A stretch of DNA of 64,000 bases from an uncultured Gemmatimonadales bacterium (GTDB lineage: Bacteria > Gemmatimonadota > Gemmatimonadetes > Longimicrobiales > RSA9): NCBI GenBank assembly GCA_963741945.1, contig CAVUKA010000001.1:1-64000 (forward strand), read 5' to 3'. Under the pieces are notes generated by a model that did no database searches, was not told the origin of the DNA, and saw nothing but the letters and a program-made list of their open reading frames with translations. Below, in pieces: positions 1 to 64,000 of this stretch. The translations under genes and the position numbers were made by a program. Within the stretch, counting starts at the first letter, position 1, and the number at the start of each line of letters is the position of its first letter.

Positions 1-601
1 GCAGATCAACAGCGGGAACGACCCGGTGCAGAAGGCGATGATCGACATGAACATGGACGCCTTCAAGAGCGCGCAGGAGCGCGGAGCCAGTGCGATTGAT
101 CAGTTGAACACGATCAGCCAGGCGGAAGCCCTCCTGGCCGAAACCCGGCAGGGTAAGGCTGAAACCGCCACCCTCGCCCTCCGGCAGATCGGTGCCGTGT
201 TCGGACTGGACCAGGAGCAGGTGAGTCTCCAGGAGGCTCTGCAAGCCTTCTCGAACAAGTTTGCGCTGTCCGCACGGCAGAACATGCCGGGCCAGTTGTC
301 GGACAATGACATCAAGTTCCTCAAGCAGTCCGTGATCGAACTCGGCAAGCGGCCGGAGGCGAACTGGCTACTCACCGCGGCAGCGCGGCGGATCGCGGAA
401 GCGCAGATAGCCTATCAGTCGGAGGCCAACCGCTACGTCACCGAGCACGGCAACCCAATGGGGCTGGTGCAGCACATGGCGCAGTATTCGGCGCAGAACT
501 CGCTCACGTTCCGCGACTTGGTGGACGAGGCGAAGGCCGGCGGCGTCGGCGTCGGTGGCGGCGGCGGCGGCGATCGCTTTGGGGACCTGGGAGGCAGATA
601 A
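1..601 (+). CDS. Probable phage virion/DNA-ejection protein, C-terminal part (5'-truncated by the window)
   Basis: Frame is open from the window edge. Ala/Gln-rich helical protein with a 'G-x-LSDNDIKFL' segment of the kind seen in podovirus-like internal virion proteins. Its stop overlaps the next ATG (TAATG). Confidence 0.45.
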   Translation, partial: QINSGNDPVQKAMIDMNMDAFKSAQERGASAIDQLNTISQAEALLAETRQGKAETATLALRQIGAVFGLDQEQVSLQEALQAFSNKFALSARQNMPGQLSDNDIKFLKQSVIELGKRPEANWLLTAAARRIAEAQIAYQSEANRYVTEHGNPMGLVQHMAQYSAQNSLTFRDLVDEAKAGGVGVGGGGGGDRFGDLGGR

Positions 602-2181
602 TGGACCCTGAACTTATGCTCCAGCAGGCGGAGGCGGCTCTACAGCGCGGTGCGTCCCCCGACGAGGTGGACGCGCGGGTGCAGGAAGTATCGGGCGGGG
701 AATATCTGTCGGTGGACGCCCTGCGGGTAGCGGCTCGGCCCGGGAGTGCGGGGGAGAACCTGCGTACGCTCGGGAAGTCGCTCGGCGGCGCGGCGCGGGA
801 CCTCGTGACGCATCCTCTCGACTACCTCCGGAAGAATCACTCGGCGGCGGCCGACGAGACGCTGGCGATGTACGAGGGGGCGACCCTGAATTGGGGGGAC
901 GAAATCCTGGGGGCGGTGGGGAAGGCGTTTGGAAAGGAGGGGGTGGGCGAGGCGACCCGGCAGCGCATGAAGGACATGCCCAAGGGCCGGCGTGTAATGG
1001 GCGAGATCGTGGGGAGCCTCCTCTTTCCGGTGGGGGGCGCCGGGGTGGGAGTGACGGCCCTCCGCGCCGGGCGGCCGCTGATGGCTCCGGGCCGTGCCTT
1101 GCTGGAGGCGGGCCTGGAGGGGATGGCTGTGGGGGGCGCCGGGGGAGCCGCGGCGACCGCGGGTGCGGCGGAGCCGGGTCACCGGGGCGCCGCCGCCGTA
1201 GGAGGCGGGCTGTTCGGCACCGTGGCAGGCGGGACGTTGGGGCTCGGGGCGGGCCTCGCAACGCAGGTCCCCCGGGCCTTCCGGAGCGCACGGGAAGTGG
1301 GGCAGAACCTGGCCGACGCCGTGCGTAGCGGGAGCGGGCGGGGGCGCGTCCCCACGTCCCTGCTCCGGGAGGCGGAGAAGGAGGTCCAGCGCGAGGCTCG
1401 GCGGGGTCTGATCGCCCCCTTGGAGGAGGCGGGTGTGACCCCTCCGGCGGTCACGGACGCTTTCGTGACGGGCGGGGGCAGCAAGGAAGTGGCGCGGACC
1501 CTCCAGCGGCAGCTACGCGCGGTCCAGGCCAAGAACCCGAACGCCCGGCAGGTCCTGCAGGAAATCGCGGAGGTGCGGGCTGGCAAGCGGGGGTCCGTCA
1601 CGACGCCCATTTCGTTCAGCACGGCGGATGAGCTGGCCCGGAAGATGTCCGCGCAGGCAACGAAGGCGGAGAAGATGGGGGCGGCGGAGGAGTCCAACGC
1701 CCTCATCGCCGCCCATGATCTGATCGATGAGCAGCTTCGCACGATGCCGGGGTACGAGGATTTCAAGGGCGTGTGGGCGGAGACAAGCGCGAATATCCGC
1801 GCCTTGAAGGCAGGGCGGAAGGCGGCGGCCCCCTCCCGCACGGCGGACGACGTACGGGCGGAGCTAAAGGCCCTGCCGAGCGATGACGCGCGGGAGGCGT
1901 ACCTGAACTCCTGGGCGAACCAGTTGAACGCGCGGCTGGAGCGCCGCATGGGCACTACGGGGGATGTGCAGAACATCCTTTGGTCCGGGCGGGAGTTCGA
2001 CAAGAAACTCCGGAAGCTGTTCCCGGATGATGCGTCCTTCGCACATTTCAAGCGGGTGGCAGACGTGGAGGCCGCGTCGATCTCCCTGGCAAAGCGGGCG
2101 CAGGTCGTCGCGGGCGCCCTTGCTTTCCTGGTCGGGGGGACGAGCCTCTATGCCCGTGTTATCCCGGTCCCCGGGCAGTAA
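601..2181 (+). CDS. Probable phage internal virion/ejection protein (526 aa)
   Basis: 'EGATLNWGDEILG' motif followed by Gly/Ala-rich hydrophobic stretches and a helical C-terminus, resembling phage DNA-transfer proteins. Lies next to an att-like broken tRNA. Confidence 0.5.
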   Translation: MDPELMLQQAEAALQRGASPDEVDARVQEVSGGEYLSVDALRVAARPGSAGENLRTLGKSLGGAARDLVTHPLDYLRKNHSAAADETLAMYEGATLNWGDEILGAVGKAFGKEGVGEATRQRMKDMPKGRRVMGEIVGSLLFPVGGAGVGVTALRAGRPLMAPGRALLEAGLEGMAVGGAGGAAATAGAAEPGHRGAAAVGGGLFGTVAGGTLGLGAGLATQVPRAFRSAREVGQNLADAVRSGSGRGRVPTSLLREAEKEVQREARRGLIAPLEEAGVTPPAVTDAFVTGGGSKEVARTLQRQLRAVQAKNPNARQVLQEIAEVRAGKRGSVTTPISFSTADELARKMSAQATKAEKMGAAEESNALIAAHDLIDEQLRTMPGYEDFKGVWAETSANIRALKAGRKAAAPSRTADDVRAELKALPSDDAREAYLNSWANQLNARLERRMGTTGDVQNILWSGREFDKKLRKLFPDDASFAHFKRVADVEAASISLAKRAQVVAGALAFLVGGTSLYARVIPVPGQ

Positions 2182-2362
2182 CGGCGAAGATCAGGACGGA
2201 AGCCAGGACCAGCAGGAGCCACGCCGGGACGATGACCGCGGTCACGAGGAGCCCGGCGACCGCGCCGAGCCCGAGCAGTACGCGGTATGCGAGATCCCGC
2301 ACCGGGCCGGGGCGCTTCGGCGCCGCGGCCGGGCGGTCGCTCTCGAATGACACAAACCTCAT
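2159..2362 (-). CDS. Small membrane protein (67 aa), possible prophage accessory gene
   Basis: GGAGG RBS before GTG-ATG. About 35 consecutive hydrophobic residues (1-2 TM helices). Convergent with the phage-like gene. Confidence 0.5.
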   Translation of the reverse strand: MRFVSFESDRPAAAPKRPGPVRDLAYRVLLGLGAVAGLLVTAVIVPAWLLLVLASVLIFAVTARGPG

Positions 2363-2492
2363 CACAACCTCCCTCGCTTCGGTGGGGGAGCGCGGGGCCG
2401 GCACTCCAGTATGGGGCGCCGGCCTTTGCTTTGTCCAGACTTTGCCTGTGAGATTTCGCAGAACGCCGCCATTTGCAGCATCCGTGCCAAAC

Positions 2493-2532
2493 GCCTAAGT
2501 GCCTAAGTCACTGTGGTCTGACCTACTTACGC
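2493..2532. repeat. GCCTAAGT tandem pair plus an inverted copy (ACTTACGC), candidate att-arm protein binding sites
   Basis: gcctaagt at 2493-2500 and 2501-2508; acttacgc at 2525-2532, 12 bp from the tRNA break point. Confidence 0.45.
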
Positions 2533-2544
2533 AAGCACGCAATC

Positions 2545-2585
2545 GGATTAAGAGTCCCCTGCTCTGCCAATTAAGCTAGCGAGGC
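2545..2585 (-). pseudogene. tRNA-Lys(CTT) 5'-half fragment
   Basis: Minus strand reads GCCTCGC-TAGCTTAATTGGCAGAGC-A-GGGGA-CTCTTAA-TCC, then diverges. There is no T-arm (TTC) and no 3' acceptor strand. Confidence 0.85.
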
Positions 2586-2639
2586 ATTTCCACGCCCCGG
2601 CCGAAGCCGGTCCGGCGCGCCCGCCGGAGCGGGCGCGAG

Positions 2640-2714
2640 GGTGAGCGACCGGAATTGAACCGGCGACCTCCAGGGCCACAACCTGGCGCTCTAACCAACT
2701 GAGCTACGCCCACC
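2640..2714 (-). tRNA. tRNA-His(GTG)
   Basis: Cloverleaf G-GTGGGCG...CCAGG-TTGTGGC-CCTGG...GTTCAATTC...CGCTCAC-C, with G-1 and C73. CCA is not encoded. Confidence 0.95.
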
Positions 2715-2757
2715 ATCGAACTCGAGCCGCCGACGATATCGGCGGCGCGCCAGCGAG

Positions 2758-2831
<74 letters not shown>

Positions 2832-3078
2832 AGATACGGGCCATGGCAGGGCGCGTGAACGGCAGCGCGCCGAAGCGGTCGCCCGCCGCCGGCTTTTGCC
2901 CGGCAGCCACTAAGGATACAGGGGGGATGTGGGGCCGTCAACCCCTGATTCGGGAAGAAGTGGAGGGGCCCGGAAGCCGTTGGGGGACGCCGGTTTGCGG
3001 GGGGCGCGGCCGGGGGTTTCGGAGGGAGCCGGTGGTGGGGCGAATTGACACCCGACGTGGCAGAGCGTCATATGAGGC

Positions 3079-4047
3079 GTGCTCCTGAACGTGGTGTGGT
3101 TCGTGATCGGGCTCCTGGCGCTGTACGCCGGGGCGGAGGCGCTGGTGCGGGGCGCGGTCCGCCTGTCCGTGCGCATGGGCGTGAGTCCGCTGGTGGTGGG
3201 GCTGACAGTGGTGGCGTTCGGCAGCTCCGCGCCCGAGCTGCTGGTCGGTGTAGTGGCCTCGCTGCGCCACCAGAGCGATGTGGTGCTGGGGAACGTGGTG
3301 GGCTCGAACGTGATCAACATCGGGCTGATCCTGGGAGTGTCGGCGCTGGTCAGGCCGTTGCGCGTGGGATTGCGGCTGATGCGGCGCGAAGCCCCGGTCA
3401 TGGTCGGTGCGAGCGTGCTCGTGACGATGCTGATGATGGACCGGACGCTGGGCCGAATCGATGGCGTGATCCTGCTGGGGCTGTTCGTGGCGTTCCTGCA
3501 GTACGTGCAACGCGAGAGCGCGCGTGAATCGCGGGAAGTGGAAGCGGAGTACCTGCAGTATGGCGGCCACCGGGCCGCTCCGTCCACGACTACGCTCCGA
3601 GACGCGGCCATGGTGGTGTTCGGGTTGGCCGGGCTGGTGCTGGGTGCGCACCTCCTGGTGGGGTCGGCGGTGTACTTCGCGCGGCTGCTGGGGGTGTCGG
3701 AGATCCTTGTGGGACTGACGGTGGTGGCGATGGGAACGTCGCTTCCGGAGCTGGCGACGTGCGTGGTGGCGGCGAGGCGGAACGAGCCGGACATCGCCCT
3801 CGGCAACGCGGTGGGCTCCAACATCTTCAACCTTCTGAGCATCCTGGGCGTCTCCTCCCTGCTGCGACCGATCCCGGTGGCGGCCGGCGTGCTGGAGTTC
3901 GATGCCCCCGCCATGATCTTCTTCGCCCTGATCCTGGTCCCGCTGGCGCTGAAGGGGAAAGTGCTGGGTCGGATCTCCGGCAGCGTGCTGGTGACCGCCT
4001 ACGTCGCGTTCACGGCCTTTCTGGTGCTGCGGGCGATCCCGTCCTGA
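3079..4047 (+). CDS. Ca2+/Na+ antiporter (YrbG/CaCA family)
   Basis: Two alpha repeats, GSSAPEL...GNVVGSN and GTSLPEL...GNAVGSN. About 10 TM helices. Confidence 0.9.
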   Translation: MLLNVVWFVIGLLALYAGAEALVRGAVRLSVRMGVSPLVVGLTVVAFGSSAPELLVGVVASLRHQSDVVLGNVVGSNVINIGLILGVSALVRPLRVGLRLMRREAPVMVGASVLVTMLMMDRTLGRIDGVILLGLFVAFLQYVQRESARESREVEAEYLQYGGHRAAPSTTTLRDAAMVVFGLAGLVLGAHLLVGSAVYFARLLGVSEILVGLTVVAMGTSLPELATCVVAARRNEPDIALGNAVGSNIFNLLSILGVSSLLRPIPVAAGVLEFDAPAMIFFALILVPLALKGKVLGRISGSVLVTAYVAFTAFLVLRAIPS

Positions 4048-4098
4048 CCCGCGGGGCAGCCAAGCGTGATGGCCTGCGGGGGGCGGACGAGGCCGTGC

Positions 4099-5382
4099 TC
4101 AGAAATACACCGACATCATGGTGAAGACCGCGGAGCCGTAGGCCCCGAACTCGCTTCGCAGGCGAATATCCGGCGGGGTGAGCTGGAACCGCGGCTCCTC
4201 GCCGGCGGATACGAGGGCGCCGAGGGAGAGGCGGGTGGCCTGGCCGAGGTCGTACGTGGCGACGGGGGTGAGGGCGAGGCTTCCGTCGCCGAGATTCACC
4301 AGCGCGCTGGCCGCCAGCGTGAGCCGATTCTGCACGTCGGGGCTCCAGCTCACGAGCGCCCCCAGGTAGTTCCGGCCGAGGTAATAGGTCTCTCCGCGCT
4401 GCAGCCTGGGGTCTGCCGCCACGTCCACATAGCCGTCCGCGCCGACCGCGCCGATCCCGTTGTAGTGGTATTCACCGGTGACCACGAGGGTGCCGCGGAT
4501 CCAGTCGACGCCCGCCGTGATCCTGGGGCGCTGCGGCTCTCCGCCATCGAGGTTCCATGGGAACGCCGCCTCGAGGCGGTACTTGGTCTCGTCACCGAGC
4601 ACCGTGACGCCGCCCATGGCCATGATCTCGCGCCAGAACTTGCCCACACCGGCCCAGAGGTCGGCCTGGCCCAGGGAGAGCGTTCCCCGCACGCCGGCGG
4701 AGACGTCCTCGGCGCTCCCGCGGTCGGCGATGACGGCGTCCACCTCCAGCCCGTCCGCCGGATAGAAGAGCGCCCGGATGGCGTCCAGACCGGGCTTCTC
4801 CTCGGTCTCCTGCTCGAAGGGAGCGAAATGGGTCCAGAGGTCGGCCACGGGGAAGATCATGGCCGTGCCCCATGTGATGGCCTGGCGTCCCACGGTGATG
4901 TCGGCGGCATCGGTGAATACGGAGAGGCTCAGGCGGTCGATGTCGTGCCAGACATGAAGCCGCTCGCGCTGCACGAAGTCGGAGGACAGGTCCACGAGCC
5001 GGTCCGGGACCGTGGTGACGCCGAAGCCCACCACCTGCTCGCCGGCGTCGCTGGTCACCCGCCCCTGAAAGCGGTCGTGCAGCTCGAAGCGCCAGTGGCC
5101 GCCGGTGACCAGCCACTTCACGCGCACCACCTCACTGTGGAACCCGCTCTGGCGCGCAGGGATGGGCAGTCCCGGCACGACCGGCAGGTCGTAGCCGAGG
5201 TCCTGGAACCCTGTGATGGAGCGGACGTAGCCACCGACGGTTGCGGTCACATCGCCGCCTTCGAACAGCGTGAGCTGCCCCGCGGCGGGAGCGGCCGCGG
5301 CCGCGGCTCCGAGCAGCGCGAGCGCGATGGCGAGAAGGCCGGAGCGACCCGGGAGAGCGAGCGCGTCGCGGGTGGAGCGCAC
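4099..5382 (-). CDS. Putative outer-membrane beta-barrel protein
   Basis: Signal peptide, amphipathic beta-strand pattern, 'VGRQAITWG' segment, terminal ...VYF. Confidence 0.65.
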   Translation of the reverse strand: MRSTRDALALPGRSGLLAIALALLGAAAAAAPAAGQLTLFEGGDVTATVGGYVRSITGFQDLGYDLPVVPGLPIPARQSGFHSEVVRVKWLVTGGHWRFELHDRFQGRVTSDAGEQVVGFGVTTVPDRLVDLSSDFVQRERLHVWHDIDRLSLSVFTDAADITVGRQAITWGTAMIFPVADLWTHFAPFEQETEEKPGLDAIRALFYPADGLEVDAVIADRGSAEDVSAGVRGTLSLGQADLWAGVGKFWREIMAMGGVTVLGDETKYRLEAAFPWNLDGGEPQRPRITAGVDWIRGTLVVTGEYHYNGIGAVGADGYVDVAADPRLQRGETYYLGRNYLGALVSWSPDVQNRLTLAASALVNLGDGSLALTPVATYDLGQATRLSLGALVSAGEEPRFQLTPPDIRLRSEFGAYGSAVFTMMSVYF

Positions 5383-5386
5383 GGGG

Positions 5387-6136
5387 CTATCCGTCGGCTG
5401 CGCGCACGCGGCGGATGCGGCCGTCGAGCAGCTCCACCACCCGCCGCGCGCGCTCGATGACGGTGGTGTCGTGGGTGGAGAAGAGGAACGTGATGCCCAT
5501 CTCGTGGTTGAGCTCGAGCATCATGTCGAGGAGACCGGCGGAGGTGGCGCTGTCCAGGTTGGCCGTGGGCTCGTCGGCCAGGACGATGGATGGGTGGGTG
5601 GCGAGGGCGCGCACCACGGCCACGCGCTGCTGCTGCCCGCCCGAGAGCTCGTGGGGCTTGCGGTCCATCATGTCGCCGAGGCCGACCCGCTCCAGGAGCG
5701 GTTCGACGATGCTGCGCCGGTCGGCCGCGTCCACCCCGCGCAGGAGCAGCGTGAACTCCGCGTTCTCGTAAGCGGTGAGGACGGGGACCAGATTGTACGC
5801 CTGGAAGATGAAGCCGACGGTATGGAGCCGGAAATCCGCCGCTTCCCCCTTCCCCAGCTCGGCCACGTTCCGTCCGGCCACCTCCACGTGCCCCGTGGTG
5901 GGGGCGTCCAGCGCGCCGATGATGTTCAGGAGCGTGGTCTTCCCGGAGCCGGACGGGCCGGCCAGGGCGGTGAACTCGCCTTCTCCGATATCCAGGTCGA
6001 CACCCCTGAGGGCGTGCACTTCCAGGTCACCCTGGTGATAGACCTTCGTGACCGAGTGCACGTGGATCTCGGCGTGCCCCTCGATGAGGCCGGGCCCGTG
6101 CCGCGGCGGCTGCTCGACGGGTGTGTGGCTGCTCAC
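5387..6136 (-). CDS. ABC transporter ATP-binding protein (LolD/MacB-like)
   Basis: GPSGSGKT, LSGGQQQRV, LADEPT motifs. Confidence 0.92.
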   Translation of the reverse strand: MSSHTPVEQPPRHGPGLIEGHAEIHVHSVTKVYHQGDLEVHALRGVDLDIGEGEFTALAGPSGSGKTTLLNIIGALDAPTTGHVEVAGRNVAELGKGEAADFRLHTVGFIFQAYNLVPVLTAYENAEFTLLLRGVDAADRRSIVEPLLERVGLGDMMDRKPHELSGGQQQRVAVVRALATHPSIVLADEPTANLDSATSAGLLDMMLELNHEMGITFLFSTHDTTVIERARRVVELLDGRIRRVRAADG

Positions 6137-6152
6137 GTCCGGGTCCTCCTGC

Positions 6153-7397
6153 TCATTCGAAGAAGCGCATGGCTTCCGCCGGGGCGAGGCGCGTGGCCCG
6201 CCAGGCGGGGTAGAGGGCGGCGGCGACGGTGGTCACGGCCACCAGGACGGAGGCCGCGATCCACTTGATCGGGACGATGGTGCTGTGCATGACGAGCTGG
6301 CTGAAGTCGACGCCCGACAGCTCCATGTCCTCGATGCCATAGGAGGCCATGTTGATGCCCCAGTGCCTGGCCGCGAGGTGGCCCGCGAACCCGATGCCGA
6401 AGCCGGCCACCATGGCCAGGGCGGTCATGAGCACGGTCTCGGTCAGGAGCAGGCGCCCGATGCGGCCGTTGCGAAGCCCCAGTGCGTTCAGCAGGCCGAA
6501 CTCCCGCACCCGCTCCATCACGGCCATGAGGAAGGTGTTGGTGATGGAGAAGAGGACCACGGCGAAGATGACGATCATGTAGATGTAGCCGAAGGCGTCA
6601 TCGAGCTCGACGTAGCCCACCATCTCGGGCACCGCATCGGGCCACGTCAGCACCTCCAGCCCCCGGTCCCGGGCGTCCACGGCGGAACGGATGCGCGCCG
6701 CGACGCTGTCCACGTCCGCGCCACCCGCCACGAGCACGCCGACCTGCGTCAGCATGTTCCCCATTCCGACGGCATCGCGGGCGGCCTCGAGCGTGGTGAA
6801 TCCGGCCACCTCATCCAGCTCCTGCATGCCCGTGCTCAGCGTCCCGGCCAGGTGGAAGAGGGCGCGCGTCATCTCGCCGTCCGGTCCGGTGGCCGTGAGG
6901 ACCACCCGGTCCCCGACCTTCACGCCCAGCCGGTTCGCCAGCCGCTGCCCGAGGAGGATCGGGTGCCGGACCGTGGCGCTGTCCAGGTAGGTGCCGGTCT
7001 CCACGTCGTCCCGGTAATCGTTCAGGACGTTCTCCGCTTCAGGGTCGATCCCCTGCAGCATGAGCGGCCGGTTGTCCGCCGACGTGCTCACCAGTCCGTT
7101 GATGAGGACGCGGGGAACCACGGCCCGGACGCCGGGGACTGCCGCCACCGCGGCCAGCACGGAATCCGCGTCCTCGATGACGATGTCGCTCGCGCGCGTG
7201 GCCCAGTAGTCGCGCCCGTGGACCAGGATATCGCCGCCAGCGGCGCGGCTGGCCTCCTCCAGCATGCGCCGGTGGCCATCGTCGGAGATGCCGAGGGCCA
7301 CGAGCACCAGCGCGTAGGCGAGCGCCACGGCGGACGTCATGATGATGGTCCGGGTGCGGTGCCTCCAGAGATTGCGCCACGCCATCTTGAGGAGCAT
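6153..7397 (-). CDS. ABC permease, FtsX/LolE-like
   Basis: MLLKMAWRNLWRH...; 'ERVREFGLLNALG'; ends 'LAPAEAMR'. Start overlaps the upstream stop. Confidence 0.88.
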   Translation of the reverse strand: MLLKMAWRNLWRHRTRTIIMTSAVALAYALVLVALGISDDGHRRMLEEASRAAGGDILVHGRDYWATRASDIVIEDADSVLAAVAAVPGVRAVVPRVLINGLVSTSADNRPLMLQGIDPEAENVLNDYRDDVETGTYLDSATVRHPILLGQRLANRLGVKVGDRVVLTATGPDGEMTRALFHLAGTLSTGMQELDEVAGFTTLEAARDAVGMGNMLTQVGVLVAGGADVDSVAARIRSAVDARDRGLEVLTWPDAVPEMVGYVELDDAFGYIYMIVIFAVVLFSITNTFLMAVMERVREFGLLNALGLRNGRIGRLLLTETVLMTALAMVAGFGIGFAGHLAARHWGINMASYGIEDMELSGVDFSQLVMHSTIVPIKWIAASVLVAVTTVAAALYPAWRATRLAPAEAMRFFE

Positions 7398-8707
7398 CAC
7401 GTCCTCCCGGCGATGGTGGGCGCGGGGTCGATGCGCGCCGCCCTGATGGCCGGCCAGAGCCCGCTCAGCGCGGCCACGATGAGCATGACCACCACCGGCT
7501 GGATCACGGCGCCCGGATAGAGCCCGAAGTAGAGCCGGTCGGAGAACGCCACGCCCATGAACGAGAAGTCGGCCTTCCCCGCGCTCGTCAGGAGCCCCAT
7601 GTCCAGCCCGTTCGCGGCGAAATACCAGGTCACGAGACCGCCCGCCACCGCGCCGATCAGCGCGCCCACGCTGCCCAGCACCACGGTCTCCACGACGAGC
7701 GTGCGGAACATGCGACGGGGGCGCATGCCGATGGCCATGAGCACCCCGAACTCGCGACGCCGCTCCAGCGCGCTCATGCGCTGCGTGTTCAGGATCCCGA
7801 TGGCGGCCACCAGGTAAATGAGGAGGTACATGAACCAGTACGACTGTCGGAACAGGATGATGATCTGGTTCAGCGACGGCACGATCTCCTGCCACGGCTG
7901 CACGACCAGCGCGTCCGCGGCGATCTGACCCCGCTCGACGGCCGAGTCCGGCGGTGCGCCCGCGGTGGCCCCCAGCGCGGCGGCCACGGCGGAAGCGAGC
8001 TCGGGGGCGACGTCCAGGTCGGAGGAGCGGATGGCCAGCTCGTGGATGCCGTCGCCGAGCGCGGCCATGTTCTGGGCATCCGACAGGTGGACGTACGCGG
8101 TCATGCGGTCGACCTGCGTGTTCCCGGTGTGCACGATGCCCACCACCTGCAGCAGCTCGTTGCCGAGCGAGCCGTCGGCTGCCTCGAGGAAGACCACCAG
8201 CTCATTGCCGACCTGCGCCCGCAGCTGCGTGGCCATTCCCTCCCCGAGGACCACTTCACGGGGAGCCGGATACGCCGCAGGCCGGTCCGAGAGCCAGCGG
8301 CCGGCCGCCACGGCTTCCGCCACGGGCGTGGCCGCGGCTTCCAGCTCCGGCCGGACGCCCAGGATACGCGCCACCTGCGAGCGCTGCTCGTTGCCGATCA
8401 GCCCGTTCAGCTTCGCCCGCGGGGTCACCGCGACCACGCCGGGCACCTCGCGGACCGCGCGCATCTGCGCCGGATCGAGGGTGAACGTCCGATAGCTCCG
8501 CGGCGCTTCCACGTACGCGGCCGTGTGCACCTGCGCCTGCGTGACTTCCACGGACGTGGCACCGCGCACCATCTCGTTGATCCACCCCTCGTAGAACCCG
8601 AGGGTCCAGACCATGACCCCGACGGCCACCGAGATGGCGGCCAGCGTCAGCGCGCTGCGCCAGCGGTTCCTCGAAAGGTTCCTCAGGCCCAGCTTGACGG
8701 AGATCAT
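7397..8707 (-). CDS. ABC permease, FtsX/LolC-like
   Basis: 'LRNLSRNRWRS' and 'ERRREFGVLMAIG'; one TM, a periplasmic domain, then three TMs. Confidence 0.88.
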   Translation of the reverse strand: MISVKLGLRNLSRNRWRSALTLAAISVAVGVMVWTLGFYEGWINEMVRGATSVEVTQAQVHTAAYVEAPRSYRTFTLDPAQMRAVREVPGVVAVTPRAKLNGLIGNEQRSQVARILGVRPELEAAATPVAEAVAAGRWLSDRPAAYPAPREVVLGEGMATQLRAQVGNELVVFLEAADGSLGNELLQVVGIVHTGNTQVDRMTAYVHLSDAQNMAALGDGIHELAIRSSDLDVAPELASAVAAALGATAGAPPDSAVERGQIAADALVVQPWQEIVPSLNQIIILFRQSYWFMYLLIYLVAAIGILNTQRMSALERRREFGVLMAIGMRPRRMFRTLVVETVVLGSVGALIGAVAGGLVTWYFAANGLDMGLLTSAGKADFSFMGVAFSDRLYFGLYPGAVIQPVVVMLIVAALSGLWPAIRAARIDPAPTIAGRT

Positions 8708-9465
8708 TGGGCGACCCGGCGCAGGCCCCGCCGCGTGAACAGGTCCGCCGGCACGGGCGCGTCGAGCTCCAGCGTCTGGTACTGGACCTCCGTCCGCTCG
8801 TCCGGGGAGTCCTCGGGCTGCAACACCATGTGGAAGGGGAGCTGCTTCCCCGCCACCGTGTGCACGTCATCGAAGCGCATGGTCCGGATCAGCTCGCCCT
8901 GGTCATAGTACTCCTCCGCAACCGGGATCCACTTCTCCGGCGTGAGCAGGAAGAGCACCTTCGTGTAGACCACCGGCGCGTCCGGCTTCGGCGTGAGCGT
9001 CACCTGGAGGTAGCGCTTCCCGTCCCGCGTGCTCCACGACAGCTCACTGTCGTAGTCCTCCTCGTACTTCGTCTCGCGCATCAAGTCGTCGTTCGTGAAG
9101 TGGCTCCCCATCCAGCTCTCCGAGAGGAGACCGGTGGGGATCCGGATCAGCCTGTCCGCGCGCGGGGCGTAGTTCCACATCCCCTCCTCCGTCATGAGCG
9201 TGGCCGTGCCCGCCTCCCGGGCCGGCGAGCGGATGACGATGAGGGCGTCGTCCTGCCCTTTCGACCACATCTCCATGGTCAGCTCCCGCGTGCCGCGCTC
9301 CCGCACCACCGTCATCGTCATGACCGCGTGCGACGATTCCGACCGGTACAGGTCGTCCAGGTAGTCCGTGACCTCCTTCACCGACGGCAGCTTCGGCTCC
9401 TGCGCCCTCACGGGCGACGCCGCCAGCGCCGCCACCGCCACCACCAGAAACACGTTCCGGATCAT
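8704..9465 (-). CDS. Outer-membrane lipoprotein-sorting (LolA-like) protein
   Basis: Signal peptide; 'SPAREAGTATL', 'SWMGSHFTNDDL', and 'DLFTRRGL' C-terminus typical of this family. Confidence 0.8.
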   Translation of the reverse strand: MIRNVFLVVAVAALAASPVRAQEPKLPSVKEVTDYLDDLYRSESSHAVMTMTVVRERGTRELTMEMWSKGQDDALIVIRSPAREAGTATLMTEEGMWNYAPRADRLIRIPTGLLSESWMGSHFTNDDLMRETKYEEDYDSELSWSTRDGKRYLQVTLTPKPDAPVVYTKVLFLLTPEKWIPVAEEYYDQGELIRTMRFDDVHTVAGKQLPFHMVLQPEDSPDERTEVQYQTLELDAPVPADLFTRRGLRRVAQ

Positions 9466-10103
9466 CGCTCCCACCCCTCGTTCTTCGCGTCCAGCATGTC
9501 CCGCAGCAGGTCCGCCCGCGCCTCGATCAGCCGGCGCAGACCGGCCTCGTCGTGTTCGTCCCTGTGCTCCGCCAGCCACCGGTCCCCCGCCTCGTCCGCC
9601 GCCAGCGTCACGTCCACCAGCAGGCCCAGAGGGAGATCGCCACGCACCACGCCCAGCTCCCGTCCGCGCGACAGCAGGCCCGCCGTCAGCTGCCTCGCCC
9701 ATTCCAGCGCCGGCCTCACCGCGTCCGCCGCCTCAGGCTCCGCACGCAGCCGCGGAAACGCCATGCTCAGCCGCACGTCCCATCGATCCGCGCTCAGCAA
9801 CCCCACGCTCCGTCGCGCCGTCTCGAGGATCCACTCCCAGTACGACGCGGCCGTCAGCTCCTCCAGCTCCACCCCGCCCACGGCTTCCAGCAGGCGATCG
9901 ATGGCCGTGGCCACGGCCGTGGCGAACAGGTCTTCCTTGTCGTCGAAATAGTAGTACAGCGAGCCCTTGCTGATCCCCGCCCCCTCGATGATCCGGCTCA
10001 GCGACGCGCCCGCGTAGCCGCGCAGCGCAAACTCGTCGGCGGCGGCGGCGAGGATCGCTTCCTGCCGCTCGGGCTCGAGATTGTCGAAGCGATTGCGGGC
10101 CAT
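9462..10103 (-). CDS. TetR/AcrR family transcriptional regulator
   Basis: HTH 'AGISKGSLYYYFDDKEDLF'. First gene of the operon. Confidence 0.92.
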   Translation of the reverse strand: MARNRFDNLEPERQEAILAAAADEFALRGYAGASLSRIIEGAGISKGSLYYYFDDKEDLFATAVATAIDRLLEAVGGVELEELTAASYWEWILETARRSVGLLSADRWDVRLSMAFPRLRAEPEAADAVRPALEWARQLTAGLLSRGRELGVVRGDLPLGLLVDVTLAADEAGDRWLAEHRDEHDEAGLRRLIEARADLLRDMLDAKNEGWER

Positions 10104-10127
10104 GGCGCCTGTTGTACCGTTGGGTTG

Positions 10128-10139
10128 GACCGATCGGTC
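10128..10139. promoter_or_regulatory. Perfect palindrome GACCGATCGGTC, likely TetR operator
   Basis: 12-bp palindrome 24 bp upstream of the tetR ATG. Confidence 0.65.
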
Positions 10140-10215
10140 TGACACGTTAGCAGGCACCGGGTCGGGCCGTCAAGACCGGCGATGGAGCGGGGGGAGGAGG
10201 CGCGGGGGCCGCGGC

Positions 10216-10419
10216 TCAGGAGCGAAAGCCGCGGGTGCGCATGAGGCCCACGAGGACGACGAGGGTGACGGCGATGACGAGTACGCCCACGACGTTCTCG
10301 GAGAGGAGGTGGAGACCCTGGTCGAGCCAGGGAGCGGAGCCGATGCCGGAGCCGCCAGGAGCGCCGGTGGCGGCGCCGTATTCCAGCGCGGCCTGGAGCA
10401 ATGCCATCGTGGCGATCAT
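10216..10419 (-). CDS. Small membrane protein (67 aa)
   Basis: C-terminal TM helix followed by a basic tail. Coding-like codon usage. Confidence 0.45.
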   Translation of the reverse strand: MIATMALLQAALEYGAATGAPGGSGIGSAPWLDQGLHLLSENVVGVLVIAVTLVVLVGLMRTRGFRS

Positions 10420-10805
10420 GGTCAGTCGGGGAGAGAGGGCTCGGGGGTTCGCGGCCGCGCTCCACGGTAGGGCCGGTGTGGGGCCCGCGTCCAGGATCTT
10501 CCGAGGAGTGCCGCCGGCCCGGGGTCGGGAACGGCAGCGCGCGCAGGTAGACGCGGAGTGACAGCCATGGCGCCTTCCGCCACACGCGCGCGCCCACCCG
10601 CGAATCCTGAAGCAGCCGACCGGAGGACCCCCGTCGCCAGGTCCCGGGGCCCCAATCGACCCCGACGTCGGTTACCGCAACCCTCCCCTTCTTCACCACA
10701 TCCATGGACGGGTCGCCGGGGAAGGCCGGGCGGGACCGCGGACGGAAGGTCCCCCCGGGCGGGCATCGGGCGACGAGGCCCGGGTGCCGGGCCGGAGGAA
10801 GAAAG

Positions 10806-10879
10806 TCGGGGCGGCCGGATTCGAACCGGCGACCCCCTGCTCCCAAAGCAGGTGCGCTACCGGACTGCGCCACGCCCCG
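10806..10879 (-). tRNA. tRNA-Pro(TGG)
   Basis: CGGGGCG...CCTGC-TTTGGGA-GCAGG...GTTCGAATC...CGCCCCG-A. Confidence 0.95.
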
Positions 10880-10969
10880 AAGTTTTGCTGGAGTTCCCTG
10901 GCCGCCAGAACGACTGGGAAGATAGCCGCCGGGCGGGCGAGCGGGTAGGCCCGCCGGCGGCTCAGGCGT

Positions 10970-11300
10970 TCACCAGGAGACGATCTGCGTGGGACTGGAT
11001 CCGGACCGGTCCGGCGTCTCTCCAATGTCGGCGAGGGCGGCATGGGACAGCTTGCCGACGGCGTCGGCGTCCATGTGGCCGTAGAAGTTGCACATCGTGT
11101 CCGCGCCCCACGGAAATCCGTCCCACGCGAACCCGGCGATGTAGCCGTCCGCATCGTAGCTGTACGGATCGGCGGGATCGTTGGTGCGGTACGCGTCGAC
11201 GGTGCACCCGCCGTAGTAGCAGACAATGACGGCCCGGGCCAGGGGCGACTCGTTCGCTGCCGCCGTCTTCGCAGCATCGACCGCGGGCGGGGCTCGGCCA
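10970..11300 (-). pseudogene. Possible gene remnant (Tyr/Asp/Cys-rich secreted-protein-like fragment)
   Basis: About 100 codons with coding-like GC3 bias, but no convincing start codon or RBS. Confidence 0.25.
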
Positions 11301-11418
11301 TAGTTGCCACGGACGTGAACGCGGCGCAAACGTTTCGTCGCGGCCTGAAAACGACGCGGGGCGACCCGCGTGGGACCGCCCCGTTTTCGTCGCTCCGCTA
11401 TGGGTGCGACCGGCAGGT

Positions 11419-11507
11419 GCCGGTCACGGGCCTTTAGGTGCCTTTGGCGAGTCGAAGGAGAGCGCCTTCGGACCTTTCGGTATCCTCTCACCGTAGCCCG
11501 TGCCGGC
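11419..11507 (-). ncRNA. Unassigned structured RNA candidate with a GAAA tetraloop and an 11-nt-receptor-like motif
   Basis: Outer stem GCCGGCACGGGC/GCCCGTGACCGGC; internal UACGG/CCUAAA; hairpins CC-GAAA-GG and CGAAGG/CCTTCG. Confidence 0.4.
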
Positions 11508-11535
11508 GAGAGCCCGCGATGCTGGAACATCAAAG

Positions 11536-11574
11536 CCACGGAGAGGGGAGGCCAACCCTCTCCCCTCTCCGTGG
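11536..11574. terminator. Strong hairpin, probable terminator of the adhesin gene
   Basis: 15-bp stem CCACGGAGAGGGGAG/CTCCCCTCTCCGTGG, 12 bp after the stop at 11587. Confidence 0.65.
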
Positions 11575-11586
11575 GCTGGAGGAACA

Positions 11587-14500
11587 CTAGGGGGTCGCGG
11601 GAACCGCCACAACGCCGTGCACGATCACCCAGATCGTACCGGTGAGCGTCACGAGGCTGAACTGTCCGGGGGCATCCGTGTACGTTCCGTTCTTCTTCAT
11701 CGGGAACATGGTGGTCCCGGCGTAAACGTGCTCACTCTGGAGGGAGAAGCCGGGCTCCAGGTTCCACGTGACGTCCAGCGAGCCAGCGCTGTACTCCACC
11801 GTAACGGTGCCCGCGTACATCCCGTTGTCCGGATTGCACTGGGCGGCGCCGGCGTAGACCGGCCACGTGTAGGTGCCGTACCCGATCTGGTTCGTCCAAC
11901 CCCAGTTCGAGAAGCCGTTGTCAATGAAGCACTGCGACGGAACCGGCGCATCGAGCGCCGCCGCATCGCCGCCGAATGCGTACGCCGTCTCATAGGTGTA
12001 CATCACGACATCGTCGTTGGTGATCGTGCAGACGACGTCATCCCCATTCGCCAGCGTGGCGGAGCCCGCGTTGTACGCGGTGCCCGAAGCGGTCACCGGC
12101 GTGCAGCTCCACGTCCCTTCCGTGTAGCCGGCCACATCCAGCTCACTGAAGGTGTAGGGGCCAGCGGCCACTTCCATCCTGTTGCTCGTGTACTTCAGCG
12201 TGGCCGTCCCGTCCGCCACACCGCCGTCCCACGAGAGCGTGCCCGCGTCCGTGGTGATACCGAAATCGCCGACCACGGCGGTTCCGCCGTTGTCGTTGAT
12301 GATCCGCTTCACCAGGGTCAGGTACGCCGGGTCGTCATCGTTGGTGATGGTGCACGTGACGTCAGCACCATTGGCCAGCGTGACGGAGCCCGCGTCGTAG
12401 GCGGTACCCGAAGCGGAGACCGGCGTGCAGCCCCACGTGCCTTCCGTGTAGCCCGTCACGTCGTTCTCGCTGAAGGTGTAGCTGCCGGCGGACAGGTTGA
12501 ACGTATTGCTCGTGTACTTCAGCGTGTTGGCACCGTCCGCCACGCCTGCGCCGAAGGACAGCGAGCCCGCCGATGTGGTGATCCCGAAGGCACTGTACGT
12601 GGCGGTGCCGCCGTGATCATTCACCACCCGCTTGACCAGCGTCAGCTTGGCCGGCTGGTCCGTGTTGGTGATGGAGCAGTAGGCGGAATCCGCGAGCGCC
12701 AGCGTAACGCTGTTCGTCGAGTTCGCAGCCCCCCCGTTCTTGGAGCAGCTGAACGTGGTCCCGTTCGTGTAGCCGGTATAGCTGCCGGTCTCAGAGAGGG
12801 CGTACGTACCCGCCTTGAACGTGGCGGTGCTCACGACGTCCGCGCTCCCCGCGGCGCCCGGACCGGTCAGCGTGCCCGCCGTCCCACCGTTCGCGACAAG
12901 TGTCCAGTCGGACTCCGGCCGCGTGCCGCCGTAGCTGTAGCTGGTGATCTTGTCCAGCACCAGCTTCGGAGCGATGTCGTTGTTCGTGATCGTGCAGACC
13001 ACCGTACCGCCGAAAGGAACGGTCACGGCGCCGGCACTGATCGTGTTGTCCGACGGCGTGGCACCGGTGCAGCTCCAGGTGCCTTCCGCGTAGCCGGCGA
13101 TGTCGCTCTCACGCAACGTGTAGCTGCCCGCCGCCACGGTGATCGCCGTGGCCGTATACTTCAGCGTGTTGGCGCCGTCTGCCACGCCCGTGCCGAAGGA
13201 CAGCGAGCCCGCCGATGTCGTGATCCCGAAGGCACTGTACGTCGCGGTGCCGCCGTTGTCGTTCACGACGCGCTTGATGATCTGGAGTGTAGCCGGTGTG
13301 TCCGTGTTGGTGATGGAGCAGTAGGCGGAATCCGCGAGCGCCAGCGTAACGCTGTTCGTCGAGCTCGCAGCCCCCCCGTTCTTGGAGCAGCTGAACGTGG
13401 TCCCGTTCGTGTAGCCGGTATAGCTGCCGGTCTCCGAGAGGGCGTACGTACCCGCCTTGAACGTGGCGGTGCTCACGACGTCCGCGCTCCCCGCGGCGCC
13501 CGGACCGGTCAGCGTGCCCGCCGTCCCACCGTTCGCGACAAGTGTCCAGTCGGACTCCGGCCGCGTGCCGCCGTAGCTGTAGCTGGTGATCTTGTCCAGC
13601 ACCAGCTTCGGAGCGATGTCGTTGTTGACGATCGTGCAGACGACGTCATCCCCGCTCGCGAGTGTGATCGAGCCCGCGTTGTACGCGGTGCCCGAGGCGG
13701 TCACCGGAGTGCAGCTCCACGTCCCTTCCGTGTAGCCGGTCACGTCATTCTCGCCGAAGGTGTACGTTCCGGCCATGAGCGGACCCAGCGTGTTGCTGGT
13801 GTAGATCATCGTGTCGCCGGCAGCAACGCCCGCACCCCACGTCGGCGAGCCGGCGTCGGTGGCGATACCGAAATCACCGACGACGGCGGTCCCGCCGTTG
13901 TTGTTGACCACCTTCTTGACCAGCTTCAGCCGCGCCGGAACCGGACGCAGGATCGTGCTCACCTCCTCGAAGGTGGAGCCCGTCTCCCAGCCCGGATCCC
14001 CGCCCGGGTCGCCGTACTGCGCGTGCAGCACCAGGTAGACGCCGCACGAGGAGGCGTCGGCGCCCTGGTAATAGCAGTCGTCGAGCAGGCTGGCGGCCCC
14101 CGCTTCGCCGCCTGCGACCCCGACCGCCGCGGTGGTGAACAGGTCCTCCGGGATCAGGATGCGGTAGTCCAGATCGAGCCCGGACCCGCTCGTCACCGCG
14201 TCGGTGGCGTACGCGGTTCCGCCGAAGAAGCCATAGACCTGCTCGCAAGCCGAGTTCGACTCGAAGTCGCTGACCGCGTCGTACTGGGGCGCGTTATCGT
14301 CGTCGCACAACCAGAGGTCGAAGATCTGGATCGCGAACAGCGCGGCGGCGCCGCTGTTGGCCTCGTTTGCGTCGAGGATCAGCTCCCGGAAATAGTGGCC
14401 GCTTCCCTCCGGCTCCTCGATGGTCGGAACATGATTCAGCGACAGGTCGTGCGTGAAGTTCGTGTACCGCTTCCCGTCCAGCGACGTGACCAGGCTGTTG

Positions 14501-14766
14501 AAGCCTTCCTCCACCGGGCTGGCCTGGACGCTCAGGAACGGGTTGATCTGTCCCGTCCCGACGTTGAACGGCACCGGCCACTGCCAGATGGCCCCGTTGA
14601 TGGTCGCGGTGCCACTGGGGAGGGTGTTGATGTCCCAATAAGTGGGGTTGGTCCCATGGGACATGGACGCCTCGCCTGGCGTCACGACCGGGTCGGGGGT
14701 GTCGCTGCACGCCATGGCCGTCAGGCCAAGGATGGCGAGCACCGACGTTCGTTTGAACCAGCTCAT
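11587..14766 (-). CDS. Large surface lipoprotein/adhesin with six SpaA/CnaB-like (prealbumin-fold) repeats
   Basis: Lipobox LTAMAC. Six ~107-aa domains, each with K (L-x-K), E (YxxxE), N (CTITN/CSITN) and two Cys. Distinct N- and C-terminal domains. GAAGGAG RBS. Confidence 0.8.
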   Translation of the reverse strand: MSWFKRTSVLAILGLTAMACSDTPDPVVTPGEASMSHGTNPTYWDINTLPSGTATINGAIWQWPVPFNVGTGQINPFLSVQASPVEEGFNSLVTSLDGKRYTNFTHDLSLNHVPTIEEPEGSGHYFRELILDANEANSGAAALFAIQIFDLWLCDDDNAPQYDAVSDFESNSACEQVYGFFGGTAYATDAVTSGSGLDLDYRILIPEDLFTTAAVGVAGGEAGAASLLDDCYYQGADASSCGVYLVLHAQYGDPGGDPGWETGSTFEEVSTILRPVPARLKLVKKVVNNNGGTAVVGDFGIATDAGSPTWGAGVAAGDTMIYTSNTLGPLMAGTYTFGENDVTGYTEGTWSCTPVTASGTAYNAGSITLASGDDVVCTIVNNDIAPKLVLDKITSYSYGGTRPESDWTLVANGGTAGTLTGPGAAGSADVVSTATFKAGTYALSETGSYTGYTNGTTFSCSKNGGAASSTNSVTLALADSAYCSITNTDTPATLQIIKRVVNDNGGTATYSAFGITTSAGSLSFGTGVADGANTLKYTATAITVAAGSYTLRESDIAGYAEGTWSCTGATPSDNTISAGAVTVPFGGTVVCTITNNDIAPKLVLDKITSYSYGGTRPESDWTLVANGGTAGTLTGPGAAGSADVVSTATFKAGTYALSETGSYTGYTNGTTFSCSKNGGAANSTNSVTLALADSAYCSITNTDQPAKLTLVKRVVNDHGGTATYSAFGITTSAGSLSFGAGVADGANTLKYTSNTFNLSAGSYTFSENDVTGYTEGTWGCTPVSASGTAYDAGSVTLANGADVTCTITNDDDPAYLTLVKRIINDNGGTAVVGDFGITTDAGTLSWDGGVADGTATLKYTSNRMEVAAGPYTFSELDVAGYTEGTWSCTPVTASGTAYNAGSATLANGDDVVCTITNDDVVMYTYETAYAFGGDAAALDAPVPSQCFIDNGFSNWGWTNQIGYGTYTWPVYAGAAQCNPDNGMYAGTVTVEYSAGSLDVTWNLEPGFSLQSEHVYAGTTMFPMKKNGTYTDAPGQFSLVTLTGTIWVIVHGVVAVPATP
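12658..13626. repeat. Near-identical 327-bp intragenic duplication (12658-12984 and 13300-13626)
   Basis: Offset 642 bp; two mismatches found by eye. Confidence 0.9.
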
Positions 14767-14826
14767 GATGAATGCTCCTTCGACAGATGAGGGTTACCTG
14801 CGCGCGTGTGTGCGCGCAGGAGCCCC

Positions 14827-14925
14827 CCTTACGGCAGCCAGGCCATCTCGCGGGCCGTTCTTCGGCGCTCGAGATCCCGGGGCTTTGCGGACCGGCCTCG
14901 CGGCCGGGGTGCCTTTGTCGGAAGG
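14827..14925 (-). promoter_or_regulatory. Cyclic di-GMP-I (GEMM-I) riboswitch, G20 type
   Basis: CCG-ACAAAG-GCACCC-CGGCC-GCGA-GGCCG-GTCCGC-AAAGCC...TCTC..GAGA...GGCTGCCG, 60 nt upstream of the adhesin ATG. Confidence 0.8.
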
Positions 14926-15190
14926 AGGAAGGGTGGGTTCGCCCGCGGGTTACGGGGGTGCCCGGGACTCCACCCTCCGGCGGCCAAACCGGTGGTGAAT
15001 CAATCGGGATTCTCCTGGGATAAAGGGCGAAAAAAGGCCGACCGCGCGGCCGGCTTTCATCGCCCGTAAGCGCCAAGAGCAGCTCGATCCGATAACAATA
15101 ATTTACTTGCGGAGCGTCGGTGGATCGTCGAATATTGGGGGTATCCGTGTACCAGTTTCACAGACTCTACCCGGGGACCGGGACCCAAGA

Positions 15191-15931
15191 TTGACGACCA
15201 CCGCGTCCAAACCCCTGGCGCGGCTGCGCCTGCTCGGACCTGTTGCGGCCCGCGATCGACGCGGCCGCCCCGCGAACGTGGGCGAGAAGCCGCTGGCGCT
15301 CCTCGCGTACCTTCACGTGGCCCCACCTGCGGGTCTGAAGGACCGCGATACGGTCGCGGGGATGTTCTGGCCGGACTTCGACACCGGTCGTGCGCGCCGG
15401 GGACTGCGGCAGTCCATCGCCGCCCTGCGATTCGTGTTCGGCCGCGGTGTAGTGGTGTCGCACGGCAAGCATCACCTGGAACTGCCTGCGGGCGGGGTGG
15501 TGAGCGACGTCATGGAGCTGAGGGCAGCGAGGGCCGCGGGGCGGCTGGAGGAGGCTGCCGATCACTACCAGGGCGCGTTCATGGAAGGAGCGAGACTGCT
15601 CAACGTCTCCGAAGACGTGCACGAGTGGGTCTTCCGGCAGCGCCTTCTGCTGGAGACGGAGGCGACAGGACTGCTCGTCGAGTTGGCGCAGAGGGCGGCC
15701 GTGGCCGGCAAGGGAGAGGTGGCCCTGAACTGGGCCAGGCGAGCGCTGTGGCTGACCGGGGGGAAGGAGACCACGCTGCGTGGCCTGCTCCGCGGTTGCT
15801 GTGAAGGCGGCCAGTTCGGCGTGGCAGCCGAGCTGTACAGCGAGTACGTTGGTTGGCTCCATCGGCAAGCGGACCTCGATCCCTCACCGGCCACACGGGC
15901 GGTGGTCGCGGAGCTCCTGGAACGGGTCTGA
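15191..15931 (+). CDS. SARP/AfsR-like regulator (winged helix + BTAD); start uncertain (15107 or 15191)
   Basis: 'LRLLGP', 'KPLALLAYL', 'RDTVAGMFWP..RARRGLRQ', 'YQGAFMEG', 'EWVFRQR', 'LDPSPATRA'. Confidence 0.8.
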   Translation: MTTTASKPLARLRLLGPVAARDRRGRPANVGEKPLALLAYLHVAPPAGLKDRDTVAGMFWPDFDTGRARRGLRQSIAALRFVFGRGVVVSHGKHHLELPAGGVVSDVMELRAARAAGRLEEAADHYQGAFMEGARLLNVSEDVHEWVFRQRLLLETEATGLLVELAQRAAVAGKGEVALNWARRALWLTGGKETTLRGLLRGCCEGGQFGVAAELYSEYVGWLHRQADLDPSPATRAVVAELLERV

Positions 15932-16279
15932 TGGGTGCCGCATTTCGTCCCGTGCAGAAGACCATTGATGGGCGGGGCGGTCATCTCTTCCGATCGAGAT
16001 CGCGGAGCAGCCGGAATGCCGGCCACCGGGTCGAGGCGGCGGGAACCCCGGTCACGGGGGCAGTGCGGCACCGGGCCAGTGCCGCAACGGCTCATAGAGG
16101 GTTCATCGGCCGGATCGCCGCCCCGAAAACATTTCCGAATTCGAGCACTTGCTGCCGCGGTCACGCCCCCTGGTGATCGTCGTAAGATCCAGGGCGCCTT
16201 CCGAATAGGGACTTTACAGCACTCTGGCCCTCCGCTTGCCCCCAGGGGAATCGCGCCCTAGCACCAACACCCGAGCAGT

Positions 16280-16370
16280 TCGCTGCCCAGAGCAAACCCG
16301 GCGAAAGCCGGCGACGCAGAGTCACGGGGCTATCGCGGGTCTCCCGCCACGCCCGCCGGACCGCCAGCGA
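16280..16370 (+). promoter_or_regulatory. GEMM-I riboswitch with A at the G20-equivalent position (predicted c-AMP-GMP type)
   Basis: P1 TCGCTG/CAGCGA; J1/2 CCCAGA; GCAAAC-CCGGC-GAAA-GCCGG-CGACGC; about 60 nt upstream of the protease ATG. Confidence 0.75.
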
Positions 16371-16432
16371 TCGCATGAACGGATCGCGGCGGCCGCAGCC
16401 GCCTCCCCGTTCCAACTCACGGAGAGGAATTG

Positions 16433-18385
16433 ATGAAGCGACTGCACGTGTTCATGCTGCTGACCCTGCTGTCGGCGGCAGGGTGCGGAGAGTCCGCCAA
16501 CCCCGTCGAGCCGGCGGCTGCGGAGGCCGGGACCCCTGTCACGGCCAATGCCGGTGACCCGGCCTCTCAGGCCAACGCCCGGTTCATCGTCACGCTCGCG
16601 CCGACGGCCCGGCCGGCCGAAGTGGCAGCGGAGCACGGAGTGGAGCCGGAATTCGTATACCAGACGGTGCTGAAAGGCTTTGCGGGCGTGATCGGTGAAG
16701 TCGCACGGGCCGGGCTGCTCAAGGACGCACGCGTGGTGCGGGTGGAGAAGGACCAGGAAGTCACGGTGGACGGGTCGGTCCAGCCGGGTGCCACTTGGGG
16801 GCTCGACCGGGTCGATCAGCGGGCATCCTCCCTGGATGGCGCCTACACCTACGATTACTCAGGTGTGGGTGTCACGGTCTACATCGTCGACACGGGAATC
16901 CGATACTCGCACGAGGAGTTCGCAGGACGGGCGTCGCCCGGATTCGATGTCCTGTACGGGGACGGGTCCGACTGCCATGGCCACGGCACGCACGTGGCGG
17001 GCACCGTCGCCGGCTCGACGTATGGCGTGGCGAAAGCGGCGCACCTGGTGTCGGTGCGGGTGCTGCAGTGCAATGGCTCGGGAAGCCTGAGCGGGGTGAT
17101 CGCCGGCCTCGACTGGATCGGTCGCAACGCCACGGGGCCGGCGGTGGCCAACATGTCGCTGGGCGGCACAGCGAGCTTCACGCTGGACGATGCGGTGGAG
17201 CGGCTGGTGTCGAACGGCGTGACGACGGTGGTGGCCGCCGGGAACAACAACGCGGACGCGTGCGGCTACTCCCCGGCCGGAGCCGCTTCAGCCATTACGG
17301 TGGGGGCGACGACGAGCAGCGACACCCGCTCGTCCTTCTCGAACTATGGCTCGTGCCTGGACCTCTTCGCGCCCGGGAGCTTGATCACGTCCTCGTACTA
17401 CACGAGCGATGACGCCACCTCCACGATGAGCGGCACCTCCATGGCCTCACCCCACGTGGCGGGCGCGGCCGCGCTTTACCTGTCGGAGTTCCCGGACGCG
17501 TCGCCGGCGGAGGTCGCCGCGGGGCTGGCCGCCCGGGCTACGCACGGGGTTGTGGCGAACGCGCAGAGCGGGCACGCCGACCTGCTTTACACGCTGGGTG
17601 ACGGCACCACCTCGCCGCCGCCGGCACCGAGCAACCAGGCGCCGTCCGCGAGCTTCAGCTTCTCGTGCACCGACCTTTCCTGTGTGTTCACGGATGGCAG
17701 CAGCGACGCGGACGGGAGCGTGGCGGGGTGGAACTGGAGCTTCGGCGACGGCGCCACGGCGGCCGACCGCAGCCCGACGCACGTCTATCCGGTGGGCGGC
17801 AGCTATCAGGTCACGCTGCGGGTCACGGATGACATAGGCGCAACGGCGACGACGAGCCAGCAAGTCACGGTGCAGACGGCGAGCACAAACGCGCCGCCGA
17901 CGCCGGGGTTCAACGCGAGCTGCGACGGGCTCTGGTGCTCGTTCAGCGACGCGAGTGTGGACGGCGACGGCCAGGTGGTGAGCTGGACGTGGGACTTCGG
18001 CGACGGGAGCACGCAGAGCTTCGCGGAGGCGCCGGCCAGCCCGACGCACGCGTATACGGAGCCGGGCAGCTTCGACGTGCGGCTGACGGTCACGGACGAC
18101 GACGGCGCGAGCGCCACGACCACCCGGGCCGTCACCGTGGCAGGGATCACGCTCACGGTGGCGGCCGGGAAGGACAAGGGTCGACACCTGCTCCAGATGA
18201 CGTGGAGCGGGGCCGGGGGGGACTTGGTGCAGATCTTCATCAACCAGCAGCCGCTGGCGGAGCCGACGCCGAATCTCGGCTACTATGAATACATGACCGG
18301 GAACAAGGGCAAGGCCAGCTACGCGTTGCAGCTGTGCGAGATGACCCTCGACCGCTGCTCGGCGGTGCAGACGGTGCAGTACTGA
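16433..18385 (+). CDS. S8 subtilisin-like (aqualysin/proteinase K-type) lipoprotein protease with I9 prodomain and two PKD domains
   Basis: Lipobox AAGC; catalytic VDTG, HGTHVAG, GTSMASPHVAG; two W-x-FGDG PKD repeats. Confidence 0.92.
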   Translation: MKRLHVFMLLTLLSAAGCGESANPVEPAAAEAGTPVTANAGDPASQANARFIVTLAPTARPAEVAAEHGVEPEFVYQTVLKGFAGVIGEVARAGLLKDARVVRVEKDQEVTVDGSVQPGATWGLDRVDQRASSLDGAYTYDYSGVGVTVYIVDTGIRYSHEEFAGRASPGFDVLYGDGSDCHGHGTHVAGTVAGSTYGVAKAAHLVSVRVLQCNGSGSLSGVIAGLDWIGRNATGPAVANMSLGGTASFTLDDAVERLVSNGVTTVVAAGNNNADACGYSPAGAASAITVGATTSSDTRSSFSNYGSCLDLFAPGSLITSSYYTSDDATSTMSGTSMASPHVAGAAALYLSEFPDASPAEVAAGLAARATHGVVANAQSGHADLLYTLGDGTTSPPPAPSNQAPSASFSFSCTDLSCVFTDGSSDADGSVAGWNWSFGDGATAADRSPTHVYPVGGSYQVTLRVTDDIGATATTSQQVTVQTASTNAPPTPGFNASCDGLWCSFSDASVDGDGQVVSWTWDFGDGSTQSFAEAPASPTHAYTEPGSFDVRLTVTDDDGASATTTRAVTVAGITLTVAAGKDKGRHLLQMTWSGAGGDLVQIFINQQPLAEPTPNLGYYEYMTGNKGKASYALQLCEMTLDRCSAVQTVQY

Positions 18386-18429
18386 GGTCCAGTCGCATGG
18401 GGTGAGTACAGGCGATCGGCGGGACCGGA

Positions 18430-18462
18430 AAGGGCCGCGAGGGGAAGCCCCCCGCGGCCCTT
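18430..18462. terminator. Bidirectional terminator hairpin
   Basis: AAGGGCCGCG...CGCGGCCCTT between two convergent genes. Confidence 0.65.
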
Positions 18463-18514
18463 CTCACATCCCTTCCCTACCGCGGACCGCCCATCACGCG
18501 GTCACCGGAGGGGA

Positions 18515-20143
18515 CTACAGGTCGCAGTGCCCGGGGCCAATGCGGCCCTCGTTGTAGTCGGCGAGGGTGCTGGCCCAGCCGTTGAGCTCCGCGCGATCGG
18601 ACTTGACCGGCGCAGCATAGCCGTTCGCGCCAAGGTAATCCTCCGCGCCGGCCATGGCCTCATCCACATCGGTCGTGGTGCTCGACCCGTTCAGGCCATT
18701 GAGGACGGCCGCCATGTACTGATGGGCCAGGTTGATCGCCGCGTTCCCCTGTACGGGCATCCAGAACAGATCGTACCAGGTGGTGCCCGTCCCGAAGAAG
18801 TCCTCGTCCGGGTCGGCGCCGATGCCGTCCCACGACTCGGGCGTGGCGGGTCCGTAGGACGAGTGCGTCTTCCAGAACCCCTGCGTGAGCGTGCACGCGT
18901 CGCCGCCGTCCGTGGAGCAGCTGCCCGTGATCTCGATGCTGTCGCTGCCTGTGGCGATGGGCGCGGTGTCGGCCGGGTCGCCGAATACGGCGGCCACGTT
19001 CACGAACTGGACCGCGTAGCTGCCCGTGCACTCCTCGAGCGCGGCCTGGACCATCGCCAGGTTCAACACGCTGACGTCGAGGCTGCTGAAGCCGGTGCTT
19101 CCGGAGTCCAGCGTGATCGGCACGTCCTTCACGACGCCGACGTCGCCGGCGCACGCCACTTTCGTCGGGCCGATGCCGAGTGCGTAGTCCGAGACGTACG
19201 CGCAGGCATCGTTCTCGGTGGTCGGCTCATCGAAATCGAACGGGGCCGTGGCGGAGCCGCCGAGGATGGCGTTGGAGCCGTCGGTGGTGACCGTGGCGGT
19301 GTTCTCGGTCGGGTCGTCGCCCACCGGGGTGGCATCGAAGGCGCCGGAGTAAGCGCACACCATGGTCGCGCCCGCGGCCAGGTCGTATGGGAAGGACTCG
19401 ACCGGCGTTTCGCCGACCGTGCAGTCCAGACTCAGGGTGCCGTCCAGCCCGGGGAAGGCGTCCTCCACGCCCGTGATGTGGGCCGCGGCCGGGTGCGGGT
19501 TGGCGACCGTGATCGCGCCGGAGAGGGCGAAGTCGCTGTCGACGTAGCCCTCGTACGTGAGCTCGATGGCGTAGTTCAGGGTGGTGACCTCGTCAGTCGA
19601 GATCGTGTCGACGCCCGCGTCCTTGGCGATGGACCAGTCGTGGTCACGCTGGAAGAACGGGACCGCCGTCTTCGATACGTCCAGCACGTACGCGTAGCAG
19701 AACGTGACGTGGCTGATAGCCGCGGGCCCGGCGCTGGCGTTCGTGGGCGTGACCAGGTCGGTGTCCGACGTGGCGCCGTCAGGCGTGTAGTCGTACACGT
19801 TGGCCGCGTCCCCGCCCTTGGCGATCACGTAGAAGACGGTCACGTGCGAGTTGCCGGTGGCGGCCCAGTCGAAGTGACCGGTGGCGCCTGGGGTGACGGT
19901 GAACAGCCCGCCGCCCTGGGTCAGGTCGGACCCGTCGATCTTGAACTCGAAGACGGGGAGGCCGCCCGCGATGTCGCCGCACGTGGGATTCCCGCTCACG
20001 AGCGTCGGGTCGACCGAAGCATTGGAGGCGGTTGCGGTGGTGAGCAGCCCTTCCGTGACAACGCCGGTTGCCTGGTCATCGCTGCAGGCCGCAGCCAGCA
20101 TCCCGATGGCCACCGCCGCGGCGGTTACGACGATGCGCTTCAT
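18515..20143 (-). CDS. Secreted acidic lipoprotein of unknown function (542 aa)
   Basis: GAAGGAG RBS; lipobox LAAAC; Ig-like middle (VSKTA...ENTATV); C-terminal 'CTLTQGFWKTH...LAHQYMAAVLN...IGPGHC' domain. Confidence 0.75.
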   Translation of the reverse strand: MKRIVVTAAAVAIGMLAAACSDDQATGVVTEGLLTTATASNASVDPTLVSGNPTCGDIAGGLPVFEFKIDGSDLTQGGGLFTVTPGATGHFDWAATGNSHVTVFYVIAKGGDAANVYDYTPDGATSDTDLVTPTNASAGPAAISHVTFCYAYVLDVSKTAVPFFQRDHDWSIAKDAGVDTISTDEVTTLNYAIELTYEGYVDSDFALSGAITVANPHPAAAHITGVEDAFPGLDGTLSLDCTVGETPVESFPYDLAAGATMVCAYSGAFDATPVGDDPTENTATVTTDGSNAILGGSATAPFDFDEPTTENDACAYVSDYALGIGPTKVACAGDVGVVKDVPITLDSGSTGFSSLDVSVLNLAMVQAALEECTGSYAVQFVNVAAVFGDPADTAPIATGSDSIEITGSCSTDGGDACTLTQGFWKTHSSYGPATPESWDGIGADPDEDFFGTGTTWYDLFWMPVQGNAAINLAHQYMAAVLNGLNGSSTTTDVDEAMAGAEDYLGANGYAAPVKSDRAELNGWASTLADYNEGRIGPGHCDL

Positions 20144-20194
20144 GGGAGACTCCTTCGACTGTGAAAAGGTCGCCGTCCTGTTGGACGGTTTCGC

Positions 20195-20290
20195 CTTCTT
20201 CGGCAGCCGGGCAGTCTCGCGATGGACAGCTCTCGGAGATCCCTGGCATTGCGGACCGGCCTCGCGACCGGGGTGCCCTTTTCGGAAAGA
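20195..20290 (-). promoter_or_regulatory. Cyclic di-GMP-I (GEMM-I) riboswitch, G20 type
   Basis: CCG-AAAAGG-GCACCC-CGGTC-GCGA-GGCCG-GTCCGC-AATGCC...TCTC..GAGA...GGCTGCCG; followed by a CCGTCC/GGACGG hairpin and TTTT before the RBS. Confidence 0.8.
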
Positions 20291-20342
20291 GCTGACGAAA
20301 AGACGATCGAGGAAGGAAAAGGTAACACCGCCCGGGGAGCGG

Positions 20343-21566
20343 TTATGCCCGGGCGGTCTCCAGCGCCTGGTAACGGGCGAGCATGTCGTCGCCGATGAGG
20401 TCCCAGCTGTAGTTCTCCTCGACGGTCCTGCGGCCGGCGTCGCCCAGGCGGGCGCGGAGGTCGCGGTCCTCGAGGACCTCGACCACGGCGCGGGCGAAAG
20501 CGTCGGGGTCGTCGCGGATGAGGATGTTCTCGCCATCCACTGCATCGAGACCCTGGCAGCCGGCGGAGGTGCTGACGACGGCCTTCCCCATGGCCCAGGC
20601 GAGGAGGACCTTGAAGCGGGCGCCTCCGGCGATGCGGGTGGGCACGACGTAGCAGGCGGCGGGTCGGACCACGGGGCGGATGTCCTCGACGTAGCCGGTG
20701 AGGTCGATGCCGAGCTCCCGGTAGCGGCGTCGATCGGCCTCGGTGGCGCTCCCGACCCACGTGATGGGCTCGAGCGCCTGGATGCCGCTGATGCTGCGCA
20801 GCCGTGGCAGGATGCGGGTGGCGAAATGGTCGAGGGCATCGCGGTCGCGGGCGCGGGTGGCGCCGCCCACGTAGGCGAGTCCTTTCCCCGTGCTTCGTCC
20901 GGGCGTGAAGTGACGGACGTCCACGCCATCGGGCCACGCTTCGAGCGGGGCCTCGGGGGCGAGCTCGGCGAGGGCGGCGCGGTCGTGCTCGGAGCTGGCC
21001 ACGTTGAGGGCGACGCGGGGGAGCCAGTATCGCTCGGTTTCCTCCATCCACCGGGCCTGGCGCTCCAGGAACCGGCGCTCGGCGCCGTGGGCGAGACCGG
21101 CGCTGCGGAGCAGGACCTCACTCTCGACGCGGTGGTGGGTCAGCACCACGGTGTCGGACTCGAGGAGCGGCAGATAGCGGTGGAGGGTGATGCGGTCCAC
21201 GTGGACGATGCGCGGATCGCGCTCGAGCCGGAGCTCCAGGATGCGGCGCCGGAAGTCGGCGCTGTCGTATCGCCAGCGCGTGATCGGGCGACGCAGGAGC
21301 CGGCTGAGCGTGCGGTCGTGGAAGCGGCGCCACCCGCTGCGCTCGCCGGGCGCCGGAAAGACCTCGACGGTGGCGAGCTCCTGCAGGTGCCGGACGCGGT
21401 CGCGGAGCGGCATCTGGGTGGGGTCATCGCGGTGGTGGAAGAAGAGGGCGTCGACCTCGTAGCGGGAGGCGAGGAGACGGAGGACATGGTAGCTCCGGAG
21501 CGCGGTCCCCCTGTCGGCCGGATACGGCAGCGAGTCGCCGAGGAAGAGCAGCCGTCGGCCTACCAC
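20343..21566 (-). CDS. Glycosyltransferase family 4 (GT-B)
   Basis: 'LPYPADRG', 'PDGVD...F', 'TGYVEDIRP', 'AWAMGKAVVST', 'YSWD'. Confidence 0.85.
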   Translation of the reverse strand: MVGRRLLFLGDSLPYPADRGTALRSYHVLRLLASRYEVDALFFHHRDDPTQMPLRDRVRHLQELATVEVFPAPGERSGWRRFHDRTLSRLLRRPITRWRYDSADFRRRILELRLERDPRIVHVDRITLHRYLPLLESDTVVLTHHRVESEVLLRSAGLAHGAERRFLERQARWMEETERYWLPRVALNVASSEHDRAALAELAPEAPLEAWPDGVDVRHFTPGRSTGKGLAYVGGATRARDRDALDHFATRILPRLRSISGIQALEPITWVGSATEADRRRYRELGIDLTGYVEDIRPVVRPAACYVVPTRIAGGARFKVLLAWAMGKAVVSTSAGCQGLDAVDGENILIRDDPDAFARAVVEVLEDRDLRARLGDAGRRTVEENYSWDLIGDDMLARYQALETARA

Positions 21567-21586
21567 GCGGAGCCCCGTCTCATCGG

Positions 21587-22006
21587 CTAGTGCACCACGC
21601 CCGAAGGGCGGGGCGGAGGGGAGACGTGGAGGGGGACGCGGGCGGCCACGTGGCCGTCCACGAGGAGCCGGAAGCTGTACTCGCCGTAGTGGGGGAAGAG
21701 CACGTGGTCGAAATTCATGATGACCTGGCCGCGGCTCCCCCGCCCCGGCCCCAGGGGGCGGAAGCGAAGCGCGAGCTCGGGGGAGAGCGGGAGGACGGGG
21801 TTGCCGTCGTCGTCGAAGCAGCCCACCTGGAGCCGGTGCTCGGAGCCTTCCGCGTCATCCGCTTCGAAGCGGGCCACCAGGTTGAGGCGGGGGAAGGGTT
21901 TCTGCAGGTCGGAGAGCATGAGGCCATCGAACTCCCCGATCAGCACGAGCTTCCCGTCACGGGTCTCGGTGATGTGGTCGGCCAGGAGCGCGAAACGGAG
22001 CTCCAT
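21587..22006 (-). CDS. Hypothetical beta-sandwich protein (DUF6941-like)
   Basis: 'FALLAD...DGKLVLIGEFD' and 'FPHYGEYSFRLLVDG'; GGAGG upstream. Confidence 0.6.
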   Translation of the reverse strand: MELRFALLADHITETRDGKLVLIGEFDGLMLSDLQKPFPRLNLVARFEADDAEGSEHRLQVGCFDDDGNPVLPLSPELALRFRPLGPGRGSRGQVIMNFDHVLFPHYGEYSFRLLVDGHVAARVPLHVSPPPRPSGVVH

Positions 22007-22226
22007 CAGGCACCCCCTCCGGTCGTCATGACGAGCCCGGACCGGGTCTTCCAGTCCCGGGCGGCGTGCTGGAACGACAGGGTCTGTGCCGCTGCCATGT
22101 CGGCGCCGCCGGGCAGGAGCGCGGCGTCCAGAAGCAATCCGTGCAAAGCAGATCCAGTCTTTCTTGGTAGCGGCCCACCGACCCACGGCGCGGCATCGCG
22201 CGGTCCCGCCGTCTCGGCTCGGCGCG

Positions 22227-22346
22227 TCAGGCGCGCAGGGAGCGTCGCTCGGCCGCTTCGCCGATGGCGTCCAGTCCGAGGACCAGGACGCGTGCAACGA
22301 CGACGCCGGCGATGGCGAACGCGAAGATCTTGAGATATCGGCCCAT
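22227..22346 (-). CDS. Possible 39-aa single-TM peptide
   Basis: MGRYLKIFAFAIAGVVVARVLVLGLD..., co-directional, 29 bp after the rdgB stop. Confidence 0.3.
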   Translation of the reverse strand: MGRYLKIFAFAIAGVVVARVLVLGLDAIGEAAERRSLRA

Positions 22347-22375
22347 GGGTCCGCGCAGTTCGGGTGTATGCGTGT

Positions 22376-23014
22376 TCAAGGTAACAGCGACCATGGCGCC
22401 GCTTCCAGTGCGGACGCCAGCGCGCGGAAAGCGCGGGCGCGGTGACTCATGGCATCCTTGATGGCGGGCTCCACTTCGGCGAATCGTGCGTCGAGCGACG
22501 GAACGAAGAAAAGGGGGTCGTAGCCGAAGCCGGCGCGTCCGGCCGGCCGGCGGGCGATCCGTCCCGAGACGGTGCCCACGGCGCACACGGCCCGCCCGTC
22601 CGGCCACCCGAGCACGGCGGCGCAGACGTACCGTGCGCCGCGCTCGGCGTCGGGGACGTCCGCCAGCCGCCGCAGGAGAAGCGCATTGTTGGCGGCATCG
22701 AGGTCGGCGCCGGAAAGGTCATCGCGGCCCGAGAACCGCTTGGTGCGGACGCCCGGCTCCCCGCCGAGTGCGTCCACGCGGAGGCCGGAGTCGTCGGAGA
22801 GGACGGGCCGTCGGAGCCGGCGGGCAAAGTAGAGGGCCTTGGCCACGGCGTTGCCGCGGAACGTGTCGTAGACCTCGATCCCCTCCTCCTCCTCGAGGTG
22901 CTCGACGCCGAGGTCGGCGAGCGTCTCCACGTGCAGATCCAGCGGTGCGAGGATGCGCTCGATCTCGGCGGCCTTGTGGGCGCTCCGAGTGGCCAGGACC
23001 AGGGTAGTGCTCAC
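22376..23014 (-). CDS. rdgB: Non-canonical purine NTP pyrophosphatase (RdgB/HAM1)
   Basis: 'LATRSAHK', '[16 protein letters not shown]', 'GFGYDPLF', 'SHRARA'; directly follows rph. Confidence 0.92.
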
Positions 23015-23730
23015 GGGGACTCGAGCGCGGCCGCCTGCCGCCGGTGTACCTCCCGGATCCCGGCCGTGGCGAGGGAGAGGAGCTGGTCGAGCTCGGCGCG
23101 CGTGAACGTCGTCTGCTCGCCCGTCCCCTGGACCTCCACGAGGCCGCCGCTCTCCAGCATGACCACGTTCATGTCCACGTCCGCGGCCACGTCCTCGACG
23201 TATTCCAGGTCGAGCCGGGGCTCGCCGCCCACCACGCCCACGCTCACGGCCGCCACGGACTCCCGCATCGGCGATGCGGCAACGTGCCCCTGCTCCACCA
23301 GCCAGCGGCAGGCGTCCGCCAGCGCCACGGCGCCGCCCGTGATGGCGGCCGTGCGCGTGCCGCCGTCGGCCACGAGGACATCGCAGTCGATGATGACCTG
23401 GCGCTCGCCGAGGGCGGCGAGGTCCACGGCGGCGCGGAGGGAGCGGCCGATGAGGCGCTGGATCTCCTGCGTCCGGCCGCCGAGGCGGGTGCGCTCCCGG
23501 CCGGTGCGCGTCTGGGTCGAGCGGGGCAGCATTGCGTACTCCGCGGTCACCCAGCCCAGCCCGCTCCCCCGCCGCCAGGTCGGGACATCCGGCTGGACGG
23601 AAGCGGTGCACAGCACTTCCGTCCGACCGAAGCGGACGCGGCACGAGCCTTCGGCGTAGGGAGCCACTCGCCGCTCCAGCGTGACGCGGCGAAGCTCATG
23701 GTTGCTGCGGTCGGTGCGGGGTTCAGCCAC
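23011..23730 (-). CDS. rph: Ribonuclease PH
   Basis: '[14 protein letters not shown]', '[15 protein letters not shown]', '[12 protein letters not shown]', 'EVQGTGE'. Confidence 0.96.
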
Positions 23731-24214
23731 GATCCTCCAGGCGTTCAATGAGTTGTGTGGTGGAGCGTCCCTCCACGAACGGCAGGATCACCACCTCGCC
23801 GCCCGCTTCCCGGACTTCCGCGGCGCCCACCACGTCGTCCGCGCGGTAGTCACCGCCCTTCACCAGGATGTCCGGCAGGAGCGCCGCGATCAGCTGCCGG
23901 GGCGTGTCCTCGTCGAAGGCGACGACCGCGTCGACGCAGCCGAGGCCCGCGAGGACGTAGAGCCGGTCCTCCAGCGGCACCACGGGGCGCCCCACTCCCT
24001 TTAGCCGGCGCACGGAAGCATCCGTGTTCACGCCCACCACCAGCGCGTCACCGAGTGCGCGGGCGGCGAAGAGGTAGGCCACGTGACCGCGGTGGAGCAG
24101 GTCGAAGCAGCCGTTGGTGAAGACCAGGCGACCATCGCGGGGTCGGCCGTGGCGCCGGATCAGGAGCTCACGCTCCAGCACCTTCTCCTCGGGGGCGCGG
24201 ATGGGGGCAGCCAT
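23723..24214 (-). CDS. rfaE2: D-glycero-beta-D-manno-heptose-1-phosphate adenylyltransferase
   Basis: '[14 protein letters not shown]', '[10 protein letters not shown]', 'GRSTT'. Confidence 0.92.
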
Positions 24215-24216
24215 GC

Positions 24217-25515
24217 TCACGACCAGCGAGCGCGGGCCGTTTCCACGTCGGCCGCGCCAGGGTGTACGGGGAGCCCGGTAGGCGAGTCGGCGCCGGAGTC
24301 GTCGTGGAAGATGAGCTTGAGCAGCGGCGGCGCGATGAACGTGCTGAAGATCACCATGATCAGCACGGCGCTGAACACTTCCGAGGAGAGGATGTGGTGG
24401 TTGAGCCCGAGCTGGGCGAAGATCAGCCCCACCTCGCCACGGGGGATCATGCCGACGCCCACGGCCAGGTGGTTGAGCTTGTGCTTGCCCCAGCCCACGC
24501 TGTAGCCGGCCACCACCTTGCCGACCACGGCAATGACGAGGAGCACGCCGCCGACCTGGAGGACGCCCCAGTTGAAGTCCGCCGACCATGGCAGGAAGAG
24601 GCGCACGTTCACGGCCGCGCCCACGGAGACGAAGAAAATGGGCGTGAAGATGTCGGCCACGGGCTTGATGCGGTCCTCGATGACATCGAACTGGTTGGTC
24701 GAGCTGAGGACGATGCCCGCTGCGAAGCTGCCGATGATCATGGCCGACCCGGCGAGGCCGGCCAGCGCGCCGAACAGGAGCGCGAACGAGAAGGCGCTGA
24801 CCAGGAGGACGCCGCGGACGCGGAGCGTGTCAATGAGCCCGAAGAGGCGGGGGGCCACCCAGTTGCCGACGATCACGGCGGCCACGAGGAATCCCACGGC
24901 GATGATGAACGTCCGCACGACGCCGAGCGGGCTGAGTGCGGCGCCGGACGCGAGCCCGCTGACAATGGCGAGGATGACGAGGCCGAGCACATCGTCGACC
25001 ACGGCGGCGCCGATGATGATCCGGGCCTCGCGCGTGTGGATCCGGCCAAGGTCCGTGAGGACGCGGGCGGTGATGCCGACGGAGGTGGCCGTGAGCGTGG
25101 CGCCGGCGAAGATGGCAACGATGGTGTCGGTGATGTCGCCAGGGTGGGTCCCGATGGACGGGCGGACGATGAACCAGTAGAGGAAGCCGAGGCCGAACGG
25201 GACGATGACGCCCACCAGGGCCACCAGGGTGGCGGAGGTCCCCACGCGGAACATCTCGCGAAGGTCGGTTTCCAGGCCGATCTCGAAGAGCAGGATGGCG
25301 ACGCCGACTTCGGCGAGCAGGGTCACGATCTCGGCCATGGGGCCGGAGGTGGGAATGATTCCGAGGACGCTGGAGCCGAGCAGCACGCCGGCGACGAGCT
25401 CCCCCAGCACTGCAGGCTGGCCGATCCGCTCCGCGATCTCCCCGATGCCCTTCCCGAAGATCAGGATCGCGATCAGAACGAGGAAGAACTGCTCGGGGCG
25501 GATCGCTTCTACCAC
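24217..25515 (-). CDS. Cation:proton antiporter (CPA2)
   Basis: '[11 protein letters not shown]', 'AAVVDDVLG', 'GMIPRGEVG'. Confidence 0.9.
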
Positions 25516-26069
25516 TGGGACTGGGCTCCGTCGACCATCTGTTTGATCAGGTCCTCGATGGCAGTCTTCTGCGCGACCTCATCCGAGTCTTCGTCGGGGC
25601 GGTACACTCCCTTCCCCACCAGGCTCTGCGCGTCCCAGAGGACCACGTTCCGGCGCACGTCGATGAGCTCGATCTTCACCCCGATCTGCACCTCGTGCGA
25701 GACCACCTCCGCGGCCGGCTGCCCCGCCGTACCCGGGCGGTAGTTCTGGGCCACGTCGTCGTAGCGGGTGATGCTCCCCCGGACGATGGCATCCGCCGTC
25801 TCCTCGCCGCCCACGCGAACCCCCAGCTGACCGGGGAGGCGGTCCAGCATCTGGGAGTAGAGCTTCTGCTCCAGCCCGAACTGGGGCGTGGTGTTGTCGA
25901 ACGGCGCGATGTAGAGGGTGCGTATGGAGGACGGGAAACCGCCGCCCTCGAAGCCGTAATTGCAGCTCGAGAGGAAAAGGGCGCCCACGGCCAGCAGGAG
26001 GAGCCGGTTAACGATCCGGCTCCCAGATCCCGGGCGGGAACGACTCCACCGTATCCGTTTGCTCCACAT
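25509..26069 (-). CDS. LptE-family LPS assembly lipoprotein (start uncertain)
   Basis: Lipobox LSSC-N-YGF; 'IRTLYIAPFDNTT'; 'ADAIVRGSITRY'; terminal W. Confidence 0.75.
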   Translation of the reverse strand: MWSKRIRWSRSRPGSGSRIVNRLLLLAVGALFLSSCNYGFEGGGFPSSIRTLYIAPFDNTTPQFGLEQKLYSQMLDRLPGQLGVRVGGEETADAIVRGSITRYDDVAQNYRPGTAGQPAAEVVSHEVQIGVKIELIDVRRNVVLWDAQSLVGKGVYRPDEDSDEVAQKTAIEDLIKQMVDGAQSQW

Positions 26070-26691
26070 TCAACAGAAGCTCCATGTTCGCCGCACGGTC
26101 CCGGTACAGCGCGCTTCCGGGAACGGTTCCGCGGTAATCCTTCAGCTCCACCCGTGCGGTGCCGCCGCGGCGCTCCCACGAGGCGCGCGCGAGCCGGCCG
26201 CGGACGAGGGAATAGACCAGCCGACCGTCGGGCAGCTCGTAGAACAGCGCCGTACCCTCGTCGTCATGACTCGTGCCCAGGAGTACCGCCCCGTCCGGCG
26301 GCGCGACCACGCCGAGCACCGCCCACATGAGCGCGGGCGGCGGGAGCCGGACCTGCCCCTCGCCGCCACCGGGTAGCCGTAGCTCGTGCTCCACCAGCGC
26401 CGCGGTGAGGTAGCCATCGCCACCGGGCCCGAAGAGGTCGAGCCTCGCCCGGTACTCCGGCGCGATCCTGGCCACGCCGCGGCCGTGGAACCGCGCACTG
26501 CCGTCCTGCGCCTGCCAGGCGAAAACGACGCGGAGCGGCGTCTGCGGCGCGGTAGCGCGAACGGCCTCGGCTGCGAGCGAAGGCTCCAGCGTGGTGGGCA
26601 CGGCGCGCCCCGCGCAGGCGGTGGCTGCCGCGGCCACGACAAGGGCCGCAGCGCTTCGAAGGTGCACGGGATCAGGCCAGACGAAAAACAT
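26008..26691 (-). CDS. Hypothetical lipoprotein (LolB-like fold possible)
   Basis: Lipobox ATAC; 'RARLDLFGP'; 'FPPGIW' C-terminus. Confidence 0.55.
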   Translation of the reverse strand: MFFVWPDPVHLRSAAALVVAAAATACAGRAVPTTLEPSLAAEAVRATAPQTPLRVVFAWQAQDGSARFHGRGVARIAPEYRARLDLFGPGGDGYLTAALVEHELRLPGGGEGQVRLPPPALMWAVLGVVAPPDGAVLLGTSHDDEGTALFYELPDGRLVYSLVRGRLARASWERRGGTARVELKDYRGTVPGSALYRDRAANMELLLNVEQTDTVESFPPGIWEPDR

Positions 26692-26712
26692 ACCGGCGCG
26701 TCGAGAAGAGCG

Positions 26713-27117
26713 TCAACTGTGGAGGAGCGCCCGGACATCCTCGGGCAGTCGCCGGGGCGAGCCGCCGGGGTCGAGGCAGATCAGGGTGGTGCGCGCGGTG
26801 GCGAGGCGGCCCGGCGAAGGCTCGAGCCGCTCGACCTCGTAGGTGAAGGTGACCGTCCGTGATTTCAGGCTCTCCAGCGTGGTTCGGACGCGGATCAGGT
26901 CGTCGTAGCGACCGGCGCCGGTGTAGCGGACGGACGCTTCGGACACGGCCAGGAACTGGCCGCGTCGCTCCATCTCGGCATAGGTCAGGCCAAGCCCGCG
27001 CATGAGCTCCGTTCGGCCGACCTCGCACCAGGCCAGGTAGTTGGCGTGGTAGGCCACGCCCATCTGGTCGGTTTCCGCGTAGCGGATCCGGAACGGCTCG
27101 GTGACGTGCGCGGTCAT
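26713..27117 (-). CDS. Acyl-CoA thioesterase (YbgC/FadM family)
   Basis: 'RIRYAETDQMGVAYHANYLAWCEVGR'. Confidence 0.9.
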   Translation of the reverse strand: MTAHVTEPFRIRYAETDQMGVAYHANYLAWCEVGRTELMRGLGLTYAEMERRGQFLAVSEASVRYTGAGRYDDLIRVRTTLESLKSRTVTFTYEVERLEPSPGRLATARTTLICLDPGGSPRRLPEDVRALLHS

Positions 27118-29534
27118 GCGCCGTACGGGACCCATATGTTCTTCACCTGCGTGGCGCGACGCAGGAATTCCGGCCCTTCTCCCTCCATCACCTCGAGCCA
27201 GCGACGCGGCCGGACGTCCACCCAGGTCTGCTTCATGTTCGACGCCGATTCACGCTCCACGACCTCCCCGAGGTCGGGCGCGCCGAAATGCCAGACGGCG
27301 TCCACATCGTAGTGGGCGGCCAGGACCGGGACGAGACCGGCGCCATCCCCGGTCACGATGTTCACCACGCCGCCGGGGATGTCGGACGTGTCCAGGACCT
27401 GGTAGAGGTCCGTGGCCACCAGCGGCGCGCGGCCGGACGGGATCGCCACCACGGCGTTCCCGGTGGCGATGAGCGGCGCGACCAGCGACACGAGCCCGAG
27501 CAGCGGGAACGGCTCGGGCGCGGCCACGCCTACCACGCCAAGGGCTTCGGGCATGGCGATCGTGACGTTGCGGATCGGCGTGTGGTGCACGGCGCCGTCC
27601 CACTTGTCCGCCCACGCGGCGTAGCTGAACAGGCGACGGATGGCCGCGTCCACCTCGCGGCTCGCGTCCGGCCGCGGGGCGCCGGTGAGGGCGCGGATGC
27701 GCGCGCCGAACTCATCGCTGCGGGCGGCCAGGTTCTCGGCCAGGTAATAAAGCACCTGCGCCCGGCCGTGTGCCGGCGTGGCGGCCCACTTCGGCTGCGC
27801 CCGGTGGGCGGCCTCGACCGCGTTGCGGATGTCCTTCCGGTTGCCGGCGCCCACCTCCCCGATGCGCCGGCCATCCGGGGCGAGCACGTCGAGGGAGTAC
27901 CCCGAATCCGGTCGCGCCTGCTTGCCGCCAATGTACAGCTTGGCGGTGCGGTCGATCAGGGGCGCGGCGGCCGAAGCTGCTGCGTCGTCCTCGGTCGCCG
28001 CAGCGATCCCGGCGTCGTCCTCGGTCGCCGGTGCGTCCTCGCGCTCCTTCTCCCAGGCGGGCTGGAGGTACTGCCACAGCCCTTCCTTCCCGCCCTCGCG
28101 GCCGAAGCCGCTCTCGCGGTACCCGCCGAAGCCGGACGCCGCGTCGAAGAGGTTGGTGGAGTTGACCCAGACGGTGCCGGCCTTGATGCGCGGGGCCAGG
28201 TCGAGGGCGACGTTGATGTTCTCCGTCCAGATGCTCGCGGCCAGGCCGTAGAGCGTGTCGTTGGAGAGATCCACGGCCTCGTCGGGCGTCCGGAACGTCA
28301 TGAGGACCACGACGGGGCCGAAGATCTCCACCTGGGCCACGGTGGCCGCCGGTGCCACATCGGAGATCACGGTGGGCGGGTAGAACCACCCGTCGCGGGG
28401 GCAGGCCCACGAAGGCTGCCAGATGCGGGCGCCCTCCTCCCTGCCCTGGTCCACCAGACGCGTGATCCGCTCCAGCTGGACGGGTGCGACGATGGCGCCG
28501 ACGTCCACGCTCTTGTCCAGCGCGGGTCCCATGCGCAGCCGCTCCATGCGGTCGCGCAGCTTCTGGAGCAGGCGCGCGGCCACGCCCTCCTGGACGAGGA
28601 TGCGGGAGCCGGCGCAGCAGACCTGGCCCTGGTTGAACCAGATGGCATCGACCACGCCCTCCACCACGCTGTCCAGGTCCGCGTCCTCGAACACCACGAA
28701 CGGCGACTTGCCGCCCAGCTCCAGGGAGATGTGCTTGCCGCTTCCGGCCGTGGCGCGGCGGATGATGCGCCCCACTTCGGTGCTGCCGGTGAACGCGATC
28801 TTGTCCACGTCCGGGTGGGCGACGAGGGCGGCGCCGGTCTCGCCGTCGCCGGTGACCACGTTGAGCACGCCGGGCGGGAGCCCGATGGCCTGGCACAGCT
28901 GGGCGAAGCGGAGGGCGGTGAGCGGCGTGAACTCGGCCGGCTTCAGCACCACGGTGTTCCCGGTGGCCAGGGCCGGCGCGACCTTCCACGCCAGCATGAG
29001 GAGCGGGAAGTTCCACGGGATGATCTGCCCCGCGACGCCGAGCGGAACGTGGTCGCGCAGCTCCGGATCGCGGTCCAGCAGCTGGGCCCAGCCGGCGTGG
29101 TGGTAGAAGTGCCGGGCGACGAGGGGAATGTCGATGTCCCGGGACTCGCGGATCGGCTTGCCGTTGTCCAGCGACTCCAGCACAGAGAAGAAGCGCGCGT
29201 GCTTCTGGAGCTGACGGGCGATGGCGTAGAGGTACCGGGCGCGCACGTGGCCCTCGAGCGCCGACCACGCCGGGAACGCGGCGCGGGCGGCGCGTACGGC
29301 GGCGTCGACATCGTCTGCGGAGCCCTGGGCGACCCGGGTCAGGACGTCGCCGGAGGAGGGGTCGTGGACGTCGAAGTGCTCGCTGGCGGTGGGCTCGGTC
29401 CAGCGGCCGCCGATGAAGTGGCCGAACGGGCCGGCGCTGCCGATCCAGGCGCGGACTTCCGCCGGACTCTCGGGCGCGGGGCCATACTCGAGCGTCTCCA
29501 TGAGACGCGGGACTGTCGCAGTGTCGTCGGTCAT
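27114..29534 (-). CDS. Aldehyde dehydrogenase, extended two-module (ALDH16-like) form
   Basis: PWNFP, FTGST, LELGGK, NQGQVCCAG, EIFGP, followed by a second truncated ALDH module. Confidence 0.9.
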   Translation of the reverse strand: MTDDTATVPRLMETLEYGPAPESPAEVRAWIGSAGPFGHFIGGRWTEPTASEHFDVHDPSSGDVLTRVAQGSADDVDAAVRAARAAFPAWSALEGHVRARYLYAIARQLQKHARFFSVLESLDNGKPIRESRDIDIPLVARHFYHHAGWAQLLDRDPELRDHVPLGVAGQIIPWNFPLLMLAWKVAPALATGNTVVLKPAEFTPLTALRFAQLCQAIGLPPGVLNVVTGDGETGAALVAHPDVDKIAFTGSTEVGRIIRRATAGSGKHISLELGGKSPFVVFEDADLDSVVEGVVDAIWFNQGQVCCAGSRILVQEGVAARLLQKLRDRMERLRMGPALDKSVDVGAIVAPVQLERITRLVDQGREEGARIWQPSWACPRDGWFYPPTVISDVAPAATVAQVEIFGPVVVLMTFRTPDEAVDLSNDTLYGLAASIWTENINVALDLAPRIKAGTVWVNSTNLFDAASGFGGYRESGFGREGGKEGLWQYLQPAWEKEREDAPATEDDAGIAAATEDDAAASAAAPLIDRTAKLYIGGKQARPDSGYSLDVLAPDGRRIGEVGAGNRKDIRNAVEAAHRAQPKWAATPAHGRAQVLYYLAENLAARSDEFGARIRALTGAPRPDASREVDAAIRRLFSYAAWADKWDGAVHHTPIRNVTIAMPEALGVVGVAAPEPFPLLGLVSLVAPLIATGNAVVAIPSGRAPLVATDLYQVLDTSDIPGGVVNIVTGDGAGLVPVLAAHYDVDAVWHFGAPDLGEVVERESASNMKQTWVDVRPRRWLEVMEGEGPEFLRRATQVKNIWVPYGA

Positions 29535-30550
29535 GCCATCGGGTGTCGGTGGGCTGCGGAGTAGCGGCCCGTGACGAAGTGCTCGATCTGCCGCTCGATG
29601 TCGCCCAGCAGGGAGCTGGCACCGAAGCGGAAGCGCTCGGGGCGTGTCCACTCCTCGCCCAGCTCTTCCTTCATCAGGACGAGCCACTGGAGCGCATCCT
29701 TCGCAGTGCGGATCCCGCCCGCGGGCTTGAACCCGGCGGCGTGACCGGTGCGCTCGAGATAGTCGCGCACCGCGCGCGTCATCACGACCCCCACGGGGAG
29801 CGTTGCGTTCACGGGCTCCTTGCCGGTGGACGTCTTGATGAAGTCGGCGCCGGCCATGAGACAGACGCGGCTGGCCCGGGCCACGCTGGTGAGCGTGCCC
29901 AGCTCGCCGGTGGCGAGGATCGTCTTCATGTGGGCATCGCCGCACGCCTCGCGGAACACGCGCACCTCGTCGTACAGCGCCTGCCAGTTCCCCGTCAGGA
30001 CGTGGGCCCGGCTGATGACGATGTCGATCTCCTCCGCGCCCGCCTCCACCGACGCCCGGATCTCGGCCACCCGCTGCTCGAACGGGCTCTGGCCCGCCGG
30101 GAACCCGGTGGAGACCGCCGCCACGGGGATGCCTGATCCGCGGAGCGCCTCCACGGCCGTGGGGACGAGGGCGTGATAGACGCACACAGCGGCCACGCGC
30201 AACGCGTCCGGCTCCAGGCCCACCGCCTCCAGGAGGTCGGCGCGGACGGGCTGGCGCGCCTTGGCCGCGAGCCGTCGGACGGTGCCCGGGGTGTCATCGC
30301 CGGAGAGCGTGGTCAGGTCGATGCAGGAGACGGCCCGGAGCAGCCACGCGGCCTGCCATTCCTTCTTCACCGACCGGCGCGCTCCGAGGCTGGCCGCGCG
30401 GCGCTCCACGGCGCTCCGGTTGACGCGCGTATCCCGGACCCAGGCGAGGTCCAGCGGTATGCCCGGATTCCGCCCGTCCCTGGCGGGTGCGGGCCGATAG
30501 GGGGTCAGGGACCTGACCCCGCCGCTTCGATCACTCGTTTTCGTCGACAC
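29531..30550 (-). CDS. deoC: Deoxyribose-phosphate aldolase
   Basis: 'IDLTTL', 'STGFPAG', 'EIDIVI', 'ADFIKTSTGK', 'FKPAGGIR', 'RFGASSLL'. Start approximate. Confidence 0.93.
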   Translation of the reverse strand: MSTKTSDRSGGVRSLTPYRPAPARDGRNPGIPLDLAWVRDTRVNRSAVERRAASLGARRSVKKEWQAAWLLRAVSCIDLTTLSGDDTPGTVRRLAAKARQPVRADLLEAVGLEPDALRVAAVCVYHALVPTAVEALRGSGIPVAAVSTGFPAGQSPFEQRVAEIRASVEAGAEEIDIVISRAHVLTGNWQALYDEVRVFREACGDAHMKTILATGELGTLTSVARASRVCLMAGADFIKTSTGKEPVNATLPVGVVMTRAVRDYLERTGHAAGFKPAGGIRTAKDALQWLVLMKEELGEEWTRPERFRFGASSLLGDIERQIEHFVTGRYSAAHRHPMA

Positions 30551-30659
30551 GGCCGTGAAGATAGGCCTTTCCCGGGGGAGGCGTCCAGTGACGGCGGTTC
30601 CGTGGTGGTGGCCACGGGACGGTAGCAGGGCGGGAGCGGGGGGATTAGCTTCGGCGACC

Positions 30660-31403
30660 ATGAAACCCGTGTTCATCGCATCGGACGTACACCTGGGGGC
30701 CGTGCCGCTGGAGACGGAGCGGGCATTCCTCCGCTTCCTCGAGCACGTGGGTGAAGCGGGGAGCCGGCTGATCATCCCGGGGGACCTCTTCGACTTCTGG
30801 TTCGAGTACGGCGACATCATCCACGGCCGCCATTTCCGCGTGCTGGCCGCGCTGGCGTCCCTCGTGGACGCGGGCACGCCCGTGCTGGTGATGGGCGGGA
30901 ACCACGACGCGTGGGGCGGGCGCTTCCTCGAGGAGCAGGTCGGCGTGGAGTTCCACGCGGGGCACGTCCGCACCGAGATCGCCGGCCGCCCCGCCCTTCT
31001 GGCCCACGGCGATGGCCTCGGTCGTGGCGACCTGAAGTACCGCGCCCTCAAGCGTGTGCTCCGCAGCCGCCCGGCGGTCTGGAGCTTCCGCGCGCTGCAC
31101 CCGGAGCTGGGCTTCCGGCTCGCGCGGCGGGTGTCCAGCACGGAAGCCAAGTCGGACGCCGACCCGGGGAAACGCGGGCGGGCGGATTACATCGAGGAGT
31201 GGGCGCGCCAGACCCTGCTATCGGATCCGGCGCTGGCGTGGGTGGTCTGCGGCCATTCGCACCTGCCCGCAGTGGTGGAGGTGGAGCCCGGCCGGCACTA
31301 CCTGAACGCCGGCGACTGGCTCACCCACTGGAGCTATATCACCGTCCCGGGCGACGGCGCGCCCCGGCTGCAGCGCTGGGAGGATCGCGCCGGCTCTGGC
31401 TGA
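30660..31403 (+). CDS. lpxH: UDP-2,3-diacylglucosamine diphosphatase (LpxH-like)
   Basis: SDVHLG, GDLFDFW, GNHD, HGD, GHSH, NAGDW metallophosphoesterase motifs. Confidence 0.8.
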   Translation: MKPVFIASDVHLGAVPLETERAFLRFLEHVGEAGSRLIIPGDLFDFWFEYGDIIHGRHFRVLAALASLVDAGTPVLVMGGNHDAWGGRFLEEQVGVEFHAGHVRTEIAGRPALLAHGDGLGRGDLKYRALKRVLRSRPAVWSFRALHPELGFRLARRVSSTEAKSDADPGKRGRADYIEEWARQTLLSDPALAWVVCGHSHLPAVVEVEPGRHYLNAGDWLTHWSYITVPGDGAPRLQRWEDRAGSG

Positions 31404-31425
31404 GGGGCCAGCGGCGGCTCCGCGG

Positions 31426-32292
31426 CTAGCGACCGTCCCGCATCCGCTCGACGTGCGATCCCAGCTCGTCGATCTCCACGTGGGCCACATCGGTGATGAG
31501 ATCACCGACGAAGCGGCGGCCGACCTCCTTGAAGCGGGCGGGCGAGTCGCTGACGAAGAAGCCGTGGCTCGGTGACGACCCGGCGCTGCGCTCCAGCCCC
31601 TCCCGCCGCAGGATCTCCTGCACCGCCCTGGCCGTCTCCTCGCCGGAGTCGACCAGCTTCACGGCTTCACCCATCTCGGTGGCGAGGGTCGGCTTCAGCA
31701 GCGGGTAGTGCGTGCAGCCGAGGATCACCACGTCCACGTCCACCTCCTTGAGGGGGCGGAGGTACTCGGCCGCGACGGCCGTGGTGACGGGGTGGTCGGT
31801 CCAGCCTTCCTCCACCAGCGGCACGAAAAGCGGGCACGGCTGAGAGTAGACCCGCGCTTCCTCCCCCAGGCGGACGCGGACGGCGAGGTCGTAGGCGCCC
31901 GAGGCAATGGTGCCGGCAGTGCCCAGGACGCCGATGCGGCCCGTGCGCGTGGCAGCCACGGCCGCGTCCGCACCGGGCTCGATCACACCCACCACCGGGA
32001 TCTCCAGCTCATCGCGCAGCACCACCTCCGCGTGGGCGGTGGCCGTATTGCACGCGATCACCAGCAGCTTGATGTCCCGCGCCAGGAGAAAGCGGGCGGC
32101 CTCGCGGGCGAAGCGCCGGACGGTGGCGGGAGACTTGGATCCGTACGGTACGCGGGCAGTGTCGCCGAAGTAGAGGATCGACTCGTGCGGCAGCCGGTGC
32201 ACCAGCGCCTGCACCACCGTGAGGCCGCCGAACCCCGAATCGAACACGCCAATGGGCCGGTCACCGTCGACGGCCTCGTGGAGCGAGCTCAT
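31426..32292 (-). CDS. murI: Glutamate racemase
   Basis: 'IGVFDSGFGGLTV', 'IACNTA', 'LGCTHYP'. Confidence 0.96.
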   Translation of the reverse strand: MSSLHEAVDGDRPIGVFDSGFGGLTVVQALVHRLPHESILYFGDTARVPYGSKSPATVRRFAREAARFLLARDIKLLVIACNTATAHAEVVLRDELEIPVVGVIEPGADAAVAATRTGRIGVLGTAGTIASGAYDLAVRVRLGEEARVYSQPCPLFVPLVEEGWTDHPVTTAVAAEYLRPLKEVDVDVVILGCTHYPLLKPTLATEMGEAVKLVDSGEETARAVQEILRREGLERSAGSSPSHGFFVSDSPARFKEVGRRFVGDLITDVAHVEIDELGSHVERMRDGR

Positions 32293-32945
32293 GGTCGCCT
32301 CCGGGGCACGGCAAGGCGCACTCCCACGGAAACGGCGCGGTAGCCGGCGGGCTCGACGTCGATCGTCGCCGGGAAATCGGAGAGCTGCGCGTTCACGTAC
32401 GCGTCCACCCCGGACGCCAGGACCCAGAAGATGGACCACGCGATCCAGTCCTGGCGTTGCTGCTTGCGGCCGCGCACCAGCTTGCGCAGGTCGTTCCCCG
32501 TGGAGTCGGCCCGCACGGCCGTGTCGACGACGTTCGGGAACGAGTCGATCTGGGCCCGCATGGAATCGGGGTCCGGCGCAGCGGCGACCAGCGAGTCCAC
32601 GATCTCGGAGCGTCGCCGATCGAAGAGCTCCTCGGCGGTGTGGATGCGCACCGCGTTGCGGAAGTTCATGTACCAGTTCCCCGCCCAGCCGGCGAAATAG
32701 ATGCCACCGCGGAAGTTGGAGCCGAACGCGGCCTGGCCCCAGCCGGGGACGAGCATGGACCGGATCATCGCATCGCGCGGCGCCATCGGTCGGACGGTGT
32801 CGCCGGCCGCCGGTTCCACCTCGACGGTGGTCTCGGGGGTGACGATGACGGAGTCCACCGGCACCTGCGAGGTGTCGCCGACCTGTGCGCGGAGCGGCGA
32901 GGCGGCGAGGAGCAGGAGGGCGGCGGGGAGAAGCCAGCGGCTCAT
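32289..32945 (-). CDS. Hypothetical exported/membrane protein (DUF5683-like)
   Basis: Signal peptide; 'RSMLVPGWGQ'; 'VDAYVNAQLSDF'. Confidence 0.7.
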   Translation of the reverse strand: MSRWLLPAALLLLAASPLRAQVGDTSQVPVDSVIVTPETTVEVEPAAGDTVRPMAPRDAMIRSMLVPGWGQAAFGSNFRGGIYFAGWAGNWYMNFRNAVRIHTAEELFDRRRSEIVDSLVAAAPDPDSMRAQIDSFPNVVDTAVRADSTGNDLRKLVRGRKQQRQDWIAWSIFWVLASGVDAYVNAQLSDFPATIDVEPAGYRAVSVGVRLAVPRRRP

Positions 32946-33877
32946 CCCGGACCGGGGCCGACGAGGATGGGGAGCGCGGCCGGGACCAGCCGCAGGGAGA
33001 GTCGGCGCAGGCCGGGCGGCTCGTGCAGCTCCCCGTCCAGCTGGAAGAAGATCGGGTCGGGTCCGAGCGCCTCGATGTCGACGGTCGTGGCGCGGAACAT
33101 CTCCACCTCCGGGTGCTGCTCGTGCTTGCCGCGCATGATCTGCGGGAGGGCGCGCATGGCGCCGAAGAACGAAAGCTCGTTGACGATACAGATCTCGAAC
33201 ACACCGTCCCCAGGTTCCGCGCTCGGGCAGATCCAGAATCCGCCCCCGATGCACCGGCCGTTCGCCACCGCGATGATCATCGTGTCCCGCTCGATGACCT
33301 CGTCGTCCATGCGGATGCGGAACGGGATGGCGCGATAGCTCACGAGCGAGCGCAGGACCGCGGCCAGGTACTTCGTGATGGCCGGGCTCGGCCGCCCCCG
33401 TCGGCGCTGCACCTGCCGGACCACTTCCACGTCGATCCCCGTCCCTGCCGCATTGACGAACCACTGAGATCGCCCCTCCCACTCGGCGACCGCGGCGTCG
33501 AAGCGGCGGAGGTCGTGGGCGGCGATGATGTCGAGGGACGCCTCCAGGTCACCGAGCGGGCCGATGAGCTTGGCAAAATCGTTGCCGGTGCCCACGGGCA
33601 GCACGGCCAGGACGGGCCCATCCACCCCCTGGGCCAGCGCCTTGAGCAGGCCGTTGGCGACTTCGTGAATCGTGCCGTCTCCGCCCGCAGCGATGATGAT
33701 GTCGTAGCGGGCGCGAGCGGACTCCAGCCCGAGCGTCACCGCCTCGCGCGGCCCCGTGGTGGAGACGATGTCCGCCTCGATCCCGCGGCGCTCGAGGCCC
33801 ACGAGGATCCGCTCGGCAGCGGTGCCGGCCCGGCCATCCCCGGCCGTGGGGTTCAGAATCACGCGTGCTCTGGGCAT
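32942..33877 (-). CDS. Diacylglycerol kinase family lipid kinase (YegS/DgkB-like)
   Basis: 'ILNPTAG', 'AGGDGTIHEVANG', 'PVGTGNDFA', 'QLDGE'. Confidence 0.9.
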   Translation of the reverse strand: MPRARVILNPTAGDGRAGTAAERILVGLERRGIEADIVSTTGPREAVTLGLESARARYDIIIAAGGDGTIHEVANGLLKALAQGVDGPVLAVLPVGTGNDFAKLIGPLGDLEASLDIIAAHDLRRFDAAVAEWEGRSQWFVNAAGTGIDVEVVRQVQRRRGRPSPAITKYLAAVLRSLVSYRAIPFRIRMDDEVIERDTMIIAVANGRCIGGGFWICPSAEPGDGVFEICIVNELSFFGAMRALPQIMRGKHEQHPEVEMFRATTVDIEALGPDPIFFQLDGELHEPPGLRRLSLRLVPAALPILVGPGPG

Positions 33878-33909
33878 GCGCCGGATGGTACGCGGGGCCG
33901 CGCGGCCGG

Positions 33910-34572
33910 TCAATCGCCCAGGACGCGGCCCAGCGCGTCCCGGATGGCGTCGGGCGCGAAGCCGCGGCGCGCCAGGTGCCCGTAGAGCCGATGTCGTGCC
34001 CGGGCCGCGTCGTCCCGCGACGCCCGGGCCGCCTCCACCACCCGGGCGTTCCGCCGCAGCCACGCCTCGGCCGCGTCCGTGGCCAGAGCGAGCTCGTCCA
34101 CGTCCTCGGCGTCGAGGACCCGCTCGATGGCCGACGCGGCCACGTCCCGGGCCACACCCTTCTTCCTGAGCTCCTGGAGCAGCCCCACGCGACCGCGGGG
34201 ACGGAGGCGGAGGCGATCGCGGATGAACGCGTCCGCGAACGCGTCGTCGTCCAGGTAGCCTCGCTCGTCCAGCCAGCCCATGGCCTGCTCGATGGCGCCG
34301 CCGCTCAGCGATTTCCGCTCCAGCCGCCGGCGCAGCTCCGCCCGCGAACGCGCACGATGTGAGAGGAGTGAGAGGGCGGCATCGCGCGCGCGGAAGATCT
34401 CGTCCTCCCGCTCCAGCCGCTCGAGGTCGGCGGCATCCAGCTCTGCGCCCACGCGCAGCCCGTGGGAGGCCACCAGCTCCAGCGCGAGCTCGGCCACGGG
34501 CGCGTCCTGGCCGGCCACATGGAGGCGGACCCGCTCGCGGCGGGGGTGGCGCTTGAGGGAAGTGATGCGCAT
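33910..34572 (-). CDS. recX: Regulatory protein RecX
   Basis: 'LLSHRARSRAELRRRL', 'GYLDDDAFA', 'LARRGF'. Confidence 0.9.
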   Translation of the reverse strand: MRITSLKRHPRRERVRLHVAGQDAPVAELALELVASHGLRVGAELDAADLERLEREDEIFRARDAALSLLSHRARSRAELRRRLERKSLSGGAIEQAMGWLDERGYLDDDAFADAFIRDRLRLRPRGRVGLLQELRKKGVARDVAASAIERVLDAEDVDELALATDAAEAWLRRNARVVEAARASRDDAARARHRLYGHLARRGFAPDAIRDALGRVLGD

Positions 34573-34738
34573 GCGGGGAAAGGAAAGGAGGGAGTCGGGG
34601 CGGCGCAATGGGAAACCGGGAACCGGCGCCGTGCGCCGTCGCCGGCGCGCACCGCGCGTCGTTCGGATCGGGGGAGGCGGGCGCCCGGGGTGGGGCGTAT
34701 CTTGGAAAGGTCGTGGACCGATCCAATGGAGAGACCTC

Positions 34739-35503
34739 GTGAGACACGCTGCCGTGCTGCTGTTCCTGGGAACGATCGCCACCGGGTGCGCCACCGCATC
34801 GCCGCCCGCGTCCGCCGGACCGGCGCCCGTGGCGGCGCCCGAGTCGCCGAGCGCGGAGAACGCGGCACAGCGACACCTGGAAGTCCACTGGGTTCGGAGC
34901 TCGGCGGAGTACCGTGCCCTCACGTTCCAGGTCTACCGGGACGCGGGCGCGCGGATCGAAGCGCTGGCGCCCGGACTCGGGACGGGCGACTGGGCGGTGG
35001 CGCTGGACGCGGACGAAACGGTGCTGGACAACAGCGAGTTCGAGCGTCGCCTGGCCGAGAGCGGCGAGGCGTTCGAGGAGCGCATGTGGGACGAGTGGGT
35101 CAACGAGGAAGCGGCGGGAGCCGTGCCCGGTGCGGTGGAGTTCATCCACCTGGTCCAGAGCCTCGGCGGCCGCGTGGTGATCGTGACCAACCGGGACCAG
35201 CGCCTGTGTCCGGCCACGAAGCGGAACCTGGTCGCCCTGGGCGTTCGACCCGCCGTGGTGCTGTGCGAGACGGACACGGGTGAGAAGGAGCCGCGCTACC
35301 GCATGGTGGAGCGCGGGACCGCGGCGCCGGACCTCCCGCCGCTGGACATCGTGATGTGGGTGGGGGACAACATCAAGGACTTCCCGGGGCTCGACCAGTC
35401 GGTGCGCGATGCCCCGCCGGAAGCGCTGGCCGCGTTCGGGCGAAGCTTCTTCATCCTCCCGAACCCCATGTACGGCAGCTGGATCGGCAACGCCTGGCGC
35501 TGA
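34739..35503 (+). CDS. 5'-nucleotidase / class C acid phosphatase lipoprotein, e(P4) family
   Basis: Lipobox ATGC; 'LDADETVLDNS'; 'VGDNIKDF'; 'LPNPMYGSW'. Confidence 0.9.
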   Translation: MRHAAVLLFLGTIATGCATASPPASAGPAPVAAPESPSAENAAQRHLEVHWVRSSAEYRALTFQVYRDAGARIEALAPGLGTGDWAVALDADETVLDNSEFERRLAESGEAFEERMWDEWVNEEAAGAVPGAVEFIHLVQSLGGRVVIVTNRDQRLCPATKRNLVALGVRPAVVLCETDTGEKEPRYRMVERGTAAPDLPPLDIVMWVGDNIKDFPGLDQSVRDAPPEALAAFGRSFFILPNPMYGSWIGNAWR

Positions 35504-35509
35504 CGCGGG

Positions 35510-35606
35510 TGGCGGGAGCGTGTGGGAATCGAACCCACCAGCCGGGGTTCAGCCCCGGCTCAACGCTTTTGAAGAGCGCGCCAGCCACCAGACCAGATCC
35601 GCCCCC
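35510..35606 (-). tRNA. selC: tRNA-Sec(TCA)
   Basis: 8-position acceptor stem, 6-bp D stem, CTTCAAA anticodon loop, long variable arm AGCCGGGG/CCCCGGCT, G73, encoded CCA. Confidence 0.93.
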
Positions 35607-35678
35607 TCGCTCCGCGTCCACCCTTCCCGGCCAAGGCTAACGCCCGTCGGGAAGGTCCGGCAAGCCGTTCGGGCCCCG

Positions 35679-36833
35679 CTACACCGCGGCGGCCAGCGCA
35701 TCCCGCAGCGCGGCGATGTCGTCGGCGTCGTTGTACACGTTGGGCGACACCCGCACGGCGCTCCCCCGGAGCGAAACGTAGACGGACCGCTGCTCGAGCG
35801 CCGCCCGCACTTCCTCGTTGTCCAGTGCCCCGGTGGCGCGGAGCCCGAACAGGTGGGCGGCGCGGCCGGCCTCTTCGTCCGCCTCGAACCCGAGCTCCGG
35901 CACGGCGGCGAACAGGTCGGCCGTGAGGGCGCGGCAGTACGCCTCGATGGCCGCCGGGCTCCAGGCCGTGACCTGCTCCAGCGCCGCGATCGCCATGGGC
36001 ATGAGCGCGAAGTTGCTGCGCCCGCCCACGTCGTAGCGTGCGGCGGCCGGCCGGTAGGCATCGTTGTAGGCGACGAGGTTCCTGAAATCTTCGCTCCCCT
36101 CCCGCGCCAGCCACGTCTCCTCCAGCGGCGTCCCACCGTCGTAGCGCGGTCCGAACCAGCCGAAGCCCACGGAGTACGGGCCCAGCAGCCACTTGTACGC
36201 CGCGCACACCAGCGCGTCCGGGCGGACCACCTCCACATCGAACGGCGCGGCGCCGACCAGCTGTGTGCCGTCCACCACGAACGCCGCTCCCTGTTCCCTG
36301 GCCCGCGCGCCGATGGAAACCAGGTCGAACACGGTGCCATCCGTCCAGTGCACCGGGGCGAGCGCCACCACGGCCGTGTCCGCGTCGATGGCCTCGAGGA
36401 GGCGGGCGCTCCAGGAGCGACTCCGACCCCGGACTTCCGCGGGAGCGGCCACCACCCTCAGCTCGGCGCCGCTCTCCCGGGCCAGGCGCCGCCATGGCAG
36501 CGCGTTGCTCGGGAACTGACCCTCCGCCATGATGATGTTCTGGCCCGGGGAAACGGGTGTATTCCTGGCCGCCACCGAGATCCCGTACGACACCGCCGGG
36601 AGGATCGCCACGCGCTCCGGCTCGGCCGACCCCACCAGCCCCGCGAACAGCCGCCTCGCCTCGTCCGCACCCGCGAAGAAATCGCGCGTGCTGACGTCCA
36701 TGGGGAAACGCTTTCGCACCACCGCCGCGAGCCCGGCCGCCTCCACTCGCTTCGGCAGCGGCGACATGTACGCGCCATTCAGGTAGTGCGCGCCATCGGG
36801 GAGGGAGAACGCGTGTTTCTGGCAGTCGAGCAT
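35679..36833 (-). CDS. Class V PLP-dependent aminotransferase
   Basis: 'YLNGAYMSP', 'VDGTQLVG', 'AYKWLLGP', 'VRVSPNVYN'. Confidence 0.88.
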   Translation of the reverse strand: MLDCQKHAFSLPDGAHYLNGAYMSPLPKRVEAAGLAAVVRKRFPMDVSTRDFFAGADEARRLFAGLVGSAEPERVAILPAVSYGISVAARNTPVSPGQNIIMAEGQFPSNALPWRRLARESGAELRVVAAPAEVRGRSRSWSARLLEAIDADTAVVALAPVHWTDGTVFDLVSIGARAREQGAAFVVDGTQLVGAAPFDVEVVRPDALVCAAYKWLLGPYSVGFGWFGPRYDGGTPLEETWLAREGSEDFRNLVAYNDAYRPAAARYDVGGRSNFALMPMAIAALEQVTAWSPAAIEAYCRALTADLFAAVPELGFEADEEAGRAAHLFGLRATGALDNEEVRAALEQRSVYVSLRGSAVRVSPNVYNDADDIAALRDALAAAV

Positions 36834-37011
36834 GGAGCGATCCCGGGCAACGGGTGACGGGTGACGGGCGCGCGCAGCCCACGCCCGCGTCCGGCAGACT
36901 ACGACCCCGTCGCCCGCAACGGCAAGATGACTCCGCGGCCGGGCGGCCCCTGTTGGCTGGCGCGACGGCGGGATACGTTCGGCGCGGCGCGGGACGCATA
37001 CGGGGGAAAGC

Positions 37012-37902
37012 ATGTCGGAGCGGGCTGCAGAAGGGGCGGGCGGGCGGGCGTTGATCCCGGCGGGGATCCGGTTCATGGCGGGCGCCGCGTTCTTCTTCAG
37101 CATCATGAGCCTGCTGGTGAAGACGGCGGGCCAGCGGCTGCCGGTCCAGGAAGTGGTGCTGGCGAGGTCGGCGGTAGGCGCCGGCCTGAGCTGGTGGTAC
37201 CTGCAGCGCCGAGGGATCCCGGCGCGCGGGACGCGCCGCGGGCTCCTCTTCCTGCGCGGGCTTCTGGGCTATGGCGCGTTGAGCTGCTTCTTCTTCGCCG
37301 TGGTGCACCTGCCGCTGGCCGACGCCACGGTCATGCAGTACACGAACCCGGTCTTCACGGCCGTGCTGGCGGCGATCTTCCTCTCGGAAGCGCTCCGAAT
37401 CCGGGACGTGGGCCTGGTCCTCCTGAGCCTCATGGGCGTCGTTCTGATGATGCGGCCCGGGTTCCTGTTCGGGGGCGGTGGCGTGCGACTGGACCCGGTG
37501 GCAGTCGGGATCGCGCTCCTCGGCGCGCTTTTCAGCGCCACCGCCTATGTGGTGGTCCGGCACCTGACGCGGACCGAAGACCCGCTGGTGATCGTCTTCC
37601 ATTTCGCCATTGTGGCCACGGTCGCGTCCATTCCCTTCACGATCGCGCACGCTACCCCGCCCACGGCCGTGGAGTGGCTCGCGCTGATCGGGATCGGCGT
37701 GGTCACGCAGGTCGCGCAGATCTTCCTGACGCGCGGGCTCCGGGAGGAGCGTGCCGGCCGGGCCATGACGGTGGGGTACCTGCAGATCGTGTTCGCGGCG
37801 GCGTGGGGCGTGCTGTTCTTCCACGAAGTGCCGGACGCGTGGGCGTTCGCCGGTGCGGGCTTGATCGTGATCGGTACCGCTGGGGTGGCGCGCAGCCACT
37901 GA
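37012..37902 (+). CDS. DMT/EamA family transporter
   Basis: Ten TM helices; 'LPLADATVMQYTNPVF'. Confidence 0.88.
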   Translation: MSERAAEGAGGRALIPAGIRFMAGAAFFFSIMSLLVKTAGQRLPVQEVVLARSAVGAGLSWWYLQRRGIPARGTRRGLLFLRGLLGYGALSCFFFAVVHLPLADATVMQYTNPVFTAVLAAIFLSEALRIRDVGLVLLSLMGVVLMMRPGFLFGGGGVRLDPVAVGIALLGALFSATAYVVVRHLTRTEDPLVIVFHFAIVATVASIPFTIAHATPPTAVEWLALIGIGVVTQVAQIFLTRGLREERAGRAMTVGYLQIVFAAAWGVLFFHEVPDAWAFAGAGLIVIGTAGVARSH

Positions 37903-37960
37903 TCGGCATGCATCCTGCCCCGATCGTCGCGTCGCGGACGCGAACGGCGGGGGGCGACCG

Positions 37961-39310
37961 GTGGGACTCGACAAGCTGACGGCGCTGTGGAACCGGGCGA
38001 AGGACAGCCTGTGGTTCGTCCCCGCCATGATGACTCTGGCGGCGGGCGGCCTCGCGTACGCGGCGGTCTGGCTCGATCTGGCCGGGGTGCTCCCCCGCTC
38101 GCAGGCCAGCATCTGGATCTTCAGCGGGAGCGCGTCGGGCGCCCGCGGTGTGCTGACCGCCATCGCATCGGGGTTCATCACGGTGACCGGCGTGGTGTTC
38201 TCCGTCACGATCGTCGCGCTCCAGCTGGCGTCCACACAGTTCACCCCGCGCATCCTCCGCAACTTCATGGCGGACCGCGGCAACCAGGTGGTGCTGGGCG
38301 CGTTCATCGGGACGTTCACGTACGCGCTGCTGGTGCTCCGCGTGGTGCGCGGCGGCGACGGGTCCGGCGCGCTGGCTGGCGGGAGCGCGGAGTCCACCGC
38401 GTTCGTTCCCAATATCGCGGTCACGGGCGCGGTGGTGCTGGCCATCGTGAGCATCGGGCTGCTCATCTACTTCATCGACCACTCGGCCCGCTCGGTGCAG
38501 GCGTCCTCCATCATCCACAGGGTCACGGACGACGGCATGCGCGCGCTCCAGCGACTCCTGCCGGAGACCGTGGGCGTGCCCACGCACGATGAAGTGGAGT
38601 CGGTCATCCCGGCGTCGCTGGGGAACGTGATCGTTGCGGAGCGAAGCGGCTACGTGCAGGGGCTGGATCACAGTGCGCTGCTGGAGCTCCTGGACCGTGG
38701 CAGCCTCACGATCCGGATCGAGCGACGCGTGGGCGACTTCCTCCTCCCGGGCACCGCGGTGGCCACGGTCTGGCCAGCGGGAACCGACATCGACGGCGAC
38801 GGCACGGTGGACACAGTGCGTGACGCTTTCATCGTGGGCCGACAGCGAACGCCGCACATGGACCTCGAGCTGGCGCTGATCGAGCTCGTGGACGTGGCCG
38901 TGAAGGCGCTCTCGCCCGGCATCAACGACCCGACCACGGCCACGTTGTGCGTCGATCGGATCATCGAGCTGCTCCTCGCCTTCGCACAGCGCACCCTCCC
39001 GGGCCGCGTCCGCCGCTCCGATCACGGCCGCGGCGCTCTCGTTCTCCCGCGCCCCGAGTTCGGCAGCCTCATGACCGTGTCGTTCGATCAGATCCGTCAT
39101 TTCGGCGCCGGCAACCCGCGCTTCGCCATCACGCTGCTGGACCGGCTGGAGCAGCTGGGGACCCTGGTGCCCCACGGGCATCGCCCGACGGTGGCACGCC
39201 ACGCGGCCGCCACGCTCCGGACCGCATCCACCCGCGTGGAAGAAGGATCGGATCGGGCGCAGCTGCGCCGCACCGGTGAGCGGGTCCTGGCCGCGCTGTC
39301 ACCTCCCTGA
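37961..39310 (+). CDS. DUF2254 family membrane protein
   Basis: 'LQLASTQFTPR', 'KALSPGINDPTTA'. Confidence 0.85.
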   Translation: MGLDKLTALWNRAKDSLWFVPAMMTLAAGGLAYAAVWLDLAGVLPRSQASIWIFSGSASGARGVLTAIASGFITVTGVVFSVTIVALQLASTQFTPRILRNFMADRGNQVVLGAFIGTFTYALLVLRVVRGGDGSGALAGGSAESTAFVPNIAVTGAVVLAIVSIGLLIYFIDHSARSVQASSIIHRVTDDGMRALQRLLPETVGVPTHDEVESVIPASLGNVIVAERSGYVQGLDHSALLELLDRGSLTIRIERRVGDFLLPGTAVATVWPAGTDIDGDGTVDTVRDAFIVGRQRTPHMDLELALIELVDVAVKALSPGINDPTTATLCVDRIIELLLAFAQRTLPGRVRRSDHGRGALVLPRPEFGSLMTVSFDQIRHFGAGNPRFAITLLDRLEQLGTLVPHGHRPTVARHAAATLRTASTRVEEGSDRAQLRRTGERVLAALSPP

Positions 39311-39372
39311 GCGCGCGGTGGCGCGGGCATCGTCGTTGCCAGCGACTGCCGCGCCGCTATCTTTCGGGCGTC

Positions 39373-41169
39373 ATGAAGATCCGCTACCTGGACGGCGACC
39401 GCCTGCGCCGCGCCCTGATCGCCGCGTGCGACCACGCGCGTCGGGGGAAGTCCGAGCTGAACCGGATCAACGTGTTCCCGGTTCCGGACGGCGATACGGG
39501 CACGAACCTGGCCCTGACCGTCTCCTCGGTCTCCGACGAGCTCAGGCGCAACACGGACTTCGGCGTGGGCGCCGTGGCGAAGGCGGCCGCCGAGGCGGGC
39601 GTTCTCGGCGCGCGCGGCAACTGCGGGATGATCCTGTCGCACTGGCTGATCGGCCTCTCCGAATCGTTCCGCGAACGGGGCCGCGTGCACGTGGACGAGC
39701 TGAAGACGGCGCTGCGCCGCGCGGCCGACCACATCTACGCGTCCCTCGACAAGCCGGTGGAAGGGACCATGCTGACGGTGATGCGGGCGGCGGCGGACGC
39801 GGCGGAAGAGTGCACGAGCCCGGATCTGGCCGAGCTCCACAGCCGCATCCTGACCCGGGCGCGCGAGGCGCTGGCCCGCACGCCGGACATGCTGCCGGCG
39901 CTCAAGAGGGCGGGCGTGGTCGATGCCGGCGCGAAAGGGTTCGTCCAGTGGCTGGAAGGGATCGGTGAGCTGCTGGAAGGTCAGCCCATCCAGCCCATCG
40001 AGCCCGCGCCCGACTACGGCGATGCCGAGCCCGTGGCCGCGGCCGAGTTTCCCGCCCATGACAGCCGCTACCGCTTCTGCACTGAAGCGCTCGTTCGCGG
40101 CAATGCGGTGCCGGCGGAAGCGGTGGTCCGGTCGGTCCTGCGCGAGCACGGCGATTCGCTGATCGTGATCCGCGGCGAGGACCTGCTGAAAGTCCACGTC
40201 CACACGGATGACCCGGAGCGCGTGTTCGCCTATCTGCGGACCGTGGGTCGCCTGGAGTCGCACAAGGCGGAGGACATGGAAGCGCAGCACCGGGCGGTCG
40301 GTCGGGGGACCGGCCTGGCCCGGCGCCCCGTCACCGTGGTGACCGACAGCGGCGCCGACCTGCCGGAAGCCGTGGTCCGCGCGCACGGCATCCACGTCGT
40401 GCCCCTCTCGCTGGTCTACGACACGCGCGTGCTGCGGGACGGGATCGACATCGACCCGGACACGTTCGTGGAGCGGCTCCGGCGCGACGAGCACCCCACC
40501 ACCTCACAGCCCCCGCCCGCCGCGTTCTTCGAGTCCTACGACCGCGCGGCCGCGGACGGGGAAGCGATCGTGGCGGTGCTGCTGGCCTCGAGACTGTCGG
40601 GGACGTTCGCGTCGGCGCAGACGGCCGCCCGGCAGTTCGAGGGTGCCCGCGTCCACCTCGTGGATTCGCGCTCCGCGTCCGTTTCGGAGGGGCTGCTGAC
40701 CATGAAGGCCGCAGAGCTCGCCGAGCTGGGGTGGGAGCCGGCAGACATCGTGACGGAGCTGAATCGTGTCCGCGACCAGTCCGGCATCCTCTTCACCGTG
40801 GACACATTCGACCGGCTGATCGCATCCGGCCGCGTGAGCCGCGGGCGGGCGTGGCTGGGGGGCCTGCTGGACATCAAGCCGATCCTGTACGTGGACCTCG
40901 AGGGCGCGGTTAAGCCGCTGGCAAAGGTCCGCGGCGCCGATGCGCTGCTCCCGCGCGTGCTGGGGATCCTGGAGGAGCGAATCGGGGACGCACGCCAGTT
41001 CCGCTTCGGCGTGGTCCACGTGGACGCGGCCGAGATGGCCGAGCGCGTACGGGAATCGCTCCGCGCGCGGTTCGGCGACCGTGATATCCTGCTTTCCCCC
41101 GCCACGCCCGTGATCGCCACGCACATCGGTCGGGGTGCGTGGGCGGTGGCCTACCAGGTGGAGGACTGA
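39373..41169 (+). CDS. DAK2 + DegV fusion (FakA/FakB-like fatty acid kinase)
   Basis: 'INVFPVPDGDTGTN', 'GARGNCG', then DegV motifs 'VTDSGADL', 'TTSQP', 'THIGRG'. Confidence 0.88.
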   Translation: MKIRYLDGDRLRRALIAACDHARRGKSELNRINVFPVPDGDTGTNLALTVSSVSDELRRNTDFGVGAVAKAAAEAGVLGARGNCGMILSHWLIGLSESFRERGRVHVDELKTALRRAADHIYASLDKPVEGTMLTVMRAAADAAEECTSPDLAELHSRILTRAREALARTPDMLPALKRAGVVDAGAKGFVQWLEGIGELLEGQPIQPIEPAPDYGDAEPVAAAEFPAHDSRYRFCTEALVRGNAVPAEAVVRSVLREHGDSLIVIRGEDLLKVHVHTDDPERVFAYLRTVGRLESHKAEDMEAQHRAVGRGTGLARRPVTVVTDSGADLPEAVVRAHGIHVVPLSLVYDTRVLRDGIDIDPDTFVERLRRDEHPTTSQPPPAAFFESYDRAAADGEAIVAVLLASRLSGTFASAQTAARQFEGARVHLVDSRSASVSEGLLTMKAAELAELGWEPADIVTELNRVRDQSGILFTVDTFDRLIASGRVSRGRAWLGGLLDIKPILYVDLEGAVKPLAKVRGADALLPRVLGILEERIGDARQFRFGVVHVDAAEMAERVRESLRARFGDRDILLSPATPVIATHIGRGAWAVAYQVED

Positions 41170-41227
41170 GGACGCGACCCCGGCAGCGGGCACGGCCCCC
41201 ACTCGCGGCGCGCTCGCCGCTGCGGCC

Positions 41228-41614
41228 TCACGCCGTGGTCGCGATCGCGTCGATCTCCACCCGCACCCCCTTGGGCAGCGCGCTCACCTCGACGGTGGAG
41301 CGAGCGGGCTTGTGGGCGTCGAAGAACCGGCCGTAGACCTCGTTCATGGCCGCGAAATCACCGATCTCGGTCAGGTAGACGGTGGTCTTGAGCACGGAAT
41401 CGAGGCTGGTGCCAGCCTCCTCCAGGATGGCCCGCAGGCTGCGCAACACGCGCTCGGTCTGCTGCGCCACATCGCCATCGATCACCTGCATGGTGGCCGG
41501 GTCGAGGGCGATCTGACCCGCGGTGAAAACCAGGTCGCCGAACCTGAGCGCCTGACTGTACGGCCCGATGGCCTGCGGCGCCGAGTCCGTGTGGACCGTC
41601 TTGATATCCGCCAT
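41228..41614 (-). CDS. ridA: RidA reactive intermediate deaminase
   Basis: 'APQAIGPYSQA', 'MNEVY', 'PARSTV...LPKG..VEIDAIA'. Confidence 0.92.
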   Translation of the reverse strand: MADIKTVHTDSAPQAIGPYSQALRFGDLVFTAGQIALDPATMQVIDGDVAQQTERVLRSLRAILEEAGTSLDSVLKTTVYLTEIGDFAAMNEVYGRFFDAHKPARSTVEVSALPKGVRVEIDAIATTA

Positions 41615-41637
41615 TTCGTTTCTCCTCGATCAGTCGT

Positions 41638-42642
41638 TCACGCAGATGCGCCGGCGCTCCGCAGGTCGCGGACGCTCGCCTCGATCTCCGACGGTGCGAC
41701 GGTGACCACGCCCGCCTTCCCCACTTCCACACCCGCCGCGTGCGTTGCCAGCAGCGCGCCCTCCTCCACCGTGCCACCGGCCGCGAGCGTTGCGGCAATG
41801 ACGGCCACGACCGTATCGCCGGCTCCCGAGACGTCGTAGACGGACCGGGCCACGGCGGGAACGCGCATGTGCACGCCCTCGCCCGTCATCAGCGCCATGC
41901 CTTCGGAGCCGAGTGTCACCAGCAGGTTCTCGCAGCCGAGGTGCTTGCGCGTCCGATCCATCCACTCCGGATCTCCGGCCTGGACGCGGGCACGAAGCGC
42001 GTCACCCAGCTCCGCACGGTTCGGCTTGAAAACCGTGCTCCCGCCATAGCTGAAGAAGTGCTTCGCCTTCGGGTCCACCACCACGGGTATGTCCCGGCGC
42101 CGCGCCACATCCATCGCCGCATCGATCACCCCGGGGACCAGCACCCCCTTGTCGTAGTCCTCGAGGACCACGGCCCCCGCGCCCGCTGCAAGCGATTCGA
42201 CGCGCTCGCACAGAAGGCTCACCGCTTCCGCTCCCAGCTCCCCGTCCTCTTCCCGGTCGTAGCGCGCCACCTGCTGATGGCCCACGAGCACGCGTGTCTT
42301 CATGGTGGTGGGCCGCCCCGGCACCTCCACCACGCCACTCGCCTCGATCCCCTGTGCTTCCGCCTCCTCGCGGAGCGTACGGCCGGCGGCATCGTCGCCG
42401 ACCACGCCAAGCATGGCGGCGTGCGCCCCCAGCGCCTCCAGGTTCGCCGCCACATTCGCCGCGCCGCCAAGCGCGCGCCACTCGTCCCGCACCCGGACCA
42501 CGGGAACGGGCGCTTCAGGGGAGATGCGCGACGCGCCCCCACGCAGGTACACGTCGAGCATCAGGTCGCCCACCACGAGGACGTGGACCGACCGGATCCT
42601 GCCGAGGAGATCCCTGGCTCTGTCGAGACTCAAACGGTGCAT
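41638..42642 (-). CDS. rfaE1: D-glycero-beta-D-manno-heptose-7-phosphate kinase
   Basis: 'GDLMLD', 'RISPEAPVPV', 'GGAANVA', 'DVSGAGDTV'. Confidence 0.92.
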   Translation of the reverse strand: MHRLSLDRARDLLGRIRSVHVLVVGDLMLDVYLRGGASRISPEAPVPVVRVRDEWRALGGAANVAANLEALGAHAAMLGVVGDDAAGRTLREEAEAQGIEASGVVEVPGRPTTMKTRVLVGHQQVARYDREEDGELGAEAVSLLCERVESLAAGAGAVVLEDYDKGVLVPGVIDAAMDVARRRDIPVVVDPKAKHFFSYGGSTVFKPNRAELGDALRARVQAGDPEWMDRTRKHLGCENLLVTLGSEGMALMTGEGVHMRVPAVARSVYDVSGAGDTVVAVIAATLAAGGTVEEGALLATHAAGVEVGKAGVVTVAPSEIEASVRDLRSAGASA

Positions 42643-42765
42643 TCGGCCACAAACGTGGGCACGGAACTTGTGTCTGCGAGACCCGGCTTCCGGGCCGCCG
42701 GAAACGTACGCCGGCCCGCGGGGCGTGTAAAGAAACGGCGCCCCTTGCAACAGCGCTGGAGACAC

Positions 42766-43581
42766 ATGGACGGCATTGTCGCCAGAGCGGACAATTGGAT
42801 GCGGAGCACCGCGGCCGGTGTGCAGGAGTACTTCACGCTTGGCACGCGGGCGTCGCGCTTCGTCTTTGCGCGGCCGTTCTACTGGCGCGACACGCTCACG
42901 CAGATGGACCGCATGGGGGTGGGCTCGGTTCCGATCCTGCTGCTGACGGGGCTGTTCACGGGGATGGTGCTCGCGCTGCAGAGCGCGGTGTCGCTGCAGC
43001 GGTTCGGGGCGGACATCTACGTGGGAGCGCTGGTGAGCGCGTCCATGGTCCGGGAGCTGGGCCCGGTGCTGGCCGCGCTCATCTTCGCCGGGCGCGTGGG
43101 CTCGGGGATCGCCGCGGAGCTCGGGGCGATGCGGGTCACGGAGCAGATCGATGCGCTGCAGAGCTTCGGCACGGATCCGATCAAGAAGCTGGTGACGCCG
43201 CGGATCCTGGCCGGACTGATCATGGTCCCGCTGCTCACGGTGATGACGGACGCCGTGGGGATTTTCGGCGGACTGCTGGTATCGGTGTACCGGATCCAGG
43301 TCCCCGCCGACGCCTATCTGCGCGGCGTCTGGTCCACGCTGGCGCAGTCCGGGTTCCTTGTGGGAGTGTTCCCGCGGGACTTCGTGAGCGGGCTTGTGAA
43401 GCCGCTGGTGTTCGGCGGGCTCATCGCACTGACGGGCTGCTATTACGGGCTTTCGGCGGAGGGCGGCACCGAGGGAGTCGGAACGGCGACAACACGGGCG
43501 GTGGTGACCGCGTCCATCCTGGTCCTGGCGGTGGACTATTTCCTGACGCAGCTGCTGTTCATCCTTGTCCCGCTCCGTTGA
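42766..43581 (+). CDS. mlaE: MlaE-family ABC permease
   Basis: 'RELGPVL', 'AAELGAMRVTEQIDAL', 'GVGTATTRAVV'. Confidence 0.9.
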   Translation: MDGIVARADNWMRSTAAGVQEYFTLGTRASRFVFARPFYWRDTLTQMDRMGVGSVPILLLTGLFTGMVLALQSAVSLQRFGADIYVGALVSASMVRELGPVLAALIFAGRVGSGIAAELGAMRVTEQIDALQSFGTDPIKKLVTPRILAGLIMVPLLTVMTDAVGIFGGLLVSVYRIQVPADAYLRGVWSTLAQSGFLVGVFPRDFVSGLVKPLVFGGLIALTGCYYGLSAEGGTEGVGTATTRAVVTASILVLAVDYFLTQLLFILVPLR

Positions 43582-44453
43582 TGATGCGGGGCGCGGCGGA
43601 CCGGCTGGGTGACGAGAGCCACGAGGGTGAGCCGCTGGAGCGCGAGATCCTGAGGCGATCGATCCGGGCGGAGCTGGCCACGGACGAAGCGCGGGCCCCG
43701 GGTCCGGTGGCGCCGGGTCGGCCGGTGATCGAGCTGGAGGGGATCGACCTTTCGTTCGGGGACCTCCAGGTCCTGGAGGATTTCTCCCTGACGGCGAGAG
43801 AGGGGGAAACGCTCCTGGTGCTGGGCGAGTCGGGAATCGGCAAGTCCACCCTGCTGAAGCTGATCCTGCGCCTCCTGGTGCCGGACAAGGGGTGCATCCG
43901 GGTGTTCGGGAAGGAGATCACGGACCTGAGCTTCAAGGCGGCGCTGGAGCTGCGCCGGAGCATCGGCATGGTGTTCCAGAACGCAGCGCTGTTCGACTCG
44001 ATCCCCGTCTTCGACAACGTGGCGTATCCACTGCGGGAGAACACGAAGATGACGGACGCGGAGATCGAGGAAGTGGTCCGCGAGCGGCTCCGGTTCGTGG
44101 ACCTGGACCCTGACCGCGTGAGCCCGCAGCTGCCCGGCGAGCTGTCGGGCGGGATGAAGAAGCGGGTGGGCCTGGCGCGGGCGATCGCCACGGATCCGGA
44201 CGTGGTCCTCTATGATGAGCCCACTGCGGGGCTGGATCCGCTCACGGTGGGGACGATCGGCGATCTGATCCGGAAGCTGCAGCGGGAACGCGGCGTGACG
44301 TCGATCGTGGTTACCCACGATATCCGGGCGGGGTTCCGGGTGGCCACGCGCGTCAACCTGATCCGCAGTGGCCAGGTGGCTTTCGACGGCACACCGGAAG
44401 AAATGATCGCGCAGGACGACCGGTATATCCAGCGCTTTCTGGCGCTGAGCTGA
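43581..44453 (+). CDS. mlaF: MlaF-family ABC ATPase
   Basis: GESGIGKS, 'LSGGMKKRVGLARA', 'YDEPTAGLDP'. Confidence 0.9.
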   Translation: MMRGAADRLGDESHEGEPLEREILRRSIRAELATDEARAPGPVAPGRPVIELEGIDLSFGDLQVLEDFSLTAREGETLLVLGESGIGKSTLLKLILRLLVPDKGCIRVFGKEITDLSFKAALELRRSIGMVFQNAALFDSIPVFDNVAYPLRENTKMTDAEIEEVVRERLRFVDLDPDRVSPQLPGELSGGMKKRVGLARAIATDPDVVLYDEPTAGLDPLTVGTIGDLIRKLQRERGVTSIVVTHDIRAGFRVATRVNLIRSGQVAFDGTPEEMIAQDDRYIQRFLALS

Positions 44454-44464
44454 GGGGGAACGGG

Positions 44465-45481
44465 ATGGAACGGGGGAAGCTGAACCGCGGGGGGCAGACG
44501 GCGCGTCGCGTGCGCGTGGGCATCCTGGCCGTCGTCTCCCTGCTCATCCTCGGCTACGGCATCTACGAGGTCGGGCGGCTGTTCGACGTCTTTGCCGAAC
44601 GCTACCCGCTCTACGCCATGGTCGAGAACTCCGGCGGGCTCATTGCCGGTGCGCCAGTGACGCTGGCCGGGCAGCGGATCGGCCAGGTGGACGCGATCAG
44701 GTTCATCCCCGTGGAGGAGCGGTCCGGAAATGCCAACATCAGCGTGCGCATCAGCGTGAGCGATGCGGTTCGCGACCAGATCCGCGAGGACAGTCGGGCC
44801 ACGCTCCGGACGCAGGGCCTGCTGGGGGACCGGTACGTGGACATCGCCCCCGGGAGCGCCAGCTCACCCATCCTCGGTCCCGGGGACACGGTTCCGACGG
44901 AGCCAGCCGTGGACTACGAGGAAGTGCTGCAGACGGCGTCGCAGGCGCTGGACCGGCTGCAGGGGATCATGGCGAACGTGGACACGCTGACGGCGCGGCT
45001 GACGCACGGAGAAGGGACGCTGGGCTCACTCATGACCGACGACCGGCTGTACGAGCGTATGGTCACGGCCACTACCGAGATGAGCGGACTGCTCCGAACC
45101 GTGAACCGCTCCGACGGGACCGTGAGCCGCCTCATCCGCGACCCGACACTCTACGACCGACTGGATGGGTCGCTGGCGCGATTCGACACTCTGCTTTCCA
45201 CGGTCACCGCGGGGCGTGGCACGCTGGGGCGGCTGGTGCGGGACGATTCCCTGTACCTGGAAGCGGCAGGCCTCCTGAGCCGGGCCGACTCGACGCTGTC
45301 GGGGGTGCAGGGATTCGTGGGCCAGCTCGGTCGCAGCAACGGAACGGTGGCCCGTCTCCTGGACGATCCGGCGCTGTACGACCAGCTGCTGAAGATGGTG
45401 GTGGACCTGCAGGGGCTGGTGGCTGAGATCCGGGCCGACCCGTCGAAGATCCGGCCCGAGGTCAAAGTGGACGTGTTCTAG
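44465..45481 (+). CDS. mlaD: MlaD/MCE family protein with helical extension
   Basis: 'GLIAGAPVTLAGQRIGQV', 'TQGLLGDRYVDI', three repeated GT-L/V-x-x-L-x-x-D-x-x-LY units. Confidence 0.88.
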   Translation: MERGKLNRGGQTARRVRVGILAVVSLLILGYGIYEVGRLFDVFAERYPLYAMVENSGGLIAGAPVTLAGQRIGQVDAIRFIPVEERSGNANISVRISVSDAVRDQIREDSRATLRTQGLLGDRYVDIAPGSASSPILGPGDTVPTEPAVDYEEVLQTASQALDRLQGIMANVDTLTARLTHGEGTLGSLMTDDRLYERMVTATTEMSGLLRTVNRSDGTVSRLIRDPTLYDRLDGSLARFDTLLSTVTAGRGTLGRLVRDDSLYLEAAGLLSRADSTLSGVQGFVGQLGRSNGTVARLLDDPALYDQLLKMVVDLQGLVAEIRADPSKIRPEVKVDVF

Positions 45482-46878
45482 TCCGCCGGGACAGCTGGCG
45501 GAAGGATCAGGGAGAAGGTGGAGCCGCGGCCGATCTCGGACTCCAGCTCGATCTCGCCGCCCAGAAGACGCGCCATCTCGCGGCTGATGGCCAGCCCCAG
45601 GCCGCTGCCCGGGCCATCGCGGCCGATGCGCTCGAACTCGTCGAAAATGCGGTCACGATCATCCATGGCGATCCCGGGGCCGGTATCGGAGACGGAGATC
45701 CGTGCCCCGCCCCGGTGTCGCCCGCCGGACGTCTCGAGCGGCTGCAGTTTGAGGCGGACGAGGCCGCCTGATGGCGTGTAGCGGATGGCGTTGGTGAGCA
45801 GGTTGCCCACCACCTCCCGGGCACGGCGCGGATCGGTGCGCCCGCGCACCGGCTCGGCGGGGAGCAGCAGCTCGAAACGCAGCCCGTGAGCCTCCGCCTC
45901 CGTACGGGTCTCCTCGGCGATCTCCTCCACCAGCCGCGAGAAGTCCACGTCCTTGGGCTCCACGGGGACTTCCCCCCGCTCGGCCCGGGCCAGGTGGAGG
46001 AGGTCGTCGATCAGCCGAACGGTGCTGCGGACGGAGCGCCGGATCGCCCGGAGCGACGATCGCTGCTCCTCACCCAGCGGCCCCTTGATTCCCGCTTCCA
46101 GCAGCTCCGCGTGGGCGTCGGCCGCGCCGAGCGGGTTCTTCAGGTCATGGCTGATGCCCCGTATGAGGCGGGCTCGCCGGGCGAGCTCGTGCTGCAGCTC
46201 CGCGTGATTCGTCTCCGCCGCCTCCACGAGATCCCGCAGCTGTCGACCCAGGATCGCGAGAGCGATGGCAGCGAGCGCAGCCAGCAGGATCATCATGCGG
46301 TTGACCCAGATCTCGGCCCGCTCCGCCCCCGCGATGTCGCTCCGCCGGAGGCGCTCCAGGAGCTGGATCGAGCGCCGAAGGCTGGCCGCCTCCTCCAGCA
46401 CGGCTTCCGGCAGCCCCTGGTCGCGCAGGAGCGCCGTCACGGAATCCTGCCTTGCGCCGGACGCGAGAGCAGCCCGGGCACCCACGTCCCATTCCTGCTC
46501 GCGCTCCACCAGCAGGCTCGCCTGGTGCTGAACTTCCACATCGAGCTGCATGGCGAGGGTGCGCAGCCGCCCTTCCGCCCGCCGCTCGGCCGTATCCAGG
46601 TGCCGGTACTCCGTCAGGAAGCTGGTGTCGCCCAGCAACGCATAGCCTCGCAGCGCCGCCAGCTGAAGCGCCACCGTTCTCTCGATCTCGGCCAGTGTGG
46701 CGATGGTCGGCTCGGCGACCTCGGTGATCTCGCTGCGGAGGGCGCGCGTCCGGACGGACACCACCACGGGGGTCACGGCCAGGGCGGCCAGGGCGACGGC
46801 GAGCGCAGCAATGGCCAGCCGAACGCGTCCGGTGACATGGGCACTCGTGGCCGGGGGCTTTCGCTGCCTGTTGGGCAC
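45478..46878 (-). CDS. Membrane sensor histidine kinase (CHASE3-like, HisKA, HATPase); start uncertain
   Basis: 'SHDLKNPL', 'NLLTNAIRYT', 'DTGPGI', 'GSGLGLAIS'; two TM helices. Confidence 0.85.
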   Translation of the reverse strand: MPNRQRKPPATSAHVTGRVRLAIAALAVALAALAVTPVVVSVRTRALRSEITEVAEPTIATLAEIERTVALQLAALRGYALLGDTSFLTEYRHLDTAERRAEGRLRTLAMQLDVEVQHQASLLVEREQEWDVGARAALASGARQDSVTALLRDQGLPEAVLEEAASLRRSIQLLERLRRSDIAGAERAEIWVNRMMILLAALAAIALAILGRQLRDLVEAAETNHAELQHELARRARLIRGISHDLKNPLGAADAHAELLEAGIKGPLGEEQRSSLRAIRRSVRSTVRLIDDLLHLARAERGEVPVEPKDVDFSRLVEEIAEETRTEAEAHGLRFELLLPAEPVRGRTDPRRAREVVGNLLTNAIRYTPSGGLVRLKLQPLETSGGRHRGGARISVSDTGPGIAMDDRDRIFDEFERIGRDGPGSGLGLAISREMARLLGGEIELESEIGRGSTFSLILPPAVPAD

Positions 46879-46964
46879 GGCTCGATTCCGGATCTGTAAA
46901 TCCTCATAAAGGTCATGGCTGCGCGCGCGATTTGCAACCTCCAGCGGTGCGCCGGAGCGTGCCC

Positions 46965-49508
46965 TCAGCGCCCGACCATGCCCCGCATGCCACCGCTCAC
47001 GAGCGTGGCGACATTGGTGAGGACGCGAGGAAGCGCAAGACCGCCGGGGGAGGCGATGTAGCGGGGCTCCCAGACCGGACCGAACTTCTCCTTGTACTCG
47101 CGCAGCCCTTCGAAGTTGTAGAACTGCTCGCCGTGGTGGAACAGCGCGGCCCCGAGGCGTGCCCAGAGCGGTGCCAGGTGACGGTCCTCGAGTCCGGCGA
47201 GCGGCGCCATTCCGAGGCTGAACCATTCGAAGCCCGTCTTCTGTCCCCAGAGCAGGAGCTGGACGAACAGGAACTCCATGGTGCTGGGCGGGGCGCCTGC
47301 GGCATAGCGCATGAGGTCGACCGACAGCTCGTGGCGGTCCGCGCCCTGGAGGACGTTGGCGAACGCGACGATCTCGGAATCGACCTCCACGACGGCCACG
47401 TTGGTGGCCTGCAGGTACTCGGGCTGGAAGAAGCCGAGGGAAAAGCCTTTCTCCCGGGTGGCCTTGCCCTCGAGCCAGTCGTCGGAGATCGCGCGGAGCC
47501 GCGGCAGGACCGAGGGCACCTCGTCGGGCGGGAGGACGCGGAAGGCGCCCCCCCTCTCCTCCATCTTGCGGACGGTATAGCGCATCCCCTTGCGCCGCCC
47601 TCCCTCGAGGGAGAAGGAGGCGAGTGGAACGCGAGCCTCCTCGCCGATCTTGGTGAGCGCGAGTCCGAGGTCGATGTAGAGCGGCAGGTGCCCGGGCTCG
47701 ACCTGATAGAAGACGGGGTAGTCGCCGTGGCGATGCGCCTGCTCCAGGAACTGCCAGGCCAGCTCGCGCGCGGCCGGCGCGGGTCCGACGGGGTCGCCCA
47801 TGGCCACCCAGCTCCGGCCTTCCACGCCGTACATGACGAACGCGGTCCGATGGTCGTCGAACAGGAAGTGCTTGTCCCCGAGCAGGGCGAGCTGGGCATA
47901 GGCCCGTGGCGAAGCGCGAGCGATGCGGGTGGCCGTGTCCACGTCATCGGGGAGCGGGAGCAGCGCCGCCGGCCGCGCGGGGGTCAACAGCCTGGCGAGC
48001 GCGAACGTGCCCACGGCCGTGAGCGTGCCGACGGTGGCGCGAAGGAAGCGGGGTGCGTCGGCATCGCGGGCGAACCTCCACCAGAGCGCGTCGGTGTAGA
48101 CCACGTTCTTGTAGGCGAGGAGCCCGAGCCCGACCGTGGCGATGAGAGCGCCCACCACTGCGGCGGCCCAGGTGGCCGTGAACGGCTCTGCCATGAGCGA
48201 AGCGCGGCGATAGAACTCGCCCCGGCTGGCCACCAGGGCAGCGGTCGTGATGGCCAGAAAGATGGCCTCCTCGTAGTCCAGCCCCTTCAGGAGCGTGAAC
48301 ACGATCCCGGTGACCATCAGCGTCACCGCGAGGTGGTAGGCCGCGTCGAGCCGGCGCTGGATGCCCCAGGCCAGGACGAGCAGCCCGCCACCGGCCACGC
48401 TGGCAAGGAAGTGGGACGCCTCGATGAGTCCGAGCGGGAACACGTCGTTCAGCCAGCGCAGCCGTCCACCCATGGCGGGCGTGGAGCCTGAAAACAGGAG
48501 CACCAGCCCCGCCACGAAAGTGGCAATGGCCATGGCCTGCGGCACGACCACGGCCAGACCGCGGCCGACCACGCCCGCGGCGCGACCGATCTCCCGCCTC
48601 CGTCGTCCGGCTTCGAAAGCGCCGAGGGCTGCGACGGCGGCCAGGAGGGGCAGGAGGTAGTAGACGGCACGGTACACGAGGAGGGAGCCGAGGAGCGCGC
48701 CGTGCCCGATGTCGTCCGGAAGGAGCGTGAGGATCACGGCCTCGAAGACGCCGAGCCCTCCGGGCACGTGGCTGACGAGGCCAGCCACCTGCGCCAGGAG
48801 GAAGATCCCCAGGAAGCCGGGGTAGCTGAGGCCCGTGTGGGGAGGGAGGATCACGAAGAGAACGGCGGCGGCGGCCGCCCAGTCCGCCATGGAGACCACC
48901 AGCTGCGCCAGGGTCAGCGCGGGGCCGGGCGGCGAGATGCGCCATCCTCCCACCTGCATCCCGCCGCGTCCCCACACGCCCCAGAGGACGTACGCGGCAG
49001 CGAGGAGTGCGAAGACGATGCCGAGGGGGCGGGTGGGGAGGCCGAGCAGGCGCGGCAGGTGGACGGGCGAGAGGAACAGGGCCACGCCGCCGAGCGCCAG
49101 GAATCCGATCCAGAACGAGGCCGTGTAGAAGGCGACCAGGTCACGGATGCGGGCGGCTTCGACCTCCCAGGCGGTGTAGAGGCGGTAGCGGACGGGAGCC
49201 CCGGTGAGCAGCGGGAATCCGAGGGCATTGCTGAAGGCGTAGCCGATGAACGACGCGAGCGCGGTGCGGGCGTAGCGGAGCGGGTGCCCCGCGTAGCGGA
49301 GGCCGAGGGCGTCGTAGGTGCTCAGGATGAGGAAGCTTCCGATGGTGAGCAGGACCGCGAGCACCACGTGGCCGGCGGGGAGCGCGGCCACGGCCGTGCG
49401 GACCTCCGACCACCGGAACTCCCGCATCTCGTGATGGATGGCCAGGACCGCGACGACCAGGAACGGGAGCGCCAGCAGCGGTTCGAAACGCTTCCACCAC
49501 GACTTCAC
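46965..49508 (-). CDS. mprF: MprF-type flippase / aminoacyl-lipid synthase (DUF2156)
   Basis: About 14 TM helices with 'VPGGLGVFE'; soluble domain 'MGDPVG', 'KIGEEA', 'EKGFSLG', 'VDLMRY', 'YNFEGLREYKEKF'. Confidence 0.92.
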   Translation of the reverse strand: MKSWWKRFEPLLALPFLVVAVLAIHHEMREFRWSEVRTAVAALPAGHVVLAVLLTIGSFLILSTYDALGLRYAGHPLRYARTALASFIGYAFSNALGFPLLTGAPVRYRLYTAWEVEAARIRDLVAFYTASFWIGFLALGGVALFLSPVHLPRLLGLPTRPLGIVFALLAAAYVLWGVWGRGGMQVGGWRISPPGPALTLAQLVVSMADWAAAAAVLFVILPPHTGLSYPGFLGIFLLAQVAGLVSHVPGGLGVFEAVILTLLPDDIGHGALLGSLLVYRAVYYLLPLLAAVAALGAFEAGRRRREIGRAAGVVGRGLAVVVPQAMAIATFVAGLVLLFSGSTPAMGGRLRWLNDVFPLGLIEASHFLASVAGGGLLVLAWGIQRRLDAAYHLAVTLMVTGIVFTLLKGLDYEEAIFLAITTAALVASRGEFYRRASLMAEPFTATWAAAVVGALIATVGLGLLAYKNVVYTDALWWRFARDADAPRFLRATVGTLTAVGTFALARLLTPARPAALLPLPDDVDTATRIARASPRAYAQLALLGDKHFLFDDHRTAFVMYGVEGRSWVAMGDPVGPAPAARELAWQFLEQAHRHGDYPVFYQVEPGHLPLYIDLGLALTKIGEEARVPLASFSLEGGRRKGMRYTVRKMEERGGAFRVLPPDEVPSVLPRLRAISDDWLEGKATREKGFSLGFFQPEYLQATNVAVVEVDSEIVAFANVLQGADRHELSVDLMRYAAGAPPSTMEFLFVQLLLWGQKTGFEWFSLGMAPLAGLEDRHLAPLWARLGAALFHHGEQFYNFEGLREYKEKFGPVWEPRYIASPGGLALPRVLTNVATLVSGGMRGMVGR

Positions 49509-49568
49509 GGATCACGCCTCCGGTGTGGGATCAGGAGGGCCCCAATATGCGCAAGCGACGCGGCCGCG

Positions 49569-50885
49569 TCATCCCTGCCGGCCTGGCCGTCGCGAGCCGC
49601 GGCCTCCCACCTCACGCCAGACAGGGAGCAGGTCCTCCCGGACCACGTCCGCCCAGGTGGGCCAGATGCGCTCGATCCGCCGGCGGGCCGCAGCCCCGGC
49701 CGCCGCGCGGCGCGCTTCGTCCACGAGGAGCGGGCGCAACGCGGCCTCCCATGCTTCCACGGTGTCCTCCTCGACGATCACGCCCGCCGCCACCACGCCG
49801 ACCCGACCGGCACCGGCCACCCGCTCGGCGCAGGACGTCCCGGCCGCGACCACTGCCGGAAGACCGGAAGACAGCGCCTCGATGACCACGTTGCCGACCG
49901 TCTCGGAGCGGGATGGGAAGGCGAAGACATCGGCCGCGGAATACAGTTCGGCGAGGGCCTGCTGCGTGAGCACACCGAGGCACGACACGTCGCTTCCGAG
50001 CAGCGCTTCCAGGTCGGGCACCCGGGTTCCTTCTCCGGCCACCACGAAGTGAACCGAAACGCCCGTGTCCCGCAGCCGCCGGACCGCGCGGCCGGCCAGC
50101 ATCACGCCCTTGCTGTCGTCCACACGCCCCGCGAACAGGACCAGGGGAGAATCGGGGAGGCCATGGCGCTCGCGCACGGCCGCGGTGGCATGCGGGCGGG
50201 GTTGGAACCGGTCCCGGTTGACGCCCCGGCGAAGGCGGCGGATGCGGTCGGCCGGCACCACGTCCGCCGCCCAGCGGCGGTCGCGCGCATTGGACACGTA
50301 GATGATGCGGCTGTCGCGCATGATCCTCTCCACCCCCCGCCGCGTCGCGCGCGCCGCACGCTCGTGCAGCCGCAACCGGTCGAGGGCGAGATGGTCCAGC
50401 CGCAGGCGACCCGCGAGGCCATGCCCCAGGGCCCGGGTGATGATCCGCCGGGCATACACGCGAGTGAAGCGCGGGAGGTGCGTGTGCAGGGAGAAGACCA
50501 GGGGCAGCCCGGTGCGTGAGGCAATGCGGCGGGCCGTCCGTCCGAACGCGAAGGAATCGGTGGCATGGAGAACGTCGTGGCTCGGGAGGGCGCGCGCGAG
50601 GGCGGCGTGGTGCGGTGCGAGGTCCGTGTCCCCCGCGCCCTGCCTCAGGAGCGCGAATCGGTTGGTGCCGAGCCGGGGCGGGAGCGTGATGTAGCGGGTG
50701 GAGGGCCCGAGCGGCTCGGTGTCTTCGTGGTCGCCCAGGAAGTAGACGGTGAGGTCCAGCCCGGGCTCATCCACGGCCGCTTCGGCGAACCGCTCCCAGC
50801 ACTTGACGTGCCCGCCCGCCTCGGGTCCCCGCTGCAGCGTCACGAGCACCCCCACGGAAATGGGCAAGGGGGCGCGGGTGTTCAC
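49569..50885 (-). CDS. Glycosyltransferase family 4 (GT-B)
   Basis: 'RGVNRDRF.P', 'FAGRVDDSKG', 'FPSRSETVGNVVIEALSSGLP'; GTG start overlaps the squalene synthase stop. Confidence 0.88.
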   Translation of the reverse strand: MNTRAPLPISVGVLVTLQRGPEAGGHVKCWERFAEAAVDEPGLDLTVYFLGDHEDTEPLGPSTRYITLPPRLGTNRFALLRQGAGDTDLAPHHAALARALPSHDVLHATDSFAFGRTARRIASRTGLPLVFSLHTHLPRFTRVYARRIITRALGHGLAGRLRLDHLALDRLRLHERAARATRRGVERIMRDSRIIYVSNARDRRWAADVVPADRIRRLRRGVNRDRFQPRPHATAAVRERHGLPDSPLVLFAGRVDDSKGVMLAGRAVRRLRDTGVSVHFVVAGEGTRVPDLEALLGSDVSCLGVLTQQALAELYSAADVFAFPSRSETVGNVVIEALSSGLPAVVAAGTSCAERVAGAGRVGVVAAGVIVEEDTVEAWEAALRPLLVDEARRAAAGAAARRRIERIWPTWADVVREDLLPVWREVGGRGSRRPGRQG

Positions 50886-51838
50886 GCGGGGCGGAAGGCC
50901 GGCGCGTCGTCCTGCTGGAGGCGGATGACGGGCCGTCCGAGGCGGAGGTCTGCCTTGAGACGCGCCATGATGGCCCACACCCTGGTGCGCGAGATCTTGC
51001 TTCCCGGTCCGTCCTCCTCCACACGGTCGAGCGTAGCCATCGCCAGGAGCACTGGCAGGGCATTGAAGGCCACGATCCCATCGGCGGCGCCGGCGGCCTG
51101 GAGAGCCAGCGTGTACTCGGCCGCCTGCCGGAGGTCGCCGCGCGCGAGCCTGAACAGCTCACCCCGCGCCACGGACTCCGGGACCAGGGCCCTGCCCTCG
51201 CGTACGTCCGCGGAGGCGTCCCGGAGCACGTTCACCAGCTGGAGCGCTTCACCGAACGCGCGCGCCCTGCGCCGGAGCCTGGGTCCGAGGCCATCATCGG
51301 CGCAATCGAGCAGGAAGAGCTCGGTCAGCATCTCGCCGACGATGCCCGCCACGGCGTAGCAGTACGCGCGCAGCTCCTCGAGATCGCGCAGGCGCAGGAC
51401 GCCATCGGCGTCGGCGCGCCGAAGGAAGGAGGCCATGCCGCGGCACGTGCGGACCGTGTGGCTCGCGATGATGTGGGCGGCATCCTCCCGCGTCTCCGCG
51501 AGCGCTTCGAAAACGATGGGGGCTTCCCGGAGCAGGTGCAGGTAGCCGTCGTGCTCCACGGGCGCGTTCTCGCTCCATGCGCGGGCGAGCGCCCGCATGC
51601 GGAGCGGCCCCGCATCCGTTTCCAGGGCGCGGGCCATCCGCTCGAGAGCATCGATCCGCTCCTGGACGGGCCACCGGGTGGAGTCCTCGAACGTATCGGC
51701 GATGCGGAAGAGAAGGTACGCTTCCGTGACTTCGGTACAGAGAGGGTCGGGAAGCAGCGGGATCGCCAGTGCGAACGTGCGACTGGTCTCCTCCAGGAGC
51801 GACTGCAGCTGCTCGGCGCGGGGGGTTGCAGTGTTCAT
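50882..51838 (-). CDS. Squalene synthase (single-enzyme type; squalene/phytoene synthase family)
   Basis: 'SRTFALAI', 'YLLFRIADTFED', 'YCYAVAGIVG', 'LQLVNVLRD'. Confidence 0.82.
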   Translation of the reverse strand: MNTATPRAEQLQSLLEETSRTFALAIPLLPDPLCTEVTEAYLLFRIADTFEDSTRWPVQERIDALERMARALETDAGPLRMRALARAWSENAPVEHDGYLHLLREAPIVFEALAETREDAAHIIASHTVRTCRGMASFLRRADADGVLRLRDLEELRAYCYAVAGIVGEMLTELFLLDCADDGLGPRLRRRARAFGEALQLVNVLRDASADVREGRALVPESVARGELFRLARGDLRQAAEYTLALQAAGAADGIVAFNALPVLLAMATLDRVEEDGPGSKISRTRVWAIMARLKADLRLGRPVIRLQQDDAPAFRPA

Positions 51839-51863
51839 GGCTCTCCCGGTGCACGGAACGTTG

Positions 51864-52688
51864 TCATGGCACCACGATCGTGCCGGACACGGGGGCACCC
51901 GCCAGGAGGCGGTCCAGTACACCCGGCGCGGCGCCCTGGCCGATCCACGACGGGATGCCGGCGCGGGCGAGGCCCAGGGCCGCATCCACACGGTGCCGCA
52001 TGCCTCCCGTCACATCCGGCGCGTCCGCGCCGCCAGCCGCCTGGAGCAGGAGATCGGCGTCCCCTACGGGGATCCGCTCCAGGACATCACCCTGCTGCGA
52101 CAGGACGCCGGCCGTGGCTCCGAGCCAGAGACAGCGACGAACGTGCCAGCCGGCCGCGCTCAGGGAGTCGGCCACAGCCCCCAGCGCCGTCTCGGTGGAG
52201 CAGATCGAGGCGCCCCGGACCCGGTCCAGCACGACATCGCCGTAGACAACGGGCATGAAGCCCCGCTCGAGAGCCATGCGAACGGTTCCGTCGTGGAAAT
52301 GCTCGATCCGTCCGTCCGAGGCCACAGCGATGGCCGAGGGCGGGATGGAGAAGGGCGCAGCGCCAGCCGAGAGCAGCGAATCCACCACGATCCTGTGGAG
52401 CTCGGCCGCCGCTCGCTGCACGCGGGCGACGTCGGCGGGGAGCGCCGGGGTGTCTCCGGGGCCGCCCTCGAGACCGCGAAGTCCGGCGTGCACGGCTTGC
52501 GGGTGCCCGAACGACCCGCTGCCGTGCCCCACCACGAGATGGTGCCCCGCGTCCCGGGCGCGGGCCAGCTGTTCGGCAAGGCGCCGGATGACGGCCGGGC
52601 GTGGCGTGCCCGGCGTCCGCTTGTCGGTGATCAGGCTGCCACCGAGCTTGACCAGGATGAGGTCCCGATCCACGTCTCCCCCCGTCAC
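51864..52688 (-). CDS. Isopentenyl phosphate kinase (amino-acid kinase family)
   Basis: 'KLGGSLITDK', 'HGSGSFGH' with the IPK signature His, 'DVTGGM'. Alternative GTG start at 52673. Confidence 0.88.
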   Translation of the reverse strand: MTGGDVDRDLILVKLGGSLITDKRTPGTPRPAVIRRLAEQLARARDAGHHLVVGHGSGSFGHPQAVHAGLRGLEGGPGDTPALPADVARVQRAAAELHRIVVDSLLSAGAAPFSIPPSAIAVASDGRIEHFHDGTVRMALERGFMPVVYGDVVLDRVRGASICSTETALGAVADSLSAAGWHVRRCLWLGATAGVLSQQGDVLERIPVGDADLLLQAAGGADAPDVTGGMRHRVDAALGLARAGIPSWIGQGAAPGVLDRLLAGAPVSGTIVVP

Positions 52689-53716
52689 AACAGGTGCTCC
52701 ACGGAGCCGGCGGGACCCTCGCCGACACGATCGCGGATGACGCGCTGCACACCCGCCACCCCCGCGAGACGGCGAGCCACGACGTCCTCCGCGTCCTGCT
52801 CGCAGAGAACGTGCACGTTCGGCCCCGCGTCCAGCGTGCTGAACGCGGGGACGCCATCGCGGCGGAGCGCCTCGACAGCTTCGAGCACGGCTACCGTGGC
52901 CGGACGCCAGTAGCGGATCGGTGGCCGCGAGGACATGGCAATGAGGTGGAGGTCCATCGCCTCCTCTTCCAGCATTTCGCCCAGCTGCGGGAAATCGCGC
53001 TGCCGGATGGCGTCGCGCACGCGAGACAGCCGACCATCCAGGAGCGCGAGGCGACGCTCAAAGTAGGGGCTGGTGAACGCGCGGCGGTGACCCTCGCGGG
53101 ATGAGACTTTCTTGGGCGCCGGATCGGCGATCGCGATCACGTCGGAGATTGCCCAGTGCGACGCGGGGGCCAGCAGCTCCAGCTCGGTGGCGCCCTGCGC
53201 GGACCCCGGCCGCCATTCCACGAAGCCGCCGACGACCGATCGGGCGGCGGAGCCGGAGCCGGAGGCGCGGGCCAGATCCGAGAGCCGGTCGGTATCCAGG
53301 TCCAGTCCGAATGCCTGCGTCGCCGCGTGCGTCACGGCGGCGAAGATCGCCGATGACGACGCCAGGCCGGCGGCCACCGGGAAGTCCACCCCTACGGCCA
53401 CGTCCGCCCCGCCCGCCCCGCCCGCGCGCTCCACGATGCCCCGGACGTGGGCGGCCACGGGGTCGCGCAGCGGGGGCGGGGCGTCGGTGAGCGGGTTTGC
53501 GCTGGATCGCCGGTGGCGGAAGATGCGAATGGATCCCCCCTGGCGGGGGCGCACCGTGCAGGTGGCGGTGCATTCGGTCAGCGTCATGGAGATGGACGGA
53601 TTGAGCGGCAGCCCTGCCCCGGGATCCCGTGATCCCCAGTACTTGATGAGCGCAATGTTGGCGGGAGCGGTCCACGTCGACACCTGGAGTGCGGGGCGTG
53701 CGCTCACGCCGCTCAT
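52685..53716 (-). CDS. mvaD: Mevalonate (di)phosphate decarboxylase, probably monophosphate-specific
   Basis: 'NIALIKYWG', 'AAGLASSS', 'GSGSAARS', 'DAGPNVH'. Confidence 0.85.
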   Translation of the reverse strand: MSGVSARPALQVSTWTAPANIALIKYWGSRDPGAGLPLNPSISMTLTECTATCTVRPRQGGSIRIFRHRRSSANPLTDAPPPLRDPVAAHVRGIVERAGGAGGADVAVGVDFPVAAGLASSSAIFAAVTHAATQAFGLDLDTDRLSDLARASGSGSAARSVVGGFVEWRPGSAQGATELELLAPASHWAISDVIAIADPAPKKVSSREGHRRAFTSPYFERRLALLDGRLSRVRDAIRQRDFPQLGEMLEEEAMDLHLIAMSSRPPIRYWRPATVAVLEAVEALRRDGVPAFSTLDAGPNVHVLCEQDAEDVVARRLAGVAGVQRVIRDRVGEGPAGSVEHLL

Positions 53717-54825
53717 GCGACCTCCAGCCCGGGGCCCCCGAACGCGGCATCGACCGGCCTGATGTCGCGCAGGAAGTCCCAGCCGGCAATGCGCCGCGGG
53801 TCCTCATGATGCACGAGGATCATCCCCGCCCCCAGGGCGCCATCGGTTCCGTCGCACAGGCCGCCCGCGCCGGAGACCTTGGCCGCGCCACCCTCGGCCT
53901 CGACCCGCCGGATGATTCGGGTGGCCGCGGGCGGGACCACACCCAGCGCTTCGAGGGCCGACTCGAACGACCTGACGGCCGCGCCCACGGCGGCCGGGTC
54001 GTGGCCCGTGGCGAGGCCGTTCGCGAATCCGCGGGCCAGCTCACCCATTCGCTCGAGCTCGGCCTCGAGCCCGCGGTCCGCTTCAAGGCGACGGCGGACC
54101 GCCGCCACCACCTCACCCGTCCCGTGCGCCGGGCAGCCGCTGTCGTACGCCCGGAAGTGGGCGAGAGCGCGCGGGTCCGCGGCCAGGGGGCGGAAGCGCA
54201 GCCTGGCCCCCGGCTCCGCCGCCTCGGCGCGAATGACGCCGCCCCGGAGGACCGTCGCCCCATCGATCCCGGAAGGCGACCCGTGCTGCCGCCGCTCGAC
54301 CTCATGCGCCGCCGCTTCGAGGTCGGACGAGGGCGGATCCACACCGGCGGCGGCGCACACCGCGGCGATCAGGGAGAGGGCCAGCGCGGCGGAGCTGCCC
54401 ATGCCGTGGCCCACGGGGATATCGCTGTCCACCAGCACCTCCAGCGGCGGCGGGGTCCGCCCGAGGAGGTCGACGGCCGTCCCCAACGCGACCAGGGCGA
54501 GGTAGTGCCCGTCGCCCGCGCTCCGGGCGTCGCCCGGACCAGCCTCTCCGGCGGTGCGCGCCGCCTCCGTCCAGGTGAGCGTGACCGGGCGTCCACCGGG
54601 CAGCCTCAGGACCAGGACCGCCTCGGCCGCGGCCGTCGCACTGGCGATGGGCCTGGCGCGAACGCGCAGGCGGCGCTGCACGGCGGCGGCCACGGCCGGG
54701 TGGCCGTAGACCACCGAATGCTCGCCCATGAGGATGAGCTTGCCTGGCGCGGACGCGGAGGCGTCGCGCGGGACGCCGGTGAGGCCAACCGGGTCGCGAC
54801 CGGACGCGGTCACCGGAGCGGTCAT
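53713..54825 (-). CDS. mvk: Mevalonate kinase
   Basis: 'APGKLILMGEHSVVYG', 'PVGHGMGSSAA', 'HGSPSGID', 'AKVSGAG'. Confidence 0.9.
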   Translation of the reverse strand: MTAPVTASGRDPVGLTGVPRDASASAPGKLILMGEHSVVYGHPAVAAAVQRRLRVRARPIASATAAAEAVLVLRLPGGRPVTLTWTEAARTAGEAGPGDARSAGDGHYLALVALGTAVDLLGRTPPPLEVLVDSDIPVGHGMGSSAALALSLIAAVCAAAGVDPPSSDLEAAAHEVERRQHGSPSGIDGATVLRGGVIRAEAAEPGARLRFRPLAADPRALAHFRAYDSGCPAHGTGEVVAAVRRRLEADRGLEAELERMGELARGFANGLATGHDPAAVGAAVRSFESALEALGVVPPAATRIIRRVEAEGGAAKVSGAGGLCDGTDGALGAGMILVHHEDPRRIAGWDFLRDIRPVDAAFGGPGLEVA

Positions 54826-54826
54826 C

Positions 54827-56185
54827 TCATCCGGCCAATTCCGCTTCCGCGGCCGTGCCCGCCCTGCCCAGGCGCTCGTGCGCCCTCGCCAGGTCGCGAG
54901 ACGTGAGGGCGGCCAGCAGCGAGAGCTCGCCCGCCAGGACGGTGGCGCCCAGCGCTTCGGCGAGCCGGAGCGCTCCGACTCCTGGATTGTCAGGATCGGG
55001 CAGAGCGCCGATCAGGGCGAGGGCCTCGTTCTGCGTGGCCAGCCCGGTGCCACCACCCACCACGCCCACGGGGGCATCGGGCATGGAGATGGACACATAG
55101 ACGGCATCGTCGCCGCGCGGCTCGATGCACGTGATCCCCAGCGCGGCTTCGGCCACCTGCGCGGGGTCCTGCCCCGTGGCAATGAACAGCGCGGCCGCCA
55201 GATTGGCGTAATGGGCGTTGAAGCCGAGGGAGCCGGCGGCCGCGGAGCCCAGCAGGTTCTTGCGATACTGCACCTCGACCAGCGGCGCGGCGCTCGTCTT
55301 CAGGTAGCGCTGCAGGATCTCGCCGCTCAGGACCACTTCGGCGAAAATCCGTTTCCCCCGTCCTTCCCGGGCGTTGATGGCGGACGGCTTCTTGTCCACG
55401 CCGTAGTTCCCGGACAGAGAAACGCACTCGGCGCCCGTGGCGGGCTCGATGAGCTCGGTCACGATCCGATCCGTGGCGATTGTGGCCATGTTCATCCCCA
55501 TGGCATCGGCCGTGGAGAAGCGGAAGCGGAGAAAGAGAGAGCTGCCCACGGCCTGGGAGCGCACATCCAGGAGTTGGATGTAGCGGCTGTCGCGCTCCGC
55601 CACCGCGCGCATCTCTTCGAGGTGGGACTCCACCCATGCTTCCACCCGGCGTGTGTGCTCGATGCCGTGGGTCCGGAACACGGGGGCCCGGGTCATGCCG
55701 ACGTCCTCGACCTCCACGGTGGCTCCGCCCGCGGCGCGGATCGCGGCGCAACCGCGGTTGGTGCTGGCGAGGAGGGCCCCTTCGGTGGTGGCGAGGGGGA
55801 CGAAGAGCGGCTCGCCGCGGCCGCGGATCGGCAGCGGCCCGACCACGCCCACGGGCACCTGCGCGACGCCCACGAAGTTCTCGCAGTTGTACCTGGCCGC
55901 GCGCTCGGCATCGAGGCTGTAGTGGCCCGTGTGGTCGAGCCTCACGCCCGTCATCCGGGTGAGAGCCTGACGGCGCAGATCGGCGGCGGTGGCGGCATCC
56001 ACGGTATCGGGGAGCCGGTGGAGCGCCCGCTTGCCTGTCGCCATGTCGTGGACGAGCGCTTCCTCGGCGGGGTGCCGCCTTTCCGGGCGGCGGCCGTTTC
56101 CATTGCCGTTGCCGTTTCCGTTTCCTGAGCCGTTGCGCAGGTGCGCCTCGGGCGGAGTCTTCGATACGGGAGTCCGTCGCTTCAT
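54827..56185 (-). CDS. hmgA: HMG-CoA reductase, class I (NADPH)
   Basis: 'CENFVG', 'PLATTEGALLAS', 'DAMGMNM', 'SGNY..DKKPSAIN', 'GELSLLAAL..LARAH'. Confidence 0.92.
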   Translation of the reverse strand: MKRRTPVSKTPPEAHLRNGSGNGNGNGNGNGRRPERRHPAEEALVHDMATGKRALHRLPDTVDAATAADLRRQALTRMTGVRLDHTGHYSLDAERAARYNCENFVGVAQVPVGVVGPLPIRGRGEPLFVPLATTEGALLASTNRGCAAIRAAGGATVEVEDVGMTRAPVFRTHGIEHTRRVEAWVESHLEEMRAVAERDSRYIQLLDVRSQAVGSSLFLRFRFSTADAMGMNMATIATDRIVTELIEPATGAECVSLSGNYGVDKKPSAINAREGRGKRIFAEVVLSGEILQRYLKTSAAPLVEVQYRKNLLGSAAAGSLGFNAHYANLAAALFIATGQDPAQVAEAALGITCIEPRGDDAVYVSISMPDAPVGVVGGGTGLATQNEALALIGALPDPDNPGVGALRLAEALGATVLAGELSLLAALTSRDLARAHERLGRAGTAAEAELAG

Positions 56186-57219
56186 GGCTGTACTTCCTTC
56201 CGGATGGCAATTCGGCTCAGTGCGCCCAGGTCCCCGGCGCCGCTGCAAAGCATGGCTACACGCAATTCCTGCACGATACGGCGGATCCGGTCTTCCACGG
56301 CGGCCGCGGACTCCCGGGCAGGTCCCAGGAACGGCTGGGCGAGTCCGGCGAGGGAAGCGCCCAGGGCCACGGCCTTGGCCACGTCAATGCCAGTGCGCAC
56401 ACCGCCACTGCCGATCACCGTGAGGCCCTCGATGGCGGCCACCTGTCGGATGGCGTCGGGCGTGGGAATTCCCCAGCCGGCGAAGCGCTCCCCGAGCTCC
56501 GCGTCGGGCGCGCGCCGGCTCTCGATGCGCGCCCAGCTGGTGCCGCCGAGACCGGCCACGTCCACGACAGTGACGCCCGCCTGCTGGAGCCGGGCCGCGA
56601 CGGGGCCGGAGATGCCGCAGCCGATCTCCTTGGCGATCACCGGGACATCGAGTCCGTCCACGACCTCGGCGATGCGGTCCAGGAGCCCGGTAAAATCCGT
56701 GTCTCCCTCGGGCTGGATCGCTTCCTGTAGGACATTCAGGTGGAGCACGAGGGCGTCCGCGCCGATCATCTCCACGGCCGCGCGGCACTCGTCCACGCCG
56801 TAGCCGTGGTTGAGCTGGACGGCGCCGAGGTTGGCGAGCAGCGGCACGTCCGGCGCCACGGCCCGGACCTGGAACGTCCACGCGAGCGATGGGTCCTCCA
56901 CGGCGGCGCGCTGGGAGCCCACGCCCATGGCAACGCCAGCGGCCTGGGCGGCGGCGGCCAGGTTGCGGTTGATCGAGCCGGCCTCCTCGGTGCCGCCGGT
57001 CATGCACGAGATCACCAGAGGGGCACGCAGAGGTCGACCGAGGAAGGTGGTGCTCGTGTCCACCCCGTTCAGCGCCAGGTCGGGCAGCGCGTCGTGCTCC
57101 AGCCGCCACTGGTCGAAGTAATGGGTCCCCAGCTGATTCCGTCCATCCTGCGCGAGGCGGAGATGCTCCGCCTTCCGCTGCGATGTCGCGGGCTGGAGGT
57201 CCTGCTCCACAGTACTCAT
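56182..57219 (-). CDS. fni: Type 2 isopentenyl-diphosphate isomerase (FMN)
   Basis: 'RKAEHL', 'MTGG', 'GVGSQR', 'HLNVLQE..QPEGD', 'GGTSW'. Confidence 0.93.
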   Translation of the reverse strand: MSTVEQDLQPATSQRKAEHLRLAQDGRNQLGTHYFDQWRLEHDALPDLALNGVDTSTTFLGRPLRAPLVISCMTGGTEEAGSINRNLAAAAQAAGVAMGVGSQRAAVEDPSLAWTFQVRAVAPDVPLLANLGAVQLNHGYGVDECRAAVEMIGADALVLHLNVLQEAIQPEGDTDFTGLLDRIAEVVDGLDVPVIAKEIGCGISGPVAARLQQAGVTVVDVAGLGGTSWARIESRRAPDAELGERFAGWGIPTPDAIRQVAAIEGLTVIGSGGVRTGIDVAKAVALGASLAGLAQPFLGPARESAAAVEDRIRRIVQELRVAMLCSGAGDLGALSRIAIRKEVQP

Positions 57220-57950
57220 GCTCGCTTTCCGCTCAGGCTTTCTTCTGTCCCGACAGCCGGTGCGGCTGCCGCAACGATCTTCGGGATGGCTCTGGCCAGC
57301 GCCCGGCCCCCGGCGCGGGCCCGGCGCGCCAGTCCCAGGAGTGCCGGGATGCGGCCGGGGTGACGCAGGGCGCCGAAGGCCACCGCGGACCGGGAAACCG
57401 CCCCATCCCCACCCTGCGGGGCCTCCAGCCACACGGGGAGGTAGTCATCCACCCCGTCGCTCACCGCCCGCACGGCCAGCCATGGTACACCCTCACCCTC
57501 CGCCGCGTCCACACACGCGGCGGTCTCCAGGTCCACCAACCCCGTAGCGGCGACAGGGATCCCCACGAGCCGGCGCATACGGTCCCGCTCCAGCGGCGTC
57601 CGCGCAAGACCGGTGGCGCTGACCAGAATGGCGTCGGCGAAGCCGGCGCGCCGCGCCCGGTCCAGGATCTCCGCTTCTGGCCGCCGAACGGGCCCGGCCA
57701 CGCGCCGGAGCTCACGGACCACCCGCACCTCCCCGGCGGCCACGGTCCGGGTAAGAGCGCCGGCCAACCCCGCCACCACGAGCAGTCGCGGCCGGTGCTC
57801 GGACAGCAGCCGGCGAGTGCTCGCGGCGGCGGCCCCCGCCCCGTCGCCCGTGGTCGCGACCACGATGTCCCGGTTCGCGCGGAGGGCCCGGCGCACGGGC
57901 CGGGCTTCCTCCGGCAGGGCGGTCACCACGAGCACCGGTCCCGGGGTCAT
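57216..57950 (-). CDS. hpnG: HpnG-like adenosylhopane nucleosidase (PNP/UDP family)
   Basis: 'TALPEEA', 'AGLAGAL', 'VDLETAA', 'VRAVSD'; position in the hpn cluster. Confidence 0.75.
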   Translation of the reverse strand: MTPGPVLVVTALPEEARPVRRALRANRDIVVATTGDGAGAAAASTRRLLSEHRPRLLVVAGLAGALTRTVAAGEVRVVRELRRVAGPVRRPEAEILDRARRAGFADAILVSATGLARTPLERDRMRRLVGIPVAATGLVDLETAACVDAAEGEGVPWLAVRAVSDGVDDYLPVWLEAPQGGDGAVSRSAVAFGALRHPGRIPALLGLARRARAGGRALARAIPKIVAAAAPAVGTEESLSGKRA

Positions 57951-58942
57951 GACGCATACCCCCGCTCCCGGAACCACTGGACCGCCCGCGCGGCGGCATC
58001 CTCCACCGGGTGCTGCGGCAATCCCAGCTCCCGCACGGCGCGGCTCGCGTCGAAGTACATGGGAAGCGCGGACATGCGCACCGCCTCCGCGGTGAGGCGT
58101 GGCTCCCGGCCGCGCACATTCGCCAGGGCGGTCTCGGCGTGGGCGGCCATGAGCGGCATCCAGCGCGGCACTCGCACCCGCGGCGGCTCGAGGCCGGCCA
58201 CCCGGGCCAGCATGGCGAACAGTTCCCGGAACGTGAAGTTGCGCGCGCCCAGAATGTAGCGGCGTCCGGGCGCGCCGTGCTCCTCGGCGAGAATGTGGCC
58301 AGCGGCAACATCCTTCACGTCCACCACATTCAGCCCACCTTCGACGTACGCGGGAATGCGGCCGTTGAGGAAGTCCACCACCATCCTGCCGGTGGGCGTC
58401 GGCTTGGCGTCCCACTCCCCGATCGGCGTGGACGGCGAGACGATGACCACGGGCAGGCCGCGGCGGTTCCAGGCCTCGGCAACCCGCTCCGCCTGGTACT
58501 TGCTCCGCTTGTACGCACCGACGAGCTCGTCGGGATCGGGAAGCGATTCCTCGTCGGCGGGCGACGCGGGCGTCTCGCCTCCCGCGAGCGCGCCCACGGA
58601 GCTCGTGTACACGACGCGCTTCACGCCGGCATCCGCGGCAGCCGCGAGCAGGGCGGCGGTCCCGTCCACGTTGGTGCGGAACACCTCGCGGGCGAGATGC
58701 GCGCCGAAGCGGTAGTCGGCGGCGCAGTGGAAGACGGTGCGCGCCCCGCTCACCGCCGGCGGCAGCGTCTCCGGGCGCGTGAGGTCGCCCTCGACCAGCT
58801 TGACGGGGAGCCCTTCCAGCGCCTCGCGGCTGCTGCCCGGGCGCACCAGGCAGCGCACCGGGTCGCCGCGGTCGACGAGCGCTCGCACCACGTGGGTTCC
58901 GATGAACCCTGTGCCGCCGGTTACGAAGACTGGGGCGGTCAC
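57947..58942 (-). CDS. hpnA: Hopanoid-associated NAD-dependent epimerase/dehydratase
   Basis: 'VTGGTGFIG', 'FHCAADYR', 'YKRSK', 'KPTPTGR'. Confidence 0.88.
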   Translation of the reverse strand: MTAPVFVTGGTGFIGTHVVRALVDRGDPVRCLVRPGSSREALEGLPVKLVEGDLTRPETLPPAVSGARTVFHCAADYRFGAHLAREVFRTNVDGTAALLAAAADAGVKRVVYTSSVGALAGGETPASPADEESLPDPDELVGAYKRSKYQAERVAEAWNRRGLPVVIVSPSTPIGEWDAKPTPTGRMVVDFLNGRIPAYVEGGLNVVDVKDVAAGHILAEEHGAPGRRYILGARNFTFRELFAMLARVAGLEPPRVRVPRWMPLMAAHAETALANVRGREPRLTAEAVRMSALPMYFDASRAVRELGLPQHPVEDAAARAVQWFRERGYAS

Positions 58943-58948
58943 GTCGGC

Positions 58949-59950
58949 TCAAGCAGAGATCTGCCAGAGCGCCATCCTGGCGATGTCACGAGGGCTCCTG
59001 GACACCTCGCGCACGGCGGACGCTTCGAAGCCCGAGTGCATCTTGCAGTTCTGGCACCGGCGGTCCTGTCGCGACTCCCAGTACTCCCAGTCGGTGTTGT
59101 TCCAGAACTCGTCGAAATCGTCGTAGTAGTCCTGCCCGATCAGGTAGCAGGGCGCCTTCCAGCCGCGCGGCGTGTAGGTCACCGTGCTCCACGGCGAGCA
59201 GTCCAGGTCACGCAGGCCGGCGGCGAACTCCATGAAGACGGGCGTGGAGGTGATGGGGTAGCGATCGGCGAACTCGCGCACGCGCTTGAACTTCTCCTCG
59301 ATCTCCTGCCGCGTCATGAAGACGTCCTTCTCCACCGATTCGTAATGGTAACCCGGTGCGATCATCATCCCGTCCACGCCAAGGCTCGTGCACAGCTCGC
59401 AGAGCTCCTCGACCTCATCCACGTCCGTCTGCTTGTAGATCGTGGTGTTGGTCAACGTGTGATAGCCGCGCGCCTTGGACTCCTTGATCATCTCGATGGC
59501 ATGATCGAACACGCCTTCCCGATCCGTCACGAAGTCGTGGGTCTTCCGCATCCCGTCCAGGTGGATATCAATGCTCAGCCGCTTGTTGGGCGGGATCTTG
59601 TCGAAGACCTTGTCCAGCCGCAGCGCGTTCGTGCACAGGAAGATGTGTCGCTTCCGGTCGATGATGCCCTCGATCAGCTCCGGCAGCTCAGGATAGAGCG
59701 TGGGCTCGCCGCCGATCACGGAGACCGCAGGCGCGCCGCTGTCGTCCACAGCCTTCAGCGCCCGGTCCACGGACATGCGATCGGAAAGCTTGCCCGTGTG
59801 CCGCTCGAGGGCACACCCCACACACGCGAGATTGCAGGTGTAGAGCGGTTCGAGCATCAGCACGGATGGATAGCGCTTGTTCCTCTTCAGCGCATTGGAC
59901 ATCTGGTGCTTGATGTTGTCGGCGATCATGTGAGGCGGAAATCGCATCAT
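58949..59950 (-). CDS. hpnH: Adenosyl-hopene transferase, radical SAM
   Basis: 'YPSVLMLEPLYTCNLACVGC', 'FLCTNAL', 'PCYL', 'DRRCQNCKMHSGFE'. Confidence 0.9.
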   Translation of the reverse strand: MMRFPPHMIADNIKHQMSNALKRNKRYPSVLMLEPLYTCNLACVGCALERHTGKLSDRMSVDRALKAVDDSGAPAVSVIGGEPTLYPELPELIEGIIDRKRHIFLCTNALRLDKVFDKIPPNKRLSIDIHLDGMRKTHDFVTDREGVFDHAIEMIKESKARGYHTLTNTTIYKQTDVDEVEELCELCTSLGVDGMMIAPGYHYESVEKDVFMTRQEIEEKFKRVREFADRYPITSTPVFMEFAAGLRDLDCSPWSTVTYTPRGWKAPCYLIGQDYYDDFDEFWNNTDWEYWESRQDRRCQNCKMHSGFEASAVREVSRSPRDIARMALWQISA

Positions 59951-62025
59951 CGGTACTCCTCGGGTTCAACGGATGCCCACCGGGCGAGCGCCAGCAGGGG
60001 GAAATAGTCGTCGTACATGTGGTACTGCAGGTAAAAGACCTTCGGGAACCCGGTCGCGGTCCACGGCTCGTCGTGCCACGATCCGTCCTCGCGCTGTGTG
60101 CGCAGCAGGTAGGCCAGCCCGGCGCGCGCGGAAGCGGAGCCACGGTCTCCGGCGGCGTGCAGCGCCAGGAGCGCCCAGGCGGTCTGTGCGGCGGTGCTGG
60201 GTCCCACACCCCGCCTGCTCCGGTCCCAGTAGGAGGCCTGCGTCTCACCCCAGCCCCCGTCCTCGTTCTGCCGCTCCCGGAACCAGCACCGGCAGCGCGC
60301 CACCGGGCCTGTCTCCACGTCCTCGCCGGCCGCGGCCAGGCCGGTCAGGGCCAGCCAGCTGCCGTAGATGCGGTTGCACCCCCAGCGTCCGTACCAGGTG
60401 CCATCGCTGTCCTGGCGGTCCAGGATGAACGAGACCGCGCGACGGATCACCGGGTGCTGCGGATCCATCCCGTTCGTCACGAGCATGTCGATGATCCGGC
60501 CGGTGATATCGACCGAGCTCGGGTCGAGCATGGCGTTGTGGTCCGCGAAGGGGACGTGGACGAGGGGGCGGAAATCGCAACTGCGGTCGAACGCGCCCCA
60601 CCCCCCGTCGTCGTTCTGCATGGTCAAAAGCCATTCCAGCCCACGGCGGCGGGCGGCGCTGATCCGGTGGACGTCCCCCACCCCGGCCTGATCGAGAGGG
60701 CGGAGCGCTTCCAGCACCTCAGCGGTGTCATCACAATCAGGGTAGAACTCGTTGGCGTACTCGAAATACCATCCGCCGACGGGTCCATCGGGATTGCCGT
60801 AGCGCCAGTCACCGGCGGCCGTCACCTCCCGGTCCAGGAGCCACTCGCTGGCGCGAAGGAGCGCGGGATGGTCCGGCCGGACGCCCGCGGCGCTGAGGGC
60901 GGCCATCGTCTGGGCGGTGTCCCAGACGGGCGAAAGTGATGGCTGCAGCTGGAGCGTGTCGCCGTGGTCGACCTCCAGCTTCTCCATGGCCGCGTGCTGG
61001 GCGGCCAGTGCCGGGTGGTCATCGTCGTAGCCGAGGCAGCGCATGGCCATGATGACATTGGCAATGGACGGGAAGACGGCGCCGAGTCCGTCCGTGCCCT
61101 CGATCCGCTCCAGCATCCAGCTCTCCGCGGCGTCCAGCGCCCTCTGCCGCAGGGGCGTGAAGCGAGCCCGCTCGATCCTTCGAAGGCCCGCGTCCGCCGC
61201 CCGGAAGAACACGCCCCACGCGCGGGCACCGACGCCGAAGTCGGCGTGGATGTCCACGGCCGCGTCGTCGCCATCGGGGTCGTCCGGGTGGGACGGCACG
61301 GTGTCGAGCGCCGGTTCGGCGCCGCCGGTGCGGATGTCGTGGAGCTCCGCGGCGGCCGGGATCGCCACGCGCGGCCGGAACGCCCAGATCACGGAAAGAG
61401 GGACGAAGATGGAGCGGCTCCAGGACGACATCCGGTCCACGTGGAAGGGGAACCAGCGCGGCAGGAGCATCATCTCCGGAGGGATGGCGGGACAGCGATC
61501 CCAGTCCCACTGCCCGAACATGGCCAGGTAGACGTGCGTGTACGTGTTGGCCGCCGGAATCCCGCCCAGCGCCCGGATGACCCCGCGAGCCGTGCGCATG
61601 TGCGGGGCGTCCGGATCCTCACCCTCCAGCTTGAGCGCGAAGTACGCCTTGATGGACGCGCTCACGTCCGGTGGACCGCCGGGGTACATCGCCCAGCCAC
61701 CGTCCTCGGTCTGGAGTCCGCGCAGGCGACGCACCGCCTTCCGGGCCTTCGGTCCACCCCCGCGCCCCAGGAAGTGCTGCATCAGCACGTACTCGGACTC
61801 GAGGATGCTGTCCCCCTCCAGAACGCCGCACCAGTGTCCGTCCGGCTGCTGCTCGCGCAGCAGGTTGTCCCGCGCCCGGCCCACCGCGCTCTCGATCGCG
61901 TCCGCTGCGTCAGTGCCGGCGCGGCTCGCCGTCGCGACCCCGGTCCGCGGCATGGACCACGCGCGGGATCGCTCGACGCCGCCCGGGCGTTCAGTCCGAG
62001 TCTTCTGCACCCGGCGTGAAGCCAT
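59947..62025 (-). CDS. shc: Squalene-hopene cyclase
   Basis: 'YPDCDDTAEV' (DxDD), several QW repeats, 'FADHNAMLDP', 'TGFPKVFYL.Y'. Confidence 0.93.
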   Translation of the reverse strand: MASRRVQKTRTERPGGVERSRAWSMPRTGVATASRAGTDAADAIESAVGRARDNLLREQQPDGHWCGVLEGDSILESEYVLMQHFLGRGGGPKARKAVRRLRGLQTEDGGWAMYPGGPPDVSASIKAYFALKLEGEDPDAPHMRTARGVIRALGGIPAANTYTHVYLAMFGQWDWDRCPAIPPEMMLLPRWFPFHVDRMSSWSRSIFVPLSVIWAFRPRVAIPAAAELHDIRTGGAEPALDTVPSHPDDPDGDDAAVDIHADFGVGARAWGVFFRAADAGLRRIERARFTPLRQRALDAAESWMLERIEGTDGLGAVFPSIANVIMAMRCLGYDDDHPALAAQHAAMEKLEVDHGDTLQLQPSLSPVWDTAQTMAALSAAGVRPDHPALLRASEWLLDREVTAAGDWRYGNPDGPVGGWYFEYANEFYPDCDDTAEVLEALRPLDQAGVGDVHRISAARRRGLEWLLTMQNDDGGWGAFDRSCDFRPLVHVPFADHNAMLDPSSVDITGRIIDMLVTNGMDPQHPVIRRAVSFILDRQDSDGTWYGRWGCNRIYGSWLALTGLAAAGEDVETGPVARCRCWFRERQNEDGGWGETQASYWDRSRRGVGPSTAAQTAWALLALHAAGDRGSASARAGLAYLLRTQREDGSWHDEPWTATGFPKVFYLQYHMYDDYFPLLALARWASVEPEEYR

Positions 62026-62130
62026 GGATCCTCGTCTTTCCGCCTGGAGATCCGCTGATGGCAACTGGTCCTTCGTTCCTGGCCGGCCCCGTCGGCCGGC
62101 TCCACCGGCTCCCAGGGCTCGGCCGACTCC

Positions 62131-62170
62131 AAAAAAAAACGGCGTCCGCGTGGAACACGCCCAGACGCCG
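62131..62170 (-). terminator. Intrinsic terminator (hairpin + U9) upstream of shc
   Basis: CGGCGTC...GACGCCG followed by TTTTTTTTT on the minus strand. Confidence 0.75.
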
Positions 62171-62294
62171 GGGATCGCGGCGCGCCGCCCGTGGGGGGCT
62201 GTCGCGATTTCTGTCACTTCGGAGGCGTGTCAATGCAAGCAGCACGCCAGAAGGCCCTGCCTCGGGACGCGCCCGGATGGATCGGCCTTACCAG

Positions 62295-62651
62295 TCAGGA
62301 CGCGGTCGCCGGGACGAGCACCTGCCACTCCTGGTCGCCGATGGGGAAGAGGAGCTGGTCATAGGGCATGGTTGCGTCCGCGGGCGCGTAGAGCTGCATG
62401 CCTTCGAACTGGCCCACGGGCACGACACTGGGCTGGTGCACGGGCGCTCCCGACGGCAACCACTGGCGGCCGTTGAACTCGACCATCCTCCCCTGCTGCA
62501 CCCACTGGAGCGTGTCGGGGTCGTACGTCTTCACGGCTTCCCCACCGACGGTGGCGTCCGTCGGCCGGGTGTCGCCAGCCTGCTCACGATCACACCCCAC
62601 AACCGCCAGGGCCGTGAGCCCGAGTGCCAGCACACTGGACGTTCGCATCAT
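62295..62651 (-). CDS. Hypothetical small lipoprotein
   Basis: GGAGG RBS; lipobox VVGC. Confidence 0.7.
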   Translation of the reverse strand: MMRTSSVLALGLTALAVVGCDREQAGDTRPTDATVGGEAVKTYDPDTLQWVQQGRMVEFNGRQWLPSGAPVHQPSVVPVGQFEGMQLYAPADATMPYDQLLFPIGDQEWQVLVPATAS

Positions 62652-62740
62652 GTCTCCTCCCTGGAGTTTCGTCGGCGACGAACCCCGCGCAGCTTCCATA
62701 CCGCCGGGGCCGGTACGCTGCGAGGCGGGAGTCTGACGCT

Positions 62741-63229
62741 TCAGACCACGCGCTCGAAGATGCCGGTTTCCCGGTTCTTGCGAACGGCATCCCAGTCGAA
62801 CACGCGCCCGTTCATGACCACATAGACGCCGGCGGGCAGGACCTGTACCGCCGTGAGCGCGCCCCCGAGGTTGAACAGTCCGTCGGAGCTGCCGAACGCG
62901 ATCGGAATCATGGCGCCCGTCAGAACGATGGTCTTATCCGGGACGGAGCGGGCGAGCGCGGCGCCGGTCTCCACCATCGTGTCCGTGCCGTGCGTGACCA
63001 CGATGCGATCCTCCGGACAGTCGCGGCACTGCCGCGCAATGATCTCGCGGTCGCTCTCGGACATGTCGAGCGAGTCCACCATCATGAGCGTCCGGATCTC
63101 CACGTCCACCCTGCACCGCCCCATTTCCAGCATCTCGGGCAGGTGGGTGTCATGGAAGAAGAGACGCCCCCGGATCTCGTCGTATTCCTTGTCGAACGTG
63201 CCGCCGGTCACAAAGAGTCTGATCGCCAT
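62741..63229 (-). CDS. Short asparaginase (N-terminal domain only)
   Basis: 'TGGTFDK', 'DSLDM', 'HGTDTM', 'LTGAMIP'. Confidence 0.85.
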   Translation of the reverse strand: MAIRLFVTGGTFDKEYDEIRGRLFFHDTHLPEMLEMGRCRVDVEIRTLMMVDSLDMSESDREIIARQCRDCPEDRIVVTHGTDTMVETGAALARSVPDKTIVLTGAMIPIAFGSSDGLFNLGGALTAVQVLPAGVYVVMNGRVFDWDAVRKNRETGIFERVV

Positions 63230-63360
63230 GCGGCGGAAGGTAGGCGGGCGCGGCGAGGGTCACAACGGACGTTGATCGCGCTCGCGGGGCCCGAGGCGGT
63301 CCCGGGGATCTGAGGGACCTCACTGGCGGCTCTCCCACACCCGCGGGGACCGCCGGCGGG

Positions 63361-64000
63361 CTACTCCTGGTGGAGGGCATGGACGGGGTCGGTGGCGGCG
63401 GCGCGGTGGGCGGGCAGCCAGCTGGCGAGGACGGCCACGGCTGCCAGGAGGGTGGCCACGGCGAAATACGTGATCGGGTCGACGGGGGCCACGCCGTGGA
63501 GGAGCGAGCGCATGAAGCGGGTGAGCGCCACGGCGGCGGCGGCGCCGAGGACCAGGCCGGTGGCGACGAGGACCATGCCCTCCCGCACCACCATGCGGCT
63601 GACATCGGCGGACGCGGCGCCCAGGGCCATCCGGACGCCGATCTCGCGCGTGCGCTGCGTGACGGAGTAGGAGACCACGCCGTACAGCCCCACGGCCCCC
63701 AGCAGCAGGGCGACGGCGGCGGTGAGGGCGAGCATCACGAGCGTGAACGTCGTCCGGGCGAGCGAGCGCTCGAGCACGCGGCTCATGGGGCGCGGTTCGG
63801 CGAGCGGGAGGTTGGGGTTCACCGTCCAGACGGCCTTCTGCACGCGCGGGAGCAGCCCCGGCATGGCGTCGGCGCGAGCGCGCACCGTATAGACGAGCGA
63901 CGTGGGCACCAGAAGCGGCTGGTCCCAGTAGTCGTTCATCGCCATCGGCCAGTAGACGACGGCCACGGGGTCCTGCTCGAGGCCGTCGTCCCGCACCTCG
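63361..64000 (-). CDS. FtsX/MacB-type ABC permease (ADOP-like), C-terminal part
   Basis: 'GLYGVVSYSVTQRTREIGVRMALGA', 'PAHRAAATDPVHAL'. Runs off the window edge. Confidence 0.85.
   Translation of the reverse strand, partial: EVRDDGLEQDPVAVVYWPMAMNDYWDQPLLVPTSLVYTVRARADAMPGLLPRVQKAVWTVNPNLPLAEPRPMSRVLERSLARTTFTLVMLALTAAVALLLGAVGLYGVVSYSVTQRTREIGVRMALGAASADVSRMVVREGMVLVATGLVLGAAAAVALTRFMRSLLHGVAPVDPITYFAVATLLAAVAVLASWLPAHRAAATDPVHALHQE

Follow-up and report, generated by a model that had tools for sequence, protein, structure and literature searches.

The DNA examined here, referred to as the window, is a stretch of 64,000 nt (positions 1-64,000 of contig CAVUKA010000001.1, assembly GCA_963741945.1) from an uncultured member of the Gemmatimonadota (Longimicrobiales; RSA9), whose genome is a metagenome-assembled draft that is 96.7% complete with an estimated contamination of 2.17%. 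Eleven co-directional genes occupy positions 49569-62025 of its minus strand, each belonging to the family that a previous sequence-only reading of this DNA had named. From shc onwards, and including the next gene downstream, they are:

59947..62025, minus strand: shc, squalene-hopene cyclase, 692 aa (TIGR01507 636 bits, cut-off 431; both Pfam SQHop_cyclase domains)
58949..59950, minus strand: hpnH, radical-SAM adenosylhopane synthase (TIGR03470 355 bits, cut-off 225; Pfam Radical_SAM and DUF3463)
57947..58942, minus strand: hpnA, hopanoid-associated NAD-dependent sugar epimerase/dehydratase-like protein (TIGR03466 418 bits, cut-off 368)
57216..57950, minus strand: HpnG-like nucleosidase/phosphorylase, 244 aa (best family TIGR03468 HpnG, 65 bits, cut-off 187; Pfam PNP_UDP_1)
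56182..57219, minus strand: fni, type 2 IPP:DMAPP isomerase (TIGR02151 383 bits, cut-off 281)
54827..56185, minus strand: class I (NADPH) HMG-CoA reductase (HMGR), soluble form, 452 aa (Pfam HMG-CoA_red 381 bits)
53713..54825, minus strand: mevalonate kinase (MVK; best family TIGR00549, 149 bits, cut-off 163)
52685..53716, minus strand: MDD-family decarboxylase, read as a phosphomevalonate decarboxylase (PMD/MPD; best solved relative Anaerolinea thermophila PMD, 6n0x)
51864..52688, minus strand: isopentenyl phosphate kinase (IPK; NF040647 130 bits, cut-off 120)
50882..51838, minus strand: squalene synthase (SQS) candidate, single-enzyme (eukaryote-like), 318 aa (best family TIGR01559, 83.5 bits, cut-off 287)
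49569..50885, minus strand: GT4 glycosyltransferase (Pfam Glycos_transf_1 and Glyco_transf_4)
46965..49508, minus strand: MprF, lysyl-phosphatidylglycerol synthase/flippase (NF033480 913 bits, cut-off 600)

The eleven genes are as tightly spaced as had been claimed (mostly overlapping or within about 25 bp). With the most plausible start codons, seven of the ten junctions are overlaps of 4 bp (shc/hpnH, hpnA/hpnG, hpnG/fni, which shares ATGA, fni/HMGR, MVK/decarboxylase, decarboxylase/IPK and SQS/GT4), and the other three are gaps of 6 bp (hpnH/hpnA), 1 bp (HMGR/MVK) and 25 bp (IPK/SQS). The start chosen for shc is the ATG at 62025, the longest reading frame extending to 62217. A search of the minus strand revealed no terminator-like site within 49569-62025, and a terminator-like hairpin with a T8 tail is located directly upstream of shc, at 62158-62142; the genes are presumably co-transcribed. 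From its 4-bp overlap, GT4 would share a transcript with SQS, but none of the 86 related loci examined was found to have a GT4 homologue, hence it does not belong to the conserved cluster. The unit may end with MprF, which is encoded in the same direction 60 bp further on; the position of this gene next to the cassette is not conserved in other related loci.

Given a metagenome-assembled draft with some estimated contamination, and a second IPP pathway in the same genome (see below), the mevalonate genes might be a functionless decaying remnant or the product of a chimeric assembly. We find this scarcely credible, as all eleven reading frames are open and single-copy, catalytic residues are conserved, G+C varies little over the region (0.67-0.73, with a genome value of 0.70), the 1.41-Mb contig that carries the operon also bears ispD and ispG, and independent assemblies show the same gene order.

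Two of the hopanoid labels had to be softened. For hpnG, the HpnG family is indeed the best match, but the score lies so far under the cut-off that the gene is called HpnG-like; relatives keep such a gene at the same position, with 28-37% identity. Likewise, the SQS candidate has squalene synthases as its best family and best PDB matches, ahead of HpnD (47 bits), HpnC (45 bits) and CrtB (31 bits), but it falls far short of the equivalog cut-off. A homologue comes after IPK in 35 of 80 related loci.

Within the mevalonate cassette, the reductase is of class I (TIGR00533 428 bits, cut-off 442) and not of class II (TIGR00532 28 bits). The presence of an IPK, also part of the sequence-only reading, is borne out by the family cut-off and by the retention of the catalytic histidine (His62) together with other conserved IPK residues. 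Seven of its eight PDB matches are archaeal IPK-family chains, scoring up to 93 bits, and the eighth is FomA, with 35 bits. The histidine is found in all 41 sequences compared (the window and 40 cassette homologues), and 52 of 80 related loci have IPK and a decarboxylase homologue side by side.

The identity of the decarboxylase determines which route the cassette encodes. Its sequence is closer to wild-type Anaerolinea thermophila PMD (6n0x, 226 bits) than to the best true diphosphomevalonate decarboxylase (DMD; 155 bits). Ser29 replaces the invariant DMD lysine, while both His210 and the catalytic Asp have been retained; at the two positions where 6n0x differs from the engineered 6n0z (N to K and H to M), the window protein has Ser and His. 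According to a 2024 paper, PMD-like enzymes are without the conserved DMD lysine but have the conserved PMD histidine. Among the window protein and its 40 cassette homologues, none of the 40 residues in the DMD-lysine column is a Lys, one row being gapped, whereas all 41 sequences have the PMD-type histidine. The nearest solved relative and these residues together make phosphomevalonate decarboxylase the preferred reading of the protein, in agreement with the mevalonate-5-phosphate decarboxylase proposed before.

No phosphomevalonate kinase (PMK) had been seen in the window, and none was found in the 96.7%-complete genome either, in which no PMK model rises above noise: the profile search with TIGR01220 matched the MVK gene alone (22 bits) and NF040957 matched nothing. 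The MVK protein itself scores 29 and 21 bits with PMK models. The genome encodes five GHMP kinases, four of which are galK, ispE, MVK and the decarboxylase; the fifth, a galK-like protein, has no assigned role. The closed acidobacterial chromosome G252, which carries the same cassette, also has no recognised PMK, its GHMP kinases being galK, thrB, one unassigned kinase, MVK and the decarboxylase.

A classical pathway would instead require that the decarboxylase be a DMD, that a PMK be cryptic or unassembled, and that IPK merely salvage isopentenyl phosphate. The decarboxylase does pass the DMD equivalog (TIGR01240, 189 bits, cut-off 171), retains the DMD Ser-Arg pair (SSR), and reaches 128 bits with the haloarchaeal PMD model, far under its cut-off of 475. 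Moreover, the window genome (G000) and G252 each hold one unassigned GHMP kinase, the assembly is 96.7% complete, and the animal-type PMK model carries no weight, as it was silent in control genomes too. The loss of the DMD lysine, the PMD nature of the nearest solved enzyme, the overlap and recurrent neighbourhood of the IPK and decarboxylase genes, and a closed chromosome without recognised PMK nevertheless make the classical pathway very improbable. A PMK-free, IPK-dependent mevalonate route inside a hopanoid operon, which was the core of the sequence-only reading, is thus supported, each proposed test falling in its favour.

The remaining steps are encoded elsewhere in the genome. A trio of archaeal-type HMG-CoA synthase (HMGS), thiolase and DUF35 genes is located at C1:1254427-1257090, 1.2 Mb from the operon. 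Of 251 genomes of the phylum, 27 have an archaeal-type HMGS and only two of these also carry HMGR, so that this HMGS may serve another pathway. FPP synthase is also encoded outside the operon, one copy (ispA-like) adjoining dxs. Furthermore, the search for dxr and ispG uncovered a complete MEP pathway, with all seven genes found, partly on the contig of the operon itself, which gives the organism two IPP routes. Its IspG shares 81-89% identity with Longimicrobiales/Gemmatimonadota proteins.

Taken together, the eleven genes probably form a single transcription unit that takes carbon from HMG-CoA to extended hopanoids. HMG-CoA, drawn from the unlinked HMGS, thiolase and DUF35 trio, would be reduced to mevalonate by HMGR and phosphorylated to mevalonate 5-phosphate by MVK; the MDD-family enzyme, acting as a phosphomevalonate decarboxylase, would yield isopentenyl phosphate, from which IPK would form IPP, the type 2 isomerase balancing IPP and DMAPP. 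FPP, made by the synthase encoded outside the operon, would be converted to squalene by the single-enzyme squalene synthase and cyclised to hopene by SHC, after which HpnH would attach the adenosyl side chain, to be trimmed to ribosylhopane by the HpnG-like nucleosidase. As a full MEP pathway is also present in the cell, this layout would switch on hopanoid synthesis together with an additional C5 supply fed by acetyl-CoA, and IPP might actually be divided between hopanoids and housekeeping isoprenoids.

The arrangement is not unique, since it recurs in at least eight other public genomes from two phyla, but only a passing mention of it was found in the literature. IPK is present in 3 of 251 sampled genomes of the phylum, hence the cassette is rare there; it is common among Thermoanaerobaculia MAGs. 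In an IPK tree, the Gemmatimonadota and Acidobacteriota sequences form their own group, split with 99% SH-aLRT from Chloroflexota, archaeal and CPR sequences. Two relatives (G144 and G110) have shc-hpnH-hpnA-hpnG-SQS with no mevalonate genes and with Dxr, which places the five-gene cassette exactly between hpnG and SQS. Other Gemmatimonadota loci have an HpnN-like transporter between IPK and SQS, so that hopanoid genes stand on both sides of the cassette; no such transporter was found anywhere in the window genome.

These relatives also bear on whether the cassette feeds hopanoids preferentially. It could be a general housekeeping IPP pathway, inherited by chance in a hopanoid operon and redundant with MEP here, either as a recent arrival that has yet to displace MEP or as an old resident beside a retained one. 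Indeed, in G179 and G086 the full operon is found without Dxr and IspH and is apparently the sole IPP route; the cassette is therefore not intrinsically hopanoid-specific. The acidobacterial G251 and G252 have the cassette and no Dxr either, and in all four genomes it must feed all isoprenoids. Both states exist, as Dxr is present in four of the eight cassette genomes tested (G000, G253, G254 and G255) and absent from the other four. Moreover, most Thermoanaerobaculia loci combine the cassette with SQS, without hopanoid genes nearby. On the other hand, the mevalonate genes of the window are translationally coupled at one end to shc and hpnH and at the opposite end to SQS, and a full, native-looking MEP set is kept, with an ispA-like gene beside dxs. 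We thus hold the housekeeping role, in either form, to be possible but rather unlikely; as the cytoplasm shares one IPP pool, it differs from the coupled hopanoid supply in emphasis and not in chemistry. The full MEP pathway makes the dedicated precursor supply of the sequence-only reading possible without proving it, and the relatives that apparently depend on the operon speak against such a role.

The chemistry is known, and it is the host group and the gene layout that are under-described. The PMD and IPK route has been reported in Roseiflexus castenholzii, Anaerolinea thermophila and Haloferax volcanii (Dellas 2013, PMC3857490; Aoki 2022, PMC9254496), and the relevant passages of the literature place it, among bacteria, in Chloroflexota only. 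The term 'archaeal-type' used in the sequence-only reading does not follow current usage: it now designates the dehydratase and UbiD-type decarboxylase route, the PMD and IPK route being called 'haloarchaea-type' in those passages. The window genome agrees with the latter in having MVK, a type 2 isomerase, an IPK that keeps the catalytic histidine, an MDD-family decarboxylase devoid of the DMD lysine, and archaeal-type HMGS and thiolase, and in lacking a recognisable PMK. It differs in its host, a member of the Gemmatimonadota and not of the Chloroflexota or archaea, in its class I HMGR, where Hoshino and Gaucher list HMGR-II for Chloroflexi, and in a Gly where Chloroflexi PMDs carry Arg or Thr. 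Furthermore, five genes form one cassette here, with decarboxylase and IPK adjoining, whereas among the 16 Chloroflexota loci of the IPK tree none has a decarboxylase homologue beside IPK and eight have an MVK homologue there.

As in canonical hpn clusters, shc, hpnH, hpnA and an hpnG-like gene stand together, in the order of the mevalonate-free relatives. The differences are that squalene would be made by a single eukaryote-like synthase and not by HpnC/D/E, that no HpnN-like transporter was found in the genome, and that the cluster contains no MEP or ispA genes but five mevalonate-pathway genes between hpnG and SQS. Among Acidobacteria, the clusters described in the pertinent section of one survey are B (ispA-shc-hpnH) and C (hpnA-hpnG) (Sinninghe Damste 2017, PMC5462960). 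The same section reports an SD22 acidobacterial MAG, 'Mor1', with no MEP genes, most mevalonate-pathway genes, shc, hpnH and a squalene-synthase-like gene, in which BHP synthesis would run 'in a completely different way' (PMC5462960). The window genome likewise unites shc, hpnH and a gene resembling squalene synthase with genes of the mevalonate pathway, but it has both IPP routes; IPK, the decarboxylase type and a single operon are not named in that section's account of 'Mor1'.

Streptomyces offers another parallel, in that a second, acetyl-CoA-fed IPP route is linked to the genes for one isoprenoid product and MEP is kept for general use. Its mevalonate clusters use the classical PMK and DMD steps, include HMGS and serve secondary metabolites. 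Such clusters, attached to terpenoid biosynthetic clusters, are a topic introduced in a 2026 J Bacteriol review (PMC13001223). The operon described here similarly links an extra IPP route physically to one isoprenoid end product while MEP is kept, but with PMD and IPK in place of the classical steps, with HMGS unlinked, and with a membrane lipid as the predicted product.

The sequence-only reading had described 49569-62025 as an operon of eleven genes, in which five mevalonate genes (fni, class I HMGR, MVK, a decarboxylase and IPK; hereafter the cassette) lie between the hopanoid genes shc, hpnH, hpnA and hpnG and a squalene synthase candidate (SQS) followed by a GT4 glycosyltransferase. This is confirmed: all eleven genes are open frames on the reverse strand, and their Pfam and NCBIfam matches agree with the families named. 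With its 64 kb the window forms the start of a 1.41-Mb contig from a draft genome of 4.09 Mb (8 contigs, 70% G+C), estimated to be 96.7% complete and 2.17% contaminated. Curated cut-offs are exceeded by five of the genes, namely shc, hpnH, hpnA, the type 2 IPP isomerase gene and IPK.

Operon genes scored against curated family models
shc, squalene-hopene cyclase: TIGR01507, 636 bits (cut-off 431)
hpnH, adenosylhopane-forming radical SAM enzyme: TIGR03470, 355 bits (cut-off 225)
hpnA: TIGR03466, 418 bits, above the cut-off
fni, type 2 IPP isomerase: TIGR02151, 383 bits, above the cut-off
HMGR, class I: NADPH model, 428 bits, slightly below the cut-off of 442; class II model, 28 bits
MVK, the best family match of its gene: 149 bits (cut-off 163)

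The hpnG gene is only HpnG-like: HpnG is its top family, but the score of 65 bits is below the cut-off (187); its place between hpnA and the following gene is kept in relatives. SQS is a member of the SQS_PSY family whose closest model is TIGR01559 (83.5 bits, cut-off 287); among solved structures it comes closest to squalene synthases of eukaryote type, and it is more distant from HpnC, HpnD and CrtB/CrtM. Its sole paralogue in the genome, 31% identical, lies on another contig (C5) and adjoins a polyprenyl synthase. When the most plausible start codons are assumed, neighbouring genes of the operon share a 4-bp ATGA/GTGA overlap at seven of ten junctions and the rest measure 1, 6 and 25 bp, no terminator-like site is found on the coding strand within the operon, and a hairpin with a T8 tail stands directly upstream of shc. 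A sigma-70 scan of 46500-64000, which was not tuned to this phylum and is uninformative, gave 0 sites against 0.6 expected by chance. Among listed sequencing runs, the operon occurs in one DNA run, possibly that of the source sample, and in no RNA run.

At 39373-49508 of the window the operon adjoins a membrane-lipid neighbourhood, whose MprF gene follows it on the same strand after 60 bp.

Genes of the membrane-lipid neighbourhood
39373-41169: FakA-DegV fusion
within 41740-45481, forward strand: MlaE, an ABC ATPase and MlaD
45478-47226: sensor histidine kinase
46965-49508, reverse strand: MprF

The GT4 glycosyltransferase (49569-50885) overlaps the SQS stop codon by 4 bp, and no homologue of it was found beside the cassette in 86 related loci; possible acceptors are a hopanoid, a glycolipid or a product made jointly with MprF. 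[quoted passage not shown]

In the best-supported reading, this single operon would convert HMG-CoA to IPP and DMAPP through MVK, a phosphomevalonate decarboxylase (PMD), IPK and the type 2 isomerase, and an FPP synthase encoded elsewhere would then feed squalene, hopene and a C35 ribosylhopane-type product. The decarboxylase is predicted to favour mevalonate 5-phosphate, and IPK to phosphorylate isopentenyl phosphate. The archaeal route through phosphomevalonate dehydratase and a UbiD-type anhydromevalonate phosphate decarboxylase would be unnecessary here, because a gene of the family that holds both PMD and diphosphomevalonate decarboxylase (DMD) lies between MVK and IPK.

The top solved relative of the decarboxylase is 6n0x (226 bits), the PMD of Anaerolinea thermophila (AthPMD; PMC9254496), and the best true DMD, that of Enterococcus (5v2l), scores 155 bits. 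By the PDB sequences, an engineered form, 6n0z, carries two substitutions relative to 6n0x (YWG-N to K and G-H to M); at these positions the window enzyme has Ser29 and His210 and the Enterococcus DMD has Lys and Met. According to PMC9254496, the authors of that structure turned the specificity of a PMD into that of a DMD by mutagenesis. A lysine at the DMD Lys21 position is described as invariant in DMDs and replaced in phosphomevalonate decarboxylases (Dellas et al., Table 4, PMC3857490), and a PMD-like motif as one in which the conserved DMD lysine is gone and the conserved PMD histidine is kept (PMC11052028). The window decarboxylase has this signature, with no lysine at the Lys21 position and the PMD histidine present. 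In the lysine column of the window enzyme and 40 cassette homologues, Ala occurs 35 times, Ser and Ile twice each and Gly once, with one gap (Lys 0/40), and both the PMD histidine and the catalytic aspartate are found in 41/41.

Several features run counter to a clean PMD fit. The enzyme retains the Ser-Arg pair of DMDs, and it has Gly where Chloroflexi PMDs carry Arg or Thr. Furthermore, it scores far under the haloarchaeal PMD equivalog NF040704 MvaD (128 bits, cut-off 475). A classical, eukaryote-type mevalonate pathway was considered as well: the old DMD equivalog TIGR01240 is exceeded (189 against 171 bits), but the DMD lysine is replaced by serine and no phosphomevalonate kinase (PMK) was found in the 96.7%-complete genome, and this alternative is judged very unlikely. 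The decarboxylase is no orthologue of the haloarchaeal PMD clade, yet in all likelihood functions as one.

The assignment of IPK is supported by NF040647 (130 bits, cut-off 120) and by its catalytic His62 (H60 in M. jannaschii numbering), which is invariant in 41/41. K14, G16, G17, K23, P146, G150, D225, T227 and G228 are likewise invariant in the alignment of IPK homologues, in agreement with the conserved-residue list of Dellas et al. (PMC3857490). Its PDB matches are archaeal IPKs with up to 93 bits, and FomA with 35 bits.

The kinase that a classical pathway would need was sought with several models. On this genome the Gram-positive PMK model TIGR01220 matched the MVK gene alone (22 bits), and the archaeal PMK model NF040957 gave zero matches. 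The five GHMP kinases recognised by PF00288 are galK, a galactokinase-like protein, ispE, MVK and the decarboxylase, none of which is a PMK. A search for animal-type PMK (PF04275) was blank in this genome and also silent in all 14 control genomes, and is uninformative. The absence of PMK is not proven, because the genome is 96.7% complete. The same cassette is carried by a closed acidobacterial chromosome of 7.05 Mb (locus L028), whose GHMP matches are galK, thrB, one further kinase, MVK, the decarboxylase and one false match.

As a separate observation, the frame upstream of galK in the host genome (about C1:92575-92900, in locus L002, G000:C1:91777-95037) contains eight or nine tandem 14-residue units resembling RRTATASHAETRRA, which points to a tandem repeat of 42 bp in the DNA immediately 5' of galK.

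The upstream steps of the haloarchaeal type were all found, HMGR and MVK in the operon and HMG-CoA synthase (HMGS) and thiolase elsewhere in the genome. The HMGS is of archaeal type (TIGR00748, 502 bits, cut-off 353). Together with the genes of a thiolase, also archaeal in type, and of a DUF35 zinc-ribbon/OB protein, its gene forms a set of three that lies outside the window at C1:1254427-1257090, at a distance of 1.2 Mb from the operon; locus L007 spans part of the set. Three polyprenyl synthases are encoded in the genome, none of them within the operon and one directly upstream of dxs.

We sampled 251 genomes of the phylum, that of the window included, and found an archaeal-type HMGS over the cut-off in 27 and an HMGR in 29, both together only in the window genome and in one other (G018). 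Given this small overlap, the trio must in the majority of these bacteria serve a role outside the mevalonate pathway. A search of the 86 cassette or hopanoid loci detected no HMGS homologue. Moreover, neither the archaeal nor the bacterial model detected an HMGS in two Gemmatimonadota genomes with the cassette (G179 and G086, loci L093 and L094), or in the two acidobacterial cassette genomes lacking Dxr (those behind L012 and L028). Either HMGS was overlooked in all four of these Dxr-less genomes, or they obtain HMG-CoA in another way. From this distribution, it is also possible that the window genome did not acquire its HMGS trio together with the cassette.

All seven genes of the MEP pathway are present in the window genome (dxs 788 bits, dxr 424, ispD 237, ispE, ispF 196, ispG 390 and ispH 235), and by its gene content the genome encodes two complete routes to IPP. 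We rejected contamination as the source of the MEP genes: the contig of 1.41 Mb that carries the operon also carries ispD and ispG, and IspG shares 81-89% identity with proteins named Longimicrobiales or Gemmatimonadota, which also fixes the host lineage. With the MEP pathway intact, the layout of the operon would give hopanoid synthesis its own co-regulated supply of C5 units, and IPP may be partitioned between uses.

To place the cassette among other genomes, 8000 candidates were scored for IPK homology, and 4561 proteins matched at E <= 0.001; on contigs of one genome per species, 587 places were confirmed. The best 80 IPK loci come mostly from Thermoanaerobaculia and other Acidobacteriota, and also from Gemmatimonadota, Chloroflexota, CPR and archaea. 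A decarboxylase homologue lies beside IPK in 52 of these 80 and an SQS homologue downstream in 35, while all five cassette genes are found in 38 under a stricter coverage threshold. In six of the best 80, hpnH adjoins the cassette (four Gemmatimonadota, one Thermoanaerobaculia and one Multivoradales). At L028 a polyprenyl synthase of FPP type (L028:4124-5383) stands directly upstream of fni, and the cassette there, as annotated, spans the whole path between HMG-CoA and squalene. In five Gemmatimonadota loci (L011, L014, L016, L038 and L094) an HpnN-like MMPL/RND protein of 920 residues, with similarity to sterol-sensing domains, is encoded downstream of IPK. It lies between IPK and SQS in L011, L014, L016 and L038, the copy of L014 being at L014:10842-13604, and the match in L017 is partial. 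When the window genome was searched by tblastn with the L014 protein, no match to an HpnN-type RND transporter was obtained at E <= 1e-6.

Within the 251 genomes, IPK is over the cut-off in three, that of the window, G179 (same family) and G086 (same class), and shc in seven, these three together with G084, G110, G144 and G159. The gene order from shc to IPK in G179 and G086 is that of the window. G144 and G110 have shc-hpnH-hpnA-hpnG-SQS with nothing interposed, and G159 has shc-hpnH-hpnG-fni. When the order in G179 and G086 is set against that in G144 and G110, the five-gene cassette lies precisely where the hopanoid genes meet SQS. Neither Dxr nor IspH was found in G179 and G086; Dxr is present in G144, G110 and G159, and IspH in three members of the window's family that lack the cassette. 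Of five large acidobacterial cassette genomes, two lack Dxr and three have it. Both states thus occur, dual pathways as well as the cassette without detectable MEP genes, and, judging by the relatives that have neither Dxr nor IspH, the cassette is able to serve the entire cell.

These observations could be extended to a scenario that we regard as rather unlikely. The block from shc to SQS would be a portable, nearly self-sufficient hopanoid module with its own PMD/IPK mevalonate pathway, whose arrival permits the MEP pathway to be discarded; the window genome would be an intermediate with both routes and G179 and G086 the end state, while the Dxr-less genomes G179, G086, G251 and G252 (the last two acidobacterial) would draw HMG-CoA from an unrecognised source, for example leucine catabolism or a non-homologous synthase.

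The history of the cassette was approached with a concatenated tree of its five proteins (41 rows, quick search, unrooted), in which the window is paired with G179 at 99% SH-aLRT and the remaining six Gemmatimonadota are united in another supported group that lies among Acidobacteriota. Because the tree does not join the two groups, we considered that each acquired the cassette separately, but a tree holding all eight Gemmatimonadota together has a likelihood higher by 27.5 log units than the free search and is not rejected (p-AU 0.82), and a single origin of the cassette within the phylum is possible. In the tree of IPK (83 rows, unrooted), a branch with 99% support parts Acidobacteriota, Gemmatimonadota, one Rhodothermota and one Schekmanbacteria from Chloroflexota, archaea, CPR and two MAGs labelled Gammaproteobacteria. 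No donor or direction can be named, because both trees are unrooted. These comparisons show that the PMD/IPK pathway of Acidobacteriota (Thermoanaerobaculia) and of a small number of Gemmatimonadota makes up a large clade of its own.

The IPKs of the two MAGs labelled Gammaproteobacteria (L068 and L071) group with those of CPR (Microgenomates) and not with other Proteobacteria. L068 also has homologues of MVK and the decarboxylase (25-32% identity) and a thiolase. Their placement could reflect mis-binning or transfer.

Bacterial hopanoids are normally treated as products of the MEP pathway, which was reportedly discovered through hopanoids by Rohmer and colleagues in the 1990s. Here hopanoid synthesis would be wired instead to a mevalonate route of the decarboxylate-first type. 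This bears on the reconstruction of isoprenoid pathway evolution, and on the carbon- and hydrogen-isotope signatures of sedimentary hopanes, whose interpretation is affected because acetate-derived and MEP-derived units differ. It also bears on genome-scale pathway calls that demand PMK before scoring the mevalonate pathway as present, and the presence of both routes in one genome offers a natural case for how two supplies of IPP are divided.

Full-text literature searches combining IPK with the truncated term "Acidobacteri" returned nothing related, judged by title, and those combining mevalonate, the truncated term "Gemmatimonad" and isoprenoid biosynthesis nothing on topic, judged by title or abstract. 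The passages used here from a 2026 J Bacteriol review of dual-pathway bacteria (PMC13001223) mention neither IPK nor Gemmatimonadota nor Acidobacteriota. Among bacteria, reviews and phylogenomic papers place the decarboxylate-first route, in the passages used, only in Chloroflexota, a placement repeated by Aoki et al. 2022 (PMC9254496) and Zhu et al. 2024 (PMC11052028). The nearest precedent comes from Sinninghe Damste et al. 2017 (PMC5462960), who describe one acidobacterial MAG of SD22 that has no MEP pathway but carries shc, hpnH, a gene resembling squalene synthase and the majority of the mevalonate genes; its gene order may be shown in Figure 7 or the supplements of that paper, beyond the passages used. 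The enzymes and the pathway are already known, and what is under-described is the lineages that host them, the separate clade of IPK, the nesting of the route in a hopanoid operon and its coexistence with the MEP pathway.
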